Source: an uncultured Planctomycetales bacterium
Lineage (GTDB): Bacteria > Omnitrophota > Gorgyraeia > Gygaellales > Profunditerraquicolaceae
Direction of reading: 5' to 3'
Assembly: GCA_964545575.1 (NCBI GenBank)
Contig: CAZJFL010000009.1
Coordinates: 19,574-83,573 of the forward strand
DNA: 64,000 nucleotides
Made by a program: the position numbers and the translations under genes. Every line of letters starts with the position of its first letter. Within the stretch, counting starts at the first letter, position 1. Positions 1-64,000 of this stretch are shown one piece after another. The notes beneath the pieces are model-generated. The model was not told where the DNA came from. It did no database searches and was given only the letters and a program-made list of their open reading frames with translations.

Positions 1-447
1 GTTTTGGTAGGCTCGATAGCGTTGCTTGCTGATTGGACCAGGCGGTCACTTTTTTTCGGAAACCGGCGCTCCAGCCGCCGCAGCGAAGGCGGAGGCGGTT
101 ACATTGCCTTGGTGATATTGGCAATTTGGCTGATTACCGTGATTTTGGCTCCGATATTGTCGCAGCTAATGGCAATGTGTGTTTCGCGTAAGCGCGAATA
201 TTTAGCCGATGCTTCCGGAGCAGAGCTGACACGTAATCCTCTGGCATTAGCCAGTGCCTTAGAAAAAATCAGCTCTCATGAGGGCCCCACGCGCTCGATT
301 AATCAGGGCACTGCGCATTTATGTATCTGCGACCCCAAAGGCACGGCTCTTGGGATGAAAGAGGGGGGGATGGCGAATTTATTCGCTACCCATCCGCCGA
401 TAGATAAGCGGATAGAGGCATTGCGGCAAATGGCTTATATAAAATAA
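1..447 (+). CDS. htpX: HtpX-like M48 zinc metalloprotease, C-terminal part (5' end lies outside the window)
   Basis: The translation contains REYLADASGAELTRNPLALASALEKI and FATHPPIDKRI, which match the conserved C-terminal HtpX motifs. The reading frame is open from base 1. Confidence 0.7.
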   Translation, partial: VLVGSIALLADWTRRSLFFGNRRSSRRSEGGGGYIALVILAIWLITVILAPILSQLMAMCVSRKREYLADASGAELTRNPLALASALEKISSHEGPTRSINQGTAHLCICDPKGTALGMKEGGMANLFATHPPIDKRIEALRQMAYIK

Positions 448-458
448 CGGAGGTTAAT

Positions 459-1337
459 ATGTTTAAAGGCTCAATTGTAGCCATAGTCACGCCATTTCGA
501 AACGGTAAAGTTGATGAGCAAAAATTAAGAGACCTGATTGAATTCCAGATTAAAAATGGGACTTCCGGAATTGTGCCTTGCGGAACGACGGGTGAGTCGG
601 CAACGCTCTCTTTTGCTGAGCATGACCACGTCATTGAAGTTACCATCGATCAGGTTAAAAAAAGAGTCCCGGTAATTGCCGGTACCGGTTCTAACTCTAC
701 CGAAGAAGCCATCATGCTCACTAAACATGCGGAAAAAGCCGGAGCGGATGCGTCATTACAGGTTTCTCCGTACTATAACCGGCCAACGCAAAAAGGCCTC
801 TATGAGCATTTTAAAGCTATTGCCGCTGCAGTAAAAATACCGATTATCCTTTATAATATTGCTTCACGCACCGGAGTGAACATTGAGCCGGAGACCATTG
901 CCAGATTATCCCGTGACTGCAAAAATATCGTGGGCGTAAAAGAGGCATCCGGCAGCCTTGACCAGATGGCGCGCATTAAACAATTATGCAGTCCGGATTT
1001 TCAGCTGATTTCCGGTGATGACAGCCTTACCCTTCCGGTATTGGGTATCGGAGGTATAGGGATTATTTCGGTTGTGGCCAATATCGCCCCGCGCGACGTA
1101 GCAAATTTAGTGGCGGAATTTGAAAAAGGAAATATCAAAAAGGCGCAGGAGTTACACTATAAATTATTACCCTTGATCAAAGCAGTATTCCTGGAGACTA
1201 ATCCTATTCCGGTGAAGACCGCGATGGGTTTAATGGGTATGTGCGAGCCGGATCTAAGGCTGCCGATGTGCTCAATGCTACCGGAGAATCTGGAGAAACT
1301 CAAAATTGCATTGAAAAATTACGGACTATTGAAATAA
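459..1337 (+). CDS. dapA: 4-hydroxy-tetrahydrodipicolinate synthase
   Basis: 292 aa. The N-terminus GSIVAIVTPF...GTTGE and the YNxP..R and KEASG motifs are typical of DapA. It lies directly upstream of dapB. Confidence 0.9.
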   Translation: MFKGSIVAIVTPFRNGKVDEQKLRDLIEFQIKNGTSGIVPCGTTGESATLSFAEHDHVIEVTIDQVKKRVPVIAGTGSNSTEEAIMLTKHAEKAGADASLQVSPYYNRPTQKGLYEHFKAIAAAVKIPIILYNIASRTGVNIEPETIARLSRDCKNIVGVKEASGSLDQMARIKQLCSPDFQLISGDDSLTLPVLGIGGIGIISVVANIAPRDVANLVAEFEKGNIKKAQELHYKLLPLIKAVFLETNPIPVKTAMGLMGMCEPDLRLPMCSMLPENLEKLKIALKNYGLLK

Positions 1338-1415
1338 AACCAGCCTCTGGCGTATTGGTTTTATTTCATCCCGAGCTTTTGCAGAGGGACTACCGAAATA
1401 AAAAGCGAGGATTAT

Positions 1416-2129
1416 ATGATTAAGCTTGGAATTGCCGGTGTTTGCGGAAAAATGGGCAGGCGTATTTATGAATTAGCCTCTCGTGATAAAGATTTCGAGG
1501 TGGCCTTAGCTTTGGAGAAAAAAGGCACGCCTGTGATCGGGAAAGAATTAGGAAAAATTAAAGTTTCCTCTAGCCCGGACGGATTGTTTCTGGTGGATGT
1601 ATTCGTGGATTTTACGGCACCCGAAGGGACGGAGGTAAATTTAGACTATGTAGCAAGGTATAAAAAAGCGCTGGTGTTAGGTACCACCGGCTTAAGCGAA
1701 GCACAGATTCAGAAAGTCGAAGATATCGCAAAAATCGTGCCGGTAGTGTTTTCTCCTAACATGGCGATCGGAGTGAATGTATTATTTGCCATGCTGCCGG
1801 AAATCGCCAAAAGATTAGGCCCGGATTATAGTATTGAAATAGTAGAGGCGCACCACAGGGGCAAAAAAGACGCGCCTTCTGGTACGGCGAAAAAATTCTC
1901 CCAGATTTTAGCTGATACTACCCGTAAAGAAATCCCGACACACGCGATTAGATTAGGGGATATCGTGGGAGATCATACGATTATCTTCTGCGGTAATTCC
2001 GAGCGCATTGAGATCAAACATCAGGCGCATACGCGGGATTTGTTTGCGCTGGGGGCATTGAAAGCAGCAAAATGGATTATGGGTAAGCAGCCGGGATTAT
2101 ATTCGATGCAGGATGTGTTGAAAGGATAA
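1416..2129 (+). CDS. dapB: 4-hydroxy-tetrahydrodipicolinate reductase
   Basis: 237 aa. It has the GIAGVCGKMG NAD(P)-binding N-terminus and the EIVEAHHRGKKDAPSGTA motif. The order dapA-dapB-dapL supports the call. Confidence 0.85.
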   Translation: MIKLGIAGVCGKMGRRIYELASRDKDFEVALALEKKGTPVIGKELGKIKVSSSPDGLFLVDVFVDFTAPEGTEVNLDYVARYKKALVLGTTGLSEAQIQKVEDIAKIVPVVFSPNMAIGVNVLFAMLPEIAKRLGPDYSIEIVEAHHRGKKDAPSGTAKKFSQILADTTRKEIPTHAIRLGDIVGDHTIIFCGNSERIEIKHQAHTRDLFALGALKAAKWIMGKQPGLYSMQDVLKG

Positions 2130-2131
2130 AA

Positions 2132-3289
2132 ATGTTTAAGCCCTCGAAAAAATTACAATCGCTGCCGCCGTATTTGTTTGTGGAGATTGATAAGGCCAAA
2201 AGGAAAGCGCGCGCGGAAGGAAGAGATATTATTGATTTAGGGATTGGCGACCCGGATCTGCCGACGCCGCGACATATTATTGAGGCGCTTTATCAGGCAG
2301 CGCAGGATCCGGCCACGCACCGCTATGCCTTGGATCAGGGGATGCCGGCGTTACGCCGCACTATCGAAGGCTGGTATCAGCGAAGATTCGGCGTCAATCT
2401 TAATCCGGATACGGAAATTCTTCCTTTAATCGGCTCAAAAGAGGGAATCGCGCATTTTTCTTTAGCATTTTTAAATCAAGGAGATTATTCCCTGGTGCCT
2501 GATCCCTGTTATCCGCCTTATAAAGGTGGAACGATTTTAGCCGGAGGCAGGCCGTATTCTATGCCCCTTTTACCAGAAAATGAATTCCTGCCGGACTTAA
2601 GAAAAATTCCTTTGATCATACGTAAAAGAGCAAAAATAATTTACATTAATTATCCTAATAACCCCACTTCGGCAACTGCCGAAATTGATTTTTACCGCCG
2701 GGTGGTGGAATTTGCCCAAAAAAATAAGCTGATTGTGATTTCTGATTTGGCTTATTCAGAGATGAGCTATGACGGCTACCAGCCATCGAGTTTCCTGGAG
2801 GTTGAGGGCGCCAGAGAAGTGGGTATCGAGTTTCATTCGCTTTCTAAAACCTATAATATGACCGGTTGGCGCATCGGTTGGGCTTGCGGCAATGCTAATT
2901 TAGTGGCAGCCTTAGCAAAAGTCAAATCTAATGTCGACTCCGGGATATTTTCTGCTGTGCAGCTGGCAGGTATTGCTGCTTTGGAAGGCCCGCAGGATCA
3001 CCTGCATAAAATGTGCGAGATTTATCAGGAAAGGCGGAATATTCTCGTAGAGGGCTTGAAATCTTTGGGCTGGCATGCTGAAAAACCAAAAGCCACATTT
3101 TACGTTTGGATTAAAACACCTAAAAGCTCGCATTCCATACACTTTGCGCAAACCTTACTGGATAAAGCTAATATTGTGGCAACACCCGGAGTGGGCTTTG
3201 GCAGATTTGGCGAAGGTTACATCCGCATGGCTCTGACCGTGCCAAAAGAAAGAATCAAAGAGGCGGTGGAGCGGATCAGGAAATTATGA
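2132..3289 (+). CDS. dapL: LL-diaminopimelate aminotransferase (class I PLP aminotransferase)
   Basis: 385 aa. The N-terminus LPPYLFVEIDK...IDLGIGDPDLPTP and the SKTYNMTGWR PLP-lysine region fit class I aminotransferases. Its position after dapA and dapB suggests the DapL bypass of the lysine pathway. Confidence 0.7.
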   Translation: MFKPSKKLQSLPPYLFVEIDKAKRKARAEGRDIIDLGIGDPDLPTPRHIIEALYQAAQDPATHRYALDQGMPALRRTIEGWYQRRFGVNLNPDTEILPLIGSKEGIAHFSLAFLNQGDYSLVPDPCYPPYKGGTILAGGRPYSMPLLPENEFLPDLRKIPLIIRKRAKIIYINYPNNPTSATAEIDFYRRVVEFAQKNKLIVISDLAYSEMSYDGYQPSSFLEVEGAREVGIEFHSLSKTYNMTGWRIGWACGNANLVAALAKVKSNVDSGIFSAVQLAGIAALEGPQDHLHKMCEIYQERRNILVEGLKSLGWHAEKPKATFYVWIKTPKSSHSIHFAQTLLDKANIVATPGVGFGRFGEGYIRMALTVPKERIKEAVERIRKL

Positions 3290-3687
3290 CCGTCTGTTTT
3301 TTAGGTATAGGTTCAAATTTGGGCAACCGCTATAAAAATATAAAATTGGCACTAGAAAAAATCAACCGTTTGAAAGATACACAAATCCTGGAAAGTTCCC
3401 GGATTATCGAAAGCGAGCCTGTGGGCGGCCCGCTTGAGCAAGGTAAATTCCTTAACGCTGTTTTAAAGATGAGGACAGCGCTCTCGCCGTCCCTCCTCCT
3501 TAAAAAATTAAAAAATATCGAAAAGGAATTGGGCCGTATTAAGTCGGTACGTTTCGGACCGCGCGCGATTGATTTAGATATTTTATTATACGGTGATAAG
3601 ATTCTTAAAAATAAGAAATTAGAGATTCCCCATCCGCGGATGTTTGCGCGGGATTTTGTAATCACGCCACTTTTAGAGATATTATGA
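3286..3687 (+). CDS. folK: 2-amino-4-hydroxy-6-hydroxymethyldihydropteridine pyrophosphokinase (HPPK)
   Basis: 133 aa. It contains IGSNLGNR, GPRAIDLDILLY and PHPRM, the typical HPPK motifs. The start overlaps the dapL stop by 4 nt. Confidence 0.85.
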   Translation: MTVCFLGIGSNLGNRYKNIKLALEKINRLKDTQILESSRIIESEPVGGPLEQGKFLNAVLKMRTALSPSLLLKKLKNIEKELGRIKSVRFGPRAIDLDILLYGDKILKNKKLEIPHPRMFARDFVITPLLEIL

Positions 3688-4529
3688 AAATAATCCGCAG
3701 CATCAAACAGATGCAACAGGTTTCCCGCAAGATTCGGCAGGAGGGCAAAGCAATCGGTTTTGTGCCGACTATGGGCGCAATGCACGGGGGGCACTTAAGT
3801 CTGATCCGCCGGGCGCGTAAGGATAATGATATTGTAGTAGTTAGTATTTTTGTCAACCCCACCCAGTTCGGGTCAGGAGAAGATTTTAAAAAATACCCCC
3901 GGGTTTTTAAAAAGGATGCGGCACTGTGTAAAAAAGAAGGCGTAGATTTAATTTTCTCGCCCTCTACAGAAGCAATGTATACGCAGGATCACAAGACCCA
4001 TGTTTACGTCGAACATTTAAGCGACCGTTTATGCGGTAAATTTCGGCCCGGGCACTTCCGCGGCGTGGCAACGGTGGTAAAAAAACTTTTTAATATCGTC
4101 CGTCCCGACGTAGCTTATTTCGGCCAAAAAGATGCCCAGCAGGCAATCATCATTAAGAAGATGGTAGAGGACCTGAATATGCCGCTGGAAATAAAAGTAC
4201 TACCGACGGTGCGCGAAGAGAACGGCCTGGCGATGAGCTCGCGCAATAAATATTTATCCGCCAAAGAGAAGAGAGATGCCGTAGTTTTGTATCAGGCCTT
4301 GAGGCTGGCAGGCAGGTTGATTAAGAAGGGAAATAGAAATTACCTGGGTATTATTAAGCAGATGCGCCAGCTTATCGCTGGAAAGAAAAACATCTCGGTG
4401 CAATATATTTCAATCGTCAACTTAGAAGACTTTTTACCGGCAAAGAGGATAAAGGGTAAAATTTTAATTGCTTTAGCAGCGCATATAGGTAAAACCAGGT
4501 TAATCGATAATATAATAGTAAATGGCTAA
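3684..4529 (+). CDS. panC: pantoate--beta-alanine ligase
   Basis: 281 aa with the PTMGAMHGGHLSLI HIGH-type motif and FVNPTQFG. Confidence 0.9.
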   Translation: MKIIRSIKQMQQVSRKIRQEGKAIGFVPTMGAMHGGHLSLIRRARKDNDIVVVSIFVNPTQFGSGEDFKKYPRVFKKDAALCKKEGVDLIFSPSTEAMYTQDHKTHVYVEHLSDRLCGKFRPGHFRGVATVVKKLFNIVRPDVAYFGQKDAQQAIIIKKMVEDLNMPLEIKVLPTVREENGLAMSSRNKYLSAKEKRDAVVLYQALRLAGRLIKKGNRNYLGIIKQMRQLIAGKKNISVQYISIVNLEDFLPAKRIKGKILIALAAHIGKTRLIDNIIVNG

Positions 4530-5340
4530 ATTAAGGATAGGCATTGTCGGTTGCGGGGCAATAGGCTCTTCTTTGGCGAAGGTTATCTCTTTGGATTTAT
4601 CGCAGAAAGCCGAATTATGCGGATTATGCGATATAAATAGAGAGAGCGCTTTAAAGTTAGCGGTCAAAGTCGGCAATCCCAAACTAGTGATGCCGGATTT
4701 AAGGGCGTTGGTTAGAAGATCGGATTTAATCATCGAGGCGACAAAGGCAGCTTTTGCTTTTGATATTGCCAAGCAGGTTTTATCAGCAAAAAAAGATATC
4801 ATGGTGATGAGCGTAGGTGGCCTGCTCGATCGCTATAAAAAGCTTATTGAACTGGCAGAGAAAAATAAGGCTAAAATTTTTATACCTTCGGGGGCGATAT
4901 GCGGGATAGACGGGCTGAAAGGGCTATCCTCGGCAAAGATTAAAAAAGTTACTTTAACCACTAAAAAACCGCCCGAAGCATTCGCAGGTGTCGATTATAT
5001 TAAGGAAAAGAATATAAAATTAGACGGTATTACCGGTGATATGGTTATTTTTGAAGGGACTGCGGAAAACGCGGTATCGGCTTTTCCGCAAAATATCAAT
5101 GTCGCCGCTACCTTAAGCATGGCCGGTATCGGCGCCAAAAATACCGTGGTGCGTATCGTAGCTTCGCCTGGAGCCAAGAGGAATATCCACGAGGTGGAAA
5201 TAGATTCCGACGCCGGTAAAATCGTTGCCCGCACGGAAAATGTAATCCATCCGGATAATCCCAAAACCAGTTACCTGGCGGTTTTATCGGCGGTTGCTGC
5301 GCTAAAAGGGATTTTAAGTCCGATCAAAATCGGAACTTAA
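4522..5340 (+). CDS. nadX: L-aspartate dehydrogenase
   Basis: 272 aa. It has the IGIVGCGAIGS Rossmann N-terminus and a C-terminal aspartate-dehydrogenase domain (NVAATLSMAG, HPDNPKTS). Confidence 0.65.
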   Translation: MAKLRIGIVGCGAIGSSLAKVISLDLSQKAELCGLCDINRESALKLAVKVGNPKLVMPDLRALVRRSDLIIEATKAAFAFDIAKQVLSAKKDIMVMSVGGLLDRYKKLIELAEKNKAKIFIPSGAICGIDGLKGLSSAKIKKVTLTTKKPPEAFAGVDYIKEKNIKLDGITGDMVIFEGTAENAVSAFPQNINVAATLSMAGIGAKNTVVRIVASPGAKRNIHEVEIDSDAGKIVARTENVIHPDNPKTSYLAVLSAVAALKGILSPIKIGT

Positions 5341-5407
5341 GTGAGGACATAAGTTATGGAGAATATAAATTTAAATGTAACCGACATAACTTATAAGTCC
5401 GAACTTA

Positions 5408-5505
5408 CACCGTTACCCGGCGCTTATGAAGCGAGGTAACGGTGTTAATTCGCGCATATAACTTACGTCGTGCTTCGCACTCCGTAAGTTATGCGCTCAT
5501 TAAAA
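5408..5505 (+). promoter_or_regulatory. Structured 5' leader, copy A, of a conserved multi-stem RNA element. Stem 1 pairs caccgttac with gtaacggtg. It is followed by conserved single-stranded TTAATTCGCG, a stem pairing ATAACTTAC with GTAAGTTAT around a small hairpin, then conserved CGCTCATTAAAA and the ribosome-binding site.
   Basis: The same architecture and conserved linkers occur at 11298-11460 with compensatory base changes in both stems (seen in sequence). Confidence 0.55.
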
Positions 5506-5527
5506 ATGAAAGGGGGTGAAACAAAAT

Positions 5528-5767
5528 ATGGCAGAGAAAGTAATGAAACTGGGAATCAAGAGAGTGAAAGGTAGCCTCTATTACCTGGACAAGAAAGGCG
5601 ATGTTTCCTGCGCCAAGATGGCCAGAGGCAAGAAAAAAGGAGGTAGCCCGAAAAAGGTAGCCAAATGCGGTATCAAGAGGAAAAAGGGTTACCTTTATTT
5701 CATTGACAAGAAAGGCGATGTCTCCTGCGCCAAGATGAAAAGAGGCGGAAAGAGAAAGAAAAGATAA
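5528..5767 (+). CDS. Small Lys-rich protein built from two tandem copies of a ~33-aa repeat, G-I-K-R-x-K-G-x-L-Y-[YF]-x-D-K-K-G-D-V-S-C-A-K-M; function unknown
   Basis: The ORF is preceded by GGGGGTG. The internal duplication is evident in the translation. I cannot assign it to a named family with confidence. Confidence 0.55.
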   Translation: MAEKVMKLGIKRVKGSLYYLDKKGDVSCAKMARGKKKGGSPKKVAKCGIKRKKGYLYFIDKKGDVSCAKMKRGGKRKKR

Positions 5768-5853
5768 CCGTCTCTATCAAAAAAGTGAGCCCCTGTAAAA
5801 TGGCTTTATCTTTATTTTGCAGGGGCTAACTTTTCCGCTATAATTTTTACCCT

Positions 5854-6585
5854 ATGGAAGACAATATCATAATCAGAGGCGCTAAAGAGCATAACCTCAA
5901 AAATATAAATCTGAAGCTTCCCCGTAACAAGCTGATTGTAGTCACCGGGCTGTCCGGTTCCGGCAAGTCCAGCCTCGCCTTTGATACTATTTATGCCGAA
6001 GGCCAGCGCCGCTACGTGGAGAGCCTCTCTAGTTATGCCCGCCAGTTTCTGGAACAACTGCAGAAGCCCAATGTCGAATCCATAGAAGGCCTCTCTCCGG
6101 CAATCGCCATCGAGCAGAGGGCTGCGGGAGGAAATCCGCGTTCTACCGTTGCCACCCAGACAGAGATCTACGATTATCTGCGCCTGCTTTTTGCGCGTAT
6201 CGGAAGAGTAAGCTGCTATAAATGCGGCCAGCCGATAGAGCGCCAGAGCTCCCAGGAGATAGTAGGGCAGGTAATGCATCTTGCGCCGGGCACAGATATT
6301 CAGATATTAGCGCCGCTGGTCAGCGGAAGAAAAGGCGAATACCGCGAAATCTTCGGCTCAATTCAGAAATCCGGTTTTGTCAGGGTGCGCGTGGACGGCA
6401 AGATTCATGAACTGCCGGTTAAATTGAAACTGGCAAAATACAAAATCCACAATATTGAAGTGGTGGTAGACAGGCTCACCGTAAAACCAGAGATCAAAAA
6501 AAGGCTTACCGACTCGATAGAGACCGCCCTTAAAGTAGGCAAGGGCACCGTGATTGTGGCATATCGCATATCGCATATCGCATAA
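5854..6585 (+). CDS. uvrA: Excinuclease ABC subunit A, N-terminal fragment; ends at an in-frame TAA (6583-6585)
   Basis: It has the [28 protein letters not shown] Walker A region of UvrA. The next ORF continues UvrA in the same reading frame. Confidence 0.8.
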
Positions 6586-6631
6586 CGCAAAACAGAAAAT
6601 GCGATTAGCGATAAGCGATTAGCGATAAGCG
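6561..6631 (+). repeat. Short tandem repeat insert inside uvrA: three copies of ATATCGC, then GCGATTAGCGATAAGCGATTAGCGATAAGCG, which is roughly the inverted complement. The insert carries the in-frame stop.
   Basis: Seen directly in the sequence. Confidence 0.8.
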
Positions 6632-6633
6632 AA

Positions 6634-8700
6634 ATGATATTCAGCGAGCAATACGCCTGCGCCAAATGCGGTATTAATTACTCGGAGGTAGAGCCGCGTA
6701 TTTTTTCCTTTAATTCTCCTTATGGCGCTTGCCCCGAATGTAACGGCCTGGGCACAAAATTTGAGTTTGACCCGGATTTAGTGGTGCCGGATAAATTCAA
6801 ATCCATCAATGCCGGCGCCATCGAGGCCTGGAAACGCGGAGGGCGGGGCTACATTCTTTATTACCGCTGGCTGATCAGGGAATTGGCAGCGGCGCTTAAT
6901 TTTGATTTAGATGCGCCGTTTAAGGTCTTAAGCAAGGAAATCCAGCGCGCCATACTTTACGGTACGGATGAAGAAGTCAACGGCAAGCCTTTTGAAGGGG
7001 TAATCCCGCACCTGGAGAGATTATTCCGCCAGACGAAAAGCGACTATCTAAAAGAGGAGATTTCCCGCTTTATGTCCAGCCTCCCCTGTCCTGCCTGCAA
7101 AGGCGCGCGCTTGAAAAAAGAGAGCCTTGCCGTTACCGTTGGCGCTAAAAATATCTGGCGTCTCGCGCAGATGTCGGTAAAAGAGAGTTACGAGTTTTTC
7201 GAAAGTATTAAATTAAACGAAAGAGAAAAGCTTATTGCGCACGACGTATTAAAAGAGATTATCCGTAAGCTAAAGTTCTGCATAGATGTGGGCCTTAATT
7301 ATCTGACTTTGGACCGCCGGAGCTCGACGCTTTCCGGAGGCGAAGCTCAGAGAATCCGCCTGGCAACGCAGGTGGGCTCGGGATTAGTCGGCGTATTATA
7401 CATTCTGGATGAACCCAGCATCGGCCTGCATCAGAGAGACAACGCCAAATTAATCAACACGCTTCTAACCTTGCGCGACTTAGGCAATACCTTAATTGTG
7501 GTGGAACATGACGAATACACTATCCGCGCCGCAGATTATATCGTGGACTTAGGCCCTGCTGCCGGAAGGCACGGCGGAGAGATCGTTTTTGCCGGATGGC
7601 AGAAGGATTTATTGGCGCAAAAAAGTTCTCTCACTGCAAAGTACCTGCGCGGGGAGCTTAAGATAGAAGTACCTAAAATACGCCGGCCCTGGAAAGAGAA
7701 AAAATATTTAGAGATAAAAGGAGCCGGAGAACATAATCTTAAAAGTATAGATGTAAAGTTCCCCTTAGGAACGTTTATCTGCGTTACCGGAGTGTCCGGT
7801 TCAGGAAAGTCTACGTTAATTGATGAGATACTTTACCGGGGCCTGGCCCAGAAGCTGTATAAATCCAAGGATAAGCCGGGAGCGCACAAAAAAATACAGG
7901 GCGTCGAGAATATCGATAAGGTCATTGTAGTTGACCAGTCGCCGATAGGCAGGACCCCGCGCTCGAATCCGGCGACTTACACCGGAGTATTTAGCCAGAT
8001 CAGGGATATTTTTAGCCGCTTGCCCGAGGCAAGGCAGCGCGGTTATAAAGCCGGCAGGTTCTCTTTCAATCTTAAAGGCGGACGCTGCGAGGCCTGTCAG
8101 GGAGACGGGATCAAAAAAATCGAGATGCATTTTCTGCCGGATGTCTACGTCAAATGCGATGTCTGCAGAGGCGAACGTTTCAACGAAGCAACTCTGGAAG
8201 TAAAATACAAGGGTAAGTCTATCGCTAGCGTTCTGGATATGACAGTTGAGGAGGCGCTCGGCCTTTTCCAGAATATCCCCCGGATAAAAAATATTCTCCG
8301 CACACTTTATGATGTGGGCTTAGGTTATATTCAGTTAGGGCAGTTCGCCACCACCTTATCGGGAGGCGAGGCGCAGAGAGTAAAGCTATCTTCGGAATTA
8401 AGCAAGCGCGCAACCGGAAAGACCCTCTATATTCTGGATGAGCCGACCACGGGTCTACATTTTGCAGACGTGGAAAAACTGCTTGCGGTGCTGCAGAGAT
8501 TGGTGGATAAAGGTAATACCGTGATTGTCATTGAACATAACTTAGAAATAGTCAAATCCGCCGATTTTATTATAGACCTGGGGCCTGAAGGCGGAGACAG
8601 AGGCGGAGAGCTGGTGGCAAGCGGCAGCCCCGAGGATATTATTCAGAGCAGGCGTTCTTATACGGGTGAGGTTTTAAGAAACGTGTTGAAGAAGGATTAG
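6634..8700 (+). CDS. uvrA: Excinuclease ABC subunit A, remainder (zinc-finger region and second ABC domain), in the same frame as 5854-6585
   Basis: It contains [33 protein letters not shown], the UvrA zinc-finger region, a second Walker A ([11 protein letters not shown]) and the LSGGEAQR signature motifs. Confidence 0.85.
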
Positions 8701-8732
8701 AGTAGTGGTATAGTAAATAACAAATAATAGTC

Positions 8733-11285
8733 ATGTATAAATCCGAAATCCGAATCCATAAATCCAAAACAAATCCAAAATCCAAAATCCAAAATCCAAA
8801 AAACAGAAAATTTTGGTTTTTGGTTATTGGATTATTGGTAATTGTTTGTAATTTGGCACCTGGTGCTTTGAACTTTAATTCATACGCCTATGCCCAGGGC
8901 GCCAAGGAAGAAGAAGCGCTTTTTATCGCCAAGAAGGCCTTTGAAGACGGTTTTTATGATGTCAGCCTCGGGCTTCTGGAGCGCTTCTTAAGGAATTACC
9001 CCAATACCGCAAAAATTCAGGAAGTAAATCTTCTCATCGGAAGGTGTTATTTCCAGCAGGGCAGGTTTCTGGACGCCCTGAATAAATTCGAGGAATTGCT
9101 AAACCAGCCCCAGGCTAAGAATATAAAAGACGCGGTTATTTACTGGATTGCCGAAGTACATTTCCGCGGCAATAACTTCAGCAAATCCGCTTCTTACTAC
9201 AAAATGATTATCGATGATTTCCCCGTTTCTGCGTATGCGGTTTCCGCTTACTATTCTTTAGGCTGGTGTTTATTCCAGGAGCGTAAGTTCGACGAAGCCC
9301 TCAGGTTTTTTAAGGCTACAGAGGAAAAGTTCCCCAAAGAGCCGCTGGCGCAGGACGCCTCTTTTAAGATAATTGAATGCCTTTATAATTTAAAAGATTA
9401 CTCCGGCATAAAGGAGAGGATTAAATTGTATCTAAAGATATACGCCAAGGACCCGGATAAACTTTATTACCTCTATTTTTACCTGGCGGAAGCGGATTAC
9501 TACCTGAATAATTTCCAGGAGGCTATCGACGAGTACGCCAAGGTCATTGTAAACAGCCGCGACGAGAAAACTCAAGGGCTATCCCGGCTCGGCACGGGCT
9601 GGGCTTTTTTGAAATTAAAGCGTTATCAGGAGGCAGAAAACACCTTCGCCGGCATTAAAGCCGAAACCCTTGAGAAGGCCAGTCGAGATGCGCTGTATCT
9701 GGGCAAAGCGATATTAATGGCTGAAACTAAAAGGTTCGATGAAGCCAAAGGCGCCTACGCCGCATTACTGGCCACTACCGAAGACCCGGTAGTTTTAATC
9801 CAGGCTTATATCGGCAGAGCCGATGCCTTTTATAATCTGGCCGACTATCAGGAGGCAATCGCAGTATATAAAGAAGCTGCGCAGAAAATATCGGGATCCG
9901 TTCCACAGGAGGTCGCCGATAAATTACACTACGGCCTGGCCTGGGCGCTTTTGAAAGAGGGTGAGTTTAAGGAGGCGATAGACGAATTCCAGAAGATCGC
10001 CAAACATACGGAAGATAAGATTATCAAAGTAAGCGTCCTCTGCCAGATCGGAGATACCTATCAGGATTCCGGCGATTACGCCAAGGCCGCCGAGTCCTAC
10101 GATGTCATCTTAAAAGATTATCCTGACAGTTTATACAGCGATTACGTCCAGTATCAGCTGGGCATTACGTTACTGAAAGCCTCTAAATATGACGGGGCGA
10201 TCCTGGCCTTCCAGAATCTTAAGGCCAAGTTCCCCGATTCTAAATTGCTGGATGATGCCTCCTACGCTTTAGGCTTATCTTATTTCCAGAGGGAGGATTA
10301 TAATGCCAGTAAAGAAATCTTTGAGAAGTTTACCCAGGAATATAAGGATGGCAGTTTAACGCCGCAGGCGACTTATCTATTGGGGACCAGTTTCTATAAC
10401 CTGGGAAAATATGCCGAGGCCATAGAGGTATTTAAGAATATTATCCGGATGTACGGCCAGGATGAAGAGCTCGTCCAGAAGGCAGAATACGAAATAGCCG
10501 ATTGCTATTACCAGCTGGGCAATGAGCAGGAATCCCTGAACAGGTTTAAGACACTGCGTTCTAAATACCCGGATTCTAAACTTACCCCGGAGGTAATCTG
10601 GTGGCTGGGCGAATATTATTACCGGCGTAATGAGCTAAGCATTGCGCGCCGGTATTTTACTTCCCTGATCCAGGATTTTCCCAAGAGCGCTCTGACCGCG
10701 TCGAGTTTCTACGCCGTAGGCTCTACTTACGCGGAGGAGTCTAATTATCAGGAGGCGATAAATAATTTCCAGAAAGTCATGGAGTTGGATAAGGCAGACC
10801 TTGCGGGGCAGGCAGGGGTGGCCATGGGAGATATCTACCTTAAGCAGGAGAAGCCGGATTTAGCGCTTGGGGCTTATAAGGATGCCGTGGCAGAACACGC
10901 AAATCTGGATAACCTGGTCTATCCTAAAATCGCGGATGTCTATAGCAAGCTGGGCGATTATGACCAGGCGATTGATTTTTACGAGAAGGGTTTAGCGGTC
11001 GTGCCTTTGCGCCAGATGAGCGATATCCAGTTTAAGATAGCCGAAGCCCGTCAGGCTAAAGGCGCGCTCGCGGAGGCTATCGAGGACTATTTGAAGGCGA
11101 CCTACCTTTATGCGGATAATAATGATCTGACCGTCAAAGCCCTGTTAAGAGTAGCGGCGATTTATGAGAATAAAGAAAACTTTAAAGAGGCGCTGAATAT
11201 TTATAAGCGCATTGCCGCGATGAATGTAGAAGAGGCAAAATACGCGCGCGAGCGCATGGACTGGATCAGAGTAAATATAAAATGA
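8733..11285 (+). CDS. Large TPR-repeat protein with an N-terminal signal or transmembrane segment (YbgF/CpoB-like tetratricopeptide repeats)
   Basis: 850 aa. Repeated A-x-x-x-Y...G-x-Y-x-x-A TPR-like units run through the whole protein. It lies upstream of the exbB/exbD/tonB-like genes. Confidence 0.7.
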   Translation: MYKSEIRIHKSKTNPKSKIQNPKNRKFWFLVIGLLVIVCNLAPGALNFNSYAYAQGAKEEEALFIAKKAFEDGFYDVSLGLLERFLRNYPNTAKIQEVNLLIGRCYFQQGRFLDALNKFEELLNQPQAKNIKDAVIYWIAEVHFRGNNFSKSASYYKMIIDDFPVSAYAVSAYYSLGWCLFQERKFDEALRFFKATEEKFPKEPLAQDASFKIIECLYNLKDYSGIKERIKLYLKIYAKDPDKLYYLYFYLAEADYYLNNFQEAIDEYAKVIVNSRDEKTQGLSRLGTGWAFLKLKRYQEAENTFAGIKAETLEKASRDALYLGKAILMAETKRFDEAKGAYAALLATTEDPVVLIQAYIGRADAFYNLADYQEAIAVYKEAAQKISGSVPQEVADKLHYGLAWALLKEGEFKEAIDEFQKIAKHTEDKIIKVSVLCQIGDTYQDSGDYAKAAESYDVILKDYPDSLYSDYVQYQLGITLLKASKYDGAILAFQNLKAKFPDSKLLDDASYALGLSYFQREDYNASKEIFEKFTQEYKDGSLTPQATYLLGTSFYNLGKYAEAIEVFKNIIRMYGQDEELVQKAEYEIADCYYQLGNEQESLNRFKTLRSKYPDSKLTPEVIWWLGEYYYRRNELSIARRYFTSLIQDFPKSALTASSFYAVGSTYAEESNYQEAINNFQKVMELDKADLAGQAGVAMGDIYLKQEKPDLALGAYKDAVAEHANLDNLVYPKIADVYSKLGDYDQAIDFYEKGLAVVPLRQMSDIQFKIAEARQAKGALAEAIEDYLKATYLYADNNDLTVKALLRVAAIYENKENFKEALNIYKRIAAMNVEEAKYARERMDWIRVNIK
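8739..8838 (+). repeat. Hexamer microsatellite of AAATCC-like units followed by its inverted complement (TTTTGGTTTTTGG...)
   Basis: Seen in sequence. The repeat encodes the low-complexity N-terminus KSKTNPKSKIQNPKNRK and the start of the transmembrane helix. Confidence 0.6.
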
Positions 11286-11297
11286 GGATCAAATTTG

Positions 11298-11460
11298 CTC
11301 CGTTGCCCGGAATTATAACGTAAGGCAACGGAGTTAATTCGCGGACGCCCGCCGCAAAGATTGGCGGGCTACAACTTACATTCGCTTGCCGCAGAAGCGG
11401 CACACCGGCTGTTCCAATACAGCCGGGTGTTTCGCTCTGTAAGTTGTCCGCTCATTAAAA
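11298..11460 (+). promoter_or_regulatory. Structured 5' leader, copy B, of the same multi-stem element as 5408-5505. Stem 1 pairs ctccgttgcc with ggcaacggag. It is followed by TTAATTCGCG, a stem pairing ACAACTTAC with GTAAGTTGT around variable hairpins, then CCGCTCATTAAAA and GGAGG.
   Basis: Both stems carry compensatory changes relative to copy A. It sits directly upstream of exbB. Confidence 0.55.
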
Positions 11461-11470
11461 GGAGGATTAC

Positions 11471-12103
11471 ATGGATCTTTATAAGATGAGTCTATGGCAG
11501 GTGTTTTCAGCGGGCGGGCCGGTAATGTGGCCGATACTTTTATGTTCTATTTTTGCTCTGGCGATAATAATCGAGAAGTCCTGGCACTTGCACAGGATAA
11601 AGATAGACATGCAGGAATTCCTGCGTAATATCCTCGATAATATGAAGAGGCATCAGACTAAAGAGGCGTTACAGATTTGCGAAGCCACCAAGAGCCCTAT
11701 CGCCCATATTTTGAAGGCGGGAATTTTAAAATACGACCGCACGCGCGACCAGATCAAAGAAGCGATAGAAGACGCTTCTTTATATGAAATACCGCGCTTA
11801 GAGAAAAATCTTACGGCCCTGGCTACCATTGCGCATGTCTCTCCGCTTTTGGGGCTTTTAGGAACAGTGACCGGAATGGTCAGGGCCTTTCAGGTCATCC
11901 AGGCTAAAGCCACCAGTTTCCATCCGGTTTCTCCCGGAGACCTCGCCGGCGGCATCTGGGAAGCTTTGATTACTACGGTAGCAGGTTTAATTGTAGCCAT
12001 ACCGACATTCGTTGCCTATAACTATCTGGTCAGCCGCATCAATAATTTCGTATTAGAGATGGAGAAGGCGGCTACGGAATTAGTCAATTTTCTGACGGAG
12101 TAG
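11471..12103 (+). CDS. exbB: MotA/TolQ/ExbB proton-channel protein
   Basis: 210 aa with three transmembrane segments and the conserved LGLLGTVTGM region. It is followed by exbD. Confidence 0.8.
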   Translation: MDLYKMSLWQVFSAGGPVMWPILLCSIFALAIIIEKSWHLHRIKIDMQEFLRNILDNMKRHQTKEALQICEATKSPIAHILKAGILKYDRTRDQIKEAIEDASLYEIPRLEKNLTALATIAHVSPLLGLLGTVTGMVRAFQVIQAKATSFHPVSPGDLAGGIWEALITTVAGLIVAIPTFVAYNYLVSRINNFVLEMEKAATELVNFLTE

Positions 12104-12113
12104 GAGGGCGCCC

Positions 12114-12515
12114 ATGTATTTCAAACGACATATGGAATTAGAGCACGGCCTGCGGCCGATAGATATCGCGCCTTTAATAGACATAGTATTCCAGCTTTTG
12201 ATATTTTTTATGCTTACCTCCAGCTTCATCATGCAGCCGGGGATCAAGGTTAATCTTCCCAAGGCGGTTACCAGCGAAGTGGTCAAATATGAAAACATAG
12301 AAATCATTGTCTCCGGAGAAAACGTCACCTATTTTAACGGCAAAGTGGTGACTACCCAGGAATTGAATAAATTGCTTAAGCAGGCGGCTAAAAGGGACCA
12401 ATTTGTACTGATTAAAGCGGACCGGCGTGCCTCCTTAGGCAGGGTTGTGGAAATCTGGGATACCTGCAGGGACTTAGGCATAACCCAGATCAATATCGCC
12501 ACTAATCAGGAATGA
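12114..12515 (+). CDS. exbD: ExbD/TolR biopolymer transport protein
   Basis: 133 aa with a single N-terminal transmembrane segment and the ExbD fold pattern. It is translationally coupled to exbB. Confidence 0.8.
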   Translation: MYFKRHMELEHGLRPIDIAPLIDIVFQLLIFFMLTSSFIMQPGIKVNLPKAVTSEVVKYENIEIIVSGENVTYFNGKVVTTQELNKLLKQAAKRDQFVLIKADRRASLGRVVEIWDTCRDLGITQINIATNQE

Positions 12516-13138
12516 TCAGCTCAATTTTAAAGAAAGCCCTGTTGATTTCCGTAATCGGGCACCTCGCCGTGTTTGGTATCTTTAGTTTTTCTTTCGGCCG
12601 CAGGATACCCGCAGGAAACTACGCTGACATATCTTTTCAGGGCGCGATTTTAAACAGCTACGACCTGATAAATACTTCGCCTATTAATAAGATAAAAGAA
12701 ATTTTTCTCAAGAAACCGGATACTTCCGTCCTGAAGAAGAAAAACATAATTTACCCTGTGATAGCGGATTATTATTTTAAGCCGCAGGTGAATCTGGCGC
12801 AAAATGAAGAGAAGGCGTCTTTTATCCTGAAGCAGGGATTAACACCGCCTCTTTTGCCTAAGAAGGAGTCGGTGATTATGTTTTACCCGCCGTTGCCGTA
12901 TCACTTCATGCTCTATTTTAAAGACCGGCAGGCCGTGCATATGGAGATTATGTTTAACATTACACCCCTAGGCGATACGAATTCCATTGAAATCAAGAGA
13001 AAGATTTCTTCGGGAAACCTGGAAGTCGACCTTTTGAGCATGCGCTATCTTAACCCCTATTTATTTATACAGCAGAAGAGGTTTACTCCCAACAGCTGGC
13101 ATACGGTTAAGATAGACCTTTCCCCCAAGAATGATTAA
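12512..13138 (+). CDS. Membrane-anchored protein in the TonB/TolA position of the operon (putative energy transducer)
   Basis: It has an N-terminal transmembrane anchor and follows exbBD with a 4-nt overlap. No clear Pro-rich linker is present, so the call is tentative. Confidence 0.35.
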   Translation: MISSILKKALLISVIGHLAVFGIFSFSFGRRIPAGNYADISFQGAILNSYDLINTSPINKIKEIFLKKPDTSVLKKKNIIYPVIADYYFKPQVNLAQNEEKASFILKQGLTPPLLPKKESVIMFYPPLPYHFMLYFKDRQAVHMEIMFNITPLGDTNSIEIKRKISSGNLEVDLLSMRYLNPYLFIQQKRFTPNSWHTVKIDLSPKND

Positions 13139-13373
13139 TCTAGACTTCTCTTTAGCCGTATCCCTGTATCTGTTTATCGCGATCACGGCGATGTTTATCT
13201 TTTGGCTCTCCGGTAAAAAGCAGAAAGATAAGGACCTTTCGCTGGATGAGCGTTTTATCTGGTTTTGCTCAGTCTGCACCTACACCTATGTCAACACTAA
13301 AGAAGAGTCAATCTCTACCTGCCCGCGTTGCGGCAGCTATAATAAAAAGGCCCCTCCACCGATCAATCCTTGA
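13131..13373 (+). CDS. Small membrane protein with a C-terminal CxxC...CxxC zinc ribbon
   Basis: 80 aa with an N-terminal transmembrane segment and the CSVC...CPRC motifs. It overlaps the previous gene. Confidence 0.45.
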   Translation: MINLDFSLAVSLYLFIAITAMFIFWLSGKKQKDKDLSLDERFIWFCSVCTYTYVNTKEESISTCPRCGSYNKKAPPPINP

Positions 13374-13420
13374 CCCCGCCCTTCATTCAAATATAATATA
13401 GCATTGGATGAAGAGCGGGG

Positions 13421-13449
13421 TTGACCTGCGATATTTTCAGTGGTATAAT
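13421..13449 (+). promoter_or_regulatory. Sigma70-type promoter: TTGACC, a 17-nt spacer, then TATAAT. The -10 ends 9 nt before the nadE ATG, so the transcript would be leaderless or nearly so.
   Basis: The -35 box is at 13421-13426 and the -10 box at 13444-13449. Both are consensus-quality, with an optimal spacer. Confidence 0.6.
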
Positions 13450-13458
13450 TCCAAAGAT

Positions 13459-14175
13459 ATGAAAAAGAAGATCACTGGCTGGATCAAAAAACAGCTTAAG
13501 CAGGCGCAAGCTAAAGGCATAGTTTTAGGCCTTTCCGGAGGGGTGGATTCTGCGCTAGTAGCAGCCCTGGCAAAAGAGGCAGCGGGAAGTAAGCGGGTCT
13601 TAGGCTTATTTATGCCTGTGCATAGTCATAAACAGGACCTGCGGGATGCTATGCTTGTGGCGCGCAAATTAGGCATCAAGACCAAACTCATCGATTTATC
13701 GGCGATATATGATGCTTTGATCAGGATCCTTCCTCCGGCAGGGAGAAAGGCAGAGGCAAATCTTAAGCCGCGCCTTAGGATGGCGGTCCTTTATTACTTT
13801 GCCAACAAGCTCAATTATTTAGTCTCTGGCACAGGGAATAAATCGGAATTAATGGTGGGTTATTTTACCAAGCACGGAGACGGGGCAACAGACATCTTGC
13901 CGATAGGCGATTTACTGAAGAAAGATGTAAGAAGTTTAGCCCTAAACTTAAGGATTCCGCGGCATATTATTGCTAAGCCTCCCACTGCCGGCCTTTGGCA
14001 GGGCCAGACTGATGAAGGCGAGATGGGGATAACTTATCCTGAGTTAGACGCTATACTGGAGGGTTTGGAAAGCAAGAAAAAGCAGGTAGTTACTAGAAAA
14101 AAGGTAGCTAAAGTTAAGGCGATGATAAAGAAATCGGAACACAAAAGGCAGGGTCCGAAAATCTGCTCTATCTAA
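13459..14175 (+). CDS. nadE: NH3-dependent NAD+ synthetase
   Basis: It has the GLSGGVDSALVAALA PP-loop. The 13408 start in the ORF track runs through the promoter. The ATG at 13459 is therefore preferred. Confidence 0.85.
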   Translation: MKKKITGWIKKQLKQAQAKGIVLGLSGGVDSALVAALAKEAAGSKRVLGLFMPVHSHKQDLRDAMLVARKLGIKTKLIDLSAIYDALIRILPPAGRKAEANLKPRLRMAVLYYFANKLNYLVSGTGNKSELMVGYFTKHGDGATDILPIGDLLKKDVRSLALNLRIPRHIIAKPPTAGLWQGQTDEGEMGITYPELDAILEGLESKKKQVVTRKKVAKVKAMIKKSEHKRQGPKICSI

Positions 14176-14190
14176 AAACCGGAGGTAAAG

Positions 14191-14676
14191 ATGGATGAGA
14201 TATTAGAGGTACTGGCAAAAGACGCGCGGATCAGCCCGCAGGATTTGGCAAAGATGCTCAGGAAGAAGCCGGATGCGGTTAAACAGGCAATCAGGAAATA
14301 CGAAAAAGAAGGGGTGATCTTAAAATACAAGGCAGTGATCAATCAGGAACTGGTTAAAGACGCTCAGTCAAGCGTGCGCGCTTTAATTGAAGTAAATATT
14401 GCGCCGCAAAAGGACGTCGGTTTCGATAAGATTGCCGCACGCATCTATTCTTTTGCCGAAGTCTCAAGCTGTTATCTGATTTCGGGGACCTATGATTTGC
14501 TTTTAATTGTGGAGGGCAAAGACCTGCATACCGTCGCCAGTTTCGTCGCCGAAAAATTAGCCCCTTTAGAGAATGTCAAAGGCACGGCCACGCATTTCTT
14601 GCTGAAAAAATATAAAGAGGACGGGGTCATCTTGAAGCATAAAGAGGAAAATAAGAGGATAGCAATATCATATTAA
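14191..14676 (+). CDS. Lrp/AsnC family transcriptional regulator
   Basis: 161 aa with an N-terminal helix-turn-helix (ISPQDLAKML) and a C-terminal RAM domain pattern. Confidence 0.75.
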   Translation: MDEILEVLAKDARISPQDLAKMLRKKPDAVKQAIRKYEKEGVILKYKAVINQELVKDAQSSVRALIEVNIAPQKDVGFDKIAARIYSFAEVSSCYLISGTYDLLLIVEGKDLHTVASFVAEKLAPLENVKGTATHFLLKKYKEDGVILKHKEENKRIAISY

Positions 14677-14717
14677 ATCCTAAATCCGAAATTCGAATTT
14701 AACTTCTAAAAACAGAT

Positions 14718-15884
14718 ATGAAAAATGTAATTTCTAAAAAAGTAATGGAGATGCAACCTTCCGGGATCAGGGCCTTCTTTGACCTGGTGCTCGGAATGAA
14801 GGATGTCATCTCCCTGGGCGTAGGAGAGCCGGATTTTGTCACCCCCTGGCAGATACGCGAGGCAGGGATTTATTCTCTGGAAGAGGGTTTTACCTCTTAC
14901 ACCTCCAATAAGGGGCTCTATAAATTACGTTTAAGTATATCCCGTTACTTAAAAAATAGATACGGTTTGGAATATTGCCCCGATGAAGAAATCCTGATTA
15001 CCGTGGGCGTCAGCGAAGGCTTTGATCTTACCTTGCGCGCGCTGATCAACCCCGGCGATAAAATATTGATCCCTGAGCCCTGCTATGTTTCTTACGGGCC
15101 GCTGGTAGATTTAGCAGGGGGGATGCCGGTCTATATAGATACGCGCGATGAGGATTTTAAGATTACGCCCGGCAAAATTAAAAAGTTCATTGATAAGAAA
15201 ACCAAGGGGATCATCCTGAATTATCCTACCAACCCCACGGGAGTTTCTTATACCAGAAAAGAACTGGAGGCGATTAATAAAACCGCTCTTCAGCATAAAT
15301 TAATCGTAATATCCGACGAGATATACGGGGACCTGACTTACGACTTTGAACATACGCCGTTTCCTACGCTTAGCGGCGCCAGGAATAATACCGTCTATCT
15401 TAACGGATTTTCCAAGAGCTATGCCATGACCGGCTGGCGCGTGGGTTTTGTCTGCGGCAATAAGGATATCATCGCCGCGATGACTAAGATCCACCAGTAT
15501 ACTATCATGTGCGTTCCGATTACTTCGCAAATGGCAGCTTGCGAGGCTTTGCAGGCAGGGCGTAAATCAGTAGAAGAGATGAAGCGCGAATATAGAAGGC
15601 GCCGGGAGCTGATCATAACAGGGCTAAATGGATTAGGTTTAGAATGTAAAACTCCCGAAGGCGCATTCTATGCTTTCGTAAACATCAGAAAAACCGGGCT
15701 TAGCTCGCTTGCCTTTGCGCAAAAATTGCTTAAAGAACAGAAAGTAGCGGTTGTCCCGGGGACTGCTTTCGGCAGGGGTTACGATGATTATCTGCGCATC
15801 TCGTATGCTTCTAGTACCGATAACCTGAAAGAAGCTTTAAACAGGATAGAGGTTTTCTTAAAATCAATCCGGAGGAAAAAATGA
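14718..15884 (+). CDS. Class I/II PLP-dependent aminotransferase (aspartate/aromatic aminotransferase family)
   Basis: 388 aa with GEPDF near the N-terminus and the SKSYAMTGWR PLP-lysine motif. Confidence 0.8.
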   Translation: MKNVISKKVMEMQPSGIRAFFDLVLGMKDVISLGVGEPDFVTPWQIREAGIYSLEEGFTSYTSNKGLYKLRLSISRYLKNRYGLEYCPDEEILITVGVSEGFDLTLRALINPGDKILIPEPCYVSYGPLVDLAGGMPVYIDTRDEDFKITPGKIKKFIDKKTKGIILNYPTNPTGVSYTRKELEAINKTALQHKLIVISDEIYGDLTYDFEHTPFPTLSGARNNTVYLNGFSKSYAMTGWRVGFVCGNKDIIAAMTKIHQYTIMCVPITSQMAACEALQAGRKSVEEMKREYRRRRELIITGLNGLGLECKTPEGAFYAFVNIRKTGLSSLAFAQKLLKEQKVAVVPGTAFGRGYDDYLRISYASSTDNLKEALNRIEVFLKSIRRKK

Positions 15885-17218
15885 GCAAGGCAAAGCCAAA
15901 AACGGCATCTGAGTTGATGAAATTAGTAAAAGAAAAAAAGGTTAGATACATCAGGCTTTGGTTTACCGATGTGCTGGGTTTCTTAAAAGGTTTTACCATC
16001 ACCATTAATGAACTGCCTCGTGCCTTAGAAGACGGGATGGGGTTTGACGGCTCATCAATCGAGGGTTTTGCGCGGATCGAGGAATCGGATATGATCGCCA
16101 GGCCCGATATCAGGACCTTTGCAATACTGCCCTGGGAGTCAAAGGATGAGCCTGTGGCGAGGATGTTCTGCGATATCTACAAGCCCGACGGCAGGCCCTT
16201 TGAAGCCGATCCCAGATATGTCTTGAAGAAAAATTTAGAGCGTGCCAAGAAACTAGGCTTTATTTATTACGTGGGGCCTGAGCTGGAATACTTTTATTTC
16301 AACAACCCCAAGAATACAATTATTCTGGATAAAGGCGGATATTTTGATCTTACGCCGCTAGATGTAGCGCAGAGCGTCAGGAACGAAACCGTTTCCAGCC
16401 TCGAAGACTTAGGGATTATCGTCGAATACAGCCATCATGAAGTCGCCTCCAGCCAGCATGAAATCGACTTAAGATACAGCGATGCGCTCTCCATGGCAGA
16501 TAACGTCATGACCTATAGATTAGTAGCCAAAGAAATTGCCCAGGCAAAGGGCCTGCACGCCAGCTTTATGCCCAAACCGGTCTTTGGGATTAACGGTTCG
16601 GGAATGCATACGCATCAGTCTTTGTTTAAAGGTTCAGCTAATGCCTTCTTCGAGAAAGGCGGACAATACCATCTTTCCAAGGTTGCGCAGCAGTTTATCG
16701 CCGGGCTGCTGAAGCACGCGGTGGAGATAACTTCGGTGACCAATCAGTGGGTCAACTCTTACAAGCGTCTTGTCCCCGGATATGAAGCGCCGGTTTATAT
16801 CTGCTGGGCGCAGATGAACCGTTCGGCGCTGATCCGCGTGCCGATGTATAAGCCGGGAAAAGAAAAAGCGACCCGTATTGAATACAGGTCTCCGGATCCG
16901 GCCTGTAACCCTTATTTGGCATTTTCGGTGATGTTAGCTGCCGGCCTGGAAGGCATTAAGAATAATTATAAGCTGACTGAGCCAGCCAATGACAATATCT
17001 ATCATATGGGCGAAGAGCAGCGGGACAGGGTCGGGATAAAATCGCTTCCCGAAGACCTGCTGGAGGCGATTAAAATTACCGAGAAAAGCAAATTAGTGCG
17101 GGAGTGCCTGGGGGATAAGGTGTTTGAGTATTTCATCCGTAATAAGAAGGTGGAATGGGATGAATATAAGGCGCAGGTCACCCAGTACGAAATAGACAGG
17201 TACCTGCCGATACTCTAG
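15881..17218 (+). CDS. glnA: Glutamine synthetase family protein (type I-like), copy 1
   Basis: 445 aa with a GS beta-grasp N-terminal domain and a catalytic domain (GPELEYF, NGSGMHTHQS, RVP). Confidence 0.8.
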   Translation: MSKAKPKTASELMKLVKEKKVRYIRLWFTDVLGFLKGFTITINELPRALEDGMGFDGSSIEGFARIEESDMIARPDIRTFAILPWESKDEPVARMFCDIYKPDGRPFEADPRYVLKKNLERAKKLGFIYYVGPELEYFYFNNPKNTIILDKGGYFDLTPLDVAQSVRNETVSSLEDLGIIVEYSHHEVASSQHEIDLRYSDALSMADNVMTYRLVAKEIAQAKGLHASFMPKPVFGINGSGMHTHQSLFKGSANAFFEKGGQYHLSKVAQQFIAGLLKHAVEITSVTNQWVNSYKRLVPGYEAPVYICWAQMNRSALIRVPMYKPGKEKATRIEYRSPDPACNPYLAFSVMLAAGLEGIKNNYKLTEPANDNIYHMGEEQRDRVGIKSLPEDLLEAIKITEKSKLVRECLGDKVFEYFIRNKKVEWDEYKAQVTQYEIDRYLPIL

Positions 17219-17229
17219 GGTTAAAGGCT

Positions 17230-17955
17230 GTGGCAAAAAAAGGCAAATATCAGATTTACATAAAACAGATAGAGGCCCTTTCCAAGATAGCAAACCTCAT
17301 CACTTCCGGACTGTACTTAGAAGAGCTGTTGCGCCTTATCGTGCAGGTCACCTCCGAAATTATGAACTCCAAAATTTCTTCTTTGATGCTGGTTGACCCG
17401 GACAAGAAAGAGCTGGTGATTAAGGCTACACAGTCTATTTCGGAGGCCTATAATAAGAAACCTAACCTTAAATTAGGGGAAGGGGTATCCGGTATAGTCG
17501 CCAAAGAAAATAAACCGATCTGCGTTCTGGATGTCAAAGAAGACAGCCGTTACTTAAACAGGGATGTAGCTAAAAAAGAGGGGTTATGTTCTTTAGCCAG
17601 CGTTCCTTTGGCGGTAAAGGGGAGGGTGATCGGGGTGCTTAATTGTTATACTTCTGCTAAGCATAAATTTAGTAAAAATGAACTGGATATCCTGACCGCT
17701 TTAGCTAACCAGGCGGCATTGGCTATAGAGAACGCGGAGTTAGATTTAAGGGTGCGCACTGCCGAAGAGGCCCTGACTACCCGTAAGCTTATCGACCGCG
17801 CAAAAGATGTCCTTTCGCGCGAGGCGAATATTCTGCCCTCTGAGGCCTACCGGTTGATTCAAAAACAAAGCATGGATAGCCGCAAATCCATGCGCGAGAT
17901 TGCCGAAGCGATAATTTTAACCAAAGATATCAAAGATAAGCAAAGAGAAAAATAA
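17230..17955 (+). CDS. GAF-ANTAR RNA-binding antiterminator regulator, copy 1
   Basis: It has an N-terminal GAF domain and the C-terminal ANTAR motif EALTTRKLIDRAKDVLSRE...SMREIAEAII. It lies directly downstream of glnA copy 1. Confidence 0.75.
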   Translation: MAKKGKYQIYIKQIEALSKIANLITSGLYLEELLRLIVQVTSEIMNSKISSLMLVDPDKKELVIKATQSISEAYNKKPNLKLGEGVSGIVAKENKPICVLDVKEDSRYLNRDVAKKEGLCSLASVPLAVKGRVIGVLNCYTSAKHKFSKNELDILTALANQAALAIENAELDLRVRTAEEALTTRKLIDRAKDVLSREANILPSEAYRLIQKQSMDSRKSMREIAEAIILTKDIKDKQREK

Positions 17956-17960
17956 TCCCG

Positions 17961-18656
17961 ATGAAAAAAGAGATAGCTCATCTAAGATTAGCAAATTGCC
18001 AGGTTTTCTTTGACTTCGATAATACTATTACTACTTTTGACGTGCTGGACGATATCATCAGGCGTTTTGCGGTAAACAAAGACTGGATAAAGATCGAAAG
18101 GGATTGGCAGCGGGGTAAAATCGGCTCCCGGGAATGCCTGAAGAGGCAGATGAAGCTGGTCAAAGTAGATAGAAACAGGCTGCTGGCTTATCTTTCTGGA
18201 ATCAGGGTAGACCCTTATTTTAAAAAAATATTGGTTAAACTTAAAGCAGGCGGGGTGAAGCCCGTTATAGTGAGCGACAGTTTTTCTTTTGTAATAAATA
18301 ATATACTGCGTAACAATGCCATCCGGGGGATCAAGGTTTATTCCAATCAGCTCAATTTTTCTAATGGCGGGTTCTCTTTATCCTTTCCTCACCGGGATAA
18401 AAAATGTTGTTTATGCGCGCACTGCAAGAAAAACAGCTTGTTAAGAAAAGGCGGGGATGCTAAAATTAAAATATATGTAGGGGACGGGGCGTCGGACCTC
18501 TGCGCGGCTTTGCATGCGGATCTGGTGTTTGCAAAAGGAAGATTGCGGGATTACCTGCGCCGCAGAAAAAGAAGCTGTATCCCCATAAAAAGCCTGAAAG
18601 AAGTCTATCTTTATTTTAACGGAGCCGGAACCCATGGTACGCAAAGAAAAAGTTAA
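17961..18656 (+). CDS. HAD-superfamily phosphatase (MtnX-like)
   Basis: It has the FFDFDNTIT motif I and VGDGASD motif IV. Confidence 0.6.
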   Translation: MKKEIAHLRLANCQVFFDFDNTITTFDVLDDIIRRFAVNKDWIKIERDWQRGKIGSRECLKRQMKLVKVDRNRLLAYLSGIRVDPYFKKILVKLKAGGVKPVIVSDSFSFVINNILRNNAIRGIKVYSNQLNFSNGGFSLSFPHRDKKCCLCAHCKKNSLLRKGGDAKIKIYVGDGASDLCAALHADLVFAKGRLRDYLRRRKRSCIPIKSLKEVYLYFNGAGTHGTQRKS

Positions 18657-20046
18657 AATTAGCAATAGGCAAAGCAAAGGCAGGCAGGAAGAGTTGCGGG
18701 ATTTAGAAGCGAAATTCTGTTCCTGGGGGGATACCGTGCATTATGCCAAGAACCCCAAAATATTTTCCCGCGCCGAGGGGTGCTATCTTTATGACCGGGA
18801 GGGCGTTGCGTATTTAGACCTGCAGATGTGGTATTCGGCGGCCAATTTTGGCTATAAGAACAACAGGTTAAATCAGGCGCTGAAAGACCAGATCGATGAG
18901 CTTCCGCAGCTTGCCTGTCAGTACCTCCATGAAGAAAAGATTGCACTCGCCGCCAAGATCGCCCAGCGCATAGAATTGACTTTTGAGGAAAAAGGAAGGG
19001 TGCATTTTAATGTCGGCGGTTCCGCGGCGGTGGAAGATTCCTTAAAATTAGTCCGCAACCATACGGGCAAGAACCTGGTCTTTGCCTTTATGGGCGGTTA
19101 TCACGGAAGGACCTTGGGCGCCTCCGCCATTACCTCCAGTTACCGCTACAGGGAAAAGTTCGGGCATTTTTCAGACCGGGCGCATTTTATTCCCTACCCC
19201 TATTGTTTCCGCTGCCCTTACGGAAAAAGAAAAGAATCCTGCGAATTGTATTGCCTGAAACAATTCGAGCGCCTTTTTGAGAGCGAGTATTATTCGGTAT
19301 TAAACACCAAGACCAACAAATGCGAATTCGGGGCTTTCTATATAGAGGCGGTGCAGGGGACAGGCGGCTACATCATCCCTCCGCGCGAATATTTTTCCAA
19401 ATTAAAAGAGATACTGGATAGATATAATATACTCCTGGTGGATGATGAAGTTCAGATGGGATTTTTCCGGACCGGAAAGTTCTGGGCGATAGAACACTTT
19501 GATGTGGTGCCCGATATTATCGTATTCGGTAAAGCCCTTACCAACGGCCTTAACCCGCTTTCGGGGATCTGGGCTAAAGAGAATCTTATTTCTCCCGAAG
19601 CATTCCCTGCCGGATCTACCCATTCCACATTTTCTGCTAATCCTCTGGGCACAGCCGTAGGTCTGGAAACGATGAAACTGATAGAAGAATCAAAGTTCGC
19701 CGCAGAAATACCCGAGAAGGGAGAGTATCTGGTATCCAGATTTAAAAATCTGCAGAAGAAATACCGCCAGATAGGGGATGTCGACGGGTTGGGCCTGGCC
19801 TTAAGGATAGAAATCTGTTATGAAGACGGCTTTACCCCCAATAAAGAACTGACCGACGCCATAACCGATATCGGCCTTGAGGGAAAACTTTCTTATCAAG
19901 GCAAAAAGATGGGATTAGTCTTGGATGTCGGCGGCTACTATAAAAACGTCTTTACCATTGCGCCCTCATTCTATATTTCAAAGGAAGAAATGGATCTTGC
20001 CGTTGAACTCTTCGAAAAGGCTTTGCAGCTTGCGCTTAAAATTTAA
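18634..20046 (+). CDS. Class III PLP-dependent aminotransferase
   Basis: 470 aa with GGYHGRT, DEVQMGFFRTG, FGKAL and THSTFSANP motifs. Confidence 0.75.
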   Translation: MVRKEKVKISNRQSKGRQEELRDLEAKFCSWGDTVHYAKNPKIFSRAEGCYLYDREGVAYLDLQMWYSAANFGYKNNRLNQALKDQIDELPQLACQYLHEEKIALAAKIAQRIELTFEEKGRVHFNVGGSAAVEDSLKLVRNHTGKNLVFAFMGGYHGRTLGASAITSSYRYREKFGHFSDRAHFIPYPYCFRCPYGKRKESCELYCLKQFERLFESEYYSVLNTKTNKCEFGAFYIEAVQGTGGYIIPPREYFSKLKEILDRYNILLVDDEVQMGFFRTGKFWAIEHFDVVPDIIVFGKALTNGLNPLSGIWAKENLISPEAFPAGSTHSTFSANPLGTAVGLETMKLIEESKFAAEIPEKGEYLVSRFKNLQKKYRQIGDVDGLGLALRIEICYEDGFTPNKELTDAITDIGLEGKLSYQGKKMGLVLDVGGYYKNVFTIAPSFYISKEEMDLAVELFEKALQLALKI

Positions 20047-20112
20047 TCCCCGTAGTCATTAAAAGTCCGGCAGTAAAACCCCGATAAAACTTTATATTTA
20101 GTATTTTTGTGT

Positions 20113-20118
20113 TATAAT
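20113..20118 (+). promoter_or_regulatory. Extended -10 element (TGTGTTATAAT) ending 10 nt before the ATG at 20129, a possible leaderless promoter
   Basis: TGn-TATAAT is seen in sequence. The -35 box is weak. Confidence 0.35.
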
Positions 20119-20128
20119 ATTTCCCCAT

Positions 20129-20974
20129 ATGGAAAATAACCATAAGGAAAACGGTATTTTTTTAAAAGGTAACGATAAAGCAGTCCTGCTGATTCACGGC
20201 ATCACCGGCACCCCGGCGGAAATGAACTATATCGCTCGGGCTATCCATAAGGCAGGTTATACGGTCATCTGCAATACCCTTCCGCATCACTGCAGCAGCC
20301 TTAGTGAGTTAAAAAAGGTCACCTGGCAGGAGATTCTCCAGTTCTGTAAAGACGACTTAGAGAAGCTTAAAAAACAGTATTCCCGGGTATTTGTGGGAGG
20401 GCTTTCCATGGGCGCCTTAATCAGTATGCACCTTGCCTATAAGTTGCCGCAGGAAGTCCGAGGTATCATCGCCCTTTCCCCGACTCTCTTTTATGACGGA
20501 TGGGCGATACATAAAGGGCAGGCGCTGATGCCCCTGGTTTGGCACATTCCTTTTTTAAGGAAGGCAATTAATATCCGGGAAAGCTCTCCCTACGGGCTGA
20601 AGGATGAATTTTTAAGAGAAAATATCCGTAAGTTCTACAGCAGGGCAAAAGTAAATGATGCCAGCGGAAAAACCGTTATGTTTGGCAGCCCGTTTTTCCC
20701 ACTCGCCTGCCTTTACCAGCACAGCCTGTTTGTAAAAATAATAAAGAAGGAACTAAGCTGTATTAAATCCCCTGTTATCATCTTGCACGCCCGCCAGGAT
20801 GATATGACCAGCCTCCGTAATGCCCAGTATATTTTTGAGCACATCGGCTCAGAAGATAAAGGCTTAGTCGTCTTGGAAGATAGCTACCACATGATTATTA
20901 TCGATAAAGAAAAGGAAAAGGTAGCGCAGGAAGTGGTTAAGTTTCTGGACAGGCTTTCAAATTCAAGAACTTAA
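20129..20974 (+). CDS. Alpha/beta-hydrolase fold esterase/carboxylesterase
   Basis: It has the GLSMGA nucleophile elbow (GxSxG) and a His near the C-terminus. Confidence 0.7.
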   Translation: MENNHKENGIFLKGNDKAVLLIHGITGTPAEMNYIARAIHKAGYTVICNTLPHHCSSLSELKKVTWQEILQFCKDDLEKLKKQYSRVFVGGLSMGALISMHLAYKLPQEVRGIIALSPTLFYDGWAIHKGQALMPLVWHIPFLRKAINIRESSPYGLKDEFLRENIRKFYSRAKVNDASGKTVMFGSPFFPLACLYQHSLFVKIIKKELSCIKSPVIILHARQDDMTSLRNAQYIFEHIGSEDKGLVVLEDSYHMIIIDKEKEKVAQEVVKFLDRLSNSRT

Positions 20975-21346
20975 AGCCACCAGCGTTATTCCTATCACAA
21001 TAAGGACCGTGCCCAGCCAGCGTAAAATTCCCACCCTTTCTTTCAAAATAATACGCGAAGCAAAGGCAATAAATATATAATGCATGCTATCCACCGAAAA
21101 AGCAAAGTTCAATTCGGCTTTTGAAAGCACAAACAGCCAGACTGCCAGAGAGACTATGCAGAATAAGAAACCCGCCCAGACACGCGGGATGACTACTAGC
21201 CTGATAATAGAGGATATTATTTTCTTAATGCCTCTGGTGCTAAACCCTACGGAATTGATCGAGGATTTAAGCATCAGTTGGCTTATCGTATCGAATAAAC
21301 TGGTAACTACAATCAGGGATATAAGGAAGAGGCCTCCTTGTTTCAT
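20963..21346 (-). CDS. EamA/DMT-family transporter, C-terminal half (4-5 TM)
   Basis: Hydrophobic 127 aa. It overlaps the upstream half-gene by 4 nt (ATGA). Together the two halves equal a full two-domain EamA protein. Confidence 0.5.
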   Translation of the reverse strand: MKQGGLFLISLIVVTSLFDTISQLMLKSSINSVGFSTRGIKKIISSIIRLVVIPRVWAGFLFCIVSLAVWLFVLSKAELNFAFSVDSMHYIFIAFASRIILKERVGILRWLGTVLIVIGITLVALSS

Positions 21347-21825
21347 GAATGCGCATCCCTCTTTTCCCGGCTGCTAAAGGAAACGGATATTACCCCCAGG
21401 ATTATAAAAAATATACCGCCCCACCTTAACCAGGTGACCTTTTCTTTTAAGAATACTATAGAGACCAGCGGCACAAGGATGTAACTAAAACTTGCTATGG
21501 GAACGGCAATGCTTAAGTCAATTTTGGAAAGAACGCTTGACCAGATAATAAATAATATGAATACCGCCACAAAGGCTGACCAGAGAAACAGGGAAAAAAA
21601 GTTTAGCTTAAAGAATAGCGCGAGGGTAGAGAAAGACTTTATTTCTATGCCACTTCCTGACAGCGCGCTCTTTTTAAAGCAGAACTGCGCGACGGTCTCC
21701 AGGATATCCGTAGATATCAGCAAGAGGAGAATTTTTGGGGTCAGTTTATTTTTAGACATTTTGGCTTGATTGGTAAAGTATTCTATCATAAAATAAGCCG
21801 CAAGAGTAAGAAAAAATGAGCGCAT
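21343..21825 (-). CDS. EamA/DMT-family transporter, N-terminal half
   Basis: 160 aa with multiple transmembrane segments. It is paired with 20963-21346. Confidence 0.5.
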   Translation of the reverse strand: MRSFFLTLAAYFMIEYFTNQAKMSKNKLTPKILLLLISTDILETVAQFCFKKSALSGSGIEIKSFSTLALFFKLNFFSLFLWSAFVAVFILFIIWSSVLSKIDLSIAVPIASFSYILVPLVSIVFLKEKVTWLRWGGIFFIILGVISVSFSSREKRDAHS

Positions 21826-21882
21826 CGCTAGCGTAAAAACCGTTGCTGCCGGTTAGGTCTTATGGTAAAATAAACCTTTACG

Positions 21883-22287
21883 ATGACTATTCTTAAGAAG
21901 ATACCTTCCAGCTTAGAGCTAGTCCACGGATTTATTTCCCGTTTTATGAAAGAAATAAGGATCCTTTCCTTGGGGCATAATGATATTTTTGATATAAAAT
22001 TGTCTCTGGAGGAAGCCCTGGTTAATGCCATAAAGCACGGCAATAAAATGGATCCCGGGGCGTTGGTAGAATTCCGGGCCGATATTGAAGACGGCAAACT
22101 GACCATGGAAGTGACAAACGCAGGCCCCGGTTTTGATTACCAGAGCATTCCCGACCCCACGGCGCTGGATAAATTGCAAAGGACTTCCGGCCGGGGGATA
22201 TTTTTGATTAAAAAGCTGATGGATAGGGTGGAGTTTTCTGATTGCGGGCGCACCATAAAAATGATAAAATTTATACATAAGGTTTAA
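21883..22287 (+). CDS. Anti-sigma-factor-type serine kinase (RsbW/SpoIIAB-like HATPase_c)
   Basis: It has the EEALVNAIKHGN (N-box) and TNAGPGFD (G-box) motifs. Confidence 0.75.
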   Translation: MTILKKIPSSLELVHGFISRFMKEIRILSLGHNDIFDIKLSLEEALVNAIKHGNKMDPGALVEFRADIEDGKLTMEVTNAGPGFDYQSIPDPTALDKLQRTSGRGIFLIKKLMDRVEFSDCGRTIKMIKFIHKV

Positions 22288-22427
22288 CACCCAATCTTAT
22301 AGGATAGATTGGTGTGCACTTACTGTGTAACACCCAAACATATAGGATTGTTTGGTATACACTAACTGTGTTAACGCCCGAACATATATGATTGTTCGGC
22401 GTACGCTTACTGCGTAAGGAGCTAAAA
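22286..22427 (+). repeat. Three tandem copies of a ~45-nt structured unit, with the unit boundaries falling at 22286-22328, 22329-22372 and 22373-22420. Each unit reads AAC-R-CCC, then a 7-bp stem, a TATNNGAT loop, the stem complement, and a small hairpin with a TTACT-type pentaloop. The last unit ends in AAGGAG, which serves as the ribosome-binding site for the STAS gene.
   Basis: The stem sequences differ between units but stay complementary: ccaatct/agattgg, ccaaaca/tgtttgg, ccgaaca/tgttcgg. Confidence 0.7.
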
Positions 22428-22760
22428 ATGAAGATAGCCCAAGAGAAACACAATGATGTAGTCGTCTGCATATTAGACGGCGAGATCGATATCAATACTT
22501 CTCCTGAATTAAGAAAGGCCTGCGAGGTGCTCAGCAAAAATAACGAGAAGAAGGTGCTCATGGATTTATCCGGAGTTACCTATATCGATAGCTCAGGGCT
22601 GGCTACGCTTATTGAGATGTTCCAGCGCCTTAAAAAGATAGGCGGGCGCCTGCGTTTAAGCAATTTAAACGAAAAAGTCAGGAATGTTTTTGAGATCACC
22701 AAGCTTTACAAATTATTCGAGATTTTCGATACGCGCGACAGCGCATTAAGGGAATTTTAA
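22428..22760 (+). CDS. STAS-domain protein (anti-sigma-factor antagonist RsbV/SpoIIAA-like; MlaB-like position)
   Basis: It has a DLSGVTYIDSSGL phosphorylatable-serine region. The 22392 start in the ORF track only translates the upstream repeat, so the true start is the ATG at 22428. Confidence 0.75.
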   Translation: MKIAQEKHNDVVVCILDGEIDINTSPELRKACEVLSKNNEKKVLMDLSGVTYIDSSGLATLIEMFQRLKKIGGRLRLSNLNEKVRNVFEITKLYKLFEIFDTRDSALREF

Positions 22761-23548
22761 TGATCTGGCGCTTAGGAAAACTAGTCATTGATACCGTAAA
22801 GGGTATCGTTGGGGTATTTGGCCTTTTTTTTAATATCCTCTACTGGATATTTATCGGGCCGTTCAAAGGAAAATTCTCCCGGCGCCAGAGCATTTTCCAT
22901 CAGATGGTTTTTGTGGGCCTAAGTTCTATGCTGATAGTCTTTTTCGTCTCGATATTTACCGGCGTAGTGCTGGCAATGCAGTCTGCTTATCAGCTGGAAA
23001 AGATGGGGGCGGTTTTGTATGTCGCATCGCTAGTAGCGATTTCATTATGCCGCGAATTAAGCCCGGTGCTGACTGCGCTGGTAGTCGCCGGAAGGGTGGG
23101 TTCGGCATTCGCCGCGGAGTTAGGCACGATGAAAGTGAGCGAACAGATAGAAGCGCTGGATACCATGGCCATAAATCCGGTGCGTTTTCTGGCCGTGCCG
23201 AGGTTCCTGGCCTTATTTTTCATGCTGCCCTGCCTTACGGCGCTGGCAGACCTTTCGGGTATTTTAGGCGGGTATCTGGTGGGGACGAACAGCCTGGAAA
23301 TTAACCCGGATTTATACATGCAGACTACTTTTAAATACCTGGAATTGAAGGATATCAATACCGGGCTGCTAAAGGCTTTTGTCTTTGCTATCATCATCGC
23401 CCTGATCGGTTGTTACGAGGGCTTAAATACCAAAGGCGGCGCCGAAGGCGTAGGCAAGGCAACTACTAAAAGCGTCGTCACAAGCTTCATCCTGATAATC
23501 CTGGCTGACTGCGTCCTGACAGCCATATTTTATTTCTCCAAAGTATAA
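22760..23548 (+). CDS. mlaE: MlaE-family ABC transporter permease
   Basis: 262 aa with the polytopic MlaE/Ttg2B pattern. It is followed by mlaF and mlaD. Confidence 0.8.
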   Translation: MIWRLGKLVIDTVKGIVGVFGLFFNILYWIFIGPFKGKFSRRQSIFHQMVFVGLSSMLIVFFVSIFTGVVLAMQSAYQLEKMGAVLYVASLVAISLCRELSPVLTALVVAGRVGSAFAAELGTMKVSEQIEALDTMAINPVRFLAVPRFLALFFMLPCLTALADLSGILGGYLVGTNSLEINPDLYMQTTFKYLELKDINTGLLKAFVFAIIIALIGCYEGLNTKGGAEGVGKATTKSVVTSFILIILADCVLTAIFYFSKV

Positions 23549-24351
23549 TGCAAAACGAAAAAGAAGTGGTAATTTCGCTAAAGAACGTCTCCAAGTCTTT
23601 TCAGGGGAAAAAAATCATTAACAACGTCAGCTTTGATATTTTAAGGGGGGAAACCTTTGTGATTATGGGCTGCTCCGGTTCGGGCAAGAGCACCTTGCTT
23701 AGATTAATGAACGGCGCAATCAAACCGGATGAAGGCAGCATTTTTATCAAGGGTAAAGACATCACCCAGATATCTTCAGAAGGGCTGGATGAGGTTAAAA
23801 TTAGCTTCGGGATGCTTTTTCAGTATTCGGCTTTATTGGATTCTTTAAGCGTCGAGGAAAATGTAGCCCTGCCCTTAAGGGAACATACGAAATTGGCCGA
23901 GGATATCATCGGCATAATTATCAAGATGAAGCTTTCTCTGGTAGGCCTGCGCGGGTTCGAGAAACATTATCCTGCGCAGATCTCCGGAGGCATGCGTAAG
24001 CGCGTCGGCCTTGCCCGCGCCATCGCCCTTGACCCGGATATTGTCTTTTATGACGAGCCTACTTCCGGGCTTGACCCCGTAGTCGGAGGGGTAATCGATA
24101 AATTGATCAAAGATTTAAGCTCGAAGCTCTTGATTACTTCCGTAGTGGTCACCCACGATATGCAGAGCGTCTTTAATATTGCCGATAAGGTGGCCATGGT
24201 GCATAAGGGGGAACTGGTGGAGGTGGATACTCCCGAGAGGATCAAGGCCTCCCCCAATCCCTACATTCAGCAGTTTATTCACGGCAGCCCCGTTGGCCCG
24301 ATAGATTTCTTTAAGGAAGATATAGGAATAATAGAAGCGTTAGGTTTATAG
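23548..24351 (+). CDS. mlaF: MlaF-family ABC transporter ATP-binding protein
   Basis: It has Walker A (GCSGSGKST), LSGGMRKR and Walker B (FYDEPTSGLD) motifs. Confidence 0.85.
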   Translation: MQNEKEVVISLKNVSKSFQGKKIINNVSFDILRGETFVIMGCSGSGKSTLLRLMNGAIKPDEGSIFIKGKDITQISSEGLDEVKISFGMLFQYSALLDSLSVEENVALPLREHTKLAEDIIGIIIKMKLSLVGLRGFEKHYPAQISGGMRKRVGLARAIALDPDIVFYDEPTSGLDPVVGGVIDKLIKDLSSKLLITSVVVTHDMQSVFNIADKVAMVHKGELVEVDTPERIKASPNPYIQQFIHGSPVGPIDFFKEDIGIIEALGL

Positions 24352-24363
24352 CGAGGTGAGAAA

Positions 24364-25005
24364 ATGAAAAAATACGGCAATGAGTTTAAGGTCGGCTTAT
24401 TTGTTATTCTCTGCGTGTGCATATTTTTTTATCTTATTTATAGCACCGGTAAGCTTAATATCAAAAAGGAGGGTTATTATATTTATGTCGTCTTCGATGA
24501 TATCGCCGGTTTAAGCAAAAAAGCGCCGGTGATGTTAAACGGCATAGAAATAGGCAAAGTTGACAGCATGAAATTTGCCTACGATAATGAGCAGACCAAG
24601 ATTATGCTTAAGCTGTGGCTCGGTATAGATGCCAAGGTCAGGGATAATCCCGTAGTTTCGATTAAGACTTTGGGGCTGATGGGGGAAAAATACATCCAGA
24701 TAGCTTCTGTCCAGGGAGGCGGGTTTATCGCCCCTGAAACAATCCTCGCCGGCAAGTCCTACAAGGATTTAGATACCCTGACAGACCAGGCTGAGATTAT
24801 CACTAAAAACGTAGACAGCCTGGTCCTGGAGTTGAAAAAACTGGCCGCAAACCTTAACTATACCGTAGACGGCAATAAAGATAAGATTTCCCAGACTATT
24901 GCCAATTTAGAGGCAGCCTCCAAGAACTTCGAGGAGTTTAGCGACGATATTAAGCGGCACCCCTGGAAGCTACTTTTTAAAGGCAAAGAGGCTAAAACTA
25001 AATAA
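24364..25005 (+). CDS. mlaD: MlaD-family MCE-domain protein
   Basis: It has an N-terminal transmembrane segment followed by an MCE domain. Confidence 0.75.
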   Translation: MKKYGNEFKVGLFVILCVCIFFYLIYSTGKLNIKKEGYYIYVVFDDIAGLSKKAPVMLNGIEIGKVDSMKFAYDNEQTKIMLKLWLGIDAKVRDNPVVSIKTLGLMGEKYIQIASVQGGGFIAPETILAGKSYKDLDTLTDQAEIITKNVDSLVLELKKLAANLNYTVDGNKDKISQTIANLEAASKNFEEFSDDIKRHPWKLLFKGKEAKTK

Positions 25006-25018
25006 AGGGAGGGTAAAG

Positions 25019-25786
25019 ATGAAAAGGGCTTTTAATTTTTTAGTTTTTACGGCAGTAGTATTATTATTTTCCTCTTCTGTTTTTGCCCAGAGCGTAAAGA
25101 TCGTTGATTTAAAAGGCAAGGTCTTGGTTAAAAAAGAGCCTTCCGCTGATTGGCAGAAGGCTAAGGTCAATATGCTTCTTGAGAGCAGCGCAGAAATTAA
25201 GACGGATAAAAAAGCTATCTGCACCCTGGCGTTCGACGAAGAATTAAAAAATATCATGACCATAAAAGAAAATTCACAGGTAAAATTAGAGAGTATTGTT
25301 CCGGCGCAGGTCTTTCTTCCCGAAGGAAGGGTGTTTTCTTTGATTGAGAATTTATCGGCGATCGAAAAATTTGAAGTCCGCACCCCCACTGCCATCGCCG
25401 GCGCCCGCGGTACGGGTTTTTCAGTGGAAAGCCTGAACGGCCAAACATTAGCCTCATGCTATAAAGACTTTGTTTATGTTATGGGCTTGGATAAACAGGG
25501 TAATACCGGAGAGGCTAAGGAATTAGCGGAAAAGTTCGGTATTACTATAAACCCGGATGGTTCCTGGGATGGCCCTTTTGGCTTAAGCCCGGAGGCGATG
25601 AAAGAATGGCAGGATTTTATAGGTTATTTGGAAAGTTTAAGAGGCGATGGGCAGGATGAAGGAGATTCTTTGCAGGGCTTGCAGGATGAGAGTAAAGAAT
25701 CCCTCGGGGACAGCCTCTATCAGAATCGTCGGGCAGAAGAAGAGGGCAGGGAGCCGCCGGGAGATGGAACAGGAGACGGGCTTTGA
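25019..25786 (+). CDS. Secreted FecR-domain-like protein
   Basis: It has a signal peptide and a FecR-like beta-rich domain. It sits adjacent to a CHASE2 sensor, which is a recurrent pairing. Confidence 0.4.
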   Translation: MKRAFNFLVFTAVVLLFSSSVFAQSVKIVDLKGKVLVKKEPSADWQKAKVNMLLESSAEIKTDKKAICTLAFDEELKNIMTIKENSQVKLESIVPAQVFLPEGRVFSLIENLSAIEKFEVRTPTAIAGARGTGFSVESLNGQTLASCYKDFVYVMGLDKQGNTGEAKELAEKFGITINPDGSWDGPFGLSPEAMKEWQDFIGYLESLRGDGQDEGDSLQGLQDESKESLGDSLYQNRRAEEEGREPPGDGTGDGL

Positions 25787-25829
25787 TAACCGCCCGGTTA
25801 ATTTTATTGTAACGAAAAGGGGGAGCACG

Positions 25830-26837
25830 ATGAAGCATCTACTATTTTCAAGAAGTACGATAATTTTCGCAGCCTGTTTTTTGATTACCGGCAGCGCATT
25901 CGCTCAAGCCCAAGTTAGGGAAGAAAAAGAGGAGCGCCGCCTGCAACAGGTTCCGCTGGAGAAGAAATTCCTTCCGCCGGGATTAACCGCCAAAGCTTCG
26001 GTATTTGCCGGATATGACAGCAACGTAAACTTAAGCCCCTTAAAAAAAGGCGATATTTTTGAGGAGTTTTTATTTAATTTAGGTTACGGTAAACGGCTGC
26101 TGAATAAGCTGCGTTTCAGTTTTAACTATGATTTAGACGTATTGAACTATAACGAAATCACCAGCGCCTCGACTATCTTAAACCACCTGCGCTTCGGGCT
26201 GCACGATAAAATATCGATTTTTAAGGTCGGCGCAGGGTATGATTTGGCGATAGTCTATTTCAGGAATAACGACGATGATTTCTTTTTCCACAAAGGGTTC
26301 GCCTATATCGGCCAGGACCTCACCAGAAAAATCTACCACCAAGTACAGTTTGAATACGGGCTCAAAGCTTACACCGATCAAAAAGCGCTTGCCGGCGCTA
26401 TCGCCACTTATCAGGATAAGGATCGAGTTGACAGAAGATACAGCGGTATTTATAGCCTCGACTTTGCCTTGACCCCTAAGCTTAGTATGGGGTTTTTAAC
26501 CAGGTTTTCCGCTAATGAATCTAATACTATGTATCAGAGATTCTACGATTTCAAGTCCTATCAGGGTTCTCCATACTTAAGTTATTCTTTTACCAAAAAG
26601 CTGCAGGGATTGGTAAATTTTTCCTATACCCGCAAGAACTACGATAAGCGCCGGGTGACACTGGGGACGGATAAAGAAAAGGATAACTTTTACGTGGCCA
26701 GGACCGGTATCAGGTACGCTTTGAACAAAAATAATTCCCTAGCCTTGTCTTATACCTACCGCGATAACTCTTCCAATGATGACCTGGAAGAATATATGGA
26801 GAACGTATTCAGCGCAAGCTGGCAGTATAAGTTTTAG
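25830..26837 (+). CDS. Outer-membrane beta-barrel protein
   Basis: It has a signal peptide (MKHLLFSRSTIIFAACFLITGSAFAQA), alternating beta-strand pattern and a C-terminal F. The 25647 start in the ORF track overlaps the previous gene and is rejected. Confidence 0.6.
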   Translation: MKHLLFSRSTIIFAACFLITGSAFAQAQVREEKEERRLQQVPLEKKFLPPGLTAKASVFAGYDSNVNLSPLKKGDIFEEFLFNLGYGKRLLNKLRFSFNYDLDVLNYNEITSASTILNHLRFGLHDKISIFKVGAGYDLAIVYFRNNDDDFFFHKGFAYIGQDLTRKIYHQVQFEYGLKAYTDQKALAGAIATYQDKDRVDRRYSGIYSLDFALTPKLSMGFLTRFSANESNTMYQRFYDFKSYQGSPYLSYSFTKKLQGLVNFSYTRKNYDKRRVTLGTDKEKDNFYVARTGIRYALNKNNSLALSYTYRDNSSNDDLEEYMENVFSASWQYKF

Positions 26838-26849
26838 CGGGTGGGTTAG

Positions 26850-28760
26850 TTGAAAAAAAATACTTTAGGCCTCTGGATATTTTCCTGCCTCATTTTTTCC
26901 ATTCTTACCTTTTCTTATCTTAGGGTATTTAATAATTTCGAGTTGGCAACTTACGATTTAAGGTTCAAGATCAGGCCGCCGTTATCGGTGTCTTCCGATA
27001 TAGTCCTTATCGAAATATCCGATGACACTTTAAAAAACTTAGGCAAATGGCCGCTGCCGCGCGATTTTCACGCCAGTTTAATCCGGGTCTTAAGCGAATA
27101 CCAAGCACGGGAAATAGTCTTTGATATCCTCTTTAGCGAGCCCACCCTTTACGACGAAATATTTTCTCAGGCTGTCCGGGATGCCGCAAATGTTTATTTT
27201 CCTTTGGCGTTTTATCTTAACCCCCGGCTGAATAATAAATATCTTTCCGCTTCAAGCGATAAGATCCTCGGCGGTTTATGCCCGAGCCTCCAAACATACG
27301 CCGCAGGCAGTGGCCAGATCAATACCTTCGTAGATAACGACGGGAAAATCAGAAGGATACCCTTATGCATCCGCTATAACAATTCCCTATTCCCCAACTT
27401 AGGCCTTCTGGCCGCCTGCAAATCGTTGGGGCTTAACCCCGGCAAGTTAGAGTTTAAAAAAAGCAAGGTCATCATTGACCGAAGGCTCTCTCTGCCGGTC
27501 GGCCCCAATGCCTCTTTCCTGGTTAATTATCCGGATAAATGGCAGAAGTCGTTTTTACACCTTTCTTATTTTGAGGTGCTTAAGTCATACAGCGATATGA
27601 AAAAGGGCCTCAGGCCAAAAATAGATTTATCCCTGCTTAAAGATAAGGTCTGTTTCGTAGGGCTCACCGCCACCGGAACCTCTGATTTAAGGGCGACGCC
27701 TTTAGAGAATATCTATCCGATGCTGGGCTTACAGGCAAGCGTTTTTAATAGCGTAATTCAGCGCAAGTTTATCACAGATGCTGGCCCCCTTGCCAATACC
27801 GCGATCAATATCTTTATTTTCCTGCTTAGCTTTATCATCTGTATCCGCTTCAGGCCGTTAGTATCTTTTTTACTGAGTTTAACTGCGGCAATACTTTATT
27901 TTTCAGGCGCCACAGCCTTATTTATATCCAGCGGCTTATGGATAGATTTATATTTGCCTCTCTTGATTATTTTTCTCGCCTACGTCGGTTCCCTGCTTTA
28001 CAGGTTTCTGGACGAATTAAGGAAGAGGGAGCTTATAGAGAAAGAACTGGATATTGCCCGCACCATACAGAACAGTTTCTTGCCGCAGGAACTGGAGGAA
28101 TTCGCCGGCATCCGGATTCATGCCTTTATGCAGCCGGCCAAGTTCGTAGCCGGGGATTTATACGATATCGTGGCTATGGATGATAAGCGGCTGGGTGTTC
28201 TTATCGGAGACGTTTCGGGAAAAGGGGTACCGGCTGCGCTGATTATGGCCCAGACCATATCCCTATTTAGGGTTTTTTCCCGGCAATACCCGGATTGTTC
28301 TGAGGTCCTGAAGAGGATAAATAAGGAGCTCTGCGGTAAATTTGCCGGGAGGTTTGTCACCGCGCTGTATATGCTGATAGATACACAGAAGCATAGCGTG
28401 CGGGTTTCCTCGGCAGGGCAGGCGCCGCTATTGCATTTTATCGGGGGCCAGGGAAAGATCCGGGAAGTAGATTTACCTCAGGACCTGCCTTTAGGCATTA
28501 TGGAGGGGGCAGAGTATCTTGAGGCGATATTTAACATAGAAGAACTAGATAAACTCATTGTTTTTACCGACGGGGTGCAGGAGGCGCGTAATAAAGGCGG
28601 AGAAGAGTTCGGGATAGATAAGATCAAAAAGATAATTCTGGATAATCCCCGCCTTAAACCGGATGAATTGGCCGCGGTTATCAGAGAGAGCATCTTACGG
28701 TTTTCCCGCTCCTGCCCGCAGCACGACGATATTACCCTGATTATATTGGGAGGGTCTTAA
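26850..28760 (+). CDS. Membrane sensor with an N-terminal CHASE2 domain and a C-terminal PP2C/SpoIIE-type serine phosphatase (RsbU-like)
   Basis: It has a CHASE2 periplasmic domain (LIEISDDTLKNLGKWPLPRDFHASLI), transmembrane segments, and the PP2C motifs GDLYD, GDVSGKG and FTDGVQEA. Confidence 0.75.
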   Translation: MKKNTLGLWIFSCLIFSILTFSYLRVFNNFELATYDLRFKIRPPLSVSSDIVLIEISDDTLKNLGKWPLPRDFHASLIRVLSEYQAREIVFDILFSEPTLYDEIFSQAVRDAANVYFPLAFYLNPRLNNKYLSASSDKILGGLCPSLQTYAAGSGQINTFVDNDGKIRRIPLCIRYNNSLFPNLGLLAACKSLGLNPGKLEFKKSKVIIDRRLSLPVGPNASFLVNYPDKWQKSFLHLSYFEVLKSYSDMKKGLRPKIDLSLLKDKVCFVGLTATGTSDLRATPLENIYPMLGLQASVFNSVIQRKFITDAGPLANTAINIFIFLLSFIICIRFRPLVSFLLSLTAAILYFSGATALFISSGLWIDLYLPLLIIFLAYVGSLLYRFLDELRKRELIEKELDIARTIQNSFLPQELEEFAGIRIHAFMQPAKFVAGDLYDIVAMDDKRLGVLIGDVSGKGVPAALIMAQTISLFRVFSRQYPDCSEVLKRINKELCGKFAGRFVTALYMLIDTQKHSVRVSSAGQAPLLHFIGGQGKIREVDLPQDLPLGIMEGAEYLEAIFNIEELDKLIVFTDGVQEARNKGGEEFGIDKIKKIILDNPRLKPDELAAVIRESILRFSRSCPQHDDITLIILGGS

Positions 28761-28818
28761 TAAAAGCTATTGCTTAAAATACGGTATTGTGTTAAAATTT
28801 ACTTTATAAGCATAGAAT

Positions 28819-28957
28819 AACACCCGGCCTTATACCCACCCCACCATATCGGAGTGATGGGTACGCCGCCTTCTGCGGCGGGATAGGCCGGTGTGCGCTT
28901 GCTGTCTAACACCCAATCTTATCGGATATATTGGTGTGCGCTTGCTGCGCAAGGAGG
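28819..28957 (+). repeat. Two copies of the same structured unit family. The first unit (28819-28907) carries a nested insertion inside its TATNNGAT loop, and that insertion itself resembles a mini-unit. The second unit (28908-28957) ends in AAGGAGG before the ATG at 28964.
   Basis: Seen in sequence. The outer stem cacccggcc/ggccggtgtg encloses ttata[insert]ggata. Confidence 0.65.
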
Positions 28958-28963
28958 CTAAAG

Positions 28964-29302
28964 ATGGAAAAAAAGGATTTAGGCAAGACTTCGACCGGCA
29001 TGCAGGCTAATGTGGCGGCACTCTTAAGCTATCTCTTGGGGTTCGTCACCGGGATTATTTTCTATCTCATTGAAAAAGATAACAAGTTCGTAAGATTCCA
29101 TGCCATGCAGTCGATTGTGACGTTTGGCGCCCTCTTTATCTTAGGGTTCGTCTTTGCAGTGATACCCGTGATCGGCTGGAGCCTGATGCCGGTTTTGTGG
29201 ATAGTGGAAGTAGTCCTTTGGATACTGCTGATGATCAAGGCTTATCAGGGAGAACTTTTTAAGCTTCCTGTTGCCGGAGATATAGCAGAGAAGAATTCCT
29301 GA
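28964..29302 (+). CDS. Small membrane protein (DUF4870-like, 3 TM)
   Basis: 112 aa with three transmembrane helices. The 28931 start in the ORF track translates the repeat. The AAGGAGG at 28951-28957 supports the 28964 start. Confidence 0.5.
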   Translation: MEKKDLGKTSTGMQANVAALLSYLLGFVTGIIFYLIEKDNKFVRFHAMQSIVTFGALFILGFVFAVIPVIGWSLMPVLWIVEVVLWILLMIKAYQGELFKLPVAGDIAEKNS

Positions 29303-29405
29303 TCATAAAAAGGGGCCTGCCGATAAAAATTATTGACAAAAGATTTTTTTATATTATCATCTATTTAATATAAATAGGGTATAGAAAAGATAGGAGTGGA
29401 AGACA

Positions 29406-29448
29406 AAGACGTCTGGAATTCTTGCAGGACGTCTTTTCTTTTTTAAAG
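29406..29448 (+). terminator. Terminator-like hairpin (aagacgtc, 14-nt loop, gacgtctt) plus a U-run, abutting the ATG at 29449 with no Shine-Dalgarno; possible attenuator
   Basis: Seen in sequence. Confidence 0.4.
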
Positions 29449-30288
29449 ATGAAAATATTGCATAAAGAAATTCTAGGTCAAACGCAGGATACCAGGCTTA
29501 CTAAAATAGAGGTGAGCGCGCCTGATATTGCTGCTTCTGCCTCACCCGGCCAGTTTGCGGTGTTGATGGTCAGTGAAGAAGGGGAAAGAATACCTCTGAC
29601 TATCGTGGATTGCGATAAAAATAAAGGCATAATTACTTTTATCTTTCAGGAGGCAGGCCTGACCACTAAGCTTTTAGGCAAATTAAATCAAGGGGATTCG
29701 CTGTATGCTTTGGCCGGCCCCTTAGGCCATCCTACTGAGATTAAAAATTACGGGCAAGTTATTTTAGTAGGCGGGGGGGTGGGTATTGCCGAATTATACC
29801 CCGTAGCTAAAGCTTTAAAGGGGGCAGGTAATCAGGTAGTGACCATATTGGGGGCGCGGACTAAAGAATTATTGATCCTGGAAAAAGAATTAAAGAGCGT
29901 GTCTAGTGAATTACACATTACTACCGATGACGGCTCTTACGGCAGAAAGGGTTTTACTACTGATGTCTTAAAAGAATTACTAAACAACGAACAACGAACT
30001 ATGAACTATGAACTAGTGTATGCGGTAGGTCCCATTCCGATGATGCGTAAGTGCGCTGCAGCGACCCAAGAATTCAAGGTAAAAACTTTAGTTTCTTTAA
30101 ATGCCCTGATGGTGGATGCCACGGGTATGTGCGGCTGCTGCCGGGTAGAAGTAGGCGGGAAAACCAAATTTAGCTGCGTGGACGGCCCTGAATTCGACGG
30201 CCATTTAGTGGATTGGGACGGTCTGACCAAAAGAAATGCCGTATATCTGGAACAAGAAAAACATATCTGTAACTTGATGCCTAAATGA
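29449..30288 (+). CDS. FAD/NAD(P)-binding oxidoreductase with a C-terminal 2Fe-2S site (NfnA / sulfide dehydrogenase beta / PyrK-like electron-transfer subunit)
   Basis: It has an FNR-like FAD/NAD fold and the C-terminal CGCCRVEVGGKTKFSCVDGPEF cysteine cluster. It is paired with the GltD-family gene that follows. Confidence 0.65.
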   Translation: MKILHKEILGQTQDTRLTKIEVSAPDIAASASPGQFAVLMVSEEGERIPLTIVDCDKNKGIITFIFQEAGLTTKLLGKLNQGDSLYALAGPLGHPTEIKNYGQVILVGGGVGIAELYPVAKALKGAGNQVVTILGARTKELLILEKELKSVSSELHITTDDGSYGRKGFTTDVLKELLNNEQRTMNYELVYAVGPIPMMRKCAAATQEFKVKTLVSLNALMVDATGMCGCCRVEVGGKTKFSCVDGPEFDGHLVDWDGLTKRNAVYLEQEKHICNLMPK

Positions 30289-31703
30289 AAAAAGAACCGC
30301 TGGAAGCAAAAGAAAGAGACGTCTCGCAAAGGGTAAACAGCTTTGACGAGGTAGTCTTTGGTTATAGTGAGGAAGAAGCGTTGAGCGAAGCTAGCCGCTG
30401 CCTGCAGTGCAAAAACCCGGTCTGTATTTTGGGCTGTCCGGTCGGCATAGATATTAAGAAATTTATTTACCAGGTTTCCCAGAAGGATTACAAAGGTGCT
30501 TATTTTACTATCCGCCAAAAGAATGATTTTCCTTCGATCTGCGGCAGAGTTTGTCCGGCAGAGTACCAGTGCCGAAAGACTTGCATATTAACTAAAAAAG
30601 GTTCGCCCTTTGCCGCAAAAGAGGCGATAAATATCCATTTTTTGGAAAGGTTCGTAGGCGATTACGGAATGAGGAATAATCTATCAGTCCCCCCGGGAAA
30701 ATGCGCGGGCGCCGCAAAAATAAAAGTCGCGGTGGTGGGTTCCGGACCTGCCGGGATATGCTGCGCCGGAGAATTAGCGCGTAAAGGGATTAAGGTGGTC
30801 GTTTTTGAAAGTTTACATAAATTAGGCGGGGTTTTACGTTACGGGATTCCCCCTTTCAGGCTGCCGCGGGATATTCTGGATTATGAAATAGATTATTTAA
30901 AGAAGCTGGGGGTAGAATTCGTACCTAACTGTATTATAGGTAAGGCCAAGACCCTAGACGGGCTATTGAAAGAGGGTTTTGCTGCGGTATTCTTGGGTTT
31001 AGGCGCGGGTACGCCTTCATTTCTGGGAATACCGGGAGAAAATCTCTGTAATGTTTATTCTGCCAACGAGTTTTTAACCCGGGTAAACCTGATGTCTGCC
31101 TATGAGTTCCCCAAATTTCATACTCCGGTCAACATTGGAAAACATGCCATTGTGATCGGGGGGGGGAATACGGCTATGGATGCAGCCAGAGTAGCTTTGC
31201 GCCTGCAAAAGATGAACGGACTTGCCCCGGACACCACCATTCTTTACCGGCGTTCGGAAGTAGAGATGCCGGCGAGAAGACTGGAGATAGAGCATGCTAA
31301 AGAAGAGGGGATTAAATTTAAACTTTTGGTTAAACCGGAAGAGTTTTATGCAGACAAAAACGGCTTTGTGCAGAAAATAAGATGTCTGGAGTGCCGGCTT
31401 GGCGAACCGGACAGTTCAGGCAGAAGAAAACCTATTCCTGTGCCGGGGAGTGATTTTAAAATGCCTTGCGATTTAGCGATTATTGCTGTAGGATTACAGG
31501 CAAATCAGATTTTGACTAAAGCCACCCCGGAAATCAAAGTAGATGAATGGGCAGATGTGGTAGTGGATCCGGAAACTATGGAGACTTCAGTAAAAAAAGT
31601 TTTTGCAGGAGGTGATATTGTCGGAGGAGAAGGAACGGTAATTGAGGCTATGGGGATGGCCAAAAAAGCCGCAGAGGCTATATTAAAATCGTGCTCGGCG
31701 TGA
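30285..31703 (+). CDS. GltD-family NAD(P)H-dependent FAD/Fe-S oxidoreductase (NfnB / archaeal-type glutamate synthase small-chain-like)
   Basis: 472 aa with an N-terminal 4Fe-4S cysteine pattern (CLQCKNPVCILGCPV) and two GxGxxG Rossmann motifs (VVGSGPAG, VIGGGNTAMD). Confidence 0.7.
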   Translation: MKKEPLEAKERDVSQRVNSFDEVVFGYSEEEALSEASRCLQCKNPVCILGCPVGIDIKKFIYQVSQKDYKGAYFTIRQKNDFPSICGRVCPAEYQCRKTCILTKKGSPFAAKEAINIHFLERFVGDYGMRNNLSVPPGKCAGAAKIKVAVVGSGPAGICCAGELARKGIKVVVFESLHKLGGVLRYGIPPFRLPRDILDYEIDYLKKLGVEFVPNCIIGKAKTLDGLLKEGFAAVFLGLGAGTPSFLGIPGENLCNVYSANEFLTRVNLMSAYEFPKFHTPVNIGKHAIVIGGGNTAMDAARVALRLQKMNGLAPDTTILYRRSEVEMPARRLEIEHAKEEGIKFKLLVKPEEFYADKNGFVQKIRCLECRLGEPDSSGRRKPIPVPGSDFKMPCDLAIIAVGLQANQILTKATPEIKVDEWADVVVDPETMETSVKKVFAGGDIVGGEGTVIEAMGMAKKAAEAILKSCSA

Positions 31704-31732
31704 GAGCGCAAGAAATAAAACTAAGTTAGTTA

Positions 31733-31826
31733 AGCGCCCGAACATATATGATTGTTCGGCGTGCGCTTACTGCGCTAACGCCCGAACATATCTGATTGTT
31801 CGGCGTGCGCTTACTGCGCAAGGAGG
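31733..31826 (+). repeat. Two tandem copies of the structured unit (31733-31776, 31777-31826). The second ends in AAGGAGG before the gdhA ATG at 31832.
   Basis: They are near-identical to the third unit at 22373-22420 (gcccgaaca, loop, tgttcggc, then gcgcttactgcgc). Confidence 0.7.
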
Positions 31827-31831
31827 ATAGG

Positions 31832-33169
31832 ATGTCAAAAAAGGTGGAAGAGTTTATGAGCAAGGTAGCGGCAAGAAATCCGGGAGAGCCGGAATTTCAT
31901 CAGGCAGTGCGCGAAGTTGTAGAGTCAGTAATGCCTTTTATTGAAGAGAACCCGAAATACCAAAAAGCCAAAATATTAGAAAGAATAGTGGAGCCGGAGC
32001 GCGTATTGATGTTTCGCGTTCCCTGGTTTGACGACAAAGGAGAGATTCAGGTAAACCGCGGCTACCGTATAGAAATGAGTAGCGCCATCGGCCCCTACAA
32101 AGGCGGTTTGCGTTTCCATCCTACCGTGACTTTAAGTATTTTAAAATTTTTGGCTTTTGAGCAGGTGTTTAAGAATAGCCTTACCACCCTGCCCATGGGC
32201 GGCGGCAAGGGCGGTTCGGATTTTGACCCCAAAGGTAAATCCGATAATGAGGTGATGCGTTTCTGCCAGAGTTTTATGACCGAATTGCAAAGGCATATCG
32301 GCCCGGATACGGATGTGCCTGCCGGAGATATCGGCGTAGGCGGACGCGAAATCGGATTTTTGTTCGGACAATATAAGAGGCTGCGTAATGAGTTTAGCGG
32401 CGTGCTTACCGGCAAAGGCCTGAACTGGGGCGGAAGCTTGATCCGTCCGGAAGCCACTGGTTACGGCTGTGTTTATTTTGTCCAGGAGATGCTTAAAACA
32501 AAAGGCGAGTCGTTAAAAGGAAAAGTCTGCGCTGTTTCCGGTTCCGGCAATGTCGCCCAGTACACCGTAGAAAAGCTTCTGGATTTAGGGGCAAAGGTGG
32601 TGACTTTGTCAGACTCCAACGGTTACATTTACGATAAAGGCGGCATTGATAAGAAGGAACTGACTTGCGTGATGGATCTGAAAAATATCAAGCGCGGCCG
32701 GATCAAGGAATGTGCTAAGGAATTCAACTGCGAATATTTCGAGAATAAGAATCCCTGGAGCGTAAAATGTGACATAGCTTTCCCTAGCGCTACGCAAAAC
32801 GAGATAGACGAAAACGATGCTAAGATGCTGGTGAAAAACGGCTGTATTGCGGTAGGGGAAGGCGCGAACATGCCTACTACGCCTGAAGGTGTAGAGGTTT
32901 TTCAAAAAGCAAAGATTCTCTACGCTCCCGGTAAGGCTTCTAACGCTGGAGGCGTGGCTACTTCGGGCTTGGAGATGTCTCAGAATAGCCAGAGGCTTTC
33001 CTGGACGCGCGAAGAGGTAGATAGAAGGCTGCATGACATCATGATCGCCATACATGAGCAGTGCGTCAAATACGGCAAGGAGGGTAATTATATCGATTAT
33101 GTCAAAGGCGCCAACATCGCCGGGTTTGTCAAGGTGGCCGATGCGATGATAGACCAGGGGTTAGTTTAG
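31832..33169 (+). CDS. gdhA: NADP-specific glutamate dehydrogenase
   Basis: It has the GDH hallmark FKNSLTTLPMGGGKGGSDFDPKGKSDNE and a GSGNVAQY Rossmann motif. The 31796 start only translates the repeat. Confidence 0.9.
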   Translation: MSKKVEEFMSKVAARNPGEPEFHQAVREVVESVMPFIEENPKYQKAKILERIVEPERVLMFRVPWFDDKGEIQVNRGYRIEMSSAIGPYKGGLRFHPTVTLSILKFLAFEQVFKNSLTTLPMGGGKGGSDFDPKGKSDNEVMRFCQSFMTELQRHIGPDTDVPAGDIGVGGREIGFLFGQYKRLRNEFSGVLTGKGLNWGGSLIRPEATGYGCVYFVQEMLKTKGESLKGKVCAVSGSGNVAQYTVEKLLDLGAKVVTLSDSNGYIYDKGGIDKKELTCVMDLKNIKRGRIKECAKEFNCEYFENKNPWSVKCDIAFPSATQNEIDENDAKMLVKNGCIAVGEGANMPTTPEGVEVFQKAKILYAPGKASNAGGVATSGLEMSQNSQRLSWTREEVDRRLHDIMIAIHEQCVKYGKEGNYIDYVKGANIAGFVKVADAMIDQGLV

Positions 33170-33182
33170 TCAAAAAATACTC

Positions 33183-33211
33183 TTGACAAATCAGCGATCG
33201 CATGTTATAGT
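33183..33211 (+). promoter_or_regulatory. Sigma70-type promoter: TTGACA, a 17-nt spacer, then TATAGT
   Basis: The -35 box is at 33183-33188 and the -10 box at 33206-33211. Confidence 0.6.
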
Positions 33212-33217
33212 TTAGTA

Positions 33218-33298
33218 GAAATATAAATTAAGGGCACAAGGTTTGTGCTAGAAAGAAAGGACAAGGGTGTTCGTGGAAACGAGCACCCTTTTTATTTT
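33218..33298 (+). ncRNA. Short promoter-proximal transcript or leader of about 80 nt. It has a hairpin gcaca...tgtgc, a second hairpin ggac[AAGGGT]gttc whose 3' arm overlaps the 5' arm of an intrinsic terminator (gggtgttcg-tggaaa-cgagcaccc plus UUUUU), matching the geometry of an ANTAR target.
   Basis: Seen in sequence. The second hairpin and terminator resemble the element at 38672-38706. Confidence 0.5.
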
Positions 33299-33395
33299 AC
33301 CTTTCTTGATTTTCTGCGTCAGAAAAAATAAGGAGTGTTTCCTTAATATTTTAGCAATGTCCGCTAAGTAACAAGGGCATTCCTTTTAAAACGAT

Positions 33396-33440
33396 GGCGT
33401 TTTATGCCGATATTTTACTGCGGCGTAAAACGCCTTTTTT
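33396..33440 (+). terminator. Second terminator-like hairpin (ggcgtttta...taaaacgcc plus UUUUUU) in the leader of the GAF-ANTAR gene
   Basis: Seen in sequence. Confidence 0.45.
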
Positions 33441-33446
33441 GTTTAT

Positions 33447-34187
33447 ATGCGGCATAAACCTATGCAAAACACGCTTTTTGAAGAGCAGGTAAAGGCTTTA
33501 GTTAAGATCAGCAAGGCCATAGCTTCAGACCTCTATCTGGAGGATATTTTGCGCCTGATAGTTACCGTTACCGCGGAGGTGATGGGTTCGAATATTTGTT
33601 CGTTGATGCTGATTGACGAAAAGAAAAAAGAGCTGGTAATCAGGGCTACCCAGAGTGTCAGCGAAGAATATAATCAAAAGATACCTTTAAAGATAGGTGA
33701 AGGCATTGCCGGAAAGGTTGTGGCGCAGAATAAGCCGATTACGGTTAAGGATGTGACCAAAGAGAAAGAATATAAATATCAGGATATTGCCAGGAAAGAA
33801 GGGTTATGTTCGCTTCTTTGCGTACCTCTGGCGGTAAAAGGAAAACCTATAGGAGTATTGAATTGTTATACTTCTAAACCCCATGATTTTAGCGAAACCG
33901 AAATTGAGATATTGATGTCTATAGCCAATCAGGCGGCAGTGGCGATTGAGAATACGGAGTTGCTGGTAAAAAGTAAAATCATCCAGGAAGAGCTGGAGAC
34001 GCGCAAAAGAATAGAGCGCGCCAAGGGAATCATCATGCATGGCGAAGGGTTGACCGAAGAAGAGGCATATTTAAAGATCCGCAAATACAGTATGGATAAC
34101 CGCAAGACTATGCGCGAAGTTGCCGAAGCGATTATCCTGTCTGATGAGATGAAGAAATTAACAGGTAAAGCGGCCCCGCGCTCATAG
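33447..34187 (+). CDS. GAF-ANTAR RNA-binding antiterminator regulator, copy 2 (alternative ATG at 33462)
   Basis: It has a GAF domain and the C-terminal ANTAR motif EELETRKRIERAKGIIMHGEGLTEEEAYLKIRKYSMDNRKTMREVAEAIIL. It is a paralog of the 17230 gene. Confidence 0.75.
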   Translation: MRHKPMQNTLFEEQVKALVKISKAIASDLYLEDILRLIVTVTAEVMGSNICSLMLIDEKKKELVIRATQSVSEEYNQKIPLKIGEGIAGKVVAQNKPITVKDVTKEKEYKYQDIARKEGLCSLLCVPLAVKGKPIGVLNCYTSKPHDFSETEIEILMSIANQAAVAIENTELLVKSKIIQEELETRKRIERAKGIIMHGEGLTEEEAYLKIRKYSMDNRKTMREVAEAIILSDEMKKLTGKAAPRS

Positions 34188-34258
34188 GGCCAAGGTACCT
34201 TAATCCCAATGTCAGGGAAAATTAAGAACATGAGCAAACAGAAAAAGGAGGAAGTGCG

Positions 34259-35911
34259 ATGAATTTGCAAAGGCCGAACGCAAATGACGCGACTGGGACG
34301 TTTAACCGTTCCAAGAACGTGGTACCGGGTTCTGGTATCTGTTCTCGGTGTGTGGATGGGTGTAAAGGTAACTGCGAAGTCTTCAGGGCGACTTTCCGGA
34401 GCCGCGAGGTTATTTATCCGGGCCCTTTCGGAGAAGTAACTGCTGGAGCGGATAAGGATTATCCCGTGGATTACTCTCACCTAAATATCCAGGGCTATGC
34501 CTTGGGTGCTAAGGGTCTGCCGCAAGGCACAGAAGGTAATCCTGATACGACCAAATTCCCCGATGTGAATACCGAGGCCGAGTACGGCTGGAACTCAAAG
34601 GTAAAAATGAAAGTTCCTATTTTTACCGGAGCTTTGGGCTCAACGGAAATCGCCAGAAAAAACTGGGAGCATTTTGCCGTGGGTGCAGCAATTTCCGGCA
34701 TTACCCTGGTGTGTGGCGAAAATGTCTGCGGTATTGACCCCGGGCTGGAATTGGATAGTAACGGCAAGATCAAGAGTTCGCCCGACATGGACAGGCGTAT
34801 CGAGACTTATAAAAGGTTCCACAACGGCTGGGGAGAGATTTTGGTCCAGATGAACGTGGAAGATACGCGCTTGGGTGTTGCCGAATACGTCAGGAAGAAG
34901 CATAAACTTGACGCTATAGAGTTGAAATGGGGGCAGGGCGCTAAATGTATCGGCGGTGAGATAAAGGTAAAGAGCTTAGAAAGAGCTTTGGAATTACAGA
35001 GGCGCGGTTATATCGTTACTCCTGATCCCTCTCAAGAGGCGAACCAGAGAGCCTTTAAAGACGGCGCAATAAAAGAGTTTGAGCGCCATTCCCGCTTAGG
35101 GTTTGTTTCAGAAGAGGCATTTTTGGCAGAAGTCAAGCGCTTAAGAGGCTTAGGGTTCAAGCGTATTACCTTAAAGACCGGCGCTTATGCCATGCGCGAG
35201 CTGGCCATGGCGATAAAATATTGTTCCCTTGCCGGTATCGATCTTTTGACTATAGACGGTGCACCCGGCGGGACAGGAATGAGTCCTTGGAGGATGATGG
35301 AAGAATGGGGTATCCCTACCTTTTATCTGGAGGCGCTGGCCTATGAGTTCTGCCAGGAATTAGCCAAGAAAGGGATGCGTATTCCGGATATAGCCATAGC
35401 CGGAGGTTTTTCCAGCGAGGACCACGTTTTTAAAGCCTTAGCCATGGGCGCGCCATACGTCAAGGCAGTCTGTATGGGAAGATCCCTGATGATACCCGGC
35501 ATGGTGGGAAAGAATATTGCCAATTGGCTAAAAGAAGATAATCTTCCGCCTACCGTATCAGCTTACGGCAAGACAGAAAAAGAAATTTTTGTCTGTTACG
35601 AAGAGCTGCTTGAGCGATACGGCAAGGAGATGAAAGATATACCCTTGGGTGCGGTGGGGATATATTCTTTTGTGCAAAAGTTAAGGGTTGGTCTGCAGCA
35701 GCTGATGGCCGGTAGCAGGAACTTTAGGCTGAGCGCTATCTCCCGCAATGACCTGATGGCCTTGACGGAAGATGCGGCCAAGGTTTCAGGCATTCCTTAT
35801 GTAATGGATGCCTATCGCAAAGAAGCAGAGGCAATACTTAACGGTAAGGAAACAGTAAGGTTAGAAAACAATTTTAATCACCGTAGGGCCAAGGTAGCGG
35901 TGGGGAGGTAA
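34259..35911 (+). CDS. Stand-alone glutamate synthase FMN-binding domain protein (archaeal-type GltB domain 2) with an N-terminal Cys cluster
   Basis: 550 aa with the N-terminal CSRCVDGCKGNC motif and a TIM-barrel FMN domain with the GAPGGTG and IAGGF motifs typical of GltB-like proteins. Confidence 0.6.
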   Translation: MNLQRPNANDATGTFNRSKNVVPGSGICSRCVDGCKGNCEVFRATFRSREVIYPGPFGEVTAGADKDYPVDYSHLNIQGYALGAKGLPQGTEGNPDTTKFPDVNTEAEYGWNSKVKMKVPIFTGALGSTEIARKNWEHFAVGAAISGITLVCGENVCGIDPGLELDSNGKIKSSPDMDRRIETYKRFHNGWGEILVQMNVEDTRLGVAEYVRKKHKLDAIELKWGQGAKCIGGEIKVKSLERALELQRRGYIVTPDPSQEANQRAFKDGAIKEFERHSRLGFVSEEAFLAEVKRLRGLGFKRITLKTGAYAMRELAMAIKYCSLAGIDLLTIDGAPGGTGMSPWRMMEEWGIPTFYLEALAYEFCQELAKKGMRIPDIAIAGGFSSEDHVFKALAMGAPYVKAVCMGRSLMIPGMVGKNIANWLKEDNLPPTVSAYGKTEKEIFVCYEELLERYGKEMKDIPLGAVGIYSFVQKLRVGLQQLMAGSRNFRLSAISRNDLMALTEDAAKVSGIPYVMDAYRKEAEAILNGKETVRLENNFNHRRAKVAVGR

Positions 35912-35913
35912 CG

Positions 35914-36087
35914 GTGGAAAAAAAGGGGTTATGTATTACCTGTGTTCAGTCTGCAACCTGCATCTTTCCTAAGGAGCCGCCGGTATGGCAGTGCGAAGAA
36001 TTTTCTAACGGCAATCACGTGCCTGTGAGAGGCAGGCAGGCAAAGGTTAGGCAGGTTGTATACGAGCAAGTGACCGAAAGCGAATAA
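35914..36087 (+). CDS. Candidate small ORF (57 aa, GTG start) with four Cys (CxxC-x5-C-x10-C). It lies 3 nt after the FMN-domain gene and is preceded by GGAGG.
   Basis: It is not in the ORF track because it is under 60 aa. The frame is open from GTG 35914 to TAA 36085-36087. The Shine-Dalgarno spacing is good. Confidence 0.3.
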   Translation: MEKKGLCITCVQSATCIFPKEPPVWQCEEFSNGNHVPVRGRQAKVRQVVYEQVTESE

Positions 36088-36144
36088 AAATAAATAGCAG
36101 ATCAGCAAGCAAAGGACTAAGGCGTCCGATATCCAAAGCTGGAT

Positions 36145-36164
36145 AAAGGGCGCCTTTGTTTTTT
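36145..36164 (+). terminator. Intrinsic terminator (aaagg-gcgc-ccttt hairpin plus GTTTTTT)
   Basis: Seen in sequence, downstream of the FMN-domain operon. Confidence 0.5.
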
Positions 36165-36258
36165 AATGAGGGCACAATTTACGGAGCATAAGCGACGTAA
36201 ATTGTATGCCCGAATTAATCCCGCACTTACGCATAAGTGCGGGATAAGAGGTAGGCAG

Positions 36259-36786
36259 ATGACATTCGAGGTATTATTAAAAAGAATATCACCGAAGTTA
36301 AAGGGTATAGCCTATAAATTAAACGGCCGTTATTCTTTTTTTAATGACCAGGATTTATTTCAGGAAGCCTTACTGCACCTCTGGCAGGAGTTTGGGGCAG
36401 GAAAATTAGAGGATAAGACCGATAGCTATATCCTGCAGGGCTGCTATTTTCATCTTAAAAACTATATCCGTAAGACAAATACAAGAAGCAAGGTAGTGAG
36501 CCTCCAGGCGTTTATCGATAATGAAGAGGACTTAAAATTAGAAGAGACGCTATTATTGCAGGACTGTGATCCCCAAGATTATTTCGATTCCTTAAACAGT
36601 AAATTATTGGTAGAAACTATCCACAATAACGGTTTTACGGAAAGAGAAAAGAATATACTTACGCTATATGCGGAAGGACTTACTACCAGAGAGATCGGTT
36701 CCAGGCTTGGGGTTTCGCATGTCAGAGTGGTTAAGCTAATGAGCCGCATCAGAGAGAAGTCAAAAATTTATCTGGATAATTTTTAA
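36259..36786 (+). CDS. Sigma-70 family RNA polymerase sigma factor (ECF-like, regions 2 and 4)
   Basis: Region 2-like FQEALLHLWQ and a C-terminal helix-turn-helix LTTREIGSRLGVSHVRVVKLMSRIR. The start is chosen at ATG 36259 because the 36166 start runs through terminator and hairpin sequence. Confidence 0.5.
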   Translation: MTFEVLLKRISPKLKGIAYKLNGRYSFFNDQDLFQEALLHLWQEFGAGKLEDKTDSYILQGCYFHLKNYIRKTNTRSKVVSLQAFIDNEEDLKLEETLLLQDCDPQDYFDSLNSKLLVETIHNNGFTEREKNILTLYAEGLTTREIGSRLGVSHVRVVKLMSRIREKSKIYLDNF

Positions 36787-36813
36787 ACAGGCGTTACCAA
36801 AACAATCGGTTTT

Positions 36814-36945
36814 CCACTTGTAGTGGTATAAGGCACATTGAAGTGTAGCCGGATAAAGGCGTCTTTTGCCCAGCAAGGGCACACCAAACAATCCGATATG
36901 TTTGGGTGTTTCCAGCGTTGGGTTAGCGGACGCTTTTTTGTTTTT
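36814..36945 (+). promoter_or_regulatory. amtB leader. It has hairpins ccac-ttgta-gtgg and gcac[ATTGAA]gtgt (a hexaloop with A at position 1 and G at position 4), a long hairpin acaccaaaca-atccgata-tgtttgggtgt that resembles the repeat-unit stem, and then a terminator (agcgt...acgct plus UUUUUGUUUUU) just before the ribosome-binding site and ATG.
   Basis: Seen in sequence. The hexaloop hairpin is nearly identical to the first hairpin of the glnA copy 2 leader (gcac[ATTGTA]gtgc). Confidence 0.45.
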
Positions 36946-36952
36946 AGGAGGG

Positions 36953-38188
36953 ATGAAAATGATGAATAGCGGTGATACTGCTTGGGTCTTGGTTTCATCG
37001 GCTTTAGTCCTGCTGATGACTCCTGGCCTGGCATTCTTTTACGGAGGGATGGTTAGGAAGAAAAACGTTTTGAGTGTTTTAATGCAGTGTTTCATTATTA
37101 TGTGCGTTTTAAGTATCCAGTGGGTACTCTTTGGCTACAGCCTTTCGTTTCATCCGGGAAACGGATTCTGGGGCGGTTTTGGATGGTTGGGTTTAAACGG
37201 TGTGGGCTTTGAGCCTTACGCAGATTACGCGGCTACTATTCCGCATCAGGCATTTATGATCTTTCAGGCGATGTTTGCGATTATCACACCCGCATTGATT
37301 ATCGGCGCATTTGCTGAGAGGATGAAGTTTTCCGCATTTTTGTTATTTACGGTGCTTTGGGCGACGTTTGTATACGATCCTTTATGTCACTGGGTCTGGG
37401 GCACGGGAGGATTTTTAAAGAATTTAGGCGCGCTTGATTTTGCCGGTGGAACAGTGGTACATATTAATGCCGGGATTGCTGCTTTGGTCACGGCGATAGT
37501 CCTAGGCAAGAGATCAAACTTAAACGGAAATGTGCCTACTCCGCACAACATGCCTTTGGTGGTCTTAGGTACAGGATTATTATGGTTTGGTTGGTTTGGT
37601 TTTAATGCCGGAAGCGCTCTTGCTGCCAATGGGTTAGCGGTAAACGCATTTGTCGTAACCAATACCGCAGCTGCCGCGGCAGGATTAAGTTGGGCTTTGA
37701 TTGAGTGGTGGCGTAACGGCAAGCCTACGATTTTCGGCTTATGTTCCGGAGCTGTCGCAGGCCTCGTTGCAATTACGCCTGCTGCCGGATTTGTAGGTGT
37801 TATACCGGCGATAATCATCGGCCTATTAGTCAGCGTTTTCTGCTTTATTGCGGTAACGCTGATTAAGCCGAAATTCGGTTATGATGATTCGCTGGATGCC
37901 TTTGGAGTGCACTGCATAGGCGGTATCTGGGGAGCTTTGGCTACCGGGCTGTTTGCTTCTAAGGTAATAAATTCCGCCGGCAGCGATGGGCTATTTTTCG
38001 GCAACCCGAAGCAGTTTTTAGTGCAGCTGGCAGCCGTAGCAGTGACGATTATCTACACGGGAGTCGTTACATTGATTATCTATAAACTCGTAGACGTGTT
38101 CGTGGGTATACGGGTTGATGAAAAATCAGAGGCAATGGGGTTAGATTTGACGCAGCATCATGAAAGGGCGTATACGGTATTGGAGTAA
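36953..38188 (+). CDS. amtB: Ammonium transporter
   Basis: It has the Amt signature near the N-terminus (DTAWVLVSSALVLLMTPGLAFFYGG), 11 transmembrane segments and DFAGGTVVHI. GGAGGG lies 8 nt upstream of ATG 36953. Confidence 0.9.
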   Translation: MKMMNSGDTAWVLVSSALVLLMTPGLAFFYGGMVRKKNVLSVLMQCFIIMCVLSIQWVLFGYSLSFHPGNGFWGGFGWLGLNGVGFEPYADYAATIPHQAFMIFQAMFAIITPALIIGAFAERMKFSAFLLFTVLWATFVYDPLCHWVWGTGGFLKNLGALDFAGGTVVHINAGIAALVTAIVLGKRSNLNGNVPTPHNMPLVVLGTGLLWFGWFGFNAGSALAANGLAVNAFVVTNTAAAAAGLSWALIEWWRNGKPTIFGLCSGAVAGLVAITPAAGFVGVIPAIIIGLLVSVFCFIAVTLIKPKFGYDDSLDAFGVHCIGGIWGALATGLFASKVINSAGSDGLFFGNPKQFLVQLAAVAVTIIYTGVVTLIIYKLVDVFVGIRVDEKSEAMGLDLTQHHERAYTVLE

Positions 38189-38206
38189 ATATCCAAGGAG
38201 GCTTAG

Positions 38207-38548
38207 ATGAGACTGGTTATCGCAATAATACAGCCGCACAGACTAGAGGCGGTGAAAGAAGAATTGTATAAGGCAGAGGTTAATCTTTTGACCGTAAGTG
38301 AAGTCTTAGGCCACGGCCGGCAAAAAGGCATTACCGAAGTCTACCGCGGAGCAAAAGAAACAGGGAATCTTCTGCGCAAGGTCAGGCTTGAAATTGCGGT
38401 CAATGATAATTTCCTTGAGCCGACTATAAGAGCGATTGTTAAAGGTGCCAAGACCGGTGAGACCGGAGACGGAAAGATTTTTGTGCTGGATCTTAAGGAG
38501 TGTATCCGTATCCGCACCGAAGAGCGCGGCGGCGTAGCCATAGGTTAA
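38207..38548 (+). CDS. glnK: PII nitrogen regulatory protein (GlnK, amtB-linked)
   Basis: 113 aa with a T-loop containing the [12 protein letters not shown] region. The overall PII signature is present. It directly follows amtB. Confidence 0.9.
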
Positions 38549-38633
38549 GGAGGGAAGGGAAAGCCTATAAAAAGGTTACCAAAATAGGCTTTATTTTACT
38601 TGTATATAGAGAAGTAGGAAGCTTAAAATTTAG

Positions 38634-38706
38634 GCACATTGTAGTGCGAAAATAAAATATTTGCCTTAAGGGAACATGGGCGTTCTTCGAAAAGAACGCC
38701 CTTTTT
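38634..38706 (+). promoter_or_regulatory. glnA copy 2 leader, an ANTAR-type terminator/antiterminator switch. Hairpin 1 is gcac[ATTGTA]gtgc (38634-38647). Hairpin 2 is gaac[ATGGGC]gttc (38672-38685), and its loop plus 3' arm overlap the 5' arm of the intrinsic terminator gggcgttcttcg-aaaa-gaacgccc plus CUUUUUG (38678-38706).
   Basis: Both hexaloops have A at position 1 and G at position 4. Forming hairpin 2 and forming the terminator are mutually exclusive. Two GAF-ANTAR proteins are encoded in the window. Confidence 0.55.
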
Positions 38707-38725
38707 GTTTAAAAAGGAGGAAGTA

Positions 38726-40234
38726 ATGCCTAAGAGAGAGATAAAAAAGACCAAGGGAGTAAAGACCAAAAATCCTTTGGTTAACGGTTCTTTTGACGAA
38801 AAAGCGGCCCGGGATGTGATGAAACTGGTCAAAGAAAGCAATATCCAAATTATAGATTTGAAATTCAATGACCTTCCCGGCCTCTGGCAGCATTTTTCCA
38901 TACCTGCCTCAGAATTGAAAGAGATGGACGATATCACCCGTTCTATCTGGGTGGATGGCATCGGTTTTGACGGTTCCTCCATCCGCGGTTTCCAGAAGAT
39001 ACAGGAATCGGACATGATTTTGATTCCCGACCCCTCCACGGCGATTATAGATCCGGTGTGCGAGGTTCCTACTCTAAGCATCATCTGCGATATTTATGAC
39101 CCGCTTACCCGTAAAGCCTACACCCGCGACCCGCGCTATATAGCAAAAAAAGCCGAAAAATACCTTAAAGATTCGGGGATCGCCGATACGGTTTATTTCG
39201 GCCCAGAGGCGGAGTTTTTTATTTTCAATGATGTGCGTTTTGACCAGACTGAAAATTCCGGGTATTACTTTATTGATTCAGACGAGGGTGACTGGAATAC
39301 GGGAAGGGAAGAAAATCCAAATTTAGGTTATAAGGTGCGCTATAAAGAAGGTTATTTCCCGGTTCCTCCGCACGATTCTCTGCAGGATTTAAGAAGCAGG
39401 ATAATTCTGAAGATGAAAGAGGCGGGCATTAATGTGGAAGTGCACCACCATGAAGTGGCTACGGCCGGCCAGTGCGAAATTGATATGAAATTCGACAAAC
39501 TTACCAAGATGGCCGATAACCTCTTGCTTTACAAATACATAATCAAAAATATGGCTAAGAAGAATAACATGGTAGCTACTTTTATGCCTAAGCCTCTCTT
39601 TGCGGATAACGGCTCGGGTATGCACTGCCACCAGAGCCTGTGGAAAGGCGGGAGGAACCTGTTCTACGATAAAAACGGCTATGCGCTCTTAAGCCAGGCG
39701 GCAAAATACTATATCGGAGGCTTGTTAAAGCATGCGCGCAGCTTGATGGCTTTTTGCGCTCCCACTACCAATTCCTATAAGAGATTAGTTCCCGGTTATG
39801 AGGCGCCGGTAAACCTGGTATATTCTGCGCGCAACCGTTCAGCAGCGGTAAGGGTTCCCATGTATTCGGACAATCCCAAATCTAAAAGAATAGAATTCCG
39901 CCCGCCTGACCCGGCCTGTAACGGGTATTTGGCATTCAGCGCCATGCTTTTGGCCGGACTTGACGGCATACAGAATAAAATCGATCCCGGTAAACCCATG
40001 GATAAAGATCTATTCGAATTAAGCGAAGAAGAATTAAAAACCATACCTACCGTTCCCGGGTCGCTTTATACCGCGCTCAACGCCCTTGAAGCAGACCATG
40101 AATATCTTTTAAAAGGCGGCGTATTTACTCAGGATGTTTTGGATATCTGGCTGGAGTATAAGCGTAAAAAAGAGATAGACGCAGTGAGGATGCGCCCGCA
40201 TCCCTATGAGTTTTATCTTTATTTTGATATTTAA
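38726..40234 (+). CDS. glnA: Glutamine synthetase type I, copy 2
   Basis: It has a GS N-terminal beta-grasp domain and a catalytic domain ([30 protein letters not shown]). AAAAAGGAGG lies 6 nt before ATG 38726. The 38705 start is a TTG inside the terminator U-tract. Confidence 0.85.
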
Positions 40235-40239
40235 AATCA

Positions 40240-40321
40240 GGGACTGTCCCCTTAGGTCTACGGGAAGGCACCCAAACCTATCTGATGGTTTGGTGCCCCG
40301 CTTTCTGCGGGGACTGTCCCT
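40240..40321 (+). promoter_or_regulatory. A single copy of the structured repeat unit (ggcacccaaacc-tatctgat-ggtttggtgcc, then ccccgc-tttct-gcgggg, 40267-40312), flanked by two copies of the perfect palindrome GGGACTGTCCC (40240-40251, 40309-40320)
   Basis: Seen in sequence, about 50 nt upstream of the Fis-like/gltB operon start. Confidence 0.5.
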
Positions 40322-40367
40322 AAAATTTTATCCGGCGGTGCTTAATTTTTAGGCAAGAGGGATAATC

Positions 40368-40616
40368 ATGCCAGAGACGGTTGATTTAGAGGATAAGATT
40401 ATAGAGCTGGGAGATTCGCTGTACCAGCAAAAAGAAGGCGCATTATACAGGTTTATTCTGGAGATTATCGAAAGGCCTTTGCTTGAGCGCGTGTTGGAGC
40501 GCACGGAAGGAAACCAGCTTAAAGCGGCAAGGGTATTGGGGATTAACCGTAATACCATGCGCGCCAAGATAAAAAAATTAGGCATTAATGTAGAAAAATG
40601 GAAGGGTTTAAAGTGA
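40368..40616 (+). CDS. Small Fis-family helix-turn-helix DNA-binding protein (resembles the C-terminal HTH of NtrC)
   Basis: 82 aa with GNQLKAARVLGINRNTMRAKIKKLGI, a Fis/NtrC-type helix-turn-helix. It overlaps the start of gltB. Confidence 0.55.
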   Translation: MPETVDLEDKIIELGDSLYQQKEGALYRFILEIIERPLLERVLERTEGNQLKAARVLGINRNTMRAKIKKLGINVEKWKGLK

Positions 40617-43600
40617 AATATACGCATTTACCCGAAGCCCAGGGCTTATACGATCCGCGCTTTGAGCATGATTCCTGCGGCGTGGGTTTTGTCTGTAATA
40701 TCAGGGGTAAAGCTTCTTATGGTATTGTCAGGCAGGGTCTGGAGGTGCTTAACCGGCTTTCTCACCGCGGCGCAACCGGCTCAGACCCTAAGACTGGAGA
40801 CGGGGCAGGGATACTCATTCAGATTCCCCATGAGTTCTTTGCCAAAGTTTGCCGCAGGTCCGGGATCGGGTTGCCGCCAAAGGGAAAGTACGCAACGGGA
40901 ATAGTATTTTTACCTGCCGATTCTAAAGAGCGGGCTTTTTGTAAAGCAGTTTTTGCCCGGCTTATCAAGGAAGAAAAACAGATCTTTTTAGGTTGGCGGG
41001 AGGTTCCCGTGGATGATACTTGTATCGGAAGGACCGCTCGGGAGACAAAGCCTGCGATGGAACAAGTTTTTATCGCCCAAGATAAATCAGAATCAGATGA
41101 GTTGAATTTTGAAAGAAAGCTCTACCTGATTCGAAAGAGGATAGAGAATGTTATCCGCGCCAGCTCCCTTAAGCAGAAGGCCTTTTTCTATATTACTAAT
41201 CTCTCAAGCAGGACTTTCTCTTACAAGGGTTTGTTGATGCCTGGACAGGTGGGCAAGTTTTTCCTTGACCTAAAGGATCAAGACCTTAAAAGCGCGATAA
41301 GCCTCGTGCATTCGCGTTACTCAACCAATACCTTCCCGACCTGGGATTTGGCGCAGCCCTTCAGGTTCCTGGCGCATAACGGAGAGATAAATACTTTAAG
41401 GGGCAATATCAACTGGATGCAGGCAAGGGAGAGTTTGTTAGCCGATAAATTCTTCGGTGAAAAGATCAAAGATATATTGCCGGTGATTGTGCCCGGAGGC
41501 AGCGATTCCGCAACTATAGATAATGTTTTTGAACTTCTTCTATTATCCGGTAGGTCTTTGCCTCACGCGATGATGATGCTTATCCCGGCGGCCTGGCAGC
41601 AGGATAAGCTTTTATCCGAGAAGGTAAAAAGTTTTTACCTTTACCATGCCTGCTTAATGGAGGCCTGGGACGGCCCGGCGGCAATCGCCTTTACCGACGG
41701 AACCCGCGTAGGCGCGGTTTTAGACAGAAACGGCCTGCGGCCGGCAAGATATATCATTACTAAAAACGATACCGTAGTCATGGCCTCTGAGGTAGGGGTA
41801 TTGGATATTCCTCCTTCCGATATTTTAGTTTCTGGCAGGCTTGAGCCGGGCAGGATATTCTTTATCGATACACAGGAAGGCCGTATTGTAGATGATGCCG
41901 AAATTAAGAAGGCGATGGCAAACAGCCGGCCTTATAAAAGCTGGCTTAAAGAAAATATGCTGGAATTAAAAAACGTGCGTCCTGCGGCGGTTGAGTCCGG
42001 GATACGCAAGGAGGAAGTCCTGACGCTGTTAAAGGCATTCGGTTATACGCGCGAGGATTTAAAATTTATCCTCAAGCCGATGTTAGAGCATGCGCAGGAG
42101 CCGACAGGCTCAATGGGTAATGATGCTCCCCATGCGGTTTTATCTGGAAAACCGCAACTGCTCTATAATTATTTTAAGCAATTATTTGCGCAGGTCACTA
42201 ATCCCGCGATTGACCCTATCCGCGAAGAGCTCGTAATGAGCTTAGAAAGCTACGTAGGGCCGGAAAGGAATATGCTGGATGAGACCGCTAAACATTGCCG
42301 TAAATTAAGGGTGAGGCACCCGATTCTTAGCAATGATGACTTAGCTAAGATCGCCAAGATAAGAGAAAATAGTTTTAGAACTAAGACCATCTCTTTGCTC
42401 TTTAAGGCGCAGGATGAGAAAGATTTTTTAGCGACGCTGGAGCGGGTTTGTAAAGAGGCGGTCTCCGCCATAAAAGAGGGTTATACCTTTATCATCTTAA
42501 GCGACCGGGGCGTAAGCCGGGATTATGCGGCTTTGCCCTGTTTATTAGCCACCGCTACGGTGCATCACTATTTGGTAAAGAAGGCCCTGCGCACGCAGAT
42601 CGGGATAATTTTGGAGACCGCAGAGCCCAGGGAAGTGCATCATTTTGCCCTGCTTTTTGGTTACGGCGCAGATTGCATTAATCCGTATCTGGCCTTTGAA
42701 GCGGTCAAATATCTCTTAACAGAAGAGAAGATGGATTTAGGGCCGGATATTGCCTTAGATAATTATATAAAAGCAATAGATAAGGGGATCTTAAAGATTC
42801 TTTCCAAAATGGGCATCTCTACTCTGCAAAGCTACCGCGGCGCGCAGATTTTTGAAGTTTTAGGATTGAGTGAAGAGGTTATCCGATATTCTTTTAGCGG
42901 CACTCCCTCAAGGATCGGTGGAGCGGGATTTGCGGTTATTGCGCAAGAAACTATCCTGCGGCATAAAGAGGCATATAATAAGATGGTCGCGCAGGAACCT
43001 TATTTAGCTACCGGAGGCCTCTATCAATGGAAGAGGGACGGAGAGTTTCATTTATGGAACCCTGATACTATTGCCCTGCTTCAGGATGCGGCTTGGAATA
43101 ACGATTATCAGAAATACAAAGAGTTTGCCCGGCTGATTAATGATCAGTCCGCTAACCCCGTTACTTTGCGTAGCCTCTTTAAGTTCAAAACGGCCAAATC
43201 TATTCCTACAGAAGAGGTGGAGCCCGTAGAGAGCATCTTGCGCCGTTTTGCTACCGGAGCGATGAGTTTCGGTTCAATAAGCAAGGAAGCGCATGAGACT
43301 ATCGCCGTTGCCATGAATAAAATAGGCGGCCGCTCCAATAGCGGGGAAGGAGGAGAGGACCCAGAGAGATTTCAAGCTGCGGATAACGGAGAGTGTAAGC
43401 GCAGCGCTGTAAAACAGGTTGCTTCCGGAAGGTTCGGCGTGACCTCTTATTATCTGATGAATGCCGATGAATTACAGATAAAAATCGCCCAGGGTGCCAA
43501 GCCCGGCGAAGGAGGGCAGCTTCCCGGCTATAAGGTAAGCGCTGTTATTGCTAAAACGCGCCACACCACGCCGGGGGTGACTTTGATTTCTCCGCCTCCG

Positions 43601-45145
43601 CACCATGATATCTATTCTATCGAAGACCTTGCCCAGCTGATTTTTGATTTAAAGAACGCCAATCCTGGCGCGCGTATCAGCGTAAAGCTGGTTTCCGAAG
43701 TGGGTGTAGGCACTATCGCGGCAGGAGTAGCTAAGGCTCACGCGGATATGATTCTTATTTCCGGAGGAGACGGAGGGACAGGCGCTTCACCTTTAGGTTC
43801 AATAAAGCATGCGGGTCTACCCTGGGAATTAGGGCTTTCTGAAACGCATCAGACGCTCCTGCTCAATGATTTGCGCAGCCGCGTGCGCCTGCAGACAGAC
43901 GGACAGATGCGCACCGGACGCGATGTAGCCATAGCCTGTCTTTTAGGAGCCGAGGAATTCGGTTTCTGCACCGCTGTTTTGATTGTTTTGGGTTGCGTGA
44001 TGCTAAGGCATTGCCATCTGAATAATTGCTCGGTGGGCATTGCGACACAGGAAGCGTTGCTTTGCGGCAGGTTCAAAGGCAAGTCCGAATACGTCGTAAA
44101 TTATTTTAACTTTGTAGCGCGGGAACTGCGCGAGATTATGGCAGGATTAGGAGTAGGAAGCATGGATGAACTGGTGGGCAGGGCTGAATTTTTAAAACTA
44201 AGAAAAGAAATTCTTCCCTGGAAAGCGAAAGGAATCGATTTCTCAAAGGTCCTCTATAAACCAAAGGTCGGTACTAACGTAAAGACCCATTGCACGATAG
44301 CTCAAGAGCACGGCACAGAGAAGTCGCTGGATTTAAAGCTGATAGAGTTAGTCAAAGACGCCCTGGATAACCGCCAGCCGGTGAGGATAGAGCTGCCGGT
44401 TGAGAATACCAACCGTACCCTGGGTGCAATGTTAAGCGGAAAACTCTCTCAGGTTTATGGAGAAGAAGGTTTAGGGGAAGATACCATCAGTTGTAAGTTC
44501 AAAGGAGTCGCGGGCCAGAGCTTCGCCGCATTTTTAGCTAAAGGGATTACTTTTGAGCTGGAGGGGATGAGTAACGATTACGTGGGTAAGGGTTTATGCG
44601 GCGGAAAAGTTATAATTTATCCGGATAAAGAGTCTTCTTATCAGGCGGATAAAAATATTATTATCGGAAACACCGGCTTTTACGGAGCAACTTCCGGCGA
44701 GGCTTATATCCGGGGAGTCGCAGGGGAAAGGTTCTGTATCAGGAACTCCGGACTAAATGCTGTCGTCGAAGGCGTAGGCGATCACGGTTGCGAATATATG
44801 ACCGGAGGAAGGGTAGTGGTAATAGGCGCGACCGGAAGAAACTTTGCCGCTGGCATGTCCGGAGGCATTGCCTATGTTTTTGACGCAGAGAGCAATTTTA
44901 AATACAAATGCAATACAGAGATGGTGGTGCTGGAGGAGGTTAATCACGAAGACGCTGAAACCATCAGAAATCTTTTAACTAACCACTATAAATATACCTA
45001 TAGTCAGGCCGCCAAAGAGATACTTGATGATTTTAACCTCAGCGAGAAAAAGTTCGTCAAAGTCATGCCTTTGGAATATAAAAATATTCTTCAGAATATC
45101 AAGACAGGCAAAAAGCCGGAATTGACAGAGGTATCCGATGGGTGA
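40598..45145 (+). CDS. gltB: Glutamate synthase large subunit
   Basis: 1515 aa. It has an N-terminal Ntn amidotransferase domain (CGVGFV with Cys1 after processing), a central domain, an FMN domain and a C-terminal GXGXG domain. Confidence 0.9.
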   Translation: MEGFKVKYTHLPEAQGLYDPRFEHDSCGVGFVCNIRGKASYGIVRQGLEVLNRLSHRGATGSDPKTGDGAGILIQIPHEFFAKVCRRSGIGLPPKGKYATGIVFLPADSKERAFCKAVFARLIKEEKQIFLGWREVPVDDTCIGRTARETKPAMEQVFIAQDKSESDELNFERKLYLIRKRIENVIRASSLKQKAFFYITNLSSRTFSYKGLLMPGQVGKFFLDLKDQDLKSAISLVHSRYSTNTFPTWDLAQPFRFLAHNGEINTLRGNINWMQARESLLADKFFGEKIKDILPVIVPGGSDSATIDNVFELLLLSGRSLPHAMMMLIPAAWQQDKLLSEKVKSFYLYHACLMEAWDGPAAIAFTDGTRVGAVLDRNGLRPARYIITKNDTVVMASEVGVLDIPPSDILVSGRLEPGRIFFIDTQEGRIVDDAEIKKAMANSRPYKSWLKENMLELKNVRPAAVESGIRKEEVLTLLKAFGYTREDLKFILKPMLEHAQEPTGSMGNDAPHAVLSGKPQLLYNYFKQLFAQVTNPAIDPIREELVMSLESYVGPERNMLDETAKHCRKLRVRHPILSNDDLAKIAKIRENSFRTKTISLLFKAQDEKDFLATLERVCKEAVSAIKEGYTFIILSDRGVSRDYAALPCLLATATVHHYLVKKALRTQIGIILETAEPREVHHFALLFGYGADCINPYLAFEAVKYLLTEEKMDLGPDIALDNYIKAIDKGILKILSKMGISTLQSYRGAQIFEVLGLSEEVIRYSFSGTPSRIGGAGFAVIAQETILRHKEAYNKMVAQEPYLATGGLYQWKRDGEFHLWNPDTIALLQDAAWNNDYQKYKEFARLINDQSANPVTLRSLFKFKTAKSIPTEEVEPVESILRRFATGAMSFGSISKEAHETIAVAMNKIGGRSNSGEGGEDPERFQAADNGECKRSAVKQVASGRFGVTSYYLMNADELQIKIAQGAKPGEGGQLPGYKVSAVIAKTRHTTPGVTLISPPPHHDIYSIEDLAQLIFDLKNANPGARISVKLVSEVGVGTIAAGVAKAHADMILISGGDGGTGASPLGSIKHAGLPWELGLSETHQTLLLNDLRSRVRLQTDGQMRTGRDVAIACLLGAEEFGFCTAVLIVLGCVMLRHCHLNNCSVGIATQEALLCGRFKGKSEYVVNYFNFVARELREIMAGLGVGSMDELVGRAEFLKLRKEILPWKAKGIDFSKVLYKPKVGTNVKTHCTIAQEHGTEKSLDLKLIELVKDALDNRQPVRIELPVENTNRTLGAMLSGKLSQVYGEEGLGEDTISCKFKGVAGQSFAAFLAKGITFELEGMSNDYVGKGLCGGKVIIYPDKESSYQADKNIIIGNTGFYGATSGEAYIRGVAGERFCIRNSGLNAVVEGVGDHGCEYMTGGRVVVIGATGRNFAAGMSGGIAYVFDAESNFKYKCNTEMVVLEEVNHEDAETIRNLLTNHYKYTYSQAAKEILDDFNLSEKKFVKVMPLEYKNILQNIKTGKKPELTEVSDG

Positions 45146-46556
45146 TGTCAGAGGTTTCCTGAAAACTAAACGCCGGGCCTGCCGCTATAGGCCGGCGAGA
45201 GAGCGGGTAAAGGATTTTTGCGAGGTAGCGCTTTTACCGCAGGCAAAATGTTCCCGCCAACAGGCCTCGCGTTGCATGGATTGCGGCACGCCGTTCTGCC
45301 ATTGGGGCTGCCCCGTGGCTAATTATATCCCGGAATGGAACGACTTGCTCTTTCAGGGGCAGTGGGAGCGGGCCGCAGAGTTACTTTTAGCCACCAATGA
45401 TCTGCCTGAGATCACCGGAAGGTTATGCCCGGCTCCCTGCGAATTTTCCTGTGTCTTAAGTATTAACGATGACGCGGTTACTATACGGGAAAATGAGTTA
45501 GCGATTATCGAGCAGGCTTTTAAAAAAGGTTGGGTGAGGGCACAGTCTCCTTTAGAGCGTAGCGGTAAAAGAGTAGCCGTTATCGGTTCCGGCCCGGCAG
45601 GGCTTTCTTGCGCAGCACAGCTGAATAAGGCCGGGCATAAGGTAGCGGTTTTTGAGCGGGATGATAAAATCGGAGGAATCTTAAGATACGGCATACCGGA
45701 TTTTAAATTGGAGAAAAGTATTATTGACCGGCGCCTGAAGATTTGGGAAAAAGAAGGTATTGAATTTAAAACAGGTATAGATGTGGGTAAAGGTTATCCG
45801 CTAAGAAAATTATTCAAGGAATTTGACGCGGTATGCCTGGCCGGAGGAAGCCGCGTTCCCCGGGATTTAAATATACCGGGGAGGCAATTGAAAGGGATTC
45901 ATTTTGCGATGGATTATCTCATTCAGGCAAATAAGAGCTCAGCAGGGGAGAATATAAAGGATAGCAAAGTTATAAACGTAAAAGGAAAATGGGTAGTGGT
46001 TATCGGAGGGGGAGATACGGGGGCTGATTGTGTAGGCACAGCGCACAGGCAAGGAGCAAGTTGTGTTGTTCAAATTGAGCTTTTATCCAAACCTTCAGAA
46101 AACCGCGCGCAGGATTCCCCCTGGCCGGAATATCCGGCGTTGCTTAAAACATCTACCAGCCATCAGGAGGGCGGAGAGCGCCGCTGGCAGGTTTTAACTA
46201 AACGTTTTACCGGAGAGAGCGGTTGGGTGAAAAAGCTTTCTTGCGTTCGGGTAGATTCTTCATGCCAGGAATTGCCCGGTAGCGAATTTGAAATTAAAGC
46301 GGACCTGGTAATTTTGGCTTTGGGGTTTTTGCATCCCGAAAAGAAAGGATTGCTTGAGGAGGGAGGTTTTGCGCTTGATTCCCGCGGAAACGTCAAAACA
46401 GGCGTCGGCCTCAGGACTTCAGTCAAAGGGGTATTTTGCGCAGGAGATATGCATAGAGGCCAATCTCTGGTTGTCTGGGCGATTTCCGAAGGAAGGCGCG
46501 CAGCCTATTATATTGATAAATATTTGATGGGCGAAAGCGATTTGCCGTTTATCTAA
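45138..46556 (+). CDS. gltD: Glutamate synthase small subunit
   Basis: 472 aa with Fe-S cysteine motifs (CMDCGTPFCHWGCPV) and two Rossmann motifs (VIGSGPAG, VIGGGDTGAD). Confidence 0.85.
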   Translation: MGDVRGFLKTKRRACRYRPARERVKDFCEVALLPQAKCSRQQASRCMDCGTPFCHWGCPVANYIPEWNDLLFQGQWERAAELLLATNDLPEITGRLCPAPCEFSCVLSINDDAVTIRENELAIIEQAFKKGWVRAQSPLERSGKRVAVIGSGPAGLSCAAQLNKAGHKVAVFERDDKIGGILRYGIPDFKLEKSIIDRRLKIWEKEGIEFKTGIDVGKGYPLRKLFKEFDAVCLAGGSRVPRDLNIPGRQLKGIHFAMDYLIQANKSSAGENIKDSKVINVKGKWVVVIGGGDTGADCVGTAHRQGASCVVQIELLSKPSENRAQDSPWPEYPALLKTSTSHQEGGERRWQVLTKRFTGESGWVKKLSCVRVDSSCQELPGSEFEIKADLVILALGFLHPEKKGLLEEGGFALDSRGNVKTGVGLRTSVKGVFCAGDMHRGQSLVVWAISEGRRAAYYIDKYLMGESDLPFI

Positions 46557-46631
46557 GCGAGAGACGGTTTTACATTGACATCATCCTAAAATATGTTAAA
46601 CTTTTTAGTAGTCCACAGTAGAACTACTGTA

Positions 46632-46672
46632 AACAAAACAATGGCGTTTAGAGGCCGAATTGTCGGCGCTAA
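46632..46672 (+). terminator. Intrinsic terminator or attenuator (ggcgtttag...ctaaacgc around a nested hairpin gccga-attg-tcggc, then UUUUUUU). It lies between a promoter-like element and pyrG.
   Basis: Seen in sequence. The T-run ends about 20 nt before the pyrG ATG. Confidence 0.55.
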
Positions 46673-48292
<1,620 letters not shown>

Positions 48293-48293
48293 T

Positions 48294-49385
48294 ATGGAAG
48301 CAATATTAGCCTTAGAAGACGGTAGAATCTTTAAGGGCGAGTCTTTCGGCGCAACAGGCGAAAGCTCAGGCGAAGTCGTCTTTAATACCAGCATGACCGG
48401 CTACCAGGAGATCCTCACTGATCCTTCCTACAAAGGTCAGATCGTAACGATGACTTATCCTTTGATCGGCAATTACGGTATCAATAAGGAAGATGTAGAG
48501 TCGCGGGGGGTTTTCTTGGAAGGCTTTGTAGTAAAGGAATACAGTAAAATCGCCAGTAATTGGCGCAAAGATAAATCACTGGGGGAATATTTAAAAGAAA
48601 ACGGCATCTTAGGCATTGAGGCAATAGATACGCGGGAATTGACTTTACATATACGTAAAGCAGGTGCGATGAAAGCAATTTTATCTACGGAGGATTTAGA
48701 TGAAAGGAGCTTAGTTAAAAAAGCTATAAGCTCACCCGGATTAATTGGTGTTGATCTAGTTAAAGAAGTTACTAGCAATCACAAATATGTGTGGGATAAA
48801 GCCAAAGAGAGTAAATATAGGGTGGTAGTTATTGACTGCGGGGTAAAATATAATATCTTAAGGGAACTGTTAAAGCATAAATGCGAAGTAGTCGTTGTGC
48901 CGGCAGATACTGACAGCAAGGAAATTTTAAAAATTAAGCCTGGCGGCCTGCTGCTTTCTAACGGGCCGGGCGATCCCGAACCGGTAAAATACGTTATCGA
49001 AACCACCAGAAACTTAATTGGCAAATTGCCTATTTTCGGGATCTGCCTGGGACAGCAAATACTGGGTCTGGCTTTGGGGGGTAAGACCTATAAACTTAAA
49101 TTCGGCCATCACGGCGCAAATCATCCGGTTAAAGACTTGAAAACAGGTAAAGTTTCTATCACGGTTCAGAACCACGGTTTCTGTGTAGACATAGATTCCT
49201 TAAATAAGAAAGAAATAGAAATTACCCATATCAATTTAAACGACCAGACCTTAGAGGGAATGCGGCATAGAAAATTGCCAATATTTTCTGTGCAGTTTCA
49301 CCCTGAGGCTTCTGCCGGCCCGCATGATGCTAAGTATTTATTCGCAAATTTTATTGAGATGATGAAAAATGCCAAAAAGAACTGA
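48294..49385 (+). CDS. carA: Carbamoyl-phosphate synthase small (glutaminase) subunit
   Basis: It has a class I GATase (GICLGQQ) and the HPE motif. Confidence 0.9.
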
Positions 49386-51012
49386 TATAAAAAAGATTTT
49401 AATCATCGGCTCCGGCCCGATCATCATCAGCCAGGCCTGCGAATTCGATTATTCCGGCACCCAGGCTTGCAAGGTCTTAAAACAGGAGGGTTTTGAAGTA
49501 ATCCTAGTCAATTCTAATCCGGCCACGATTATGACTGACCCGGATCTTGCAGATAAGACTTATATCGAACCGATCACTCCGGAAATCATAGAAAAGATAA
49601 TCGCCAAAGAGCGGCCGGATGCGCTTTTGCCTACACTCGGCGGCCAGACCGCTCTAAATACCGCAGTGGCCTTGTCAGAGAGAGGGATATTGAAGAAATA
49701 TAAAGTAGAGACTATAGGCGCTAACATCAAAGCTATTAAGAAGGGGGAGGATAGGCAGCTATTTAAAGAGGCGATGCAGAGGATCGGCCTGGATTTGCCT
49801 AAAAGCGACAGGGCCTATAGCTTAAAAGAGGCGACGGAGATTACGCAAAGGATAGGTTTTCCTTTAATTATCCGTCCCAGTTTTACTTTAGGCGGCACAG
49901 GGGGCAGCGTGGCTTACAATATAGAAGAATTCAAAGAGCTGGCTAAGCATGGCCTTGAATCCAGCATGATCGGGGAAGTCTTGATCGAAGAATCCGTAAT
50001 CGGCTGGAAAGAGTTTGAATTAGAGGTGATGCGGGATATAAAAGATAACGTAGTGATCATCTGCTCTATCGAGAATTTTGATCCGATGGGAGTCCATACC
50101 GGAGACAGTATTACCGTAGCGCCTATCCAGACATTGACCGATAAAGAATATCAGAAGATGCGCGATGCGGCAATTGCCTGTATCAGGGAAATCGGAGTGG
50201 AAACCGGCGGGTCGAATATTCAGTTCGCCGTGCATCCGGAAAGCGGGCGCATGGTGATTATCGAAATGAATCCCAGGGTTTCCCGTAGTTCAGCCCTCGC
50301 CTCTAAAGCTACCGGTTTTCCCATTGCCAAGATTGCCGCGAAATTAGCAGTAGGCTACACATTGGACGAAATCCCAAATGATATTACTAAAAAGACGCCC
50401 GCATGCTTTGAGCCCACCATTGATTACTGTGTAGTTAAGATTCCCCGTTTTACCTTCGAGAAATTCGCATCGGCTGACCCTACGTTGACCGTATCCATGA
50501 AATCGGTAGGCGAAGTAATGGCCATCGGCAGGACTTTTAAAGAATCCCTGCAGAAGGCTTTGCGTTCTTTAGAAATCGGCCTTGCCGGGCTGGATGATTT
50601 AAAATATCCGCCTAGCGAAGATGAATTAAAAAATAATTTAAGGATCCCTAATGCCTTAAGGATCCTTTATATAAAAGAGGCCTTTAAAAGAGGCTATCAT
50701 ATTAATGAGATTTATAAGATGACCAAAATCGACCCCTGGTTTTTAGAAAATATCCGGCAGATTATTGAATTGGAAAAACGGATAAAAATAAAACTAAGGT
50801 TAAGCTCCGAGAAGAGCTCGGTTGATTTACTAAGGAAAGCCAAAGAATCCGGTTTTTCAGATGTGCAGCTGGCCCGTTTATTGAATCAGACGGAAGATGC
50901 CATCAGAAAGTGGCGTATAGAGTCAGGGATAAAGCCGGATTATAAACTTGTAGATACTTGCGCTGCGGAGTTTGAAGCCTTTACTCCTTACTATTATTCT
51001 ACCTATGAATAG
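49369..51012 (+). CDS. carB: Carbamoyl-phosphate synthase large subunit, N-terminal half only (split carB)
   Basis: 547 aa covering the first ATP-grasp and oligomerisation domains. It then stops, and the next gene is purF. Confidence 0.8.
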
Positions 51013-51023
51013 GAGGAATGAGC

Positions 51024-52394
51024 ATGTGCGGAATATTCGGAATATACCCACATAAAGACGCGGCAAACCTGGCTTGTCTTGGTCTTTATGCGCTGCAGCA
51101 TAGAGGCGAAGAATCCAGCGGAATAATCACGCGTAATGGTAAGAGGGTCTATTTACATAAAGCCCTGGGGTTAGTCAGCGATGTTTTTAATGAAAAAATT
51201 ATTCGTAGCCTCCGCGGGGAAATGGCGGTGGGGCATGTGCGCTATTCTACTACTGGAAGTAGCAATATCAAGAATACCCAGCCTTTTTACGTAAAATCAA
51301 AGATCGGCGATATCGCTATTGCCCATAACGGAAATCTTACCAATACCTTAAGCCTGCATAGGGAACTAGAGAACAACGGCGCCTTATTTCAGACCAGCAT
51401 GGACTCAGAAATTATCGCGCATCTGTTAGCGCATAGTTGCAGTGATAATTTCCAGGATATGATCATTCGGGCACTTTCTAAGTTGGAAGGGGCTTATTCC
51501 TTGGTGTTAATGCTCAACGATATCCTGATCGGCGCAAGAGACACATTTGGCTGGCGGCCGCTGTGCCTGGGCAGATTAGACGCAGCATATGTATTAGCCA
51601 GCGAGACCTGCGCTTTGGATTTAATCGGCGCGCAGTATATCCGGGATATCGAACCGGGAGAGATTGTATTTATTTATAAAGATAGGATAGAATCGGTCAA
51701 GCCTTTTGCCCGCACCCGCTGTGCTTTTTGTATTTTTGAATATATTTATTTTGCCCGCCCGGATAGCGATATTTTCGGAAATAATGTTTATCTGGCGCGC
51801 CGCAGATTAGGCGAACAGCTGGGGCGGGAGTTCCCGGTGCCAGCAGATATAGTCATGCCGATCCCTGACTCGGGCACCTGCGCTGCCTTAGGTTTTTCTC
51901 AGGTCTCGGGTATTCCTTTTGAAATGGGGATGGTGCGTAACCACTATATCGGCAGGACTTTTATCCAGCCGAGCCAATTGGTGCGCGACTTCAGGGTTAA
52001 GGTCAAGCTGAATCCGGTGAAAAAAGTTTTATCCGGCAAGCGCATTGCGCTTATAGAAGATTCGATTGTGCGCGGGACTACCAGCAGGGCGCGGGTAAAA
52101 ACGGTCAGAGAAGCCGGAGCAACAGAAGTACACATGCGGGTCAGCTGCCCGCCTTTAAGGTTCCCCTGTTTTTACGGAATAGATTTTCCTACCAAGAAGG
52201 AGCTCGTAGCCGGAAAACACGATATTGAATGGATCCGCGATTTTATCGGTGCGGATAGTTTAGAATACTTAAGCCTCGAAGGTATGCTTAAATCCATGCC
52301 CATCCCTAAAGAAAATTTCTGCACTGCTTGCTTCACAGGCAAATACCCCATTAAACACGCATGCCACCTATCTAAGAACATTTTGGAAAAATAA
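51024..52394 (+). CDS. purF: Amidophosphoribosyltransferase
   Basis: MCGIFGI, with the Cys1 nucleophile after Met removal, plus a PRTase domain. Confidence 0.9.
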   Translation: MCGIFGIYPHKDAANLACLGLYALQHRGEESSGIITRNGKRVYLHKALGLVSDVFNEKIIRSLRGEMAVGHVRYSTTGSSNIKNTQPFYVKSKIGDIAIAHNGNLTNTLSLHRELENNGALFQTSMDSEIIAHLLAHSCSDNFQDMIIRALSKLEGAYSLVLMLNDILIGARDTFGWRPLCLGRLDAAYVLASETCALDLIGAQYIRDIEPGEIVFIYKDRIESVKPFARTRCAFCIFEYIYFARPDSDIFGNNVYLARRRLGEQLGREFPVPADIVMPIPDSGTCAALGFSQVSGIPFEMGMVRNHYIGRTFIQPSQLVRDFRVKVKLNPVKKVLSGKRIALIEDSIVRGTTSRARVKTVREAGATEVHMRVSCPPLRFPCFYGIDFPTKKELVAGKHDIEWIRDFIGADSLEYLSLEGMLKSMPIPKENFCTACFTGKYPIKHACHLSKNILEK

Positions 52395-52414
52395 AATTCC
52401 TATCCAAATATTCT

Positions 52415-52435
52415 CCTGTACGCACAGGGTTTTTT
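52415..52435 (+). terminator. Intrinsic terminator (cctgt-acgc-acagg, then GUUUUUU) ending the pyrG-carA-carB-purF operon
   Basis: Seen in sequence. Confidence 0.6.
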
Positions 52436-52531
52436 ACATTCAAAATTTTTAGTCTGAATGGTAGGTAACACTTTAATCTTCTTGAGGTTAGAATTTGGAG
52501 ATGGTAAAATAAGAACTTGGAGTTGATAATT

Positions 52532-53563
52532 ATGCAAAAGACAAAGACTATCCGAAACAAAATTTATCCTTACCTGATAAGCATAGGGCTTGTTTTCATC
52601 ATGACTTTGTTGGGCGAATTTGTCAAAAGAAGGCTTGAGCCGACAAATATTGTGATGTTTTATCTTTTGGCCGTAGTAATAGCTGCTATTCGTTGGGGGC
52701 AGGGGCCAGCGATCGTAACTTCTGTATTGAGCGTCCTTGCATTTGACTTCTTCTTAGTCCCGCCGTATCTTACCTTGAATGTTCACGATTTCGAGTATCT
52801 TTTTACCTTTGCGGCTTTTCTGGTAGTTGGCCTTATTGTGAGTACGCTTACTTCAAAAGTTAGAGCGCAAATTATCCAAAAACAAACAGAGAAACTTCAT
52901 TCAGCGCTTTTAAACTCAATTTCCCATGATTTAAAAACACCACTTGTATCGATTACTGGGATATTGAGTGCTCTTTTAGATAGCAGATCAAAGCTTGACG
53001 AGCAGCAAAAAAACGACCTTTTGCAAACGGCTCGTAGTGAATCTGAGAGGTTGAATCGCATAGTAAATAATATTCTGGATATGACTAGGACAGAATCCGG
53101 AGTGTTGCGAATTTCTAAGAAACCATGCGATTTGAGGGATTTCGTAGGAGCGTGTCTTGAGCAGCTAAAAGATAAGATAGGCAGCCGGAACATAAAAATA
53201 AACATCCCAAAAGATATACCCGAAGTGTCCGTAGATTTTCAGTATATGCTCAAGGCGTTTTTGAATGTTATGGATAATGCTTTAAAGTATTCGCCTGATG
53301 GTTCTCCGGTTGAAATTGAGGCTTCTTGTATTGGCAATAAGGTACGCGTTTCTGTGCGGGATTACGGTTACGGGATTCCTAAGGAAGACCTGGGGCGTAT
53401 TTTTGACAAGTTCTACCGGGTCCAGCGCGCTCAAAATGTACTGGGAACCGGTTTGGGCTTAAGTATTTCAAAAAATATTATTGAGGCTCACGGCGGCCAT
53501 ATCAACGCAGAAAGCATTCTTGGCAAAGGCGCTACGTTTATTATAGAGCTTCCGGTGGAGTAA
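52532..53563 (+). CDS. Sensor histidine kinase (HisKA plus HATPase_c; KdpD C-terminal-like)
   Basis: It has two N-terminal transmembrane segments, an H-box SHDLKTPL, and N/G boxes (NALKYS, GTGLGLSI). Confidence 0.8.
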   Translation: MQKTKTIRNKIYPYLISIGLVFIMTLLGEFVKRRLEPTNIVMFYLLAVVIAAIRWGQGPAIVTSVLSVLAFDFFLVPPYLTLNVHDFEYLFTFAAFLVVGLIVSTLTSKVRAQIIQKQTEKLHSALLNSISHDLKTPLVSITGILSALLDSRSKLDEQQKNDLLQTARSESERLNRIVNNILDMTRTESGVLRISKKPCDLRDFVGACLEQLKDKIGSRNIKINIPKDIPEVSVDFQYMLKAFLNVMDNALKYSPDGSPVEIEASCIGNKVRVSVRDYGYGIPKEDLGRIFDKFYRVQRAQNVLGTGLGLSISKNIIEAHGGHINAESILGKGATFIIELPVE

Positions 53564-53570
53564 ACGCGTA

Positions 53571-54272
53571 ATGGCAGAACAGAACAATTTAAGAATTCTT
53601 GTTGTAGATGACGAAAAATCCATACGTAGTTTTCTTAAGACATCTCTTTCGGCGTACGGTTACGGCGTCTTTGAAGCAACAAAAGGCAAAGAAGCCTTAA
53701 CCGAGTCGGTTAGTGTTCATCCGGATGCCATCATTCTTGATTTGGGGCTTCCTGATATGGATGGAAGAGAAGTCATTGCGAGAATCCGTAAACGGACAAA
53801 AACCCCAATAATCATTTTATCGGTAAGGGATGATCCCCTTGAGAAGATCGCTGCGCTTGATGCCGGAGCAGATGACTATCTTACTAAGCCTTTTTCTGTC
53901 GGAGAGTTGCTGGCGCGCTTGAAGGCGGTTATGAGGCGCCTTCTGCCGGATGAAAATGAGAAAATATTAAGTTCCGGCAAGCTTGCGGTAGATATTACGA
54001 ATCGCCAAGTAACTCTCGCTGATAAAGAGATCAGCTTATCGCCTACGGAATACGATATTCTTAAATTATTGATTTTTAATGCCGGCAAAGTAATTACCCA
54101 TAAACAAATTCTTCGTGAGGTATGGGATAAAACAGAAGATTATGAGGGCATCTTACACCTTTTACGCGTAACGATGAGTAATTTGCGCAGTAAAATTGAA
54201 CCTAATCCGGATCGCCCCATGTACATACTTACGGAGCCAGGTGTAGGCTACCGTCTGCGTTCTGATGATTGA
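53571..54272 (+). CDS. OmpR/KdpE-family response regulator
   Basis: It has a REC domain (ILVVDDE, DLGLPDMDG) and a winged-helix trans_reg_C domain. Confidence 0.85.
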   Translation: MAEQNNLRILVVDDEKSIRSFLKTSLSAYGYGVFEATKGKEALTESVSVHPDAIILDLGLPDMDGREVIARIRKRTKTPIIILSVRDDPLEKIAALDAGADDYLTKPFSVGELLARLKAVMRRLLPDENEKILSSGKLAVDITNRQVTLADKEISLSPTEYDILKLLIFNAGKVITHKQILREVWDKTEDYEGILHLLRVTMSNLRSKIEPNPDRPMYILTEPGVGYRLRSDD

Positions 54273-54527
54273 CTCCTCGTTTTGACCTTTTTTTGACTTG
54301 CCTTCCTTATTTACTAAGCGTATCGTAAGTTATTAGAATAAATACAAAGATAAGTTAAATTTTACACAGTGCCAGAGTGCTTTATTCTCTGGTTTTTTGT
54401 TGATGAATGCTATGAAGAAAATTGCTGTTTTTTATACTGTTACACTAGGAATATTTTGGGAAGCGGTCTATGTAATGATAATTATCGGCGTAGGTTCACT
54501 ATTTGCATTAGCAACGCAATATATACG

Positions 54528-56033
54528 ATGATACTTAAGCCTCAAGTAAACGATATTAAGAACATCGGCTATTATTTGGGAAAAATAATACTCGGTATTG
54601 GCCTGACAATGTTTTTGCCGTTTATTACGGGACTTGTTTTATTTAGAGAATCTAATCCTGCTTTGGATTTCTTGATAAGCGCTAATATTGCTATATTTAT
54701 CGGTGTGGCTTTGAGCTGGCTGTGTAAAACTGATAAGGAGCTACATACCGGTCCGGCAATGGTTGTTATTGCTCTTTCATGGTTGGCCGCGATGGCGCTT
54801 AGCGCTATACCGTTATTATTAAGCGGTCATTATAAGTCGTTTCTTGATGCTTGTTTTGAGACTATGTCTGGTTTTACCACAACTGGATTGACGCTTGTGC
54901 AGGATTTGGATCATCTTTCCCGAACTCATAATTTATGGCGTCACTTAGGGCCTTTCCTTGGAGGGCAGGGGATCGCTATTATTGCGATTTCATTCTTGGT
55001 CAGGGGCACCGGTGGTTCGCTTAATCTGTATCTTGGGGAAGGGCGCGATGAGAAGTTAGTCCCCAACGTTATGCATACGGCGCGTTTTATTTGGGCTATT
55101 AGCATAGTGTACTTGATTCTCGGCACCATTGTGTTAGGTCTGGTAGGGATGTCTATAGGATTAAAGCCTCAAAGCGCATTCTTTAACGCTGTCTGTGTTT
55201 TTATGGCCGGATTTGATACTGCAGGTTTTGCTCCGCAATCACCGAATATTCTTTACTATCACAGCTTGATGTTTGAAATTGTTACGATTTTCTTTATGGT
55301 AGTCGGCTCATTCAATTTTAATTTGCATTATCAAATCTGGAATGGAAATTTTAAAGAAATTTGGAAGAATATCGAAACGCGGACTCTCTTGTTTGTTATT
55401 ATGATTGTTACTTTGATTACGATGGCGGGTTTAAGGCACTGGGGTGTTTATTCGGATGGAGCGATACTTTTCCGCAAGGGATTCTTTCAGATCATCTCAG
55501 GACAAACCACAACCGGATACATGACAATATATGCGCAGCAGTTTATTAAGGAGTGGGGGGATTTAGCCTTAACTGGGATTATCATCTCCATGGCTCTGGG
55601 AGGTTGCGCTTGTTCTACAGCCGGGGGTATTAAAATGCTGCGCGTGGGCATTATCTATAAAGCATTTAGGCAAGATATAAAAAGCGTTTTGCTTTCACCT
55701 AGCGCTATCGTAGTGCAAAAATTCCATCACATAAAAACAATGTTTATCGAAGATAAGCAGGTGCGAGCAGTCCTGATTGTTACTTTGGGATATTTTTTCC
55801 TTTACGGATTGGGTACTCTTGTGGGGGTAGGATTAGGATATCCGTTTTTAAATGCTCTTTTTGAATCGACTTCTGCGGCTGGCAACGTTGGACTTTCCTG
55901 CGGGATAACCGATGCAAGTATGCCGGCAATATTAAAAGTGACCTATATAATAGAAATGTGGGCAGGAAGGCTTGAGTTAATGTCGGTTTTTGCGCTATTT
56001 GGTTTTTTTGTAGCGTTTGTGAAAGGTAGATAA
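54528..56033 (+). CDS. trkH: TrkH/KtrB-family potassium transporter
   Basis: It is polytopic with repeated M-P-M segments. It follows the KdpDE-like pair. The 54369 start is rejected as an N-terminal over-extension. Confidence 0.7.
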   Translation: MILKPQVNDIKNIGYYLGKIILGIGLTMFLPFITGLVLFRESNPALDFLISANIAIFIGVALSWLCKTDKELHTGPAMVVIALSWLAAMALSAIPLLLSGHYKSFLDACFETMSGFTTTGLTLVQDLDHLSRTHNLWRHLGPFLGGQGIAIIAISFLVRGTGGSLNLYLGEGRDEKLVPNVMHTARFIWAISIVYLILGTIVLGLVGMSIGLKPQSAFFNAVCVFMAGFDTAGFAPQSPNILYYHSLMFEIVTIFFMVVGSFNFNLHYQIWNGNFKEIWKNIETRTLLFVIMIVTLITMAGLRHWGVYSDGAILFRKGFFQIISGQTTTGYMTIYAQQFIKEWGDLALTGIIISMALGGCACSTAGGIKMLRVGIIYKAFRQDIKSVLLSPSAIVVQKFHHIKTMFIEDKQVRAVLIVTLGYFFLYGLGTLVGVGLGYPFLNALFESTSAAGNVGLSCGITDASMPAILKVTYIIEMWAGRLELMSVFALFGFFVAFVKGR

Positions 56034-56035
56034 AA

Positions 56036-56515
56036 GTGAGAAGTTTATTCTTATGCTTAATATTATGCTTTGTATCGATTATTTCTAACTGTTACGCTCA
56101 GCCATCTACGAGTTCGGATTTGTTAAATAATGCCAAACAATATGACGGCAAAACTATCAGCTACAAAGGAGAGGTCATTGGAGAGATTATGATCCGCGGA
56201 GATCACGCATGGCTGCATGTGAATGACGGCATTATTGCGATTGGTATTTGGGCTCCAAAGACGATGATTCAAGATATTGGCTATATCGGAGATTATCATA
56301 AAAAAGGGGATATCGTAGATGTTTCCGGAACGTTTCATCGAAGCTGTTTGGAGCATGGGGGTGATTTGGATATTCATGCCTCTGAAATAAAGAAAATAAC
56401 TTCGGGAAGTCCGGTTATCCAGCCTATCAGCACAAAAAAAGCTTACCTTGGAGTTTATTCTTTAATACTCGTTTTGTTATTCTATGCATTAAAGAAATTT
56501 TTTCAGCACAGATAA
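56036..56515 (+). CDS. Hypothetical secreted protein with a C-terminal membrane anchor
   Basis: It has a signal peptide and a C-terminal hydrophobic helix. Confidence 0.4.
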   Translation: MRSLFLCLILCFVSIISNCYAQPSTSSDLLNNAKQYDGKTISYKGEVIGEIMIRGDHAWLHVNDGIIAIGIWAPKTMIQDIGYIGDYHKKGDIVDVSGTFHRSCLEHGGDLDIHASEIKKITSGSPVIQPISTKKAYLGVYSLILVLLFYALKKFFQHR

Positions 56516-56666
56516 CGTTAATATTTGGATTTGATCCTTCCTGTGTCCGCATTAATGAAGTAGGCATCGCGTAATCTTCACAAAACGCCATCCTTCGGAT
56601 AGCAAGTAAACATCTTTACAAAGCCGTTTAACTATAATATAATATTGCCTAATAATTAGGCAGAAG

Positions 56667-58193
56667 ATGACTAAGAAAATCGGTTTTGATAACGAAAAAT
56701 ACCTCAAAGAACAGACTCAAGCGATTGTTGAAAGAGTCAAGAAATTCGGCAATAAGCTGTATCTGGAATTCGGCGGAAAACTCTGCTTCGATTACCACGC
56801 CGCGCGCGTCCTTCCCGGTTACGATCACAACGTAAAAATAAGATTATTGCAGGAGTTAAAAGATAAAATAGATATCGTCCTGTGCATTTACGCCGGAGAC
56901 ATCGAAAAGGGCAGGGTCAGGGGTGACTTCGGCATCACCTATGACGCCGCAACCCTAAAACTTATAGATGATTTAAGGAAGTGGGGCTTGGACATACTGG
57001 CGGTAGTGATTACGCGTTTTACCAACCAGCCTACGGCAGTAATGTTTAAAAATAAACTGGAGCGGCGCGGGGTAAAAGTTTACCTGCATTACCCCATTGA
57101 AGGTTATCCGGTTAATGTGGATTTTGTGGCCAGCGACGCCGGGTTCGGTAAAAACGATTACATCAAGACCAAAAACCCCATCGTGATTATTACCGGCCCC
57201 GGCCCGAATAGCGGAAAATTAGCTACCTGCCTTTCTCAGCTATATCATGAACATAAACTTAAAATCAACGCCGGCTACGCCAAGTTTGAGACTTTCCCTA
57301 TCTGGAACCTGCCGCTTAAGCATCCGGTTAATGTCGCTTATGAGGCAGCTACTGCCGATATCCAGGATTTCAATCTGGTGGATCCCTTTCACTTGAATAA
57401 ATACAACAAGGCCGCGATTAATTATAATCGCGATGTGGAGTGTTTCCCGATATTAAAGTTGATTTTGACCAGGATCATCGACCCTGCAGGTACTTTGCCG
57501 ATGTATAATTCTCCCACCGACATGGGCGTAAACCGGGCGGGCTTTGGTATAGTGGATGATAAAACAGTGCAGGAGGCGGCAAAGCAGGAATTAATCCGCA
57601 GGTATTTCAGGTATAACAGCGAATACGTTCTGGGAATCGAGAGGAAAGAGACAGTGGACAGGGTGATGCTGTTAATGGAAGAATTACAGGTGAAGGTGAG
57701 CGATAGGGCGGTGGTCGAGCCTGCGCGCGCCGCGGCTGAAGAGGCCGAGAAAAAAGAAAAAGGCCATGCCGGAATATTTTGCGGAGCAGCCATACAGTTA
57801 AACGACGGGCAGATTATTACGGGTAAAAACTCCGCGTTGATGCATGCTGCTTCTAGCCTTATATTGAACGCCATAAAAATACTTGCGCATATCCCGGATG
57901 AGATTCTCCTGCTTTCGCCCAACATCATCAACCAGATCGCCAAGCTTAAAGAAGGCATCTTGGACACAGACTCCGAAAGCCTGGACTTAGAAGAAACCCT
58001 GATCGCCCTTTCTATCAGCGCCACCACCAATCACACCGCAGAATTAGCGATGAAGAAATTAATGGAGCTCAGGGCCTGCGAAGTGCACATGACCCATATC
58101 CCCACCCCCGGAGATGAGGTAGGTTTAAAAAGGCTAGGCGTGAATCTCACTACGGACGGAAAGTTTTCTTCCCGCAATCTCTTCGTCACCTAA
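56667..58193 (+). CDS. Conserved protein of unknown function (DUF1846-like)
   Basis: 508 aa. The domain assignment is from memory of the family and is uncertain. Confidence 0.4.
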   Translation: MTKKIGFDNEKYLKEQTQAIVERVKKFGNKLYLEFGGKLCFDYHAARVLPGYDHNVKIRLLQELKDKIDIVLCIYAGDIEKGRVRGDFGITYDAATLKLIDDLRKWGLDILAVVITRFTNQPTAVMFKNKLERRGVKVYLHYPIEGYPVNVDFVASDAGFGKNDYIKTKNPIVIITGPGPNSGKLATCLSQLYHEHKLKINAGYAKFETFPIWNLPLKHPVNVAYEAATADIQDFNLVDPFHLNKYNKAAINYNRDVECFPILKLILTRIIDPAGTLPMYNSPTDMGVNRAGFGIVDDKTVQEAAKQELIRRYFRYNSEYVLGIERKETVDRVMLLMEELQVKVSDRAVVEPARAAAEEAEKKEKGHAGIFCGAAIQLNDGQIITGKNSALMHAASSLILNAIKILAHIPDEILLLSPNIINQIAKLKEGILDTDSESLDLEETLIALSISATTNHTAELAMKKLMELRACEVHMTHIPTPGDEVGLKRLGVNLTTDGKFSSRNLFVT

Positions 58194-58874
58194 ATGAACC
58201 CTAGGCTTAAGTTTCTGGTTTTAATCATTTCCGTATTCCTTCTTTGGTATCTGGCAAGATATTTTCATCTGGACATAGAAGCCTTAGAGGCGTATTTTAA
58301 AAAGATCCCGCTAATTTTATCCGGGATAATTTTTGTTTTTCTTTACTGCCTAGTTACTTTTTTTCTCTGGTTTTCTAAGGATATATTCAGGTTTGCGGCT
58401 GCCCTTTTATTCGGGGCTTATTTAAGCACGGTTTTTATTTTTATCGCCGAAATCATCAATGCCTTTATCCTCTTTCATCTCTGTCGTTTCCTCGGCCGGG
58501 CTTTTGTCGAGGATTCCCTAAAAGGTAAATACGCCGCACTTGATCAGGGCCTGGGCAAGATAAGCTTTACCTGGCTTTTTCTTTTTCGCGCCACCCCGCT
58601 TATACCTTTTAGGTTTCTGGATTTAACTTGCGGGCTTACCCGCATATCCTTTAAGAGGTACCTCTTAGCGGTTATCTTGGGCTCGCCGCTACGCATATTC
58701 TGGGTGCAATATATTTTGGCGGGGGTGGGGACGAGCATTTTAAGCCGGCCGGAAGCCCTGGCTAATTATTTGCTCTTCAACAAACCGGCGTTTATCTTTA
58801 GCCTGATTTATTTTGTTTTAGTGATAATGGTAGCATGGAAATTAAAACCAGGGAGCAGGGTGCATGGCGGTTAA
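58194..58874 (+). CDS. DedA/TVP38-like integral membrane protein
   Basis: 226 aa with multiple transmembrane segments. It is translationally coupled to the flanking genes. Confidence 0.4.
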   Translation: MNPRLKFLVLIISVFLLWYLARYFHLDIEALEAYFKKIPLILSGIIFVFLYCLVTFFLWFSKDIFRFAAALLFGAYLSTVFIFIAEIINAFILFHLCRFLGRAFVEDSLKGKYAALDQGLGKISFTWLFLFRATPLIPFRFLDLTCGLTRISFKRYLLAVILGSPLRIFWVQYILAGVGTSILSRPEALANYLLFNKPAFIFSLIYFVLVIMVAWKLKPGSRVHGG

Positions 58875-60258
58875 GATAAAGTTTTTAGGCGGGGTAAGGA
58901 CGGTCACCGGCTCAAGCCACCTCGTTTCAACCGATAAATCCGAAATACTGCTCGATGCCGGGCTATTCCAGGGGCACCGTAACGAGTTTTACCGCGTCAA
59001 CACCGCCTTTAATTATAACCCGCATAAGCTCGACGCCTGCATTTTGTCCCACGCCCATATTGACCACTGCGGCAATATACCAGGCTTAATCAAAAAGGGG
59101 ATACGTTGCAATATCTATACCACTTCCGCCACCAAAGATTTATGCCGGGTGATGCTGGAAGATTCGGGCAAGATACAGGAAGAAGACGCAAAGTACGTCA
59201 ATAAAATTAACCGGAGGCTCGGGCTGCCCCTGGCAGAGCCGCTGTATACCAGAAAAGACGCGCTGAAAGCCGCCAGGAGGTTCCGTTCGATTTCTTACGG
59301 GCAAAGATTCTGTGTGGCTAAGGATGTTTTTGTGACCCTCTATGACGCCGGCCATATTCTTGGCTCAAGCATCATTGTTTTGGATATAAAGGACGGCTTA
59401 AAGAATATCCGTTTAGGCTACGCTGTGGATCTGGGGAGAAAGAACTTGCCTTTATTGAATGACCCGGTGGTGCCCTCGGGGCTGGATTATCTGATTCTGG
59501 AGACTACTTACGCAGATAGGGTGCATGCGCCCATCGAGGAAGCAAAGGGGAGGTTACGTGACGCCATAAACAAGACCGTGGAGCGCAGAGGCAAAGTGAT
59601 CATTCCTTCCTTTACCCTGGAGCGCACCCAGGAGGTAATTTATTTTTTAAACGCGCTGATTAGAGAAAAGGCCATCCCTTCCATTCCCGTATATGTGGAT
59701 AGCCCCATGGCTACGGATATTACCGATATCTTTAAGTACCATACTGCTTTTTTAGATGTTCAGACCCGCCGGGAGATAGAGCAGGGCAATGATCCTTTTG
59801 AATTCCTGAACCTGCGCTATATCCGCGACCAGAATGAATCCAAGAGCCTCAATACCGATAAGCGGCCGATGATTATTATTGCCGGCTCCGGCATGTGCGA
59901 ATCCGGGCGCATCCTGCACCACCTGAAAAATAATATTGAGGATACCAGGAATACCATCCTCGTGGTGGGTTATATGGCCAAAGATACTCTGGGCAAAAGA
60001 ATAGTTGACCAGGTGCGCATCGTGCGCATATTCGGGGTGGAATATGAGCTGAATGCAGAGGTCGTCGTGATTAACGCCTTTTCGGGCCACGCGGATAAAA
60101 ACGAATTAAATGATTTTATTACCGCTTGCCTCCCCCTGGAGCGTATATTCTTAGTCCACGGAGACGAAGAAAAAACCTTAGCCTTTTGCGACAACCTTTC
60201 CCGGGCGGGCCTGGCCGCCTATGTCCCGCATAAAAGCGAAGAAGTCTTGCTAGATTGA
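58864..60258 (+). CDS. MBL-fold beta-CASP ribonuclease (RNA-metabolising metallo-beta-lactamase)
   Basis: It has the HAHIDHCG metal motif and beta-CASP motifs. Confidence 0.75.
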   Translation: MAVKIKFLGGVRTVTGSSHLVSTDKSEILLDAGLFQGHRNEFYRVNTAFNYNPHKLDACILSHAHIDHCGNIPGLIKKGIRCNIYTTSATKDLCRVMLEDSGKIQEEDAKYVNKINRRLGLPLAEPLYTRKDALKAARRFRSISYGQRFCVAKDVFVTLYDAGHILGSSIIVLDIKDGLKNIRLGYAVDLGRKNLPLLNDPVVPSGLDYLILETTYADRVHAPIEEAKGRLRDAINKTVERRGKVIIPSFTLERTQEVIYFLNALIREKAIPSIPVYVDSPMATDITDIFKYHTAFLDVQTRREIEQGNDPFEFLNLRYIRDQNESKSLNTDKRPMIIIAGSGMCESGRILHHLKNNIEDTRNTILVVGYMAKDTLGKRIVDQVRIVRIFGVEYELNAEVVVINAFSGHADKNELNDFITACLPLERIFLVHGDEEKTLAFCDNLSRAGLAAYVPHKSEEVLLD

Positions 60259-60302
60259 AGTTTATATGTTAATATAAGTCCCTAATTAAGGAGGCTCTAA
60301 AA

Positions 60303-60536
60303 ATGATAGGCGGATTTTCTACACCAAAAAAAGACAGGATGATCAAGGTTTCTAACGGCGAGTGCGTCAAAACCGGCCAGATCCTGGTCAGGGGGATGAG
60401 TATTTACAAGCCGGGCGTAAACGTCAGGGGGCTCAATACCCTGCAGGCGCTTTGCGACGGACACGTTTCTTTTTCCAAAAAAAAGACGCCTTACGGTAAG
60501 GTCAGGACCTTTATCAGCGTCCTACCGAAGAAGTAG
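60303..60536 (+). CDS. rpmA: Divergent ribosomal protein bL27-like
   Basis: The core aligns with L27 (ILVRGMSIYKPGVNVRGLNTLQALCDGHVSF against [34 protein letters not shown]), but the N-terminus is atypical. Confidence 0.5.
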   Translation: MIGGFSTPKKDRMIKVSNGECVKTGQILVRGMSIYKPGVNVRGLNTLQALCDGHVSFSKKKTPYGKVRTFISVLPKK

Positions 60537-60555
60537 ATAACCCCGATAGCCACTA

Positions 60556-61695
60556 TTAAGCTCTGTTTATAAAATTGATTATAATACGGGCAGCGCCTGA
60601 GGCGGCGCCTTTTTCTCCGAGCGAGGATTTGACGCCGGCGAGGTCGTTCTTCATACGCTCTAATTCTTGCGGATTATTGAGGATCTTTAAGGTTGCCTGG
60701 GCTATTTTTTGCGGGCGAGCTTGAAACTGGATGAATTCCGGAATAATCTTTTTTCCTGCCACTATATTTACCATGCCGATATAAGGGACCTTTACCTGCG
60801 GCCGGTAGAACAGGTAATTCAAGAGGCCCATTTTGTAAATCACTACAAACGGCTTTTGCATAATTGCAGTTTCCAGAGTCGCCGTCCCTGAGCAGACCAA
60901 ACAGAAATCCGCGCTGTTGAGGCAATCGTAAGTTTTTCCCTCGATGATTTTTAAGTCTAAGTTAAAATTTTTAATGATGCGGTTATAAATATCCAGCTCG
61001 ACCTGATGCGGTTTAGCAACCACAAGCTGTGTATTTTTTATTTCTTTCTCTATGAGTTCTGCCGCGCCCAACATCACCGGCAAAATATTCTTAATCTCTG
61101 CTTTACGCGAGCCCGGCAGGAGCGCAATCGTGGTTTTCGATTCCGCAAGGCCGTATCTCTTTAAAAAAACACTTTTTTCCATATCGGGCCGGGCAATATC
61201 CAGCAGCGGATGGCCTACAAAATCCGCAGCCACGCCGTATTTTCTATAAAATTCCTCCTCGAATTTAAAGAGTACAATCATCTTATGGATAAAATTTTTT
61301 ATAGTTTTGACCCTACCCGGGCGGGACGCCCAGACCTGGGGGCTGACATAGTAGATAGTCGGTATGCTTTTATTGATTTTTTTAGCCAGGCGCAGGTTAA
61401 AACCGGAAAAATCCACCAGAATTACAGCCTGCGGTTTATCCTTTTTTATTTTGTTCAGGATTAGTTTTTGTAAGGTAAAGAACCGGGGCAACTTTAGGAA
61501 TACGTCGAATAGCCCCATCACGGCGAGCTCTTTTATATTATAGATAATTTCCGCCCCTGTCCGGGCCAGGTATAAGCCGCCTACCCCGGAAATCTTCATT
61601 TCGGGATTTATGGCTAAAATTGCCTGGGCAAGATTTGCCGCCTGCAGGTCTCCGGACGGTTCGCCCGAGACGATCAGGATATTTTTTTGCGCCAT
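60556..61695 (-). CDS. lpxB: Lipid-A-disaccharide synthase
   Basis: 379 aa with the ILIVSGEPSGDLQAANLAQA N-terminus and GT-B fold. Confidence 0.85.
   Translation of the reverse strand: MAQKNILIVSGEPSGDLQAANLAQAILAINPEMKISGVGGLYLARTGAEIIYNIKELAVMGLFDVFLKLPRFFTLQKLILNKIKKDKPQAVILVDFSGFNLRLAKKINKSIPTIYYVSPQVWASRPGRVKTIKNFIHKMIVLFKFEEEFYRKYGVAADFVGHPLLDIARPDMEKSVFLKRYGLAESKTTIALLPGSRKAEIKNILPVMLGAAELIEKEIKNTQLVVAKPHQVELDIYNRIIKNFNLDLKIIEGKTYDCLNSADFCLVCSGTATLETAIMQKPFVVIYKMGLLNYLFYRPQVKVPYIGMVNIVAGKKIIPEFIQFQARPQKIAQATLKILNNPQELERMKNDLAGVKSSLGEKGAASGAARIIINFINRA
60597..60625 (+). terminator. Putative terminator for the bL27-like gene (gcgcc-tgaggc-ggcgc, then CUUUUUC), embedded in the 3' end of the convergent lpxB
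   Basis: Seen in sequence. The stem is short. Confidence 0.3.
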
Positions 61696-62600
61696 ATCTG
61701 ATTTTGAATTTCCAGGGCTACCTTTACCGCTTCCCGGGCAACCCGGCCTGAGACTAAAGGTTCTTTGCGGGTTAAGACGCAGTCGATAAAAGATTCCAGT
61801 TCTTTTTGCAAAGGCTGCTCTTTTTCAATCGGAAGGTTGTTTTTGGTGATGGTCGAGCCGTCACGTTTATACACCGATGCCTGGGCCTCTTTGTAATCCA
61901 GGGATATATAGGTATCCTTCTGGAAGATCCGGATTTTACGCATTACCTCCTCGGATACGCGGCTGGCGGTCAGGTTGGCGACGCAGCCGTTCTTAAACCT
62001 GATGCGGGCATTGGCAATATCTTCCAAGGATGTCAGGACGCTTACGCCCACGGACTCTATTCTTTTTATTTTTGAAGAGACCAGCCCTAAGACGATATCG
62101 ATATCGTGGATCATGATATCCAGTACCGCTCCCACGTCTTGCGAGCGGTTAGGGAAAGGGCTCAAGCGGTGGCATTCGATGAACCTGGGCTCTTGAATTA
62201 TTTTTTTGGTGGCGGCGAAGGCAGAGTTAAACCTTTCGATGTGGCCTACCTGCAGGATGACATTATTTTTCTGTGCTCTTTTAATCAGGGAGTCCGCTTC
62301 TTTGAGGCTAGTAGTAAAGGGTTTTTCCACCAGCAGATCTATTTTGTGGGCGATGAAGTCAGCGCTAATTTGATAATGCAGCTTGGTAGGGGCGGCGATA
62401 CTTACCGCATCCACTTTATCGAAGAGGTCTTTATAATCCAGGTAGCCGGGGATGCCTAATTGCTGAGAAATCTGCTCTAAACGGCCTTTATCTATGTCGC
62501 AGACAGCCGCGAGAGTGCAATTCGGGATTTCTTTGTAGATTTTAGCGTGGATACTGCCCAAATGCCCCACGCCTACAACGCCGACTTTTACTTTATCCAT
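61674..62600 (-). CDS. Gfo/Idh/MocA-family NAD(P)-dependent oxidoreductase
   Basis: It has the VGVVGVGHLG Rossmann N-terminus. The start is chosen at the MDKVK ATG (62598-62600). Confidence 0.7.
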   Translation of the reverse strand: MDKVKVGVVGVGHLGSIHAKIYKEIPNCTLAAVCDIDKGRLEQISQQLGIPGYLDYKDLFDKVDAVSIAAPTKLHYQISADFIAHKIDLLVEKPFTTSLKEADSLIKRAQKNNVILQVGHIERFNSAFAATKKIIQEPRFIECHRLSPFPNRSQDVGAVLDIMIHDIDIVLGLVSSKIKRIESVGVSVLTSLEDIANARIRFKNGCVANLTASRVSEEVMRKIRIFQKDTYISLDYKEAQASVYKRDGSTITKNNLPIEKEQPLQKELESFIDCVLTRKEPLVSGRVAREAVKVALEIQNQIWRKKIS

Positions 62601-62825
62601 AGCAAGAATAATAGCAGAGTAGTCATCGCCTTGCAACTAAAATTTTCTTCACGATATTTTGCGGGTCCCTGCCTGCCGGCAGGCAGGCTGTCTTGGCTAT
62701 TTTCTCGCAGGAGTATCTTTTGGGATTGACAAGGATTTTATCCGGCGTAGAATAGCGTTGTGGGGACAGTTCTGTCAGAACCCATTGCGGATAAGCAGGT
62801 AAAATAGAAACGGTCTAGAAAGCCA

Positions 62826-63074
62826 GTGGAAGAAAAGCGCCCGGAGGATAAGCGGTATTTTAAAACTTACTGGATAGTTATTGCTTTCCTGTGCGTAGGG
62901 CCGCTGGCTTTGCCGTTGGTCTGGTTCAATCCTCGTTTTAGCCGGAAAACGAAGGTAATTGTAACTATAGTAATTCTTATTTTAACCTATTATTTAGGTT
63001 CTTTCCTGATGAATTCCCTGCGCTCGATAAAAGAATATTACGGCATAATCTTTAAATCCTCAGACCGTTTCTAA
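62826..63074 (+). CDS. Small membrane protein (2 TM), function unknown
   Basis: 82-aa ORF with two hydrophobic helices. There is no other support. Confidence 0.3.
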   Translation: MEEKRPEDKRYFKTYWIVIAFLCVGPLALPLVWFNPRFSRKTKVIVTIVILILTYYLGSFLMNSLRSIKEYYGIIFKSSDRF

Positions 63075-63182
63075 GTAACCCCCAACTAGTAAATTACTTC
63101 TGTTTACCTAAAAGGCTCGACAAAAGCCGATGAATATGATATCATTTAACTTTAAACCCATACCAGAAAAAGGGATACCTTT

Positions 63183-64000
63183 ATGAAGGATTACCGCAAG
63201 TTATTCCGCTTCGCCGAGCCTTATTACAGGGAGCTTGTCTTATCCGGCATCCTGATGGCCGTAGTTACTTTCTTTGATATCTTCCGTTTAAGCGCCATCG
63301 TGCCCATCGTGGACAGGGTCTTTACCAATAAGCCTATCACCCTTGTCCATGCTAAGCTTCCTCCCTTTGTGGAGAATATCCTGAATTGGCTCAATACCCA
63401 AGAGCCAATAAAGGTGCTGTACGTGATGCTGATCGTAGTGCCCGTCGCTCTAATCATCAGGGCCGGTGTTGATTTCCTGCAGTCATATATGATGTCCGGT
63501 GTCGGCCAAAAGGTGATCCGGGACGTCAGGACCCTGATTTACGACAAACTGCAGAGCTTATCCCTGGATTATTTTACCCATAAAAGAAGCGGTGAGCTTA
63601 TCTCGCGCATCACCAATGACGTCAGGATGATAGAAAATGCCGTATCCTATGCGCTTACCGACCTGGTCTATCAGTCATTTGAAGTCGTCGCCTATGCAGC
63701 GGTTTGCGTGATCATCAACTGGAAGATGGCCCTGGGTGCGCTGATAGTCCTACCTCTGGTAGCCGTCCCGATGATCATGGTCGGCAAAGTATTGCGTAAA
63801 TTAAGCAAGAGATCGCAGGAGAAAATGGCGGACATCAATTCTTTGCTGGTTGAGACTTTCACCGGCGTCAGAATCGTACGGGCATTCTGCGCCGAAGAAA
63901 TAGAAGTGGATAAATTTAAAAAACAGAACCACGAGTATTATAGAATCGCCATGAAATCCATAAAACGCATGCTGATTTTAGGAAATGCTACGGAATTTAT
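63183..64000 (+). CDS. msbA: Lipid A export ABC transporter MsbA-like, N-terminal transmembrane domain (3' end outside window)
   Basis: It has an ABC exporter transmembrane-domain pattern. The frame is open to the window end and follows lpxB in an LPS context. Confidence 0.7.
   Translation, partial: MKDYRKLFRFAEPYYRELVLSGILMAVVTFFDIFRLSAIVPIVDRVFTNKPITLVHAKLPPFVENILNWLNTQEPIKVLYVMLIVVPVALIIRAGVDFLQSYMMSGVGQKVIRDVRTLIYDKLQSLSLDYFTHKRSGELISRITNDVRMIENAVSYALTDLVYQSFEVVAYAAVCVIINWKMALGALIVLPLVAVPMIMVGKVLRKLSKRSQEKMADINSLLVETFTGVRIVRAFCAEEIEVDKFKKQNHEYYRIAMKSIKRMLILGNATEF

Follow-up and report, generated by a model that had tools for sequence, protein, structure and literature searches.

The window, a stretch of 64,000 nucleotides of Omnitrophota DNA, contains three copies of a structured element that probably belong to a new family of interspersed modular palindromic repeats, of the general REP/REPIN- or MITE-like kind. 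Abundance, a mosaic of modules, inverted dimers and arrays, placement in both orientations, filled and empty sites, and Watson-Crick compensation in the stems are the hallmarks of interspersed palindromic repeats (PMC3116915, PMC3733652, PMC2229807), and the element displays all of them. It is gained or lost at orthologous gene junctions, and all of its stems are maintained by compensatory Watson-Crick changes. It fills whole intercistronic spacers, with ends that coincide with stop codons, with Shine-Dalgarno sequences or start codons, and with T-tracts of the opposite strand. The modules lack a GTAG or CGTC tag and have a unit of about 60 nt, and they are therefore filed as a family of their own instead of as a member of REP or Correia/ERIC. 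The family is apparently undescribed and specific to the phylum Omnitrophota; no description of the repeat was found in the searchable literature on Omnitrophota.

Anatomy of the module and its copies in the window

Structurally, the R module is an irregular hairpin of about 60 nt with the pattern TTAAT-TC-GNGCA...TGCNC-TC-ATTAA-AA. A lower stem of 5 bp made of A and U (UUAAU/AUUAA) is followed by a 2x2 internal loop (UC/UC), a GC middle stem of 4-5 bp (GNGC/GCNC), a 2-nt bulge on the 5' side, and an upper stem of 9-10 bp, usually with a second UC/UC loop. The apex is variable, with a small apical hairpin there unless large inserts take its place, and an AAAA tail ends the module. The basic form represents one long irregular hairpin. 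On the 5' side of R lies H1, a GC-rich, nearly perfect and variable hairpin with recurrent types (for example CCCTTGACAT..., CCCCACACCCAG..., CCCAGCACTAATTTT... and CCCCGCCCTTTTGG...); one type can be met in different genomes at sites that are not orthologous. Often a second module, L, which is inverted and diverged, stands 5' of H1, and the full form of the element is then L-H1-R.

Table 1. Modules and hairpins located in the 64-kb window; bit scores refer to the covariance model R1.
Feature	Position	Strand	Description
Copy 1, L module	5336..5407	-	inverted, diverged homologue of the R hairpin; 44.9 bits, E = 1.8e-8
Copy 1, H1 hairpin	5408..5444	+	caccgttacc ... ggtaacggtg; GC-rich, varies among copies
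Copy 1, R module	5445..5505	+	81.1 bits
Copy 2, H1 hairpin	11298..11333	+	ctccgttgcc ... ggcaacggag
Copy 2, R module, insert-bearing variant	11334..11460	+	local match, 16.6 bits
Copy 3, R module	36161..36218	-	72.8 bits; antisense to both flanking genes
Copy 3, H1 hairpin	36219..36244	-	tcccgcactta tgcg taagtgcggga
Hairpin 3' of a 57-aa ORF	36119..36156	+	from sequence and fold

Copy 1 has the full form, an inverted L module followed by H1 and R, and extends over 5336-5505. Its R module has the conserved ends TTAATTCGCG ... CGCTCATTAAAA and is laid out as TTAAT-TC-GCGCA-TA-TAACTTACG-TC-GTGCTTCGCAC-TC-CGTAAGTTA-TGCGC-TC-ATTAA-AA. The L module, read on the plus strand, is cTTAAGTGAGGAC-ATAAGTTATGG...CGACATAACTTAT-AA-GTCCGAACTTA; it forms a separate hairpin in the MFE fold, and its score of 44.9 bits on the minus strand exceeds the 29.7 bits of R's own reverse complement. 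Upstream lies an open reading frame for aspartate dehydrogenase (4522..5340; Pfam match Asp_DH_C), and the TAA stop of this gene (5338-5340) sits in the first stem of L (cTTAAGTGAGG). Downstream, R is followed by the Shine-Dalgarno sequence aaagggggtg and by the ATG (5528) of a 79-aa Lys-rich protein.

The H1 hairpin of copy 2 begins 12 nt past the stop codon of a TPR gene (8733..11285), and differs from that of copy 1 by two compensatory pair changes. Its R module has the same linkers as copy 1, enclosing extra hairpins: the middle stem is GCGGAC/GTCCGC, one extra hairpin occupies the position of the bulge, and two hairpins occupy the apex. These inserts are the reason why R1 yields only a local match here. 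The insert-bearing class recurs in loci L030, L038, L044, L079 and L188. GGAGG and the ATG of exbB (11471) follow directly on R.

Copy 3 has the linkers TTAATTCGGG ... CCCTCATTAAAA, in which GCG/CGC is replaced by GGG/CCC, a covariant of the middle stem. On the plus strand, the reverse complement of its H1 is followed by TAAGAGG and by the ATG (36259) of a sigma-70/LuxR-type gene. The plus-strand hairpin at 36119..36156 has a T-run, tttgtttttt, that runs into the AAAA end which copy 3 has on the opposite strand. Judged from its letters, this hairpin resembles a terminator that may borrow the tail of copy 3; a simple terminator scan did not call it.

Altogether the window holds four modules in 64 kb. 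A 22-mer near the shared 3' end, GTAARTTRTNCNCTCATTAAAA, is present at three places in the window, where 0.04 occurrences would be expected, and the predicted RNA folds of the three copy regions are far more stable than those of shuffled sequences (z = -7.1, -5.8 and -7.9). Rfam 15, applied to the whole window, gave 0 matches at the gathering threshold, and its E-value mode gave noise only; a weak match to Hammerhead_HH9, which reaches 15.5 bits where the gathering score is 52, belongs to that noise.

The covariation of the stems was assessed on two alignments. The first, A2, contains 108 non-redundant short copies from other genomes, and the covariance model R1 was built from it. Within these 108 modules 98.2% of the cells are paired, and 10 pairs are changed on both sides, over 125 cells, a covariation reached by none of 500 shuffles. 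When the partners were slid by 1-3 columns, pairing went down to 28-47%. The linker pairing occurs as GCG/CGC, GGG/CCC and GUG/CAC, and pair 9-61 is CG in 90 modules, GC in 14 and UA in 4. Two search anchors in A2 are fixed by the search patterns, and for that reason the count was redone on a second alignment, A3, of 137 model matches that include non-ascertained modules and are fitted to the model. In A3, 16 of the 19 pairs are compensatory, the lower stem included (pair 2 is UA in 77 and AU in 49; pair 4 is AU in 100 and GC in 33), and the slide control is as clear as in A2. The distance between the stem halves ranges from about 10 to over 100 nt among copies.

An earlier note on this DNA had described the elements at 5408-5505 and 11298-11460 as two leaders with compensatory stem changes and with invariant linkers able to pair with each other. 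Both elements were located, with the stems it described; the pair changes between the H1 hairpins, together with the covariation of A2, which no shuffle reached, and that of A3, bear out the compensation, the covarying variants of the linkers bear out their pairing, and the absence of an Rfam 15 match agrees with its remark that the motif was not recognised. Other parts of that description need revision. The linkers were called single-stranded, and in both alignments they are base-paired with each other. The three-way junction that they were said to close is found in copy 2 only, the basic form being one long hairpin. Finally, the elements are not just a pair of leaders, as the minus strand carries a third copy at 36161-36244 and copy 1 extends upstream to 5336.

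Distribution, orientation and turnover at gene junctions

Pattern scans gave matches in at least 118 stretches of metagenomes and at least 117 of genomes, 17 of the latter from other phyla; in those 17 the stems are absent, and they are set aside as chance matches. At least 100 genome loci have verified stems, from at least about 76 Omnitrophota assemblies, and among the carriers are Ca. Aceula meridiana and Ca. Velamenicoccus archaeovorus LiM, the latter with a complete genome. Some TPA bins with a Planctomycetes label are also counted here; their elements and neighbouring genes agree with those of the other carriers. The earlier note had proposed a covariance-model search for further copies; with R1 such copies are found beside unrelated genes, 163 modules in 719 kb of these genome loci. 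By extrapolation, the copy number would be of the order of 100 or more modules per genome. A phage or viral origin was considered and rejected, given only 2 pattern matches in 2.9 million viral contigs, both without stems.

The modules are frequently combined. Among 47 adjacent module pairs (within 220 nt), 41 are inverted dimers of the '-+' kind, and locus L172 contains, at 4037-4740, an array of three composites that face both ways, with a sigma-70-like promoter and terminators among them. Module arrays occupy long non-coding spacers, and copies also occur inside ribosomal-protein operons. Orientation was scored for the 113 copies with both neighbours called: both neighbours are co-directional with the element in 73 and antisense to it in 25, about a quarter, while 10 copies lie between divergent and 5 between convergent genes. 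The bias toward the gene-sense orientation is thus about 3:1 (73 against 25).

Comparison of loci by ORF homology gave 455 orthologous adjacent-gene junctions. A module is present in both genomes at 31 of these junctions and in only one genome at 44, counts that may understate filled sites, since the nhmmer module profile missed L modules and copy 2. Eight junction sets were inspected by sequence. The empty junctions consist of overlapping genes (ATGA) or a short Shine-Dalgarno spacer, and their filled partners are 80-270 nt long. Discordant examples lie upstream of accA, at rpsG-fusA, x-rpsL and rpsH-rplF, and at hisH and ribH. The window is itself empty at the junction of exbD with the next gene and at 23547, sites that are filled in L133 and L051. 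Conversely, the TPR-exbB junction, which holds copy 2 in the window, is empty in L012 and L208, and L012 is syntenic with the window over about 12 kb and has an ExbB that is 84% identical. Six genomes carry the element at the junction that precedes the Lys-rich gene. At filled sites the old spacer is wholly replaced, and the stop codon, the element and the start codon abut exactly. Filled sites are thus not simple insertions and keep no trace of the old spacer, an observation that speaks against the repeat-family reading.

The stems provide a test of which strand is under selection. Counted over 107 H1 stems, the pairs are Watson-Crick in 1121 cases, G·U in 8 and A·C in 11; for the R alignment the last two counts are 12 and 9. 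Nearly all pairing is Watson-Crick, and G·U shows no excess, being roughly as infrequent as A·C. Selection on the RNA of one strand would make G·U common and A·C rare; neither is seen, which implies that both strands were kept able to pair. This pattern fits a DNA palindrome (single-stranded or cruciform) or an element that works in either orientation, and it does not fit a one-strand riboswitch.

Given such stems, a non-mobile palindrome or cruciform could also serve as a DNA-level site for a host protein, of the nucleoid, gyrase or IHF type, or as a recombination site of the attC/dif kind. The purely Watson-Crick palindromes, with G·U roughly equal to A·C, agree with this, as do the copies in both orientations and a layout that is loosely attC-like. 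The core sites of attC are, however, not in the right order, the neighbours are housekeeping genes and not cassettes, and stem halves that stand about 10 to over 100 nt apart argue against a dimer site on double-stranded DNA. We regard such a host-protein site as improbable.

In the repeat-family reading, the elements would have spread, now or formerly, as non-autonomous DNA elements by means of a putative enzyme that recognises single-stranded or cruciform hairpins. For an IS200/IS605 or RAYT transposase as partner, a tblastn search with IS200 TnpA over 1.57 Mb of loci and the window, which used a distant query and covered a small fraction of each genome, returned nothing below E = 0.36. In an incidental check, the genes seen between separated modules did not suggest an autonomous element: one is PolX, a housekeeping gene, and a second is probably tuf, to judge from positions in the str operon of L210. 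Both results count against the repeat-family reading. The outer ends read (G)TGAGGAC... and the reverse complement of ...GCGCTCA, L being the inverted homologue of R. TAA/TTAA is present at both outer ends, where it cannot be told apart from the paired lower stem, and the filled and empty pairs are too diverged for a target duplication to be read.

Element ends, transcription and host-function readings

The genes downstream of the copies are unrelated, and include ribosomal proteins, accA, hisH, glmS, ruvC, an epimerase and exbB; except for ExbB, which was identified by a family search, the downstream names are taken from N-terminal motifs. In 44 of 142 verified copies the AAAA tail is followed by a Shine-Dalgarno sequence, mostly from the very next base, and a start codon. 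In a further 35 the start codon lies 0-2 nt past the tail, or overlaps it, without a Shine-Dalgarno sequence, so that one or the other signal abuts AAAA in 79 copies in all. No gene start follows the tail in 52 copies, and 11 are of other kinds. The genes that start at AAAA without a Shine-Dalgarno sequence are rpsL, rpsG, fusA, rplB, rplF and rplI, and also accA, accC, hisH, glmS and ruvC, as named by N-terminal motifs only. Highly expressed essential genes thus begin at the hairpin without this signal, and the empty orthologous sites have it. For copies that abut a start, the upstream gene is co-oriented in 68 of 68 cases, and the upstream stop is the TAA of the first stem of L in at least 17 of 69.

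Transcription signals are also found at the ends. In 10 of the 142 copies the tail is followed, within 12 nt, by the start of a sigma-70-like promoter; a control window gave 0. No such promoter was found in or beside copies 1 and 2 of the window, so their downstream genes must be transcribed through the element. In many of the antisense copies that were inspected, copy 3 among them, a hairpin on the opposite strand takes the element's TTTT as its U-tract; the statement holds for the inspected examples, as a crude hairpin finder gave 14 opposite-strand terminators beside AAAA against 11 in the control. H1 was itself considered as an intrinsic terminator and rejected, as only UUAAUU, and no U-tract, follows it and the terminator scan was negative at the three copies.

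For a family of repeats, these signals can be described as a co-option of the element's ends. Between co-directional genes the element would simply be co-transcribed. The first stem would supply, in its TAA, the stop of the upstream gene; the unstructured AAAA tail would serve as a leader for the Shine-Dalgarno sequence or directly for AUG, and, on the opposite strand, TTTT as the U-tract of a terminator. By analogy with the Correia and ERIC repeats, the hairpins, once transcribed, probably influence how mRNA is processed or how stable it is, and generically at most (in the manner of RNase III or RNase E substrates), and they would sense no ligand.

The earlier note had read copies 1 and 2 in the opposite way, as riboswitch-like 5' leaders that sense a ligand or a protein and give a common input to exbB-exbD-tonB and the Lys-rich gene. 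Such a leader could be expected from stems that covary, from conserved unpaired nucleotides (the UC/UC loops, the bulge and the AAAA tail), from a position directly 5' of the ribosome-binding site in copies 1 and 2, and from the copy before the Lys-rich gene, which is kept in six genomes. Yet the downstream genes form no coherent set, and copies that are antisense (25 of 113) or 5' of promoters (10 of 142) lie outside the 5' UTR of the gene concerned. The exbB junction can be empty, as it is in L012 and L208, and the 'conserved unpaired linkers' form base pairs with one another. The copies show no apparent alternative terminator or sequestering structure, and there is no Rfam match. With unrelated neighbours, antisense copies, 44 discordant junctions and no G·U excess, the claim of a shared sensing leader is not supported, and we consider it very improbable.

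A host-functional RNA deserves more weight, even if we hold it to be unlikely. It would act in mRNA as a phylum-wide hairpin signal for operon punctuation, in one of two ways: an RNase III-like endonuclease would cut the helix and leave near-leaderless downstream mRNAs (AAAA-AUG or AAAA-GGAGG), or the fold would bring the upstream stop beside the downstream start and allow re-initiation without a Shine-Dalgarno sequence. The 35 of 142 starts placed 0-2 nt past AAAA without that sequence point in this direction, the empty orthologous junctions having a Shine-Dalgarno sequence or ATGA. So do the co-oriented upstream genes of all 68 start-abutting copies, the stop codon embedded in the stem of L, the 3:1 orientation bias, the conservation of the sequence across at least about 76 assemblies, and a helix of some 20 bp or more whose internal loops recall the RNase III sites of phage T7. 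Against it, any given junction can do without the element, antisense copies make up a quarter of the total and some copies precede promoters, no excess of G·U marks a functional strand, and modules form arrays in long non-coding spacers.

Two further observations run against the repeat-family reading. About 20 nt are conserved throughout the phylum, far more broadly than in known MITE or REP families, which could indicate a host function, and the 3:1 co-directional bias, with the 68 of 68 co-oriented upstream genes, suggests selection at the RNA level. The two kinds of reading may also be combined, in that a repeat might have been domesticated phylum-wide as an intercistronic expression device, through re-initiation over a spacer of about 100-200 nt or through cleavage by a double-strand-specific RNase; we place this slightly below the punctuation signal, as a doubtful possibility. 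Taken together, the phylum-wide 20 nt or so, the 3:1 bias, the filled sites without trace of insertion and the essential genes that lack a Shine-Dalgarno sequence keep a host function alive at a low probability.

If the domesticated device were real, core genes (those for S7, S12, EF-G, L2, L6 and AccA) would start by way of a conserved hairpin and not a Shine-Dalgarno sequence. Starts of this kind directly after a hairpin represent a concrete question about translation initiation. As a repeat, the family will repeatedly be taken for riboswitch-like leaders or small RNAs when Omnitrophota genomes are annotated, and a covariance model of the module of about 60 nt allows it to be masked. The streamlined nanobacterial genomes of this uncultivated phylum tolerate, by extrapolation, something of the order of a hundred structured repeats, even in ribosomal-protein operons, and the core sequence is conserved much more widely than that of other REP/MITE families. 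Phylum-wide conservation, Watson-Crick-only stems and co-opted ends recommend the family for studies of how selfish hairpin repeats become harmless or useful.

Comparison with known elements

Several known signals resemble parts of the element. The boxA site of NusB/NusE antitermination has as its consensus a single-stranded box like GCUCUUUAACAA; the element's GCUCAUUAAAA resembles it and is rejected as a boxA, as it pairs with UUAAUUCGNGC and the pairing covaries. A promoter reading of the conserved blocks is likewise rejected, given a spacing that varies from about 10 to over 100 nt and no sigma-70-type match at copies 1 and 2; for an ECF-type promoter (AAC...CGT) the spacing is wrong as well as variable. 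The GUGAG at the start of L, which recalls the 5' end of group II or spliceosomal introns, is judged coincidental, since TAAGT belongs to the paired lower stem. The attC sites of integrons have a lower stem, an unpaired spacer, an upper stem with extrahelical bases and a variable apex, a loose likeness to the module. The order and consensus of RYYYAAC...GTTRRRY are absent, the element ends being (G)TTAAT...ATTAAAA, and the neighbours are housekeeping operons instead of cassettes, for which reasons attC is rejected.

Other systems share the setting of the element. The intercistronic RNase III sites of phage T7 are long irregular hairpins with internal loops, placed just 5' of the next start; the Omnitrophota element differs as a dispersed chromosomal repeat in both orientations, for which cleavage is only putative. 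The mycobacterial MIRU are found within operons, between co-directional genes, where they overlap the flanking stop and start codons and preserve the expression of the operon. MIRU are, however, tandem direct repeats with small ORFs, whereas the Omnitrophota element consists of hairpins and has no ORF.

The closest comparison is with dispersed palindromes. REP and REPIN sequences are high-copy extragenic palindromes mobilised by RAYT transposases (PMC3116915, PMC3733652), and a REP is defined as a palindrome of 20-40 nt that bears at one end an unpaired tag, GTAG or CGTC (PMC3733652). The cognate RAYT, a Y1 transposase, has a single-copy gene that the repeats often flank. Like them, the Omnitrophota elements are extragenic palindromes in high copy number, found mostly as inverted (head-to-head) dimers around a spacer, with larger folds possible; they lie between unidirectional or convergent ORFs, and are plausibly transcribed and long-lived in their lineages. 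The module is, in contrast, an irregular hairpin of about 60 nt with conserved internal loops. The modules begin T(T/A)A(A/G)T-TC-G, with no GTAG present, and where CGTC occurs within the upper stem or loop it lacks the 8-9-bp stem and the CCA tail of CGTC REPs. Unlike in REPINs, the spacer is itself a variable GC-rich hairpin, and one core sequence is common to the whole phylum.

Correia or NEMIS elements of Neisseria and ERIC or IRU elements of enterobacteria are bacterial MITEs with orientation-dependent effects on mRNA processing (PMC2229807, PMC10969869), and experiments have demonstrated that Correia hairpins are processed by RNase III and ERIC by RNase E (PMC2229807). The Omnitrophota elements share with them a non-coding unit whose ends are inverted and whose length is 100-200 bp, the occurrence of filled as well as empty sites between genomes, and a probable co-transcription with flanking genes as stable stem-loops; as in ERIC, the sequence is conserved across genera while its locations differ. 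No TA target duplication or short terminal inverted repeats could be discerned in them, and they are distinguished from both by arms that each form a self-folding hairpin with its own covariation, by modular variants, by a phylum-wide range, and by an exact abutment to stop and start codons.

Start codons and genes following the element

The genes rpsL, rpsG, fusA, rplB and rplF, which encode ribosomal proteins and EF-G and were identified by their N-terminal motifs, begin 0-1 nt past the AAAA of the element and carry no Shine-Dalgarno sequence. Where the element is absent from an orthologous junction, the spacer there bears a normal Shine-Dalgarno sequence. Downstream of copy 1, the window encodes a Lys-rich protein of 79 aa, for which no Pfam match was found; it is built from two repeats (GIKRxKGxLYYxDKKGDVSCAKMxRG). 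This protein and the repeat element upstream of it are kept together in at least six Omnitrophota genomes, represented by the loci L012, L019, L028, L100, L191 and the window.

Coordinates of the features discussed
Feature	Locus	Position
Starts without Shine-Dalgarno after the element	L210	4845-5111; 5583-5641
Starts without Shine-Dalgarno after the element	L068, L232, L071, L140	
R-module apical loop (example)	window	5470-5480
Lys-rich protein gene	window	5528-5767
uvrA, two ORFs	window	5854..6585; 6634..8700
TAA splitting uvrA (A in the window, T in L001)	window	6585
ORF ending in the mini-hairpin	window	18634..20046
Mini-hairpin	window	20043-20064
Glutamate-synthase-domain gene	window	34259..35911
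Cys-rich ORF	window	35914-36087
Promoter region between composites	L172	4280-4372
G run	L012	11606-11624

Other features of the window and related loci

In the window, a TAA divides uvrA into two ORFs; the insert that contains this stop is odd and repetitive (GCGATAAGCGATTAGCGATAAGCG). Contig L001 differs only in having T for the window's A at 6585, and its UvrA is 948 aa long; the stop may reflect either a nonsense variant at strain level or an error in sequencing. Further along the window, the stop codon of an ORF is overlapped by a mini-hairpin (TTAATCC-ccgtag-TCATTAAAA) that matches the covariance model weakly (16.2 bits, E = 0.46), with only the lower stem and tail kept; it may match by chance or be what a deletion left of a module. 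Near copy 3, a 57-aa Cys-rich ORF without a Pfam match lies directly 3' of the glutamate-synthase-domain gene, and is followed by the hairpin and T-run adjoining this copy.

At the compared locus L172, a good sigma-70-like promoter (TTGACA-17-TATATT) lies between two composites, with a hairpin and T-run about 70 nt 3' of it, the T-tract continuing into the next element; this stretch might encode a small RNA or form a transcription unit of very short length. The close relative L012, which lacks the element before exbB, bears a run of about 18 G directly 5' of the exbB start, which could be either a homopolymer tract or an artefact of the assembly.

A possible folding strand

On the element strand, most apical loops of the R modules read C-UUC-G, which on the complement is C-GAA-G; the UC/UC internal loops correspond there to tandem GA/GA. 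Because C-GAA-G loops and tandem GA/GA are unusually stable motifs, there are hints that the complementary strand of the R module is perhaps the folding one.

Follow-up and report, generated by a model that had tools for sequence, protein, structure and literature searches.

A candidate mobile two-hairpin repeat at the 5' edge of Shine-Dalgarno sequences in Omnitrophota

Omnitrophota are uncultivated, and gene control in these bacteria is almost wholly unexplored. Small repeats of other bacteria provide the closest comparisons for the element described here. MIRUs are 40-100-bp units that form head-to-tail arrays of variable copy number between the cistrons of operons. They run in the direction of the genes, touch the stop and start signals of their neighbours and carry small coupling ORFs; to our knowledge, they are not hairpin pairs with covarying stems and are restricted to mycobacteria. 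Correia/NEMIS and ERIC elements are small non-autonomous repeats of 100-155 bp with terminal inverted repeats and, for Correia, a TA duplication. They are co-transcribed, their hairpins alter mRNA processing and stability, and their insertion polymorphism changes expression; we know of no docking of these elements on Shine-Dalgarno (SD) sequences, and of none that is not genus-restricted. In marine Beggiatoaceae, TAACTGA direct repeats occur in 2-6 copies a few nt 5' of the start codons of unrelated genes, and a post-transcriptional regulator (S1, Csp or CsrA) has been proposed for them (PMC4679880). One end of a REP palindrome carries GTAG or CGTC as an unpaired tag (PMC3733652).

The repeat described here is a structured unit of about 43-44 nt. 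Like MIRUs, it forms head-to-tail arrays in spacers, but it differs from them by its covarying hairpin pair. The TAACTGA repeats are unstructured heptamers that often replace the canonical SD, whereas the 44-nt unit is structured and sits beside a canonical AAGGAGG. With REPs, which are 20-40 bp long and known from Proteobacteria, it shares the character of a short, imperfect, extragenic and multicopy palindrome, in which complementarity is kept while sequence varies. REPs are also often transcribed, affect mRNA ends, cluster near terminators and are gained or lost cleanly, traits that the unit would share in kind. The unit departs from REPs in having two stacked hairpins rather than one, in forming direct arrays rather than inverted dimers (BIME/REPIN), in lying mostly upstream of genes, where it abuts the SD exactly and in sense, and in keeping essentially one sequence across 41 species-level assemblies; in repeats of the REP type, sequence and stem subfamilies do not usually persist in this way. 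No GTAG or CGTC tag was present in 70 aligned copies. MITE hallmarks are likewise absent: the two ends of the unit (ACACCC... and ...GYGC-AA) do not form an inverted repeat, and there is no target-site duplication.

Derivatives of IS200/IS605 elements have in common with the unit an extrahelical base in their hairpins and empty sites that are seamless and free of target-site duplication; their insertion beside a short specific sequence in fixed orientation, and an end that can recreate the target, may have counterparts in the unit. However, the known left-end plus right-end derivatives are far longer than the unit (about 44 nt). The apparent target of the unit, a purine tract or SD, lies on its 3' side, whereas the conserved tetranucleotide of IS608-type elements lies 5', and away from SDs the unit occurs in both orientations.

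Hairpin 1 of the unit spans about 29 nt and consists of 10 bp with a bulged C (ACAC-C-CNNNNN / NNNNNG-GTGT) and an 8-nt loop, (U/A)AUNNGAU (UAUNNGAU). Stacked on it is hairpin 2, of 4-6 bp with a CUUNCU(G) loop of 5-7 nt, followed by a terminal AA. In the consensus, (T)A-ACACCC forms the 5' flank and GGTGT-GCNC the 3' flank. Among aligned copies the loops and the lower stem are conserved and the upper stem covaries, with more than 20 distinct upper-stem variants that are all fully complementary. Across 70 distinct copies, 93.7% of cells were paired, against 25-40% when the 3' partners were slid, and 12 of the 14 base pairs showed double changes. Complementary but variable stems in both hairpins had been described in the original prediction; they are present as claimed, are longer than described, and covary strongly. 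The covariation had been taken as evidence for a selected hairpin, which is correct, although on its own it cannot tell a hairpin of RNA apart from one of single-stranded DNA. G.U pairs (23) and A.C mismatches (17) are about equally frequent in these 70 copies, unlike the pattern of long-selected RNA helices. The loop reads NGGAU in 58 of the 70 copies and UGAU or AGAU in 12, with the proviso that the search pattern itself accounts for part of the loop conservation in this alignment. Rfam gave no match in the whole window (the 64-kb stretch analysed here) at the gathering threshold, and a permissive scan (E <= 10) of 22200-22460 returned only chance-level matches (E >= 0.8).

Sequence reading and a covariance model (CM) together identified 11 units in the window (Table 1). 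The exact core CCCN5TATNNGATN5GG occurs eight times, compared with 0.03 expected from shuffles. The CM, built from the 70 distinct copies, recovered 10 units at E <= 3e-5, all of them intergenic, and its next hit had an E of 0.23. Every copy reported before was found at its position, but the total is 11 and not eight; the minus-strand copies at 11384-11432 and 36863-36911 had been missed at first. The supposed pair at 28819-28957 proved to be three units, one nested in the loop of another. Array units are direct repeats with a period of 43-44 nt, and near-identical units occur at unlinked loci (e.g., 22373 and 31733). In each of the three arrays next to genes, the final unit ends in AAGGAG(G), which lies 5-6 nt 5' of the ATG. 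Fusion to a ribosome-binding site had also been ascribed to the copy at 40266-40315, which instead sits inside a terminator-like hairpin just after glnA.

Table 1. Positions, supporting evidence and surroundings of the units in the 64-kb window
Feature	Position	Strand	Evidence	Surroundings
Solitary unit	11384..11432	-	CM 51.5 bits, E 4e-12; Pfam	Flanked by TPR gene (8733-11285) and tolQ/exbB (11471-12103), antisense to both
Unit 1 of three-unit array	22285..22333	+	CM 63.3 bits; sequence, fold; Pfam	Start overlaps TAA stop (22285-22287) of HATPase_c_2 anti-sigma-kinase-like gene
Unit 2 of three-unit array, most degenerate copy	22334..22371	+	CM 25.9 bits; hairpin 1 in predicted fold	
Unit 3 of three-unit array	22372..22420	+	CM 65.4 bits; sequence; Pfam	Fused to SD AAGGAG (22416-22421); STAS gene ATG at 22428; STAS/MlaE/ABC/MlaD genes 3' of array
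Composite element	28819..28906	+	Sequence; predicted fold with nested hairpins	Outer unit (28819-28834 + 28881-28906), loop TATA/GGAT split by inner unit
Inner unit of composite, complete but degenerate	28834-28883		CM 38.4 bits	
SD-proximal unit before DUF4870 gene	28907..28955	+	CM 66.3 bits; Pfam DUF4870	Fused to AAGGAGG (28951-28957); DUF4870 gene ATG at 28964
Distal unit of gdhA array	31732..31775	+	CM 51.6 bits	
SD-proximal gdhA unit	31776..31824	+	CM 69 bits; Pfam ELFV_dehydrog	Fused to AAGGAGG (31820-31826); gdhA ATG at 31832
Antisense unit in amtB leader	36863..36911	-	CM 69.4 bits	~35 nt 5' of amtB SD; flanked by ECF-sigma-like gene (36166-36786) and amtB (start about 36953-36962); within loop of GCGTC...GACGC hairpin, then T run
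Unit after glnA stop (40234)	40266..40315	+	CM 48.8 bits; sequence	Not SD-fused; bracketed by GGGACTGTCCC (40240-40250 + 40310-40320), then T-rich stretch, a terminator-like hairpin

We took a census by scanning one genome per species with the sequence pattern and confirming the matches with the CM. Of 61 pattern matches, 57 were confirmed, representing 57 loci from 41 assemblies that contain 82 CM hits; the four that failed came from clearly unrelated taxa. Omnitrophota is the label of 44 of the 57 loci, and the remainder are labelled Planctomycetales or unclassified; the two-hairpin unit appears from sequence to be a family restricted to Omnitrophota. Viral contigs yielded no pattern match, and a literature search for an RNA motif or repeat in Omnitrophota found nothing relevant.

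The preferred location of the unit is immediately before a gene. At 48 of 76 independent sites (63%), hairpin 2 is followed, in sense, by AAGGAGG and a start codon, and two further sites adjoin an SD in antisense. The genes 3' of units encode Hsp70 (dnaK), GAPDH (gap), S1 (rpsA), Rho, CarB, PurB, PanD, AmtB, GdhA, P-II, PFL, Hcp, acyl-CoA dehydrogenase, RpoZ, RNR, Skp, CheY, an MFS transporter, a GT2 glycosyltransferase and YkuD. Orientation is roughly random among the units without SD fusion, about half of which are antisense to the surrounding genes; in these units the 3' flank is 72% purine in the first 8 nt and 44% in the next 8. No more than about 50-60% of copies have T-A-A as their 5' flank. 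At SDs the orientation is almost always sense, which could result from selection on the RNA rather than from the mechanism of insertion. No conserved promoter signal was detected at a fixed distance upstream of units, and a sigma-54-like spacing within hairpin 2 is off by one, which led us to reject a promoter function.

Comparison with related genomes indicates that the occupancy of these sites changes. Locus L066 retains the synteny of the window and encodes a GdhA that is 97% identical, yet has no units before gdhA or the DUF4870 gene. The alignment between the two breaks exactly around 31734-31819 (86 nt missing in L066), and the filled (window 31733/31820) and empty (L066 2988/2989) gdhA junctions split AA/AA without duplication. 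The filled and empty sites belong to different species (76-89% nucleotide identity) and not to strains of one, so that ancestral presence followed by loss is a formal alternative to gain. At the empty orthologous gdhA and DUF4870 sites, AAGGAGG is already present with the same spacing, and the unit therefore does not donate the ribosome-binding site. The CM found one hit in 80 gdhA loci (471 kb in all). Of the closest gdhA loci whose upstream sequence we read, about 12 have the gltD-like gene upstream in common, and within this group a unit is present in L071 only; the gdhA leaders of close relatives contain hairpin-terminator attenuators instead of units. Where the same gdhA position is occupied, in three lineages (the window, L019 and L071), it carries three different subfamilies. 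The antisense unit of the amtB leader has orthologues in L019, L020 and L028; it is nearly unchanged and shows a compensatory change in situ, although the neighbouring protein is just 47-59% identical. This conservation argues for function and against selfish spread. Overall, judged from these sequences, unit occupancy behaves like a character that turns over between related species.

Units also lie within other hairpins. Five nested copies were found (in the window, L054, L011, L071 and L053), and units cluster near terminators, with some inside terminator loops; L055 has an architecture similar to that of the unit in the glnA terminator. L006 and L042 each contain a 130-nt conserved domain, three units and a terminator without an ORF, and L039 and L020 have similar ORF-less arrays followed by a terminator. 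Fold predictions show the units folding on their own (z = -4.6). For the SD core, the unpaired probability averaged 0.58 in native leaders, compared with 0.49 when the unit was deleted and 0.41 when it was shuffled, and none of the predicted alternative folds sequestered the SD. By sequence reading, pairing of the anti-SD type or a switch between hairpin 2 and the SD would amount to 3-4 bp at most, without covariation, and was rejected.

We propose, with a probability of roughly one half, that the unit is a REP/MITE-like, non-autonomous, mobile structured repeat that settles at the 5' edge of SDs and is co-transcribed as a leader. Copies would be added and removed cleanly, with no detectable target duplication, and they would favour the 5' border of purine-rich tracts, chiefly between TAA/YAA and the SD's GGAGG. 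If the new 3' end (..AA) recreates the target, this would explain the head-to-tail arrays. Copies would also land in hairpin loops, both their own and those of terminators. Once co-transcribed in 5' UTRs and intercistronic spacers, a unit with a self-contained fold and an unpaired SD beside it would be a modular leader rather than a sensor, perhaps serving as a 5' hairpin stabilizer or context insulator, and possibly as a docking site for a protein. Some copies may have become fixed under purifying selection. A putative sequence- and structure-specific protein would recognize the conserved loops, lower stem and bulge; our favoured guess is a HUH/RAYT-like enzyme acting on single-stranded DNA, and transposition by single-strand 'peel and paste' is entirely conjectural. 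Of the original proposal of a REP/MITE-like mobile element that donates a ribosome-binding site, mobility is the part best supported; the donation is contradicted by the empty sites, and three defining hallmarks of REPs (the tag, a mainly downstream position and inverted dimers) are missing.

Many of the same observations could be accommodated, though we consider this unlikely, if the unit were a translational operator: a phylum-specific global RNA-binding protein would bind the transcribed hairpin pair and control ribosome access, ORF-less arrays would be decoy (sponge) sRNAs, and new regulon members would arise by duplication of the module. Conserved loops and lower stem with a covarying upper stem, strict fusion to the SD in sense, and a heterogeneous target set rich in highly expressed genes, as with CsrA-type regulators, are expected of such an operator. 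So are the arrays that end in terminators (L006 and L042, and similarly L039 and L020) and the one site conserved in situ with a compensatory change. It is harder to reconcile an operator with occupancy that differs between the orthologues of close relatives, with different subfamilies at one site in different lineages, or with the finding that about half of the units not fused to an SD, the conserved one included, are antisense. G.U pairs show no excess over A.C mismatches, and no candidate protein was found.

A narrower version of mobility is that the units are a bona fide REP/REPIN family, mobilized by a RAYT (an IS200/IS605-like Y1 transposase) encoded elsewhere in the genome. We regard this as improbable, because neither hairpin foot has a GTAG or CGTC tag, arrays are direct rather than inverted dimers, and 63% of sites are upstream of genes and SD-fused, whereas REPs are found mainly downstream of ORFs (PMC3733652). 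A cognate RAYT gene typically has REPs on its flanks; Pfam searches detected no transposase, RAYT or IS200-like gene on any sizeable ORF of the 64-kb window and no transposase or RAYT-like gene beside solitary units; tblastn with approximate queries for IS200 TnpA, CsrA and Hfq, a weak test, gave no match in the ~0.9 Mb of collected loci. The short imperfect palindrome with an extrahelical base, the many and exclusively extragenic copies, the clean presence or absence without target duplication and the clustering near terminators all fit a REP family nonetheless, and a preprint documents long-term vertical persistence of REPIN-RAYT pairs (bioRxiv 10.1101/2021.07.10.451892).

CsrA-controlled leaders and the CsrB/RsmZ RNAs resemble many copies of the unit in combining a loop GGA with an SD GGA and in their heterogeneous targets, and the CsrB/RsmZ sponges, like the unit arrays, are multi-repeat, ORF-less and terminated at the end. 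One CsrA (RsmA) dimer could bridge the GGA of loop 1 and that of the SD, which lie about 26 nt apart in SD-fused copies; this spacing is within the range reported for dual-site binding. We give this reading little credence. The GGA pair was part of the original prediction, and 58 loops supply its first half as NGGAU, but it is weakened by the 12 loops without GGA, among them the loops of the two gdhA units and of one STAS unit. CsrA sites have no counterpart of the invariant UAU, of the bulged C or of the loop of hairpin 2, occupancy turns over as in a mobile repeat, and no CsrA homologue emerged from the weak tblastn test of the collected loci.

The tandem ligand-binding aptamer suggested originally, a riboswitch sensing, e.g., glutamine or 2-oxoglutarate for nitrogen assimilation, is very improbable: several window units do lie in a nitrogen cluster (gdhA, amtB-glnK, glnA and gltBD) and L057 has units 5' of amtB and glnK, but most downstream genes are unrelated to nitrogen metabolism and to each other, which makes a single ligand unlikely, Rfam gave no match, no predicted alternative fold sequesters the SD, the gdhA leaders of close relatives have attenuators in place of the unit, and two simple hairpins in so small a unit offer no obvious pocket.

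Three other known structures were rejected. ANTAR targets consist of two hairpins whose hexaloops have A in the first and G in the fourth position, and the second hairpin overlaps a terminator; the loops of the unit have 8 nt and 5-7 nt, and no terminator overlaps the SD-fused copies. Integron attC sites lie 3' of cassette ORFs and pair R''/R' boxes (RYYYAAC ... GTTRRRY) at the hairpin base, which in the unit is ACAC/GTGT, flanked by core housekeeping genes. Type III toxin-antitoxin repeats do not fit in anatomy or gene context. GAF-ANTAR genes occur near units in the window.

A 44-nt module at the ribosome-binding sites of dnaK, gap, rpsA, rho, carB, amtB, gdhA and other genes in 41 species-level genomes would amount either to a major tier of control throughout the lineage or to a mobile element that prefers ribosome-binding sites. 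The former would act on translation or mRNA stability; the latter would have a preference without precedent. Tentatively, then, the unit might be an SD-homing mobile hairpin cassette, which, in much of the phylum, would rewire the regions where translation of dozens of core genes begins, or else the operator of an Omnitrophota-wide post-transcriptional regulator with decoy sRNAs. Under either, a protein without any earlier link to such a role would be the trans-acting partner, and the CM and the clean pairs of filled and empty sites provide a handle on it through phyletic profiling. The unit is also a practical marker for binning Omnitrophota contigs, and it cautions annotators that tandem structured units before nitrogen genes are not necessarily riboswitches. 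In six loci with solitary units, Rfam recognized only c-di-GMP riboswitches and a weak match to cspA.

Re-reading of the sequence confirmed the repeat units of the original prediction, which are present as described at all four places. The core CCCN5TATNNGATN5GG has 8 exact matches in the window compared with 0.03 expected from dinucleotide shuffles. A covariance model of the unit, run on the window without filters, recovered 10 units at E <= 3e-5, the next match having E = 0.23. All window copies are intergenic, and units can be near-identical though at unlinked loci (for example, those at 22373 and 31733). The count of copies before the DUF4870 gene needed correction because of nesting, and the copy after glnA proved to be present but without the reported fusion to a Shine-Dalgarno (SD) sequence; it lies in a terminator-like hairpin.

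The stem covariation that had been claimed was borne out in an alignment of 70 distinct copies, some from the window and some from other genomes, tested against the structure ..(((.(((((((........))))))))))((((......))))...... Standard pairs occupied 93.7% of cells, against 25-40% when the 3' partners were slid by 1-3 columns; 12 of the 14 pairs changed on both sides, and the observed covariation score was reached by 0 of 500 shuffles. Pairs 3-31, 4-30, 5-29, 32-45 and 34-43, which lie outside the constraint of the selection filter, covary as well. The search pattern itself accounts for part of the loop conservation. In the stems, G.U pairs (n=23) were not commoner than A.C mismatches (n=17). 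The predicted fold of the three-unit array was as expected (z = -4.6).

Positions of individual features in the window and in compared loci from other genomes or metagenomes (L handles)
Feature	Sequence	Position	Observation
DUF4870 array	Window	28819-28906	Complete unit nested inside another unit's loop (predicted fold)
Minus-strand units	Window	11384-11432 and 36863-36911	Covariance-model matches overlooked in the first reading
Unit after glnA	Window	40266-40315	Within terminator-like hairpin; no SD fusion
Candidate sRNA region	L006; L042	2996-3128 (+); 6606-6432 (-)	~130 nt, conserved, well-folding; twice in one MAG
Conserved blocks CACTTCnATGTG, CACTACAAGT, TTGGTAAC, TTATCCAGATA	Window; L019; L028	36787-36862; 174-248; 5067-5233	Between ECF-sigma-like gene and antisense unit
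Hairpin-terminators AAAGACGYC...GRCGTCTTT + T run	L072, L075, L076, L079	~2850-2990	Leader, upstream of gdhA
Hairpin-terminators of the same form	L020; window	~4215-4290; ~36912-36945
Different small hairpin (GGATAAAGTTTATCC)	L067, L069	~2960-2990	Unit-free; directly against gdhA SD
Ribonucleotide reductase gene with intein (LAGLIDADG domain)	L026	2-1477 (-)	SD-fused unit 5' of gene
c-di-GMP-I-type riboswitch aptamers	L039	1466-1548 (-) and 5643-5731 (-)	Omnitrophota MAG; above gathering scores
GAF-ANTAR gene	Window	17230-17955	Adjoins glutamine-synthetase-like gene (15881-17218)
GAF-ANTAR gene	Window	33447-34187	Between gdhA and GltS-like gene (34259-35911)
UvrA	Window	5516-8700	Apparently split (ORFs 5854-6585 and 6634-8700)
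Small ORF 5' of split UvrA	Window	5516-5767	Internal 93-nt duplication, 75% identical
850-aa TPR protein gene, extreme 5' end	Window	8739-8801	AAATCC(R)-type short repeats

A pattern scan with the stems left free, covering one genome per species and expected by our own calculation to give ~9 chance matches, returned 61 loci. The covariance model confirmed 57 of these (82 units, from 41 assemblies), labelled Omnitrophota/Omnitrophica (44), 'Planctomycetales' (8), unclassified (4) or 'Patescibacteria group' (1). Confirmed matches had complementary stems, although complementarity was no part of the pattern, and identical stem subfamilies recurred in different species. Four matches in clearly unrelated taxa were not confirmed by the model and were therefore attributed to chance; viral contigs gave no pattern matches. 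The unit family is thus both widespread and lineage-specific; the Omnitrophota-related sequence examined came to about 0.9 Mb, and our literature search found no description of the family.

We grouped the model's matches into 76 independent sites. At 48 of these the last unit runs directly into an (A)AGGAGG-like sequence, in sense, with a start codon 5-13 nt past the SD core. Antisense units abut an SD at two more sites (L056, L065). No signal is conserved at a set distance upstream of the units; sigma-70-like -10 boxes or a stop codon occur there at variable distances, which puts the units within 5' UTRs and intercistronic spacers. Of the other sites, some precede terminators, some are inside terminator loops (units occupy loops of terminator-like hairpins at 36863, 40266 and in L055) and some belong to ORF-less clusters; their orientation is close to random, and their 3' flank is still purine-rich (72% over the first 8 nt versus 44% over the next 8). 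Within arrays, the SD-proximal unit is usually the one nearest the consensus by score.

Occupied sites turn over between species, the level at which filled and empty sites were compared. Eighty metagenomic loci encoding close GdhA relatives (471 kb) gave one model match. One of the compared loci, L066, has the window's gene order, a 97% identical GdhA and 76-89% nucleotide identity, and its alignment breaks exactly around 31734-31819, the two gdhA units. Its empty site reads ...GTCAA followed directly by AAGGAGG, with the SD-to-ATG spacing of the window; contrary to what had been suggested, the unit thus does not donate a ribosome-binding site. L066 likewise has no unit at its DUF4870 site (...TTTTTAAC followed directly by AAAGGAGG). 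Among the closest gdhA loci, whose upstream sequences were read, ~12 have the upstream gltD-like gene in common; a unit is present in just one of those, L071. Different subfamilies occupy the same gdhA position: two units with a GAACA stem in the window, one with a CGGCT stem in L019, and a nested pair in L071. Sites at DUF4870 (L023), amtB and glnK (L057) and a PyrK-like gene (L059) either hold units where the window has none or hold other subfamilies. Nested copies were found five times (window, L054, L011, L071 and L053). The unit-free gdhA loci bearing a different hairpin raise the possibility that placing a hairpin beside the SD is a general design here.

These observations fit a small non-autonomous mobile repeat, and the unit is a lineage-wide, SD-docking structured repeat. 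Gain and loss would leave no seam and would take place at the 5' border of purine tracts, chiefly that of the SD. The unit's own 3' AA would recreate the junction and so account for head-to-tail arrays, and its hairpins may be needed for propagation or recognition. Zero spacing to the SD at ~50 sites, and three independent occupations of one nucleotide position, cannot easily be reconciled with random insertion followed by selection, and point to site specificity or to precise excision by an enzyme. The extrahelical base, absence of duplication and seamless empty sites recall single-strand HUH systems; an HUH-type enzyme suggested by that resemblance is a lead, not a test.

Of the earlier readings, a mobile palindrome is the best supported. 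REP elements are recognized by a GTAG/CGTC tag, downstream location and inverted dimers, criteria that the unit fails (PMC3733652), and comparison of filled with empty sites does not fit a MITE. In behaviour the closest families are REP/REPIN and IS200/IS605-derived hairpin elements; the arrays behave like MIRUs, and the placement resembles that of Beggiatoaceae TAACTGA repeats, which adjoin start codons (PMC4679880). The unit does not fit an ANTAR target, an attC site or any Rfam family.

A trans-acting RNA-binding regulator with decoy RNAs is a serious rival, though we consider it rather unlikely. It draws on the recurring subfamilies, on ORF-less arrays with their own terminator, which resemble sRNA genes, and on an antisense unit of the window that is flanked by an ECF-sigma-like gene and the amtB/porin operon. 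This unit has nearly unchanged orthologues in L019, L020 and L028, although neighbouring proteins are only 47-59% identical; the L020 copy shows an in-situ compensatory change from A-U to C-G. The conserved blocks beside it are possible operators or promoter elements for the amtB region. The hairpin-terminators resemble nitrogen-regulated attenuators and are possible ANTAR targets; they are located either between gdhA and a sigma-70-like promoter or ahead of the amtB/porin operon. Each copy of the candidate sRNA region continues into three tandem units and a terminator, one with an extra unit-like hairpin; the region had no Rfam match. A CsrA-like binding pair of loop GGA and SD GGA is weakened because 12 of the 70 loops lack GGA.

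The suggested tandem ligand aptamer, a riboswitch reading, was rejected, as no single ligand or pathway fits the downstream genes: STAS, DUF4870 and GdhA in the window; by Pfam, Hsp70/DnaK, GAPDH, ribosomal protein S1, Rho, CarB, PurB, PanD, AmtB, P-II, pyruvate formate-lyase, hybrid-cluster protein, acyl-CoA dehydrogenase, RpoZ, ribonucleotide reductase, Skp, CheY-like receivers, an MFS transporter, a glycosyltransferase, an L,D-transpeptidase and a PyrK-like protein.

Once transcribed, the unit is predicted to fold on itself without engaging the SD. For the SD core, the mean probability of being unpaired was 0.58 in native leaders; deleting the unit lowered it to 0.49 (p = 0.02) and shuffling the unit to 0.41 (p = 7e-6). 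In these models the unit could plausibly play a modest part as leader stabiliser or context insulator.

The window is ordinary chromosome, with dapA/dapB, uvrA, tolQR, two glutamine synthetases, two GAF-ANTAR regulators, STAS/Mla, gdhA, amtB-glnK, gltBD, pyrG, carAB, lpxB and a beta-CASP RNase gene; no transposase is among the genes of its 64 kb. Rfam gave no family at gathering score across the 64 kb, tRNA families included, and a permissive scan of the array gave chance matches only. An Omnitrophota MAG that shares this gene neighbourhood encodes a GdhA 86% identical to the window's, and a protein identical to the window GdhA occurs on ENA metagenome contigs. The two GAF-ANTAR genes have a 60-nt stretch in common, 78% identical.

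What the first reader, a model, noticed from the sequence alone, without database searches (positions are those of the whole stretch)
21883..28760. Operon fusing a partner-switching module (RsbW-like kinase, STAS, CHASE2-PP2C phosphatase) with MlaE/F/D, a FecR-like protein and an outer-membrane barrel
The same-strand, tightly packed order is an HATPase_c anti-sigma-type kinase, a STAS protein with a conserved phosphorylatable Ser (DLSGVTYIDSSGL), MlaE, MlaF, MlaD, a secreted FecR-like protein, an outer-membrane beta-barrel, and a membrane CHASE2 sensor fused to a PP2C phosphatase. In canonical Mla systems a STAS protein (MlaB) binds and stabilises the ATPase MlaF. Here the STAS protein is bracketed by a cognate kinase and an environmentally gated phosphatase. 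This predicts that an extracytoplasmic signal sensed by CHASE2 toggles STAS phosphorylation and thereby the activity of the Mla-type lipid ABC transporter. It would be a signalling-to-transport coupling rather than the usual sigma-factor output. No sigma factor is present in the operon.
Basis: inference. Interest (0 to 1): 0.7.

Follow-up and report, generated by a model that had tools for sequence, protein, structure and literature searches.

The report
Phospho-switch genes wrapped around Mla lipid transporter
An uncultured Omnitrophota bacterium, like about three quarters of the related species sampled, has a kinase, a phosphorylatable STAS protein and a membrane sensor-phosphatase in one tightly packed gene cluster with an Mla-type lipid ABC transporter, which makes the open question of whether Mla transport is controlled by STAS phosphorylation directly testable.

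Summary
Window 21883-28760 (+) encodes, in order, eight genes:
- K: an RsbW-like HATPase_c_2 kinase
- S: a SpoIIAA-type STAS protein with the phospho-Ser (S55)
- MlaE, MlaF and MlaD
- R: a secreted FecR-domain protein
- B: a BBP2-type outer-membrane barrel
- P: a CHASE2-PP2C membrane phosphatase

The organism is Candidatus Omnitrophota. K-S-MlaE-MlaF-MlaD, followed by the phosphatase, recurs in 33 of 45 assessable species. K/S and S/MlaE usually abut or overlap.

- For it: the S type occurs wherever MlaEFD sits in the cluster. MlaF keeps the C-terminal extension that docks next to MlaB in E. coli. No sigma-factor gene is conserved nearby.
- Against it: S is by sequence and fold a kinase-regulated anti-sigma antagonist, not an MlaB orthologue. 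Orthologous K/P pairs occur without Mla but with other STAS genes in about 11 species. Distance-matrix covariation links S to K, not to MlaF. The window's own kinase has Asn in place of the adenine-binding Asp of the G1 box. An ECF-type sigma gene lies 7.4 kb downstream in this species only.

No S-MlaF contact could be tested. I rate this a new variant of known kinds, with about 0.45 confidence in phospho-gated transport.

The parts
21883..22287 (+). K: RsbW/SpoIIAB-like GHKL serine kinase, 134 aa. The N-box (E44, N48, H52, G53, N54) and G2 box (G103, R104, G105) are intact. The G1 box reads N79-A-G-P-G, with Asn where the consensus has Asp.
   Evidence: Pfam HATPase_c_2 92.8 bits. NCBIfam best hits are RsbW and SpoIIAB. 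PDB hits are RsbW 6m36 and SpoIIAB 1til. Motif census over 121 orthologues.
22284..22425 (.). Three tandem copies of a ~44-nt hairpin repeat fill the K-S spacer. The last copy runs into the AAGGAG Shine-Dalgarno sequence of the STAS gene.
   Evidence: Repeat finding. RNA fold z-score -4.6. No Rfam match. Present only in same-species contigs.
22428..22760 (+). S: single-domain STAS protein, 110 aa, of the SpoIIAA/RsbV type, with Ser55 at the N-cap of helix alpha2. It is the candidate phospho-substrate and the candidate MlaB-like partner of MlaF.
   Evidence: Pfam STAS 85.8 bits and TIGR00377 87.9 bits. AF2 pLDDT 95.6 with beta5 and alpha4 present. Foldseek top hits are TM1442, SpoIIAA and RsbV. 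YIDSSGLAT is invariant.
22760..23548 (+). MlaE-family ABC permease, 262 aa. Its start codon overlaps the STAS stop codon (TAATG).
   Evidence: Pfam MlaE 279 bits. TIGR00056 270.9 bits, above the cutoff of 212.
23548..24351 (+). MlaF-like ABC ATPase, 267 aa, with a conserved C-terminal extension (...QQFIHGSPVGPIDFFKEDIGIIEALGL).
   Evidence: Best solved relatives are the MlaF proteins of A. baumannii, P. aeruginosa and E. coli, aligned through residue 254. The tail is conserved in 37 species.
24364..25005 (+). MlaD-like protein, 213 aa: N-terminal membrane anchor, MCE domain, C-terminal helical region.
   Evidence: Pfam MlaD 62.6 bits; NCBIfam MCE and MlaD hits fall below the equivalog cutoffs. 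Hydrophobic stretch at residues 4-33.
25019..25786 (+). R: secreted FecR-domain protein, 255 aa, with a signal peptide and an acidic, Gly-rich tail.
   Evidence: Pfam FecR 33.7 bits; weak hits to Leptospira LipL45 and Lsa33. Signal peptide. R stays with K and P in loci that lack Mla.
25830..26837 (+). B: outer-membrane beta-barrel of the BBP2 family, 335 aa from ATG 25830. Public gene calls start at 25764 and give 357 aa.
   Evidence: BBP2_2 matched in 20 of 25 orthologues. Signal peptide and C-terminal aromatic Phe. No solved relative by sequence.
26850..28760 (+). P: membrane sensor-phosphatase, 636 aa. Predicted order: hydrophobic anchor, periplasmic CHASE2 domain, hydrophobic block (311-387), cytoplasmic PP2C (SpoIIE-type) domain with all metal-binding Asp motifs.
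   Evidence: Pfam CHASE2 160.7 bits and SpoIIE 151.2 bits. D436, D454, D574, D626 and D627 are invariant in 14 orthologues. Aligns to the SpoIIE phosphatase domain. Hydropathy.
28906..28960 (.). One more copy of the same hairpin repeat, just downstream of the phosphatase gene. With the copies at 22284-22425, the repeats bracket the S-to-P block.

Best explanation
This is a conserved Omnitrophota envelope module in which a serine-phosphorylation switch is built around an Mla-type lipid ABC transporter.

Proposed mechanism:
1. The CHASE2-PP2C protein P senses a periplasmic or outer-membrane cue. It probably does so together with the secreted FecR-like protein R and the outer-membrane barrel B.
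2. P dephosphorylates S~P.
3. Unphosphorylated S uses its helical face around Ser55 to bind MlaF, as MlaB does in E. coli, and so assembles or activates MlaFED.
4. The kinase K re-phosphorylates Ser55, and also competes for S, which switches the transporter off.

What is shown: the domain identities; the conserved catalytic and phospho-acceptor residues; the SpoIIAA-type fold of S; phylum-wide synteny with start/stop overlaps; and the strict co-occurrence of this S type with MlaEFD.

What is inferred: that K phosphorylates S and P dephosphorylates it (by homology); that S binds MlaF (from gene context, the E. coli precedent and the retained MlaF C-terminal extension); the direction of regulation; and the nature of the signal.
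For: - **Domains and residues:**
- **Synteny:** K-S-E-F-D, followed by P, in 33 of 45 assessable species; 25 of these carry the full K-S-E-F-D-R-B-P order, and the others lack R and/or B or duplicate R. The arrangement is spread over the whole phosphatase tree.
- **Gene spacing:** the median K-S gap is -1 nt and the median S-E gap is 0 nt over 33 loci.
- **Co-occurrence:** the S type (94-163 bits against the window S) sits directly upstream of MlaE in 33 of 33 assessable Mla loci. It is absent from 10 of 11 loci that lack Mla.
- **MlaF tail:** the C-terminal extension is conserved in 37 species, including a GDDYLxDL variant that, from my memory of the E. coli MlaF sequence (not checked here), resembles the handshake helix. 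In E. coli this helix docks in the groove between MlaB and MlaF, and the phosphomimetic T52E weakens MlaF binding (PMC7367683).
- **Conservation of S:** helices alpha1-alpha3 and the very C-terminal Phe110 are invariant or nearly so.
- **Related fusion:** a second Mla paralogue in L015 has a weak STAS_2-like N-terminal domain fused to MlaE.
- **No sigma link:** no sigma gene lies in the operon, and none recurs within about 10 kb in 55 species.
- **Sensor pairing:** FecR next to a CHASE2 sensor is a known recurring adjacency (PMC5192318).
Against: - S is not an MlaB orthologue by sequence (mlaB_1 33 bits against a cutoff of 90) or by fold (MlaB ranks 49th, TM 0.61; S has the beta5 and alpha4 elements that MlaB lacks).
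- Orthologous K and P work next to other STAS paralogues, without adjacent Mla genes, in about 11 species. Seven Mla-type loci also carry such a paralogue nearby.
- Distance-matrix partial correlations link S to K (0.385) and K to P (0.365), but not S to MlaF (0.09). This is a weak test with no significance estimate.
- The window's kinase has Asn79 at the adenine-binding Asp of the G1 box.
- No MlaC or MlaA was seen in the window or in the related loci.
- A prediction of the S-MlaF complex could not be run.
Confidence: 0.45

Rival explanations
1. This is an orthodox partner switch whose output lies elsewhere. S is an anti-anti-sigma-type antagonist, and dephosphorylated S captures K and so releases an unlinked target, such as a sigma factor or another regulator. 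The Mla genes are only co-transcribed because they belong to the same envelope response, and this MlaFED works without an MlaB.
For: S scores as an anti-sigma antagonist above the family cutoff and folds like SpoIIAA and RsbV. K is RsbW-like. K/P orthologues occur with other STAS genes and no Mla. S covaries with K rather than MlaF. The nearest kinase homologue outside Omnitrophota sits in a plain STAS-kinase pair. An ECF-type sigma gene lies 7.4 kb downstream in this window.
Against: No sigma gene lies in the operon or recurs near it in 55 species, and the window's sigma has no homologue in any related locus. From general knowledge, RsbW-type anti-sigmas normally target SigB/SigF-type sigmas rather than ECF sigmas. 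The S type travels strictly with MlaEFD and is translationally coupled to MlaE. The MlaF C-terminal extension is retained.
Confidence: 0.25
2. S is a constitutive MlaB-like subunit only. The real substrates of K and P are the divergent STAS paralogues (S') encoded elsewhere, and the position of S-MlaEFD between K and P is a frozen insertion with no regulatory meaning.
For: In Mla-less loci, K and P are followed by one or two S' genes that keep a Ser at the phospho-site position. Seven Mla loci also carry an S' or an S-like paralogue within 10 kb. E. coli MlaB also keeps a Thr at this position although no kinase for it is known (PMC7367683).
Against: K and S overlap or abut in most species (median gap -1 nt). 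S-K has the highest partial correlation of any pair involving S. S has the full kinase-regulated STAS fold, and its closest structural matches are SpoIIAA and RsbV solved in complex with their kinases. No S' lies in the 64-kb window.
Confidence: 0.15
3. Information flows the other way. The Mla transporter is the sensor: the conformational or ATPase state of MlaF sequesters or releases S, and this sets how much S is available to K and hence to K's other targets. P then provides a second, periplasmic input.
For: This uses the same context evidence as the main model. It is analogous to the release of RsbT from STAS proteins in stressosomes (general knowledge). The K/P pair clearly has other STAS partners in some species.
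Against: No downstream target can be identified, and nothing in the sequence indicates direction. It is less parsimonious than regulation of the transporter.
Confidence: 0.1

Closest known systems
E. coli / A. baumannii MlaFEDB, with the STAS subunit MlaB (PMC7367683, PMC5016091)
   Same: It has an MlaE permease, an MlaF ATPase with a C-terminal extension, an MlaD MCE protein and a small STAS protein encoded in the same operon. The STAS Ser/Thr (S55 here, T52 in MlaB) sits at the N-cap of helix alpha2. In E. coli this residue lies at the centre of the MlaF interface, and a phosphomimetic substitution weakens binding.
   Different: The STAS protein here is a full-length SpoIIAA-type protein, not the minimal MlaB. 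It is encoded upstream of MlaE rather than at the operon end. It is flanked by a cognate-looking kinase and a phosphatase. No MlaC or MlaA gene is linked. No kinase is known for E. coli MlaB.
RsbU-RsbV-RsbW and SpoIIE-SpoIIAA-SpoIIAB partner-switching modules of Bacillus
   Same: It has a GHKL serine kinase, a STAS substrate with the conserved Ser, and a PP2C phosphatase. S superposes on SpoIIAA and RsbV with TM 0.82-0.89.
   Different: No sigma factor is linked. The gene order is kinase, then STAS, then five envelope genes, then the phosphatase. The phosphatase input domain is a periplasmic CHASE2.
SiaABCD of Pseudomonas aeruginosa (PMC7647112, PMC8457831) and the HenR/STAS module of Anabaena (PMC13555669)
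   Same: These are partner-switch-like phospho-modules whose unphosphorylated carrier protein binds and activates an enzyme (a diguanylate cyclase or a glycosyltransferase) rather than freeing a sigma factor. SiaA is also a membrane PP2C sensor.
   Different: The proposed output here is an ABC transporter ATPase. The proteins are not orthologous: the SiaA model gives 28 bits against a cutoff of 700.
FecR-domain protein next to a CHASE2 sensor kinase (Burkholderia 'BiofilmReg' operon, PMC5192318)
   Same: A secreted FecR-domain protein is encoded next to a membrane sensor with a CHASE2 domain.
   Different: The output domain here is PP2C rather than a histidine kinase. The FecR protein lacks LysM. 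An outer-membrane barrel is co-encoded.

Membership tests
Partner-switching module (RsbW/SpoIIAB - RsbV/SpoIIAA - RsbU/SpoIIE) | GHKL kinase with an N-box, a G1 box (DxGxG) and a G2 box | tested here: inconclusive
   E44, N48, G53, N54, G81, G83, G103, R104 and G105 are invariant in 121 orthologues. The G1 Asp is present in 108 of 121, but it is Asn79 in the window's protein and in 11 other orthologues. Whether the Asn form still binds ATP cannot be decided from sequence.
Partner-switching module (RsbW/SpoIIAB - RsbV/SpoIIAA - RsbU/SpoIIE) | Single-domain STAS with a phosphorylatable Ser/Thr at the N-cap of helix alpha2 and the SpoIIAA-type fold | tested here: met
   S55 aligns with SpoIIAA S58. 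It is invariant in 35 species and in 64 homologues. The AF2 model has pLDDT 95.6 with beta5 and alpha4. Foldseek top hits are TM1442, SpoIIAA and RsbV.
Partner-switching module (RsbW/SpoIIAB - RsbV/SpoIIAA - RsbU/SpoIIE) | PP2C phosphatase with metal-binding Asp motifs | tested here: met
   SpoIIE domain 151.2 bits. D436, D454, D574, D626 and D627 are invariant. It aligns to the SpoIIE phosphatase structures.
Partner-switching module (RsbW/SpoIIAB - RsbV/SpoIIAA - RsbU/SpoIIE) | A linked sigma factor, or other partner, released by the kinase | tested here: not met
   None lies in the operon. The only sigma gene in the 64-kb window (36166-36786, TIGR02937 63.3 bits) is 7.4 kb away and has no homologue in 55 related loci. 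No recurrent sigma neighbour was found.
Partner-switching module (RsbW/SpoIIAB - RsbV/SpoIIAA - RsbU/SpoIIE) | Actual phosphorylation of the STAS by the kinase and its reversal by the phosphatase | not testable with these tools
   This needs biochemistry.
Mla (MlaFEDB + MlaC + MlaA) lipid transport system | MlaE permease, MlaF ATPase and MlaD MCE protein in one operon | tested here: met
   MlaE 279 bits, with TIGR00056 above its cutoff. The ATPase is closest to solved MlaF proteins. The MlaD domain gives 62.6 bits. The MlaF and MlaD equivalog cutoffs are not reached, so these are Mla-family proteins, not proven equivalogs.
Mla (MlaFEDB + MlaC + MlaA) lipid transport system | MlaB: a minimal STAS subunit (4 strands, 3 helices) that binds MlaF | tested here: not met
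   NCBIfam mlaB_1 gives 33.4 bits against a cutoff of 90. S has the extra beta5 and alpha4. E. coli MlaB ranks 49th, TM 0.61. MlaB proteins are less than 20% identical even between E. coli and A. baumannii, so this rules out orthology but not an MlaB-like role. Binding to MlaF could not be tested.
Mla (MlaFEDB + MlaC + MlaA) lipid transport system | MlaF C-terminal extension that docks at the MlaB-MlaF groove | tested here: met
   The alignment to solved MlaF proteins runs through residue 254. The tail is conserved in 37 species.
Mla (MlaFEDB + MlaC + MlaA) lipid transport system | Periplasmic MlaC and outer-membrane MlaA | tested here: not met
   Neither appears among the annotated genes of the window or among the recurrent neighbours in the related loci. 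The rest of the genome could not be searched.
CHASE2 sensor with a FecR-domain accessory protein | A secreted FecR-domain protein encoded next to a CHASE2 membrane sensor | tested here: met
   R and P are adjacent or near each other in most loci, including loci that lack Mla. The precedent is PMC5192318.

The most novel reading that the evidence does not exclude
A lipid ABC transporter acts as the output partner of a bacterial partner switch. One STAS protein shuttles between a serine kinase and the MlaF ATPase, and its Ser55 phosphorylation state is set by an outer-membrane barrel, FecR-like protein and CHASE2-PP2C sensing chain. Envelope status would then gate phospholipid trafficking post-translationally. 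This would be the first natural case of the MlaB phosphoregulation proposed for E. coli in 2020.
Probability: 0.4. Interest if true: 0.8.

Novelty: new variant of a known kind. Interest (0 to 1): 0.6.

Why it matters
How Mla transport is regulated after translation is an open question. The MlaFB structure paper (PMC7367683) suggested phosphorylation of the MlaB Thr, but no kinase or phosphatase is known.

Here evolution has placed a kinase, a phosphorylatable STAS protein and a signal-gated phosphatase in the same translationally coupled operon as MlaEFD, across a whole phylum. That gives a defined set of about eight proteins that could be reconstituted to test phospho-control of an ABC lipid transporter.

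It would also add an ABC transporter to the short list of non-sigma outputs of partner switches, and it would give CHASE2 and FecR-like proteins a concrete envelope-sensing role.

If the link proves to be co-expression only, the finding is an ordinary stress operon in an uncultured phylum.

Tried and rejected
- **Complex prediction:** No complex model exists.
- **Rfam:** a search of 21800-32000 at E <= 1 found nothing.
- **Promoter and terminator scans:** the promoter scan was at chance level and the terminator scan only about two standard deviations above its shuffles; neither defined operon boundaries.
- **Mirror-tree analysis:** distance-matrix correlations gave S-K, K-P and E-F signals but no S-MlaF signal. 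I treat this as weak, because only 26 taxa were used and the pairs are not independent.
- **Barrel protein against PDB:** the profile search found no relative.
- **Reaching beyond Omnitrophota:**
  - STAS and kinase homologue searches returned almost only Omnitrophota proteins.
  - The single non-Omnitrophota kinase hit sits in a plain STAS-kinase pair without Mla.
- **Hairpin repeats as a conserved regulatory RNA:** rejected, because the repeats exist only in this species.
- **R and B as MlaC/MlaA substitutes:** considered unlikely, because they stay with K and P in loci that lack Mla and are missing from 7-8 loci that have Mla.
- **Literature:** searches for partner switching with MlaF, for MlaB phosphorylation after 2020, and for STAS with MCE and a kinase found no prior description. 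The library holds only open-access papers.

Full report
**Observation**

Their domain assignments hold:

| Gene | Coordinates | Assignment |
|---|---|---|
| K | 21883-22287 | HATPase_c_2, 92.8 bits; best NCBIfam models RsbW and SpoIIAB |
| S | 22428-22760 | STAS, 85.8 bits; TIGR00377 anti-sigma antagonist 87.9 bits, above cutoff |
| E | 22760-23548 | MlaE, 279 bits |
| F | 23548-24351 | ABC ATPase; best model and best solved relatives are MlaF |
| D | 24364-25005 | MlaD/MCE |
| R | 25019-25786 | FecR domain with a signal peptide |
| B | 25830-26837 | BBP2-type outer-membrane barrel; signal peptide; C-terminal ...WQYKF; BBP2_2 in 20 of 25 orthologues |
| P | 26850-28760 | CHASE2 plus SpoIIE/PP2C; hydrophobic stretches at 4-27 and 311-387 |

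The S gene starts at ATG 22428, behind an AAGGAG. S/E and E/F share one base. Names attached to homologues place the organism in Candidatus Omnitrophota. The window also carries lpxB, so an outer membrane containing LPS is expected.

**Catalytic and acceptor residues**

- **S.** Ser55 aligns with the phospho-Ser of SpoIIAA, RsbV and TM1442 and with Thr52 of E. coli MlaB. The motif YIDSSGLAT is invariant in 35 species and in 64 homologues.
- **P.** The PP2C Asp motifs are invariant in 14 orthologues and align with the SpoIIE phosphatase structures.
- **K.** The N-box and G2 box are invariant in 121 orthologues. The G1-box Asp that contacts adenine in GHKL proteins is Asn79 in this window's protein and in 11 other orthologues, including close relatives that are 70-92% identical. 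Everything else in these Asn-bearing proteins stays conserved and the phosphatase remains intact, so I regard the protein as functional. Its kinase activity is not assured.

**Conservation of the cluster**

A scan of one genome per GTDB species with an alignment of the CHASE2-PP2C protein returned 55 Omnitrophota loci. I mapped the eight window proteins onto six-frame ORFs of these loci.
- K-S-E-F-D, followed by P, occurs in 33 of 45 assessable species.
- Of these, 25 carry the full K-S-E-F-D-R-B-P order. The others lack R and/or B, duplicate R, or, in one locus, have MlaE and MlaF in a single ORF.
- The median K-S gap is -1 nt and the median S-E gap is 0 nt.
- Mean pairwise identities are 37-70%, so this is selection on gene order, not recent common descent.
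- On a neighbour-joining tree of the phosphatase, the full arrangement is spread over all major branches.

**Variants that bear on the interpretation**

In 10 species K is followed directly by R, B and/or P with no Mla genes. One or two divergent STAS genes (S', 25-50 bits against S) then sit next to the cluster, mostly just after P. One species has K-S-P, and one has R-B-P with no K nearby. These variants fall in at least three clades. The S' proteins are genuine STAS proteins and keep a Ser at the phospho-site column. Seven Mla-type loci also carry an S' or an S-like paralogue within 10 kb.

Three conclusions follow.
- K plus P, often with R and B, is a signalling unit that can work with other STAS proteins.
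- The S type itself travels with MlaEFD: 33 of 33 assessable Mla loci have it, against 1 of 11 Mla-less loci.
- R and B belong with the sensor rather than with the transporter. A FecR-domain protein beside a CHASE2 sensor is a known recurring pair (PMC5192318).

**Is S an MlaB?**

S is not an MlaB by descent.
- NCBIfam mlaB_1 gives 33 bits against a cutoff of 90.
- PDB sequence hits to MlaB have E about 1e-4, against 1e-14 to 1e-12 for TM1442, SpoIIAA and RsbV.
- A confident AF2 model (pLDDT 95.6) has the fifth strand and fourth helix that the minimal MlaB lacks.
- Foldseek ranks SpoIIAA and RsbV, solved in complex with their kinases, at TM 0.82-0.89. E. coli MlaB ranks 49th at TM 0.61.

MlaB proteins diverge fast: they are less than 20% identical between E. 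coli and A. baumannii. Failing this membership test therefore does not exclude an MlaB-like role.

Points in favour of such a role:
- S co-occurs strictly with, and is translationally coupled to, MlaE.
- The MlaF C-terminal extension is retained in 37 species. In E. coli this extension inserts hydrophobic residues into the MlaB-MlaF groove.
- Helices alpha1-alpha3 and the terminal Phe110 of S are almost invariant.
- A second Mla paralogue in L015 has a weak STAS-like domain fused to MlaE.

Points not in favour:
- Partial correlations of distance matrices link S to K (0.385), K to P (0.365) and E to F (0.494), but S to F only 0.09. This is a weak test.
- I could not run a complex prediction.

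**Sigma factors**

The operon has none. One gene in the window, 36166-36786, first looked like a LuxR-type HTH protein. It is in fact a sigma-70/ECF-family sigma factor: TIGR02937 gives 63.3 bits against a cutoff of 42.9. It lies 7.4 kb downstream among nitrogen-assimilation genes. It has no homologue within about 10 kb of the cluster in any of the 55 other species. Clustering of all flanking ORFs found no recurrent sigma, MlaA or MlaC gene. The only recurrent neighbour is an ion-channel gene after P, in 13 loci.

**Mechanism**

The best-supported reading (about 0.45) has four steps.
1. P, with R and B, senses an envelope cue and dephosphorylates S~P.
2. Free S binds MlaF and activates or assembles MlaFED.
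3. K phosphorylates Ser55 and competes for S.
4. Phospho-S cannot bind MlaF, by analogy with MlaB T52E.

Rival explanations:
- An orthodox switch with an unlinked output and merely co-expressed Mla genes (0.25).
- S as a constitutive MlaB-like subunit, with K and P acting on S' (0.15).
- Reverse information flow, from the transporter to the switch (0.10).

**Comparison and novelty**

The parts are all known kinds: Mla, a partner switch, and a CHASE2/FecR sensor. Partner switches with enzyme outputs exist, for example SiaABCD (PMC7647112, PMC8457831) and an Anabaena module (PMC13555669). I could not find, in the searchable open-access literature, any description of a kinase/STAS/PP2C module embedded in an Mla operon. 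Phosphoregulation of MlaB is explicitly called an open question. I therefore classify the finding as a new variant of a known kind, conserved across a phylum, with interest 0.6. It is a strong and testable genomic hypothesis, but its central protein-protein contact is still untested.

Noticed in passing
window 22284-22425, 28906-28960, 31731-31829: A ~44-nt repeat family in which each unit forms a 7-bp hairpin plus a short second hairpin. It lies in 5' intergenic regions (before the STAS gene, a DUF4870 gene and gdhA), and the last unit always runs into the AAGGAG ribosome-binding site. Copies bracket the S-to-P block. There is no Rfam match, and the family is found only in same-species contigs. 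Two GAF-ANTAR regulators are encoded in the window (17230-17955, 33447-34187). Whether these dual hairpins are ANTAR targets was not tested.
   Followed up: partly
window 36166-36786: A 206-aa sigma-70/ECF-family sigma factor (TIGR02937 63.3 bits, above cutoff) that Pfam alone labels mainly as a GerE/LuxR HTH protein. It sits between a glutamate-synthase-like gene and amtB. It has no homologue near the cluster in 55 related species.
   Followed up: yes
L026, L027, L036, L037, L046, L050, L053, L056, L057, L042 (for example L036:9403-12664): Compact versions of the module without Mla genes: kinase, sometimes the FecR-like and barrel genes, the CHASE2-PP2C gene, then one or two divergent STAS genes of two subtypes (motifs YVSSLILASL and YISSMG).
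   Followed up: partly
L015:19768-21666: A second Mla-type permease and ATPase pair lies 8 kb downstream of the cluster. Its MlaE has a ~120-aa N-terminal extension with a weak STAS_2 match (21.6 bits, below cutoff), so it may be a STAS-MlaE fusion.
   Followed up: partly
L021:5642-7255: MlaE (truncated at profile position 182 of 212) and the ABC ATPase lie in a single 538-aa ORF. This is either a real fusion or an assembly frameshift.
   Followed up: no
L017:11880-12665 and 12 other loci: A ~260-aa protein with a K+-channel-type pore (Ion_trans_2, TVGYGD) directly follows the CHASE2-PP2C gene in 13 species. It is absent from the window, where a DUF4870 membrane protein (28931-29302) takes that position.
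   Followed up: partly
L060:3430-4878: An additional 483-aa PP2C (SpoIIE-domain) protein is encoded immediately upstream of the kinase gene in one species. It is a possible second input to the switch.
   Followed up: no
window 13408-20046 and 29422-52394: The cluster is embedded in a large nitrogen-assimilation neighbourhood. It includes two glutamine synthetases, glutamate dehydrogenase, what appear to be GOGAT subunits (the 1,515-aa ORF at 40598-45145 was not scanned), amtB, carbamoyl-phosphate synthase, CTP synthase, an AsnC regulator and two paralogous GAF-ANTAR regulators that share a 60-nt stretch at 78% identity.
   Followed up: no
window 5537-5746: Two ~93-nt direct repeats, 75% identical and 117 nt apart, lie inside a small 79-aa ORF that has no Pfam match. 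The ORF appears to be an internally duplicated small protein.
   Followed up: no

Follow-up and report, generated by a model that had tools for sequence, protein, structure and literature searches.

How can a regulatory gene be transcribed when intrinsic terminators stand between its promoter and its start codon? This question is raised by the region from 33183 to 33440 of the window (the whole stretch of 64,000 nucleotides of Omnitrophota DNA analyzed here), which precedes the second of two GAF-ANTAR genes, ANTAR2. Two answers were offered by the initial annotation, namely that the regulator controls its own expression by antitermination in a positive feedback loop, or that a short terminated transcript acts as a decoy small RNA that titrates the ANTAR protein. 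The window has a G+C content of 45.5%, and the region is one of nitrogen assimilation, with its gene series on the + strand (Table 1). To our knowledge, the Omnitrophota have no cultured representative, and GAF-ANTAR proteins form a large uncharacterized class of RNA-binding regulators. A literature search turned up nothing on ANTAR in Omnitrophota and nothing on what GAF-ANTAR proteins do, and the GAF-type ANTAR class was called uncharacterized by Ramesh et al. (2012; PMC3369931).

Table 1. Genes and leader elements of the window, with positions counted from its first nucleotide.
Feature	Position	Strand	Description
Glutamine synthetase, then first GAF-ANTAR gene (ANTAR1, paralog)	15881-17955	+	ANTAR1 itself at 17230-17955
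NADPH-glutamate-synthase-like gene pair and glutamate dehydrogenase (gdh)	gdh stop at 33169	+	Upstream of the leader
Sigma-70-type promoter	33183-33211	+	TTGACA, 17-nt spacer, TG-n-TATAGT; 11/12 consensus matches plus TG extension
P1, recruitment-type hairpin of unit 1	33233-33249	+	GGCAC-AAGGUUU-GUGCU; core GCAC-AAGGUUU-GUGC at 33234-33248
T1-spanning helix	33253-33307	+	Linker AAGAAAGG (33253-33260) with CCUUUCUU (33300-33307); MFE fold
P2, anti-terminator hairpin of unit 1	33259-33272	+	GGAC-AAGGGU-GUUC; hexaloop A1/G4
T1, intrinsic terminator	33263-33298	+	12-bp stem, GGAA loop, UUUAUUUU tail
P1′, recruitment-type hairpin of unit 2	33310-33326	+	UUUUC-UGCGUCA-GAAAA; helix 3, 86.6% of cells paired
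P2′	33329-33345	+	UAAGG-AGUGUUU-CCUUA; competes with 5′ arm of middle hairpin
Middle long hairpin	33332-33387	+	GGAGUGUUU (33332-33340) with GGGCAUUCC (33375-33383), then UUUU
P1″, recruitment-type hairpin of unit 3	33350-33368	+	UUUAGC-AAUGUCC-GCUAAG; tip of middle hairpin; helix 5, 96.6% of cells paired
P2″, anti-terminator hairpin of unit 3	33387-33404	+	UAAAAC-GAUGGC-GUUUUA; overlaps 5′ arm of T2
T2, intrinsic terminator	33396-33444	+	14-bp stem, 11-nt loop, U6-G-UUU tail; helices 6 and 7
Second GAF-ANTAR gene (ANTAR2)	33447 or 33462 to 34187	+	Pfam GAF_2 1.2e-26, ANTAR (PF03861) 4.2e-21
550-aa protein, related to glutamate synthase FMN domain	34259-35911	+	Pfam Glu_synthase 3.6e-16
Further genes: ECF-type sigma factor, amtB, PII, glnA, gltB/gltD, pyrG, carAB		+	

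The leader consists of three ANTAR-type units in series, two of them with strong terminators, and in each unit a P1-type hairpin is combined with a weak P2, the 3′ half of which doubles as the 5′ arm of a far stronger hairpin. The sigma70 promoter called by the initial annotation in front of unit 1 is confirmed, being conserved in orthologs and the best promoter-like site within 32000-35000. Transcription is predicted to start near 33218, from where an RNA ending at T1 would be about 78 nt long, in keeping with the 80 nt or so that had been proposed. The P1 loop carries A1, G4, and U5 (numbered by loop position), and a linker of 9 nt leads to P2, whose 3′ strand and the 3′ part of whose loop form the 5′ arm of T1 (overlap 33263-33272). 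The T1 stem (AAGGGTGTTCGT with ACGAGCACCCTT, 33263-33290) has an energy of -19.4 kcal/mol, compared with -2.5 kcal/mol for P2. The ANTAR-target geometry ascribed earlier to these hairpins holds for the two A1/G4 loops and for the overlap of P2 with T1, but the loop of P1 has 7 rather than 6 nt. Because of this loop length, a strict scan for two A1/G4 hexaloops and a U-run missed the ANTAR2 leader, while it found the glnA leader of the window. A further helix spans T1, joining the purine-rich P1-P2 linker, which takes in the first two G's of P2, to a segment just 3′ of the T1 U-tract. Its energy in the window is -10.2 kcal/mol, and over 17 orthologs the cognate duplexes average -10.4 kcal/mol against -8.2 kcal/mol for non-cognate ones (permutation p = 1e-4). 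This helix is possible in read-through RNA only, and the standard ANTAR model gives it no role.

Two features lie beyond those described in the initial annotation, the middle unit at 33310-33387 and the anti-terminator hairpin of T2 at 33387-33404. The 7-nt loop of P1′ has G4 and U5, with U at position 1 in the window and an NNNGUNN fit in orthologs. P2′ takes the form AAGG-AAUGUU-CCUU in close relatives and GGAU-AAAGAC-GUCC in other orthologs; its register varies by ortholog subgroup. The middle hairpin (-17.8 kcal/mol) ends in a U-tract of U6-U8 in many orthologs, making a full terminator, but may not terminate in the window, because just four U's follow its stem there. P1″ again has a 7-nt loop with A1, G4, and U5, and the P2″ hexaloop has G4; its first nucleotide is G in the window, where 12 of 17 orthologs have A. 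The second terminator that had been placed immediately before the ANTAR gene proved sound: the T2 stem (GGCGUUUUAUGCCG with CGGCGUAAAACGCC, 33396-33434) is followed by U6 at 33435-33440 (tail UUUUUUGUUU), its energy is -23.1 kcal/mol against -1.8 kcal/mol for P2″, and the two structures overlap at 33396-33404. T1 and T2 both have the make-up of Rho-independent terminators, a G+C-rich stem-loop and then a U-tract. T2 ends 7 nt ahead of an in-frame ATG at 33447 and 22 nt ahead of the conserved ANTAR2 start, ATG 33462 (MQN...), with no Shine-Dalgarno sequence at either ATG. The sole candidate for a leader peptide, ATG-UCC-GCU-AAG-UAA (33358-33372), falls within the P1″ loop, lacks conservation, and was rejected. 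Downstream, the 550-aa gene probably completes the operon under control of the leader as its second gene; a 71-nt spacer without a terminator separates it from ANTAR2, and in about 35 of 40 orthologous loci the two genes are neighbors.

For comparison, 80 related loci were taken from species-representative genomes. Homologs about 80% identical to ANTAR2 are abundant, and their sources name Candidatus Omnitrophica or Omnitrophota MAGs. In more than 30 species genomes of Omnitrophota, the whole leader, promoter included, is found again ahead of the orthologous GAF-ANTAR gene. About 35 loci have unit 1 (promoter, P1, P2, and T1) ahead of an ANTAR2 ortholog. A covariance model for which unit 1 was the sole source (R1) gives a second match closer to the gene in 13 loci and in the window. 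A re-alignment of P1-P2 segments was discarded for model-building, as it misplaced 6-nt and 8-nt P2 loops. The number of units per leader is one (e.g., L030 and L022), two (L038 and L039), or three, and possibly four in L007; distant GAF-ANTAR paralogs at 62-70% identity (L041-L080) are mostly without such a leader and did not widen the comparison. Exact TTGACA is found in 26 of 35 orthologous leaders, and 26/35 have, in the same place before P1, a promoter that matches at 10 or more of the 12 positions. An Rfam scan of the entire window gave no match at the gathering threshold, and a permissive scan of 33150-33480 returned only sRNA and miRNA noise far below threshold; Rfam has no curated ANTAR-target family.

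Since the gdh stop codon lies 94 nt ahead of T1 with no other terminator in between, T1 probably terminates gdh transcripts as well, and it might be argued that the region amounts to nothing else, with T2 a structured spacer and the likeness to ANTAR targets coincidental. Such a reading is extremely unlikely. A conserved promoter lies between gdh and T1, and the leader stays with the ANTAR gene where gdh is absent, the gene upstream being gdh, ANTAR1, gltD, or PII in different loci. A1, G4, and U5 are conserved in the loops, and there are more hairpins with 6-nt A/G-type loops than expected (68 versus 16 +/- 4), as well as more NNNGUNN hairpins with 7-nt loops (48 in 18 leaders versus 7.2 +/- 2.5 in dinucleotide shuffles). 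Finally, the motif is also present at glnA, pyrG, and amtB.

To judge from both folding energy and covariation, the structure is more than chance would produce. The leader folds at -92 kcal/mol, compared with -54.3 +/- 4.6 kcal/mol for shuffles (z = -8.2). Across 18 full leaders, 91.7% of cells are paired in the six-helix ground state, and both-sided changes occur at 30 of 52 pairs; shuffles gave 12.5 +/- 2.2 such pairs and slid controls no more than 14. Without guidance, RNAalifold recovered P1, T1, the middle hairpin, and T2. In 22 unit-1 sequences, 94% of the cells of P1 and T1 together are paired, and both partners have changed at ten pairs, where shuffles give 4.5 +/- 1.2. The P1 stem shows compensatory changes (AU/GC/GU) at four of seven pairs around a loop whose positions 4 (G) and 5 (U) are invariant in 22/22 sequences, and T1, with 96% of its cells paired, shows them at six of nine pairs (0/500 shuffles were as good). 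Compensatory changes are found as well at five of nine pairs of the middle hairpin (helix 4, 92.5% of cells paired) and at 9 of the 14 pairs of T2. Covariation in these alignments supports P1, T1, P1′, the middle hairpin, P1″, and T2. The pairing of P2 (90.7% of cells in 22 orthologs) is compatible with the alignment rather than proven by covariation, as its changes are one-sided G-U changes only. In P2″, 94.1% of cells are paired, and pair 260-273 remains intact throughout, as GC in 10 sequences and AU in 7; its column 273 is also the partner of column 318 in T2 (CG in 10, UA in 6). This three-way covariation is, as read from the alignment, the signature of mutually exclusive structures. G-U pairs are abundant in the leader and fit + strand RNA only. 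A DNA operator at the near-palindrome GCACAAGGTTTGTGC was considered and rejected, given that the stem tolerates G-U and compensatory changes while the loop is conserved.

The placement of the RNA bears on whether it acts in cis or in trans. No promoter was found between T1 and the start codon in 18/18 multi-unit leaders, and in four loci (L010, L017, L029, and L032) the unit lies inside an operon without its own promoter; because of this, the units in these four can act only as attenuators. The decoy proposed by the initial annotation would be an abundant 78-nt RNA ended at T1 that acts in trans to titrate the ANTAR protein, much as EutV is titrated by EutX/Rli55. This reading draws on a near-consensus promoter and an efficient terminator, which would yield much short RNA, and on a P1 that is still exposed in the terminated RNA. 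A single hexaloop hairpin moreover suffices for EutV binding, at an affinity close to that seen for the complete dual-hairpin eutP RNA (PMC8934654). However, P2 is locked in T1 in the terminated RNA, as the energies of the two indicate, whereas the ANTAR-binding site of the EutX/Rli55 decoy is without a terminator (PMC5821096). Although EutX/Rli55 resembles the leader in its ANTAR-binding dual hairpin and constitutive promoter, it acts in trans and has no overlapping terminator, while here each P2-type hairpin shares sequence with a stronger one and the element always stands immediately 5′ of the ANTAR gene. The sequence 3′ of the T1 U-tract is also conserved and covaries with the P1-P2 linker, which matters in read-through RNA only, and a like by-product is expected from every ANTAR-controlled leader. 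A decoy function is thus highly unlikely.

Action in cis is supported by the lack of a promoter between T1 and the ATG, the promoterless units within operons, the constant gene linkage, and the cognate T1-spanning helix. The region is therefore likely to be a cis-acting, multi-stage transcription-attenuation leader of a two-gene operon, read via protein-dependent serial antitermination with feedback on the regulator. Its anatomy, conservation, and mutually exclusive pairings, and the presence of the motif at other nitrogen genes, are evident from the sequences. In the proposed mechanism, a strong and probably constitutive promoter would drive transcription from about 33218, and by default RNA polymerase would halt at T1, leaving the short RNA, while polymerases that escape would next face the middle hairpin and, after it, T2. 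Each anti-terminator hairpin is some 17-21 kcal/mol weaker than the terminator opposed to it, from which the folding model would make termination the default and read-through dependent on a factor that stabilizes P2. An active GAF-ANTAR dimer would bind the P1-type hairpin (loop A1/G4) of a unit and then stabilize the very weak P2-type hexaloop hairpin, withholding the 5′ arm of the terminator so that polymerase reads on. This order is that of the EutV model, in which P1 recruits the dimer and P2 is captured afterwards (PMC8934654). The regulator gene would be transcribed only after success at every stage in turn; its expression would be set by two or three read-through probabilities multiplied together, giving a low leak and a steep response. 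Since the product is itself a GAF-ANTAR protein, the circuit would form a feedback loop. Antitermination of the regulator's own gene, as the initial annotation proposed, is supported by comparative evidence; positive autoregulation is what we infer, because the acting protein could be ANTAR2 or the paralog at 17230-17955.

On the protein side, the ANTAR domain of ANTAR2 can be aligned to those of Rv1626, EutV, and NasR. Its GAF domain is closest to the GAF domains of PtsP/EI-Ntr and NifA, which sense glutamine and 2-oxoglutarate, and a ligand of this kind would be putative here, as would ANTAR binding itself. ANTAR2 has equivalents of EutV R142, K143, K149, E160, Y164, R168, M172, and R175, the residues that in EutV stack against G4, coordinate it, and plug the RNA loop (PMC8934654). 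Because all classes of EutV RNA-contact residues are kept in its sequence, ANTAR2 should bind A1/G4-type hairpins. ANTAR1, which is 56% identical to ANTAR2, is without an equivalent of EutV Glu160, a G4 contact, and has Pro or Ala instead.

The motif recurs at other nitrogen genes. Within the window, R1 matches the leaders of glnA (38 bits, E = 1.8e-8) and pyrG (27 bits, E = 1.8e-5), unit 3 of the ANTAR2 leader at 33373-33440 (18.6 bits, E = 0.005), and a unit ahead of the ECF sigma factor gene (16.6 bits). The glnA leader at 38634-38687 is a textbook copy of an ANTAR target with two A1/G4 hexaloops, and the amtB leader, spotted by eye, shares its P1 and P2 but has a long terminator insert. 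In related loci, R1 matches the leaders of amtB, pyrG, gltB, PII, gdh, the 550-aa gene, and the sigma gene, as well as those of a DHOD-B-like gene and a nadE-like gene. This gene set is the nitrogen regulon expected for ANTAR systems. Stacked units were found only ahead of the regulator gene in the loci examined.

The recurrence also bears on which protein reads the leader. P1 loops have 7 nt (A-R-N-G-U-N-N) in 32 of 33 ANTAR2 leaders and 6 nt (AUUGUA, AUUGAA, AUAGAA, and similar) in 12 of 14 other target genes, which would fit two recognition classes. A comparison of protein clade with loop type had just three informative loci outside the main clade (L048, L051, and L052), too few to be used. 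A cascade, in which the leader is read by another ANTAR protein such as the paralog beside glutamine synthetase and one regulator switches on the other, would account for this contrast. It would also suit the presence of the two paralogs in one window, the position of the paralog gene directly upstream of the leader in L002, L009, and L036, and the missing Glu160 equivalent of ANTAR1. However, the contrast in loop length is drawn from orthologous leaders and is effectively one evolutionary event, and a 7-nt P1 precedes gdh too (L063). P2-type hexaloops, moreover, are of one class in the ANTAR2 leader and the other targets (AAAGGC, AAUGGC), and ANTAR2 keeps every class of RNA-contact residue. 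A cascade is credible but unlikely, and control of the leader by serial antitermination with feedback remains the preferred reading. A bolder version of the latter, which we consider doubtful, is a relay in which four 7-nt recruitment loops, two terminator-embedded hexaloops, and the T1-closing helix pass ANTAR dimers on between stages, or sequester them in cis, producing an ultrasensitive or bistable switch. The 7-nt P1 loop would then be a distinct code separating the regulator's own leader from the glnA and amtB leaders with their 6-nt loops, perhaps read by one paralog only.

The closest relatives of this arrangement are known antitermination systems. In Pseudomonas aeruginosa (AmiR/amiE) and Klebsiella oxytoca (NasR/nasF), protein-dependent antitermination likewise acts at a leader terminator with an A1/G4 hexaloop, and amiR lies downstream of the terminator that AmiR relieves, which creates positive feedback. 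Unlike here, the AmiR and NasR leaders hold a single unit, and ligand sensing is performed by the partner protein AmiC or by a NIT domain. Tandem riboswitches and tandem T-box leaders also multiply read-through probabilities across serial terminators and sharpen the response; however, they sense small molecules or tRNA directly, whereas the effector proposed here is a protein encoded downstream. In the ethanolamine system, the eutS leader is upstream of eutVW, which places that regulator under its own antitermination as well. The EutV/EutW leaders of Enterococcus faecalis (eutP, eutG, eutS, and eutA) are alike in their A1/G4 P1 and P2, the overlap of P2 with the terminator, the constitutive promoters in front, and the use of one regulator for several leaders (PMC3369931; PMC5821096). 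In contrast, the present system has a GAF sensor rather than a phospho-receiver, 7-nt P1 loops, a conserved helix bridging T1, two or three units in one 230-nt leader, and a role in ammonium assimilation rather than ethanolamine use.

The general plan of an ANTAR target consists of two hairpins with A1/G4 loops, of which P2 overlaps the terminator (Ramesh et al., 2012; PMC3369931). The ANTAR2 leader shares with it the two hairpins with a short linker, the sharing of sequence between P2 and terminator, and the company of ANTAR genes with the motif at nitrogen genes. As to the A1/G4 hexaloop, P2 (AAGGGU) fits and P2″ has G1 in the window, while P1, P1′, and P1″ are all 7-nt loops; P1 and P1″ keep A1/G4, P1′ has U1, and a conserved U5 is added in all three. 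ANTAR nitrogen regulons have been predicted before, for example in Desulfotomaculum acetoxidans with 13 sites in 6 transcription units (Ramesh et al., 2012; PMC3369931). These regulons and GnfR of Geobacter sulfurreducens likewise place attenuators before amtB, glnK/PII, glnA, and glutamate synthase, and the GnfR site CAGGCAANGGCGCC resembles the P2 consensus found here, C-AANGGC-G (PMC2995071). The differences are the phylum, Omnitrophota, a GAF rather than a receiver domain, and, in the loci examined, the stacking of units only on the regulator's own leader.

The mechanism is thus already known, both from leaders controlled by EutV, NasR, AmiR, and GnfR and from the ANTAR nitrogen regulons predicted earlier, and for this reason the gain is incremental rather than conceptual. 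New are the phylum, the GAF-type sensor, the two or three stacked units on the regulator's own leader, the conserved 7-nt recruitment loops, and the T1-spanning helix. The locus provides a testable picture of how amtB, PII, glnA, gltB, gdh, and pyrG are wired in Omnitrophota. It also supplies natural variants for the study of how ANTAR proteins read RNA, in the form of 7- versus 6-nt loops, leaders of one, two, or three units, and a paralog without the Glu160 contact.

In a canonical ANTAR unit, a P1 hairpin is accompanied by a P2 anti-terminator hairpin that overlaps a terminator; the unit-1 model is a covariance model built from the first unit of the leader of ANTAR2 (the second GAF-ANTAR gene) alone. 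The glnA leader, in which P1 is GCAC-AUUGUA-GUGC, P2 is GAAC-AUGGGC-GUUC, and the terminator overlaps, matches this model at 38 bits (E = 1.8e-8). In the amtB leader, P1 is GCAC-AUUGAA-GUGU and P2 is GGAU-AAAGGC-GUCU; the terminator hairpin is exceptionally long and runs out in a U-run near 36934. The true start of amtB is probably the ATG at 36953, which is preceded by GGAGG, rather than the listed TTG at 36866.

Features of the window outside the ANTAR2 leader.
Feature	Position	Description
gdh-upstream repeats	31727-31820	Two direct repeats of ~44 nt each, directly 5′ of the gdh Shine-Dalgarno
P1-like hairpin	34205-34217	CCC-AAUGUCA-GGG; spacer between ANTAR2 and the 550-aa gene
ECF sigma leader	36097-36160	Terminator and overlapping hairpin before ECF-type sigma factor gene (36166-36786)
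amtB leader	36831-36955	P1, P2, and long terminator hairpin
glnA leader	38631-38706	Canonical ANTAR unit: P1, P2, and overlapping terminator
Palindrome	40339-40355	TGCTTAATTTTTAGGCA; before small Fis-like HTH ORF upstream of gltB
pyrG (CTP synthase) leader	46608-46683	P2 overlapping terminator; sigma-70 promoter upstream
Weak unit-1 model match	3227-3300	18.6 bits, E = 0.005

The hairpin before the ECF-type sigma gene is GGAC-UAAGGC-GUCC, with U at loop position 1. This hairpin and its terminator are kept in L008, L021, and L028 (L-numbers denote loci among 80 related ones from species-representative genomes); no clear P1 was found. The weak model match overlaps the end of one ORF (2132-3289) and the start of the next (3286-3687), and has no convincing P1 hairpin. 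Upstream of gdh, whose true start is probably ATG 31833, each repeat contains the hairpin CGCCCGAACA...UGUUCGGCG plus GCGC-UUACU-GCGC. The repeats fold with z = -3.4 and have no Rfam match; those orthologous loci that were inspected lack them.

Around ANTAR2, the P1-like hairpin in the spacer preceding the 550-aa gene has a 7-nt loop with A1, G4, and U5 and no terminator beside it; L052 carries a complete unit at the matching position. In L010, L017, L029, and L032, the unit lies downstream of gltD without its own promoter, and a small ORF of 74-79 aa separates the attenuator from the ANTAR gene. Because only a few nucleotides separate the U-tract of T2, the second strong terminator of the leader, from the ANTAR gene start in the window (33440-33465) and orthologs, and many orthologs lack a Shine-Dalgarno at this start (e.g., L030, L036, L038), T2 may have an additional effect on ANTAR2 translation initiation. 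Directly 5′ of the ribosome-binding site, several ANTAR2 orthologs (L003, L010, L017, L019, L026, L029, L032, L040) carry TGCCTAAAAATTAGGCA, which is near-identical to the palindrome TGCTTAATTTTTAGGCA of the gltB region; this shared motif might serve as an operator for a protein or, alternatively, form a hairpin in the RNA.

The first GAF-ANTAR paralog (17230-17955), which comes immediately after a glutamine synthetase gene, is not itself equipped with an ANTAR-type leader. In EutV, Glu160 touches the flipped G4, and the E160A substitution lowers binding 60-fold. This Glu is kept in ANTAR2; the first paralog and its orthologs (L009, L036) have Pro or Ala.

In the pyrG leader, the P2 that overlaps the terminator is AAAC-AAUGGC-GUUU, and pyrG is preceded by the same unit in L030 and L007. 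Predicted ANTAR control of pyrG appears to be a feature of the lineage.
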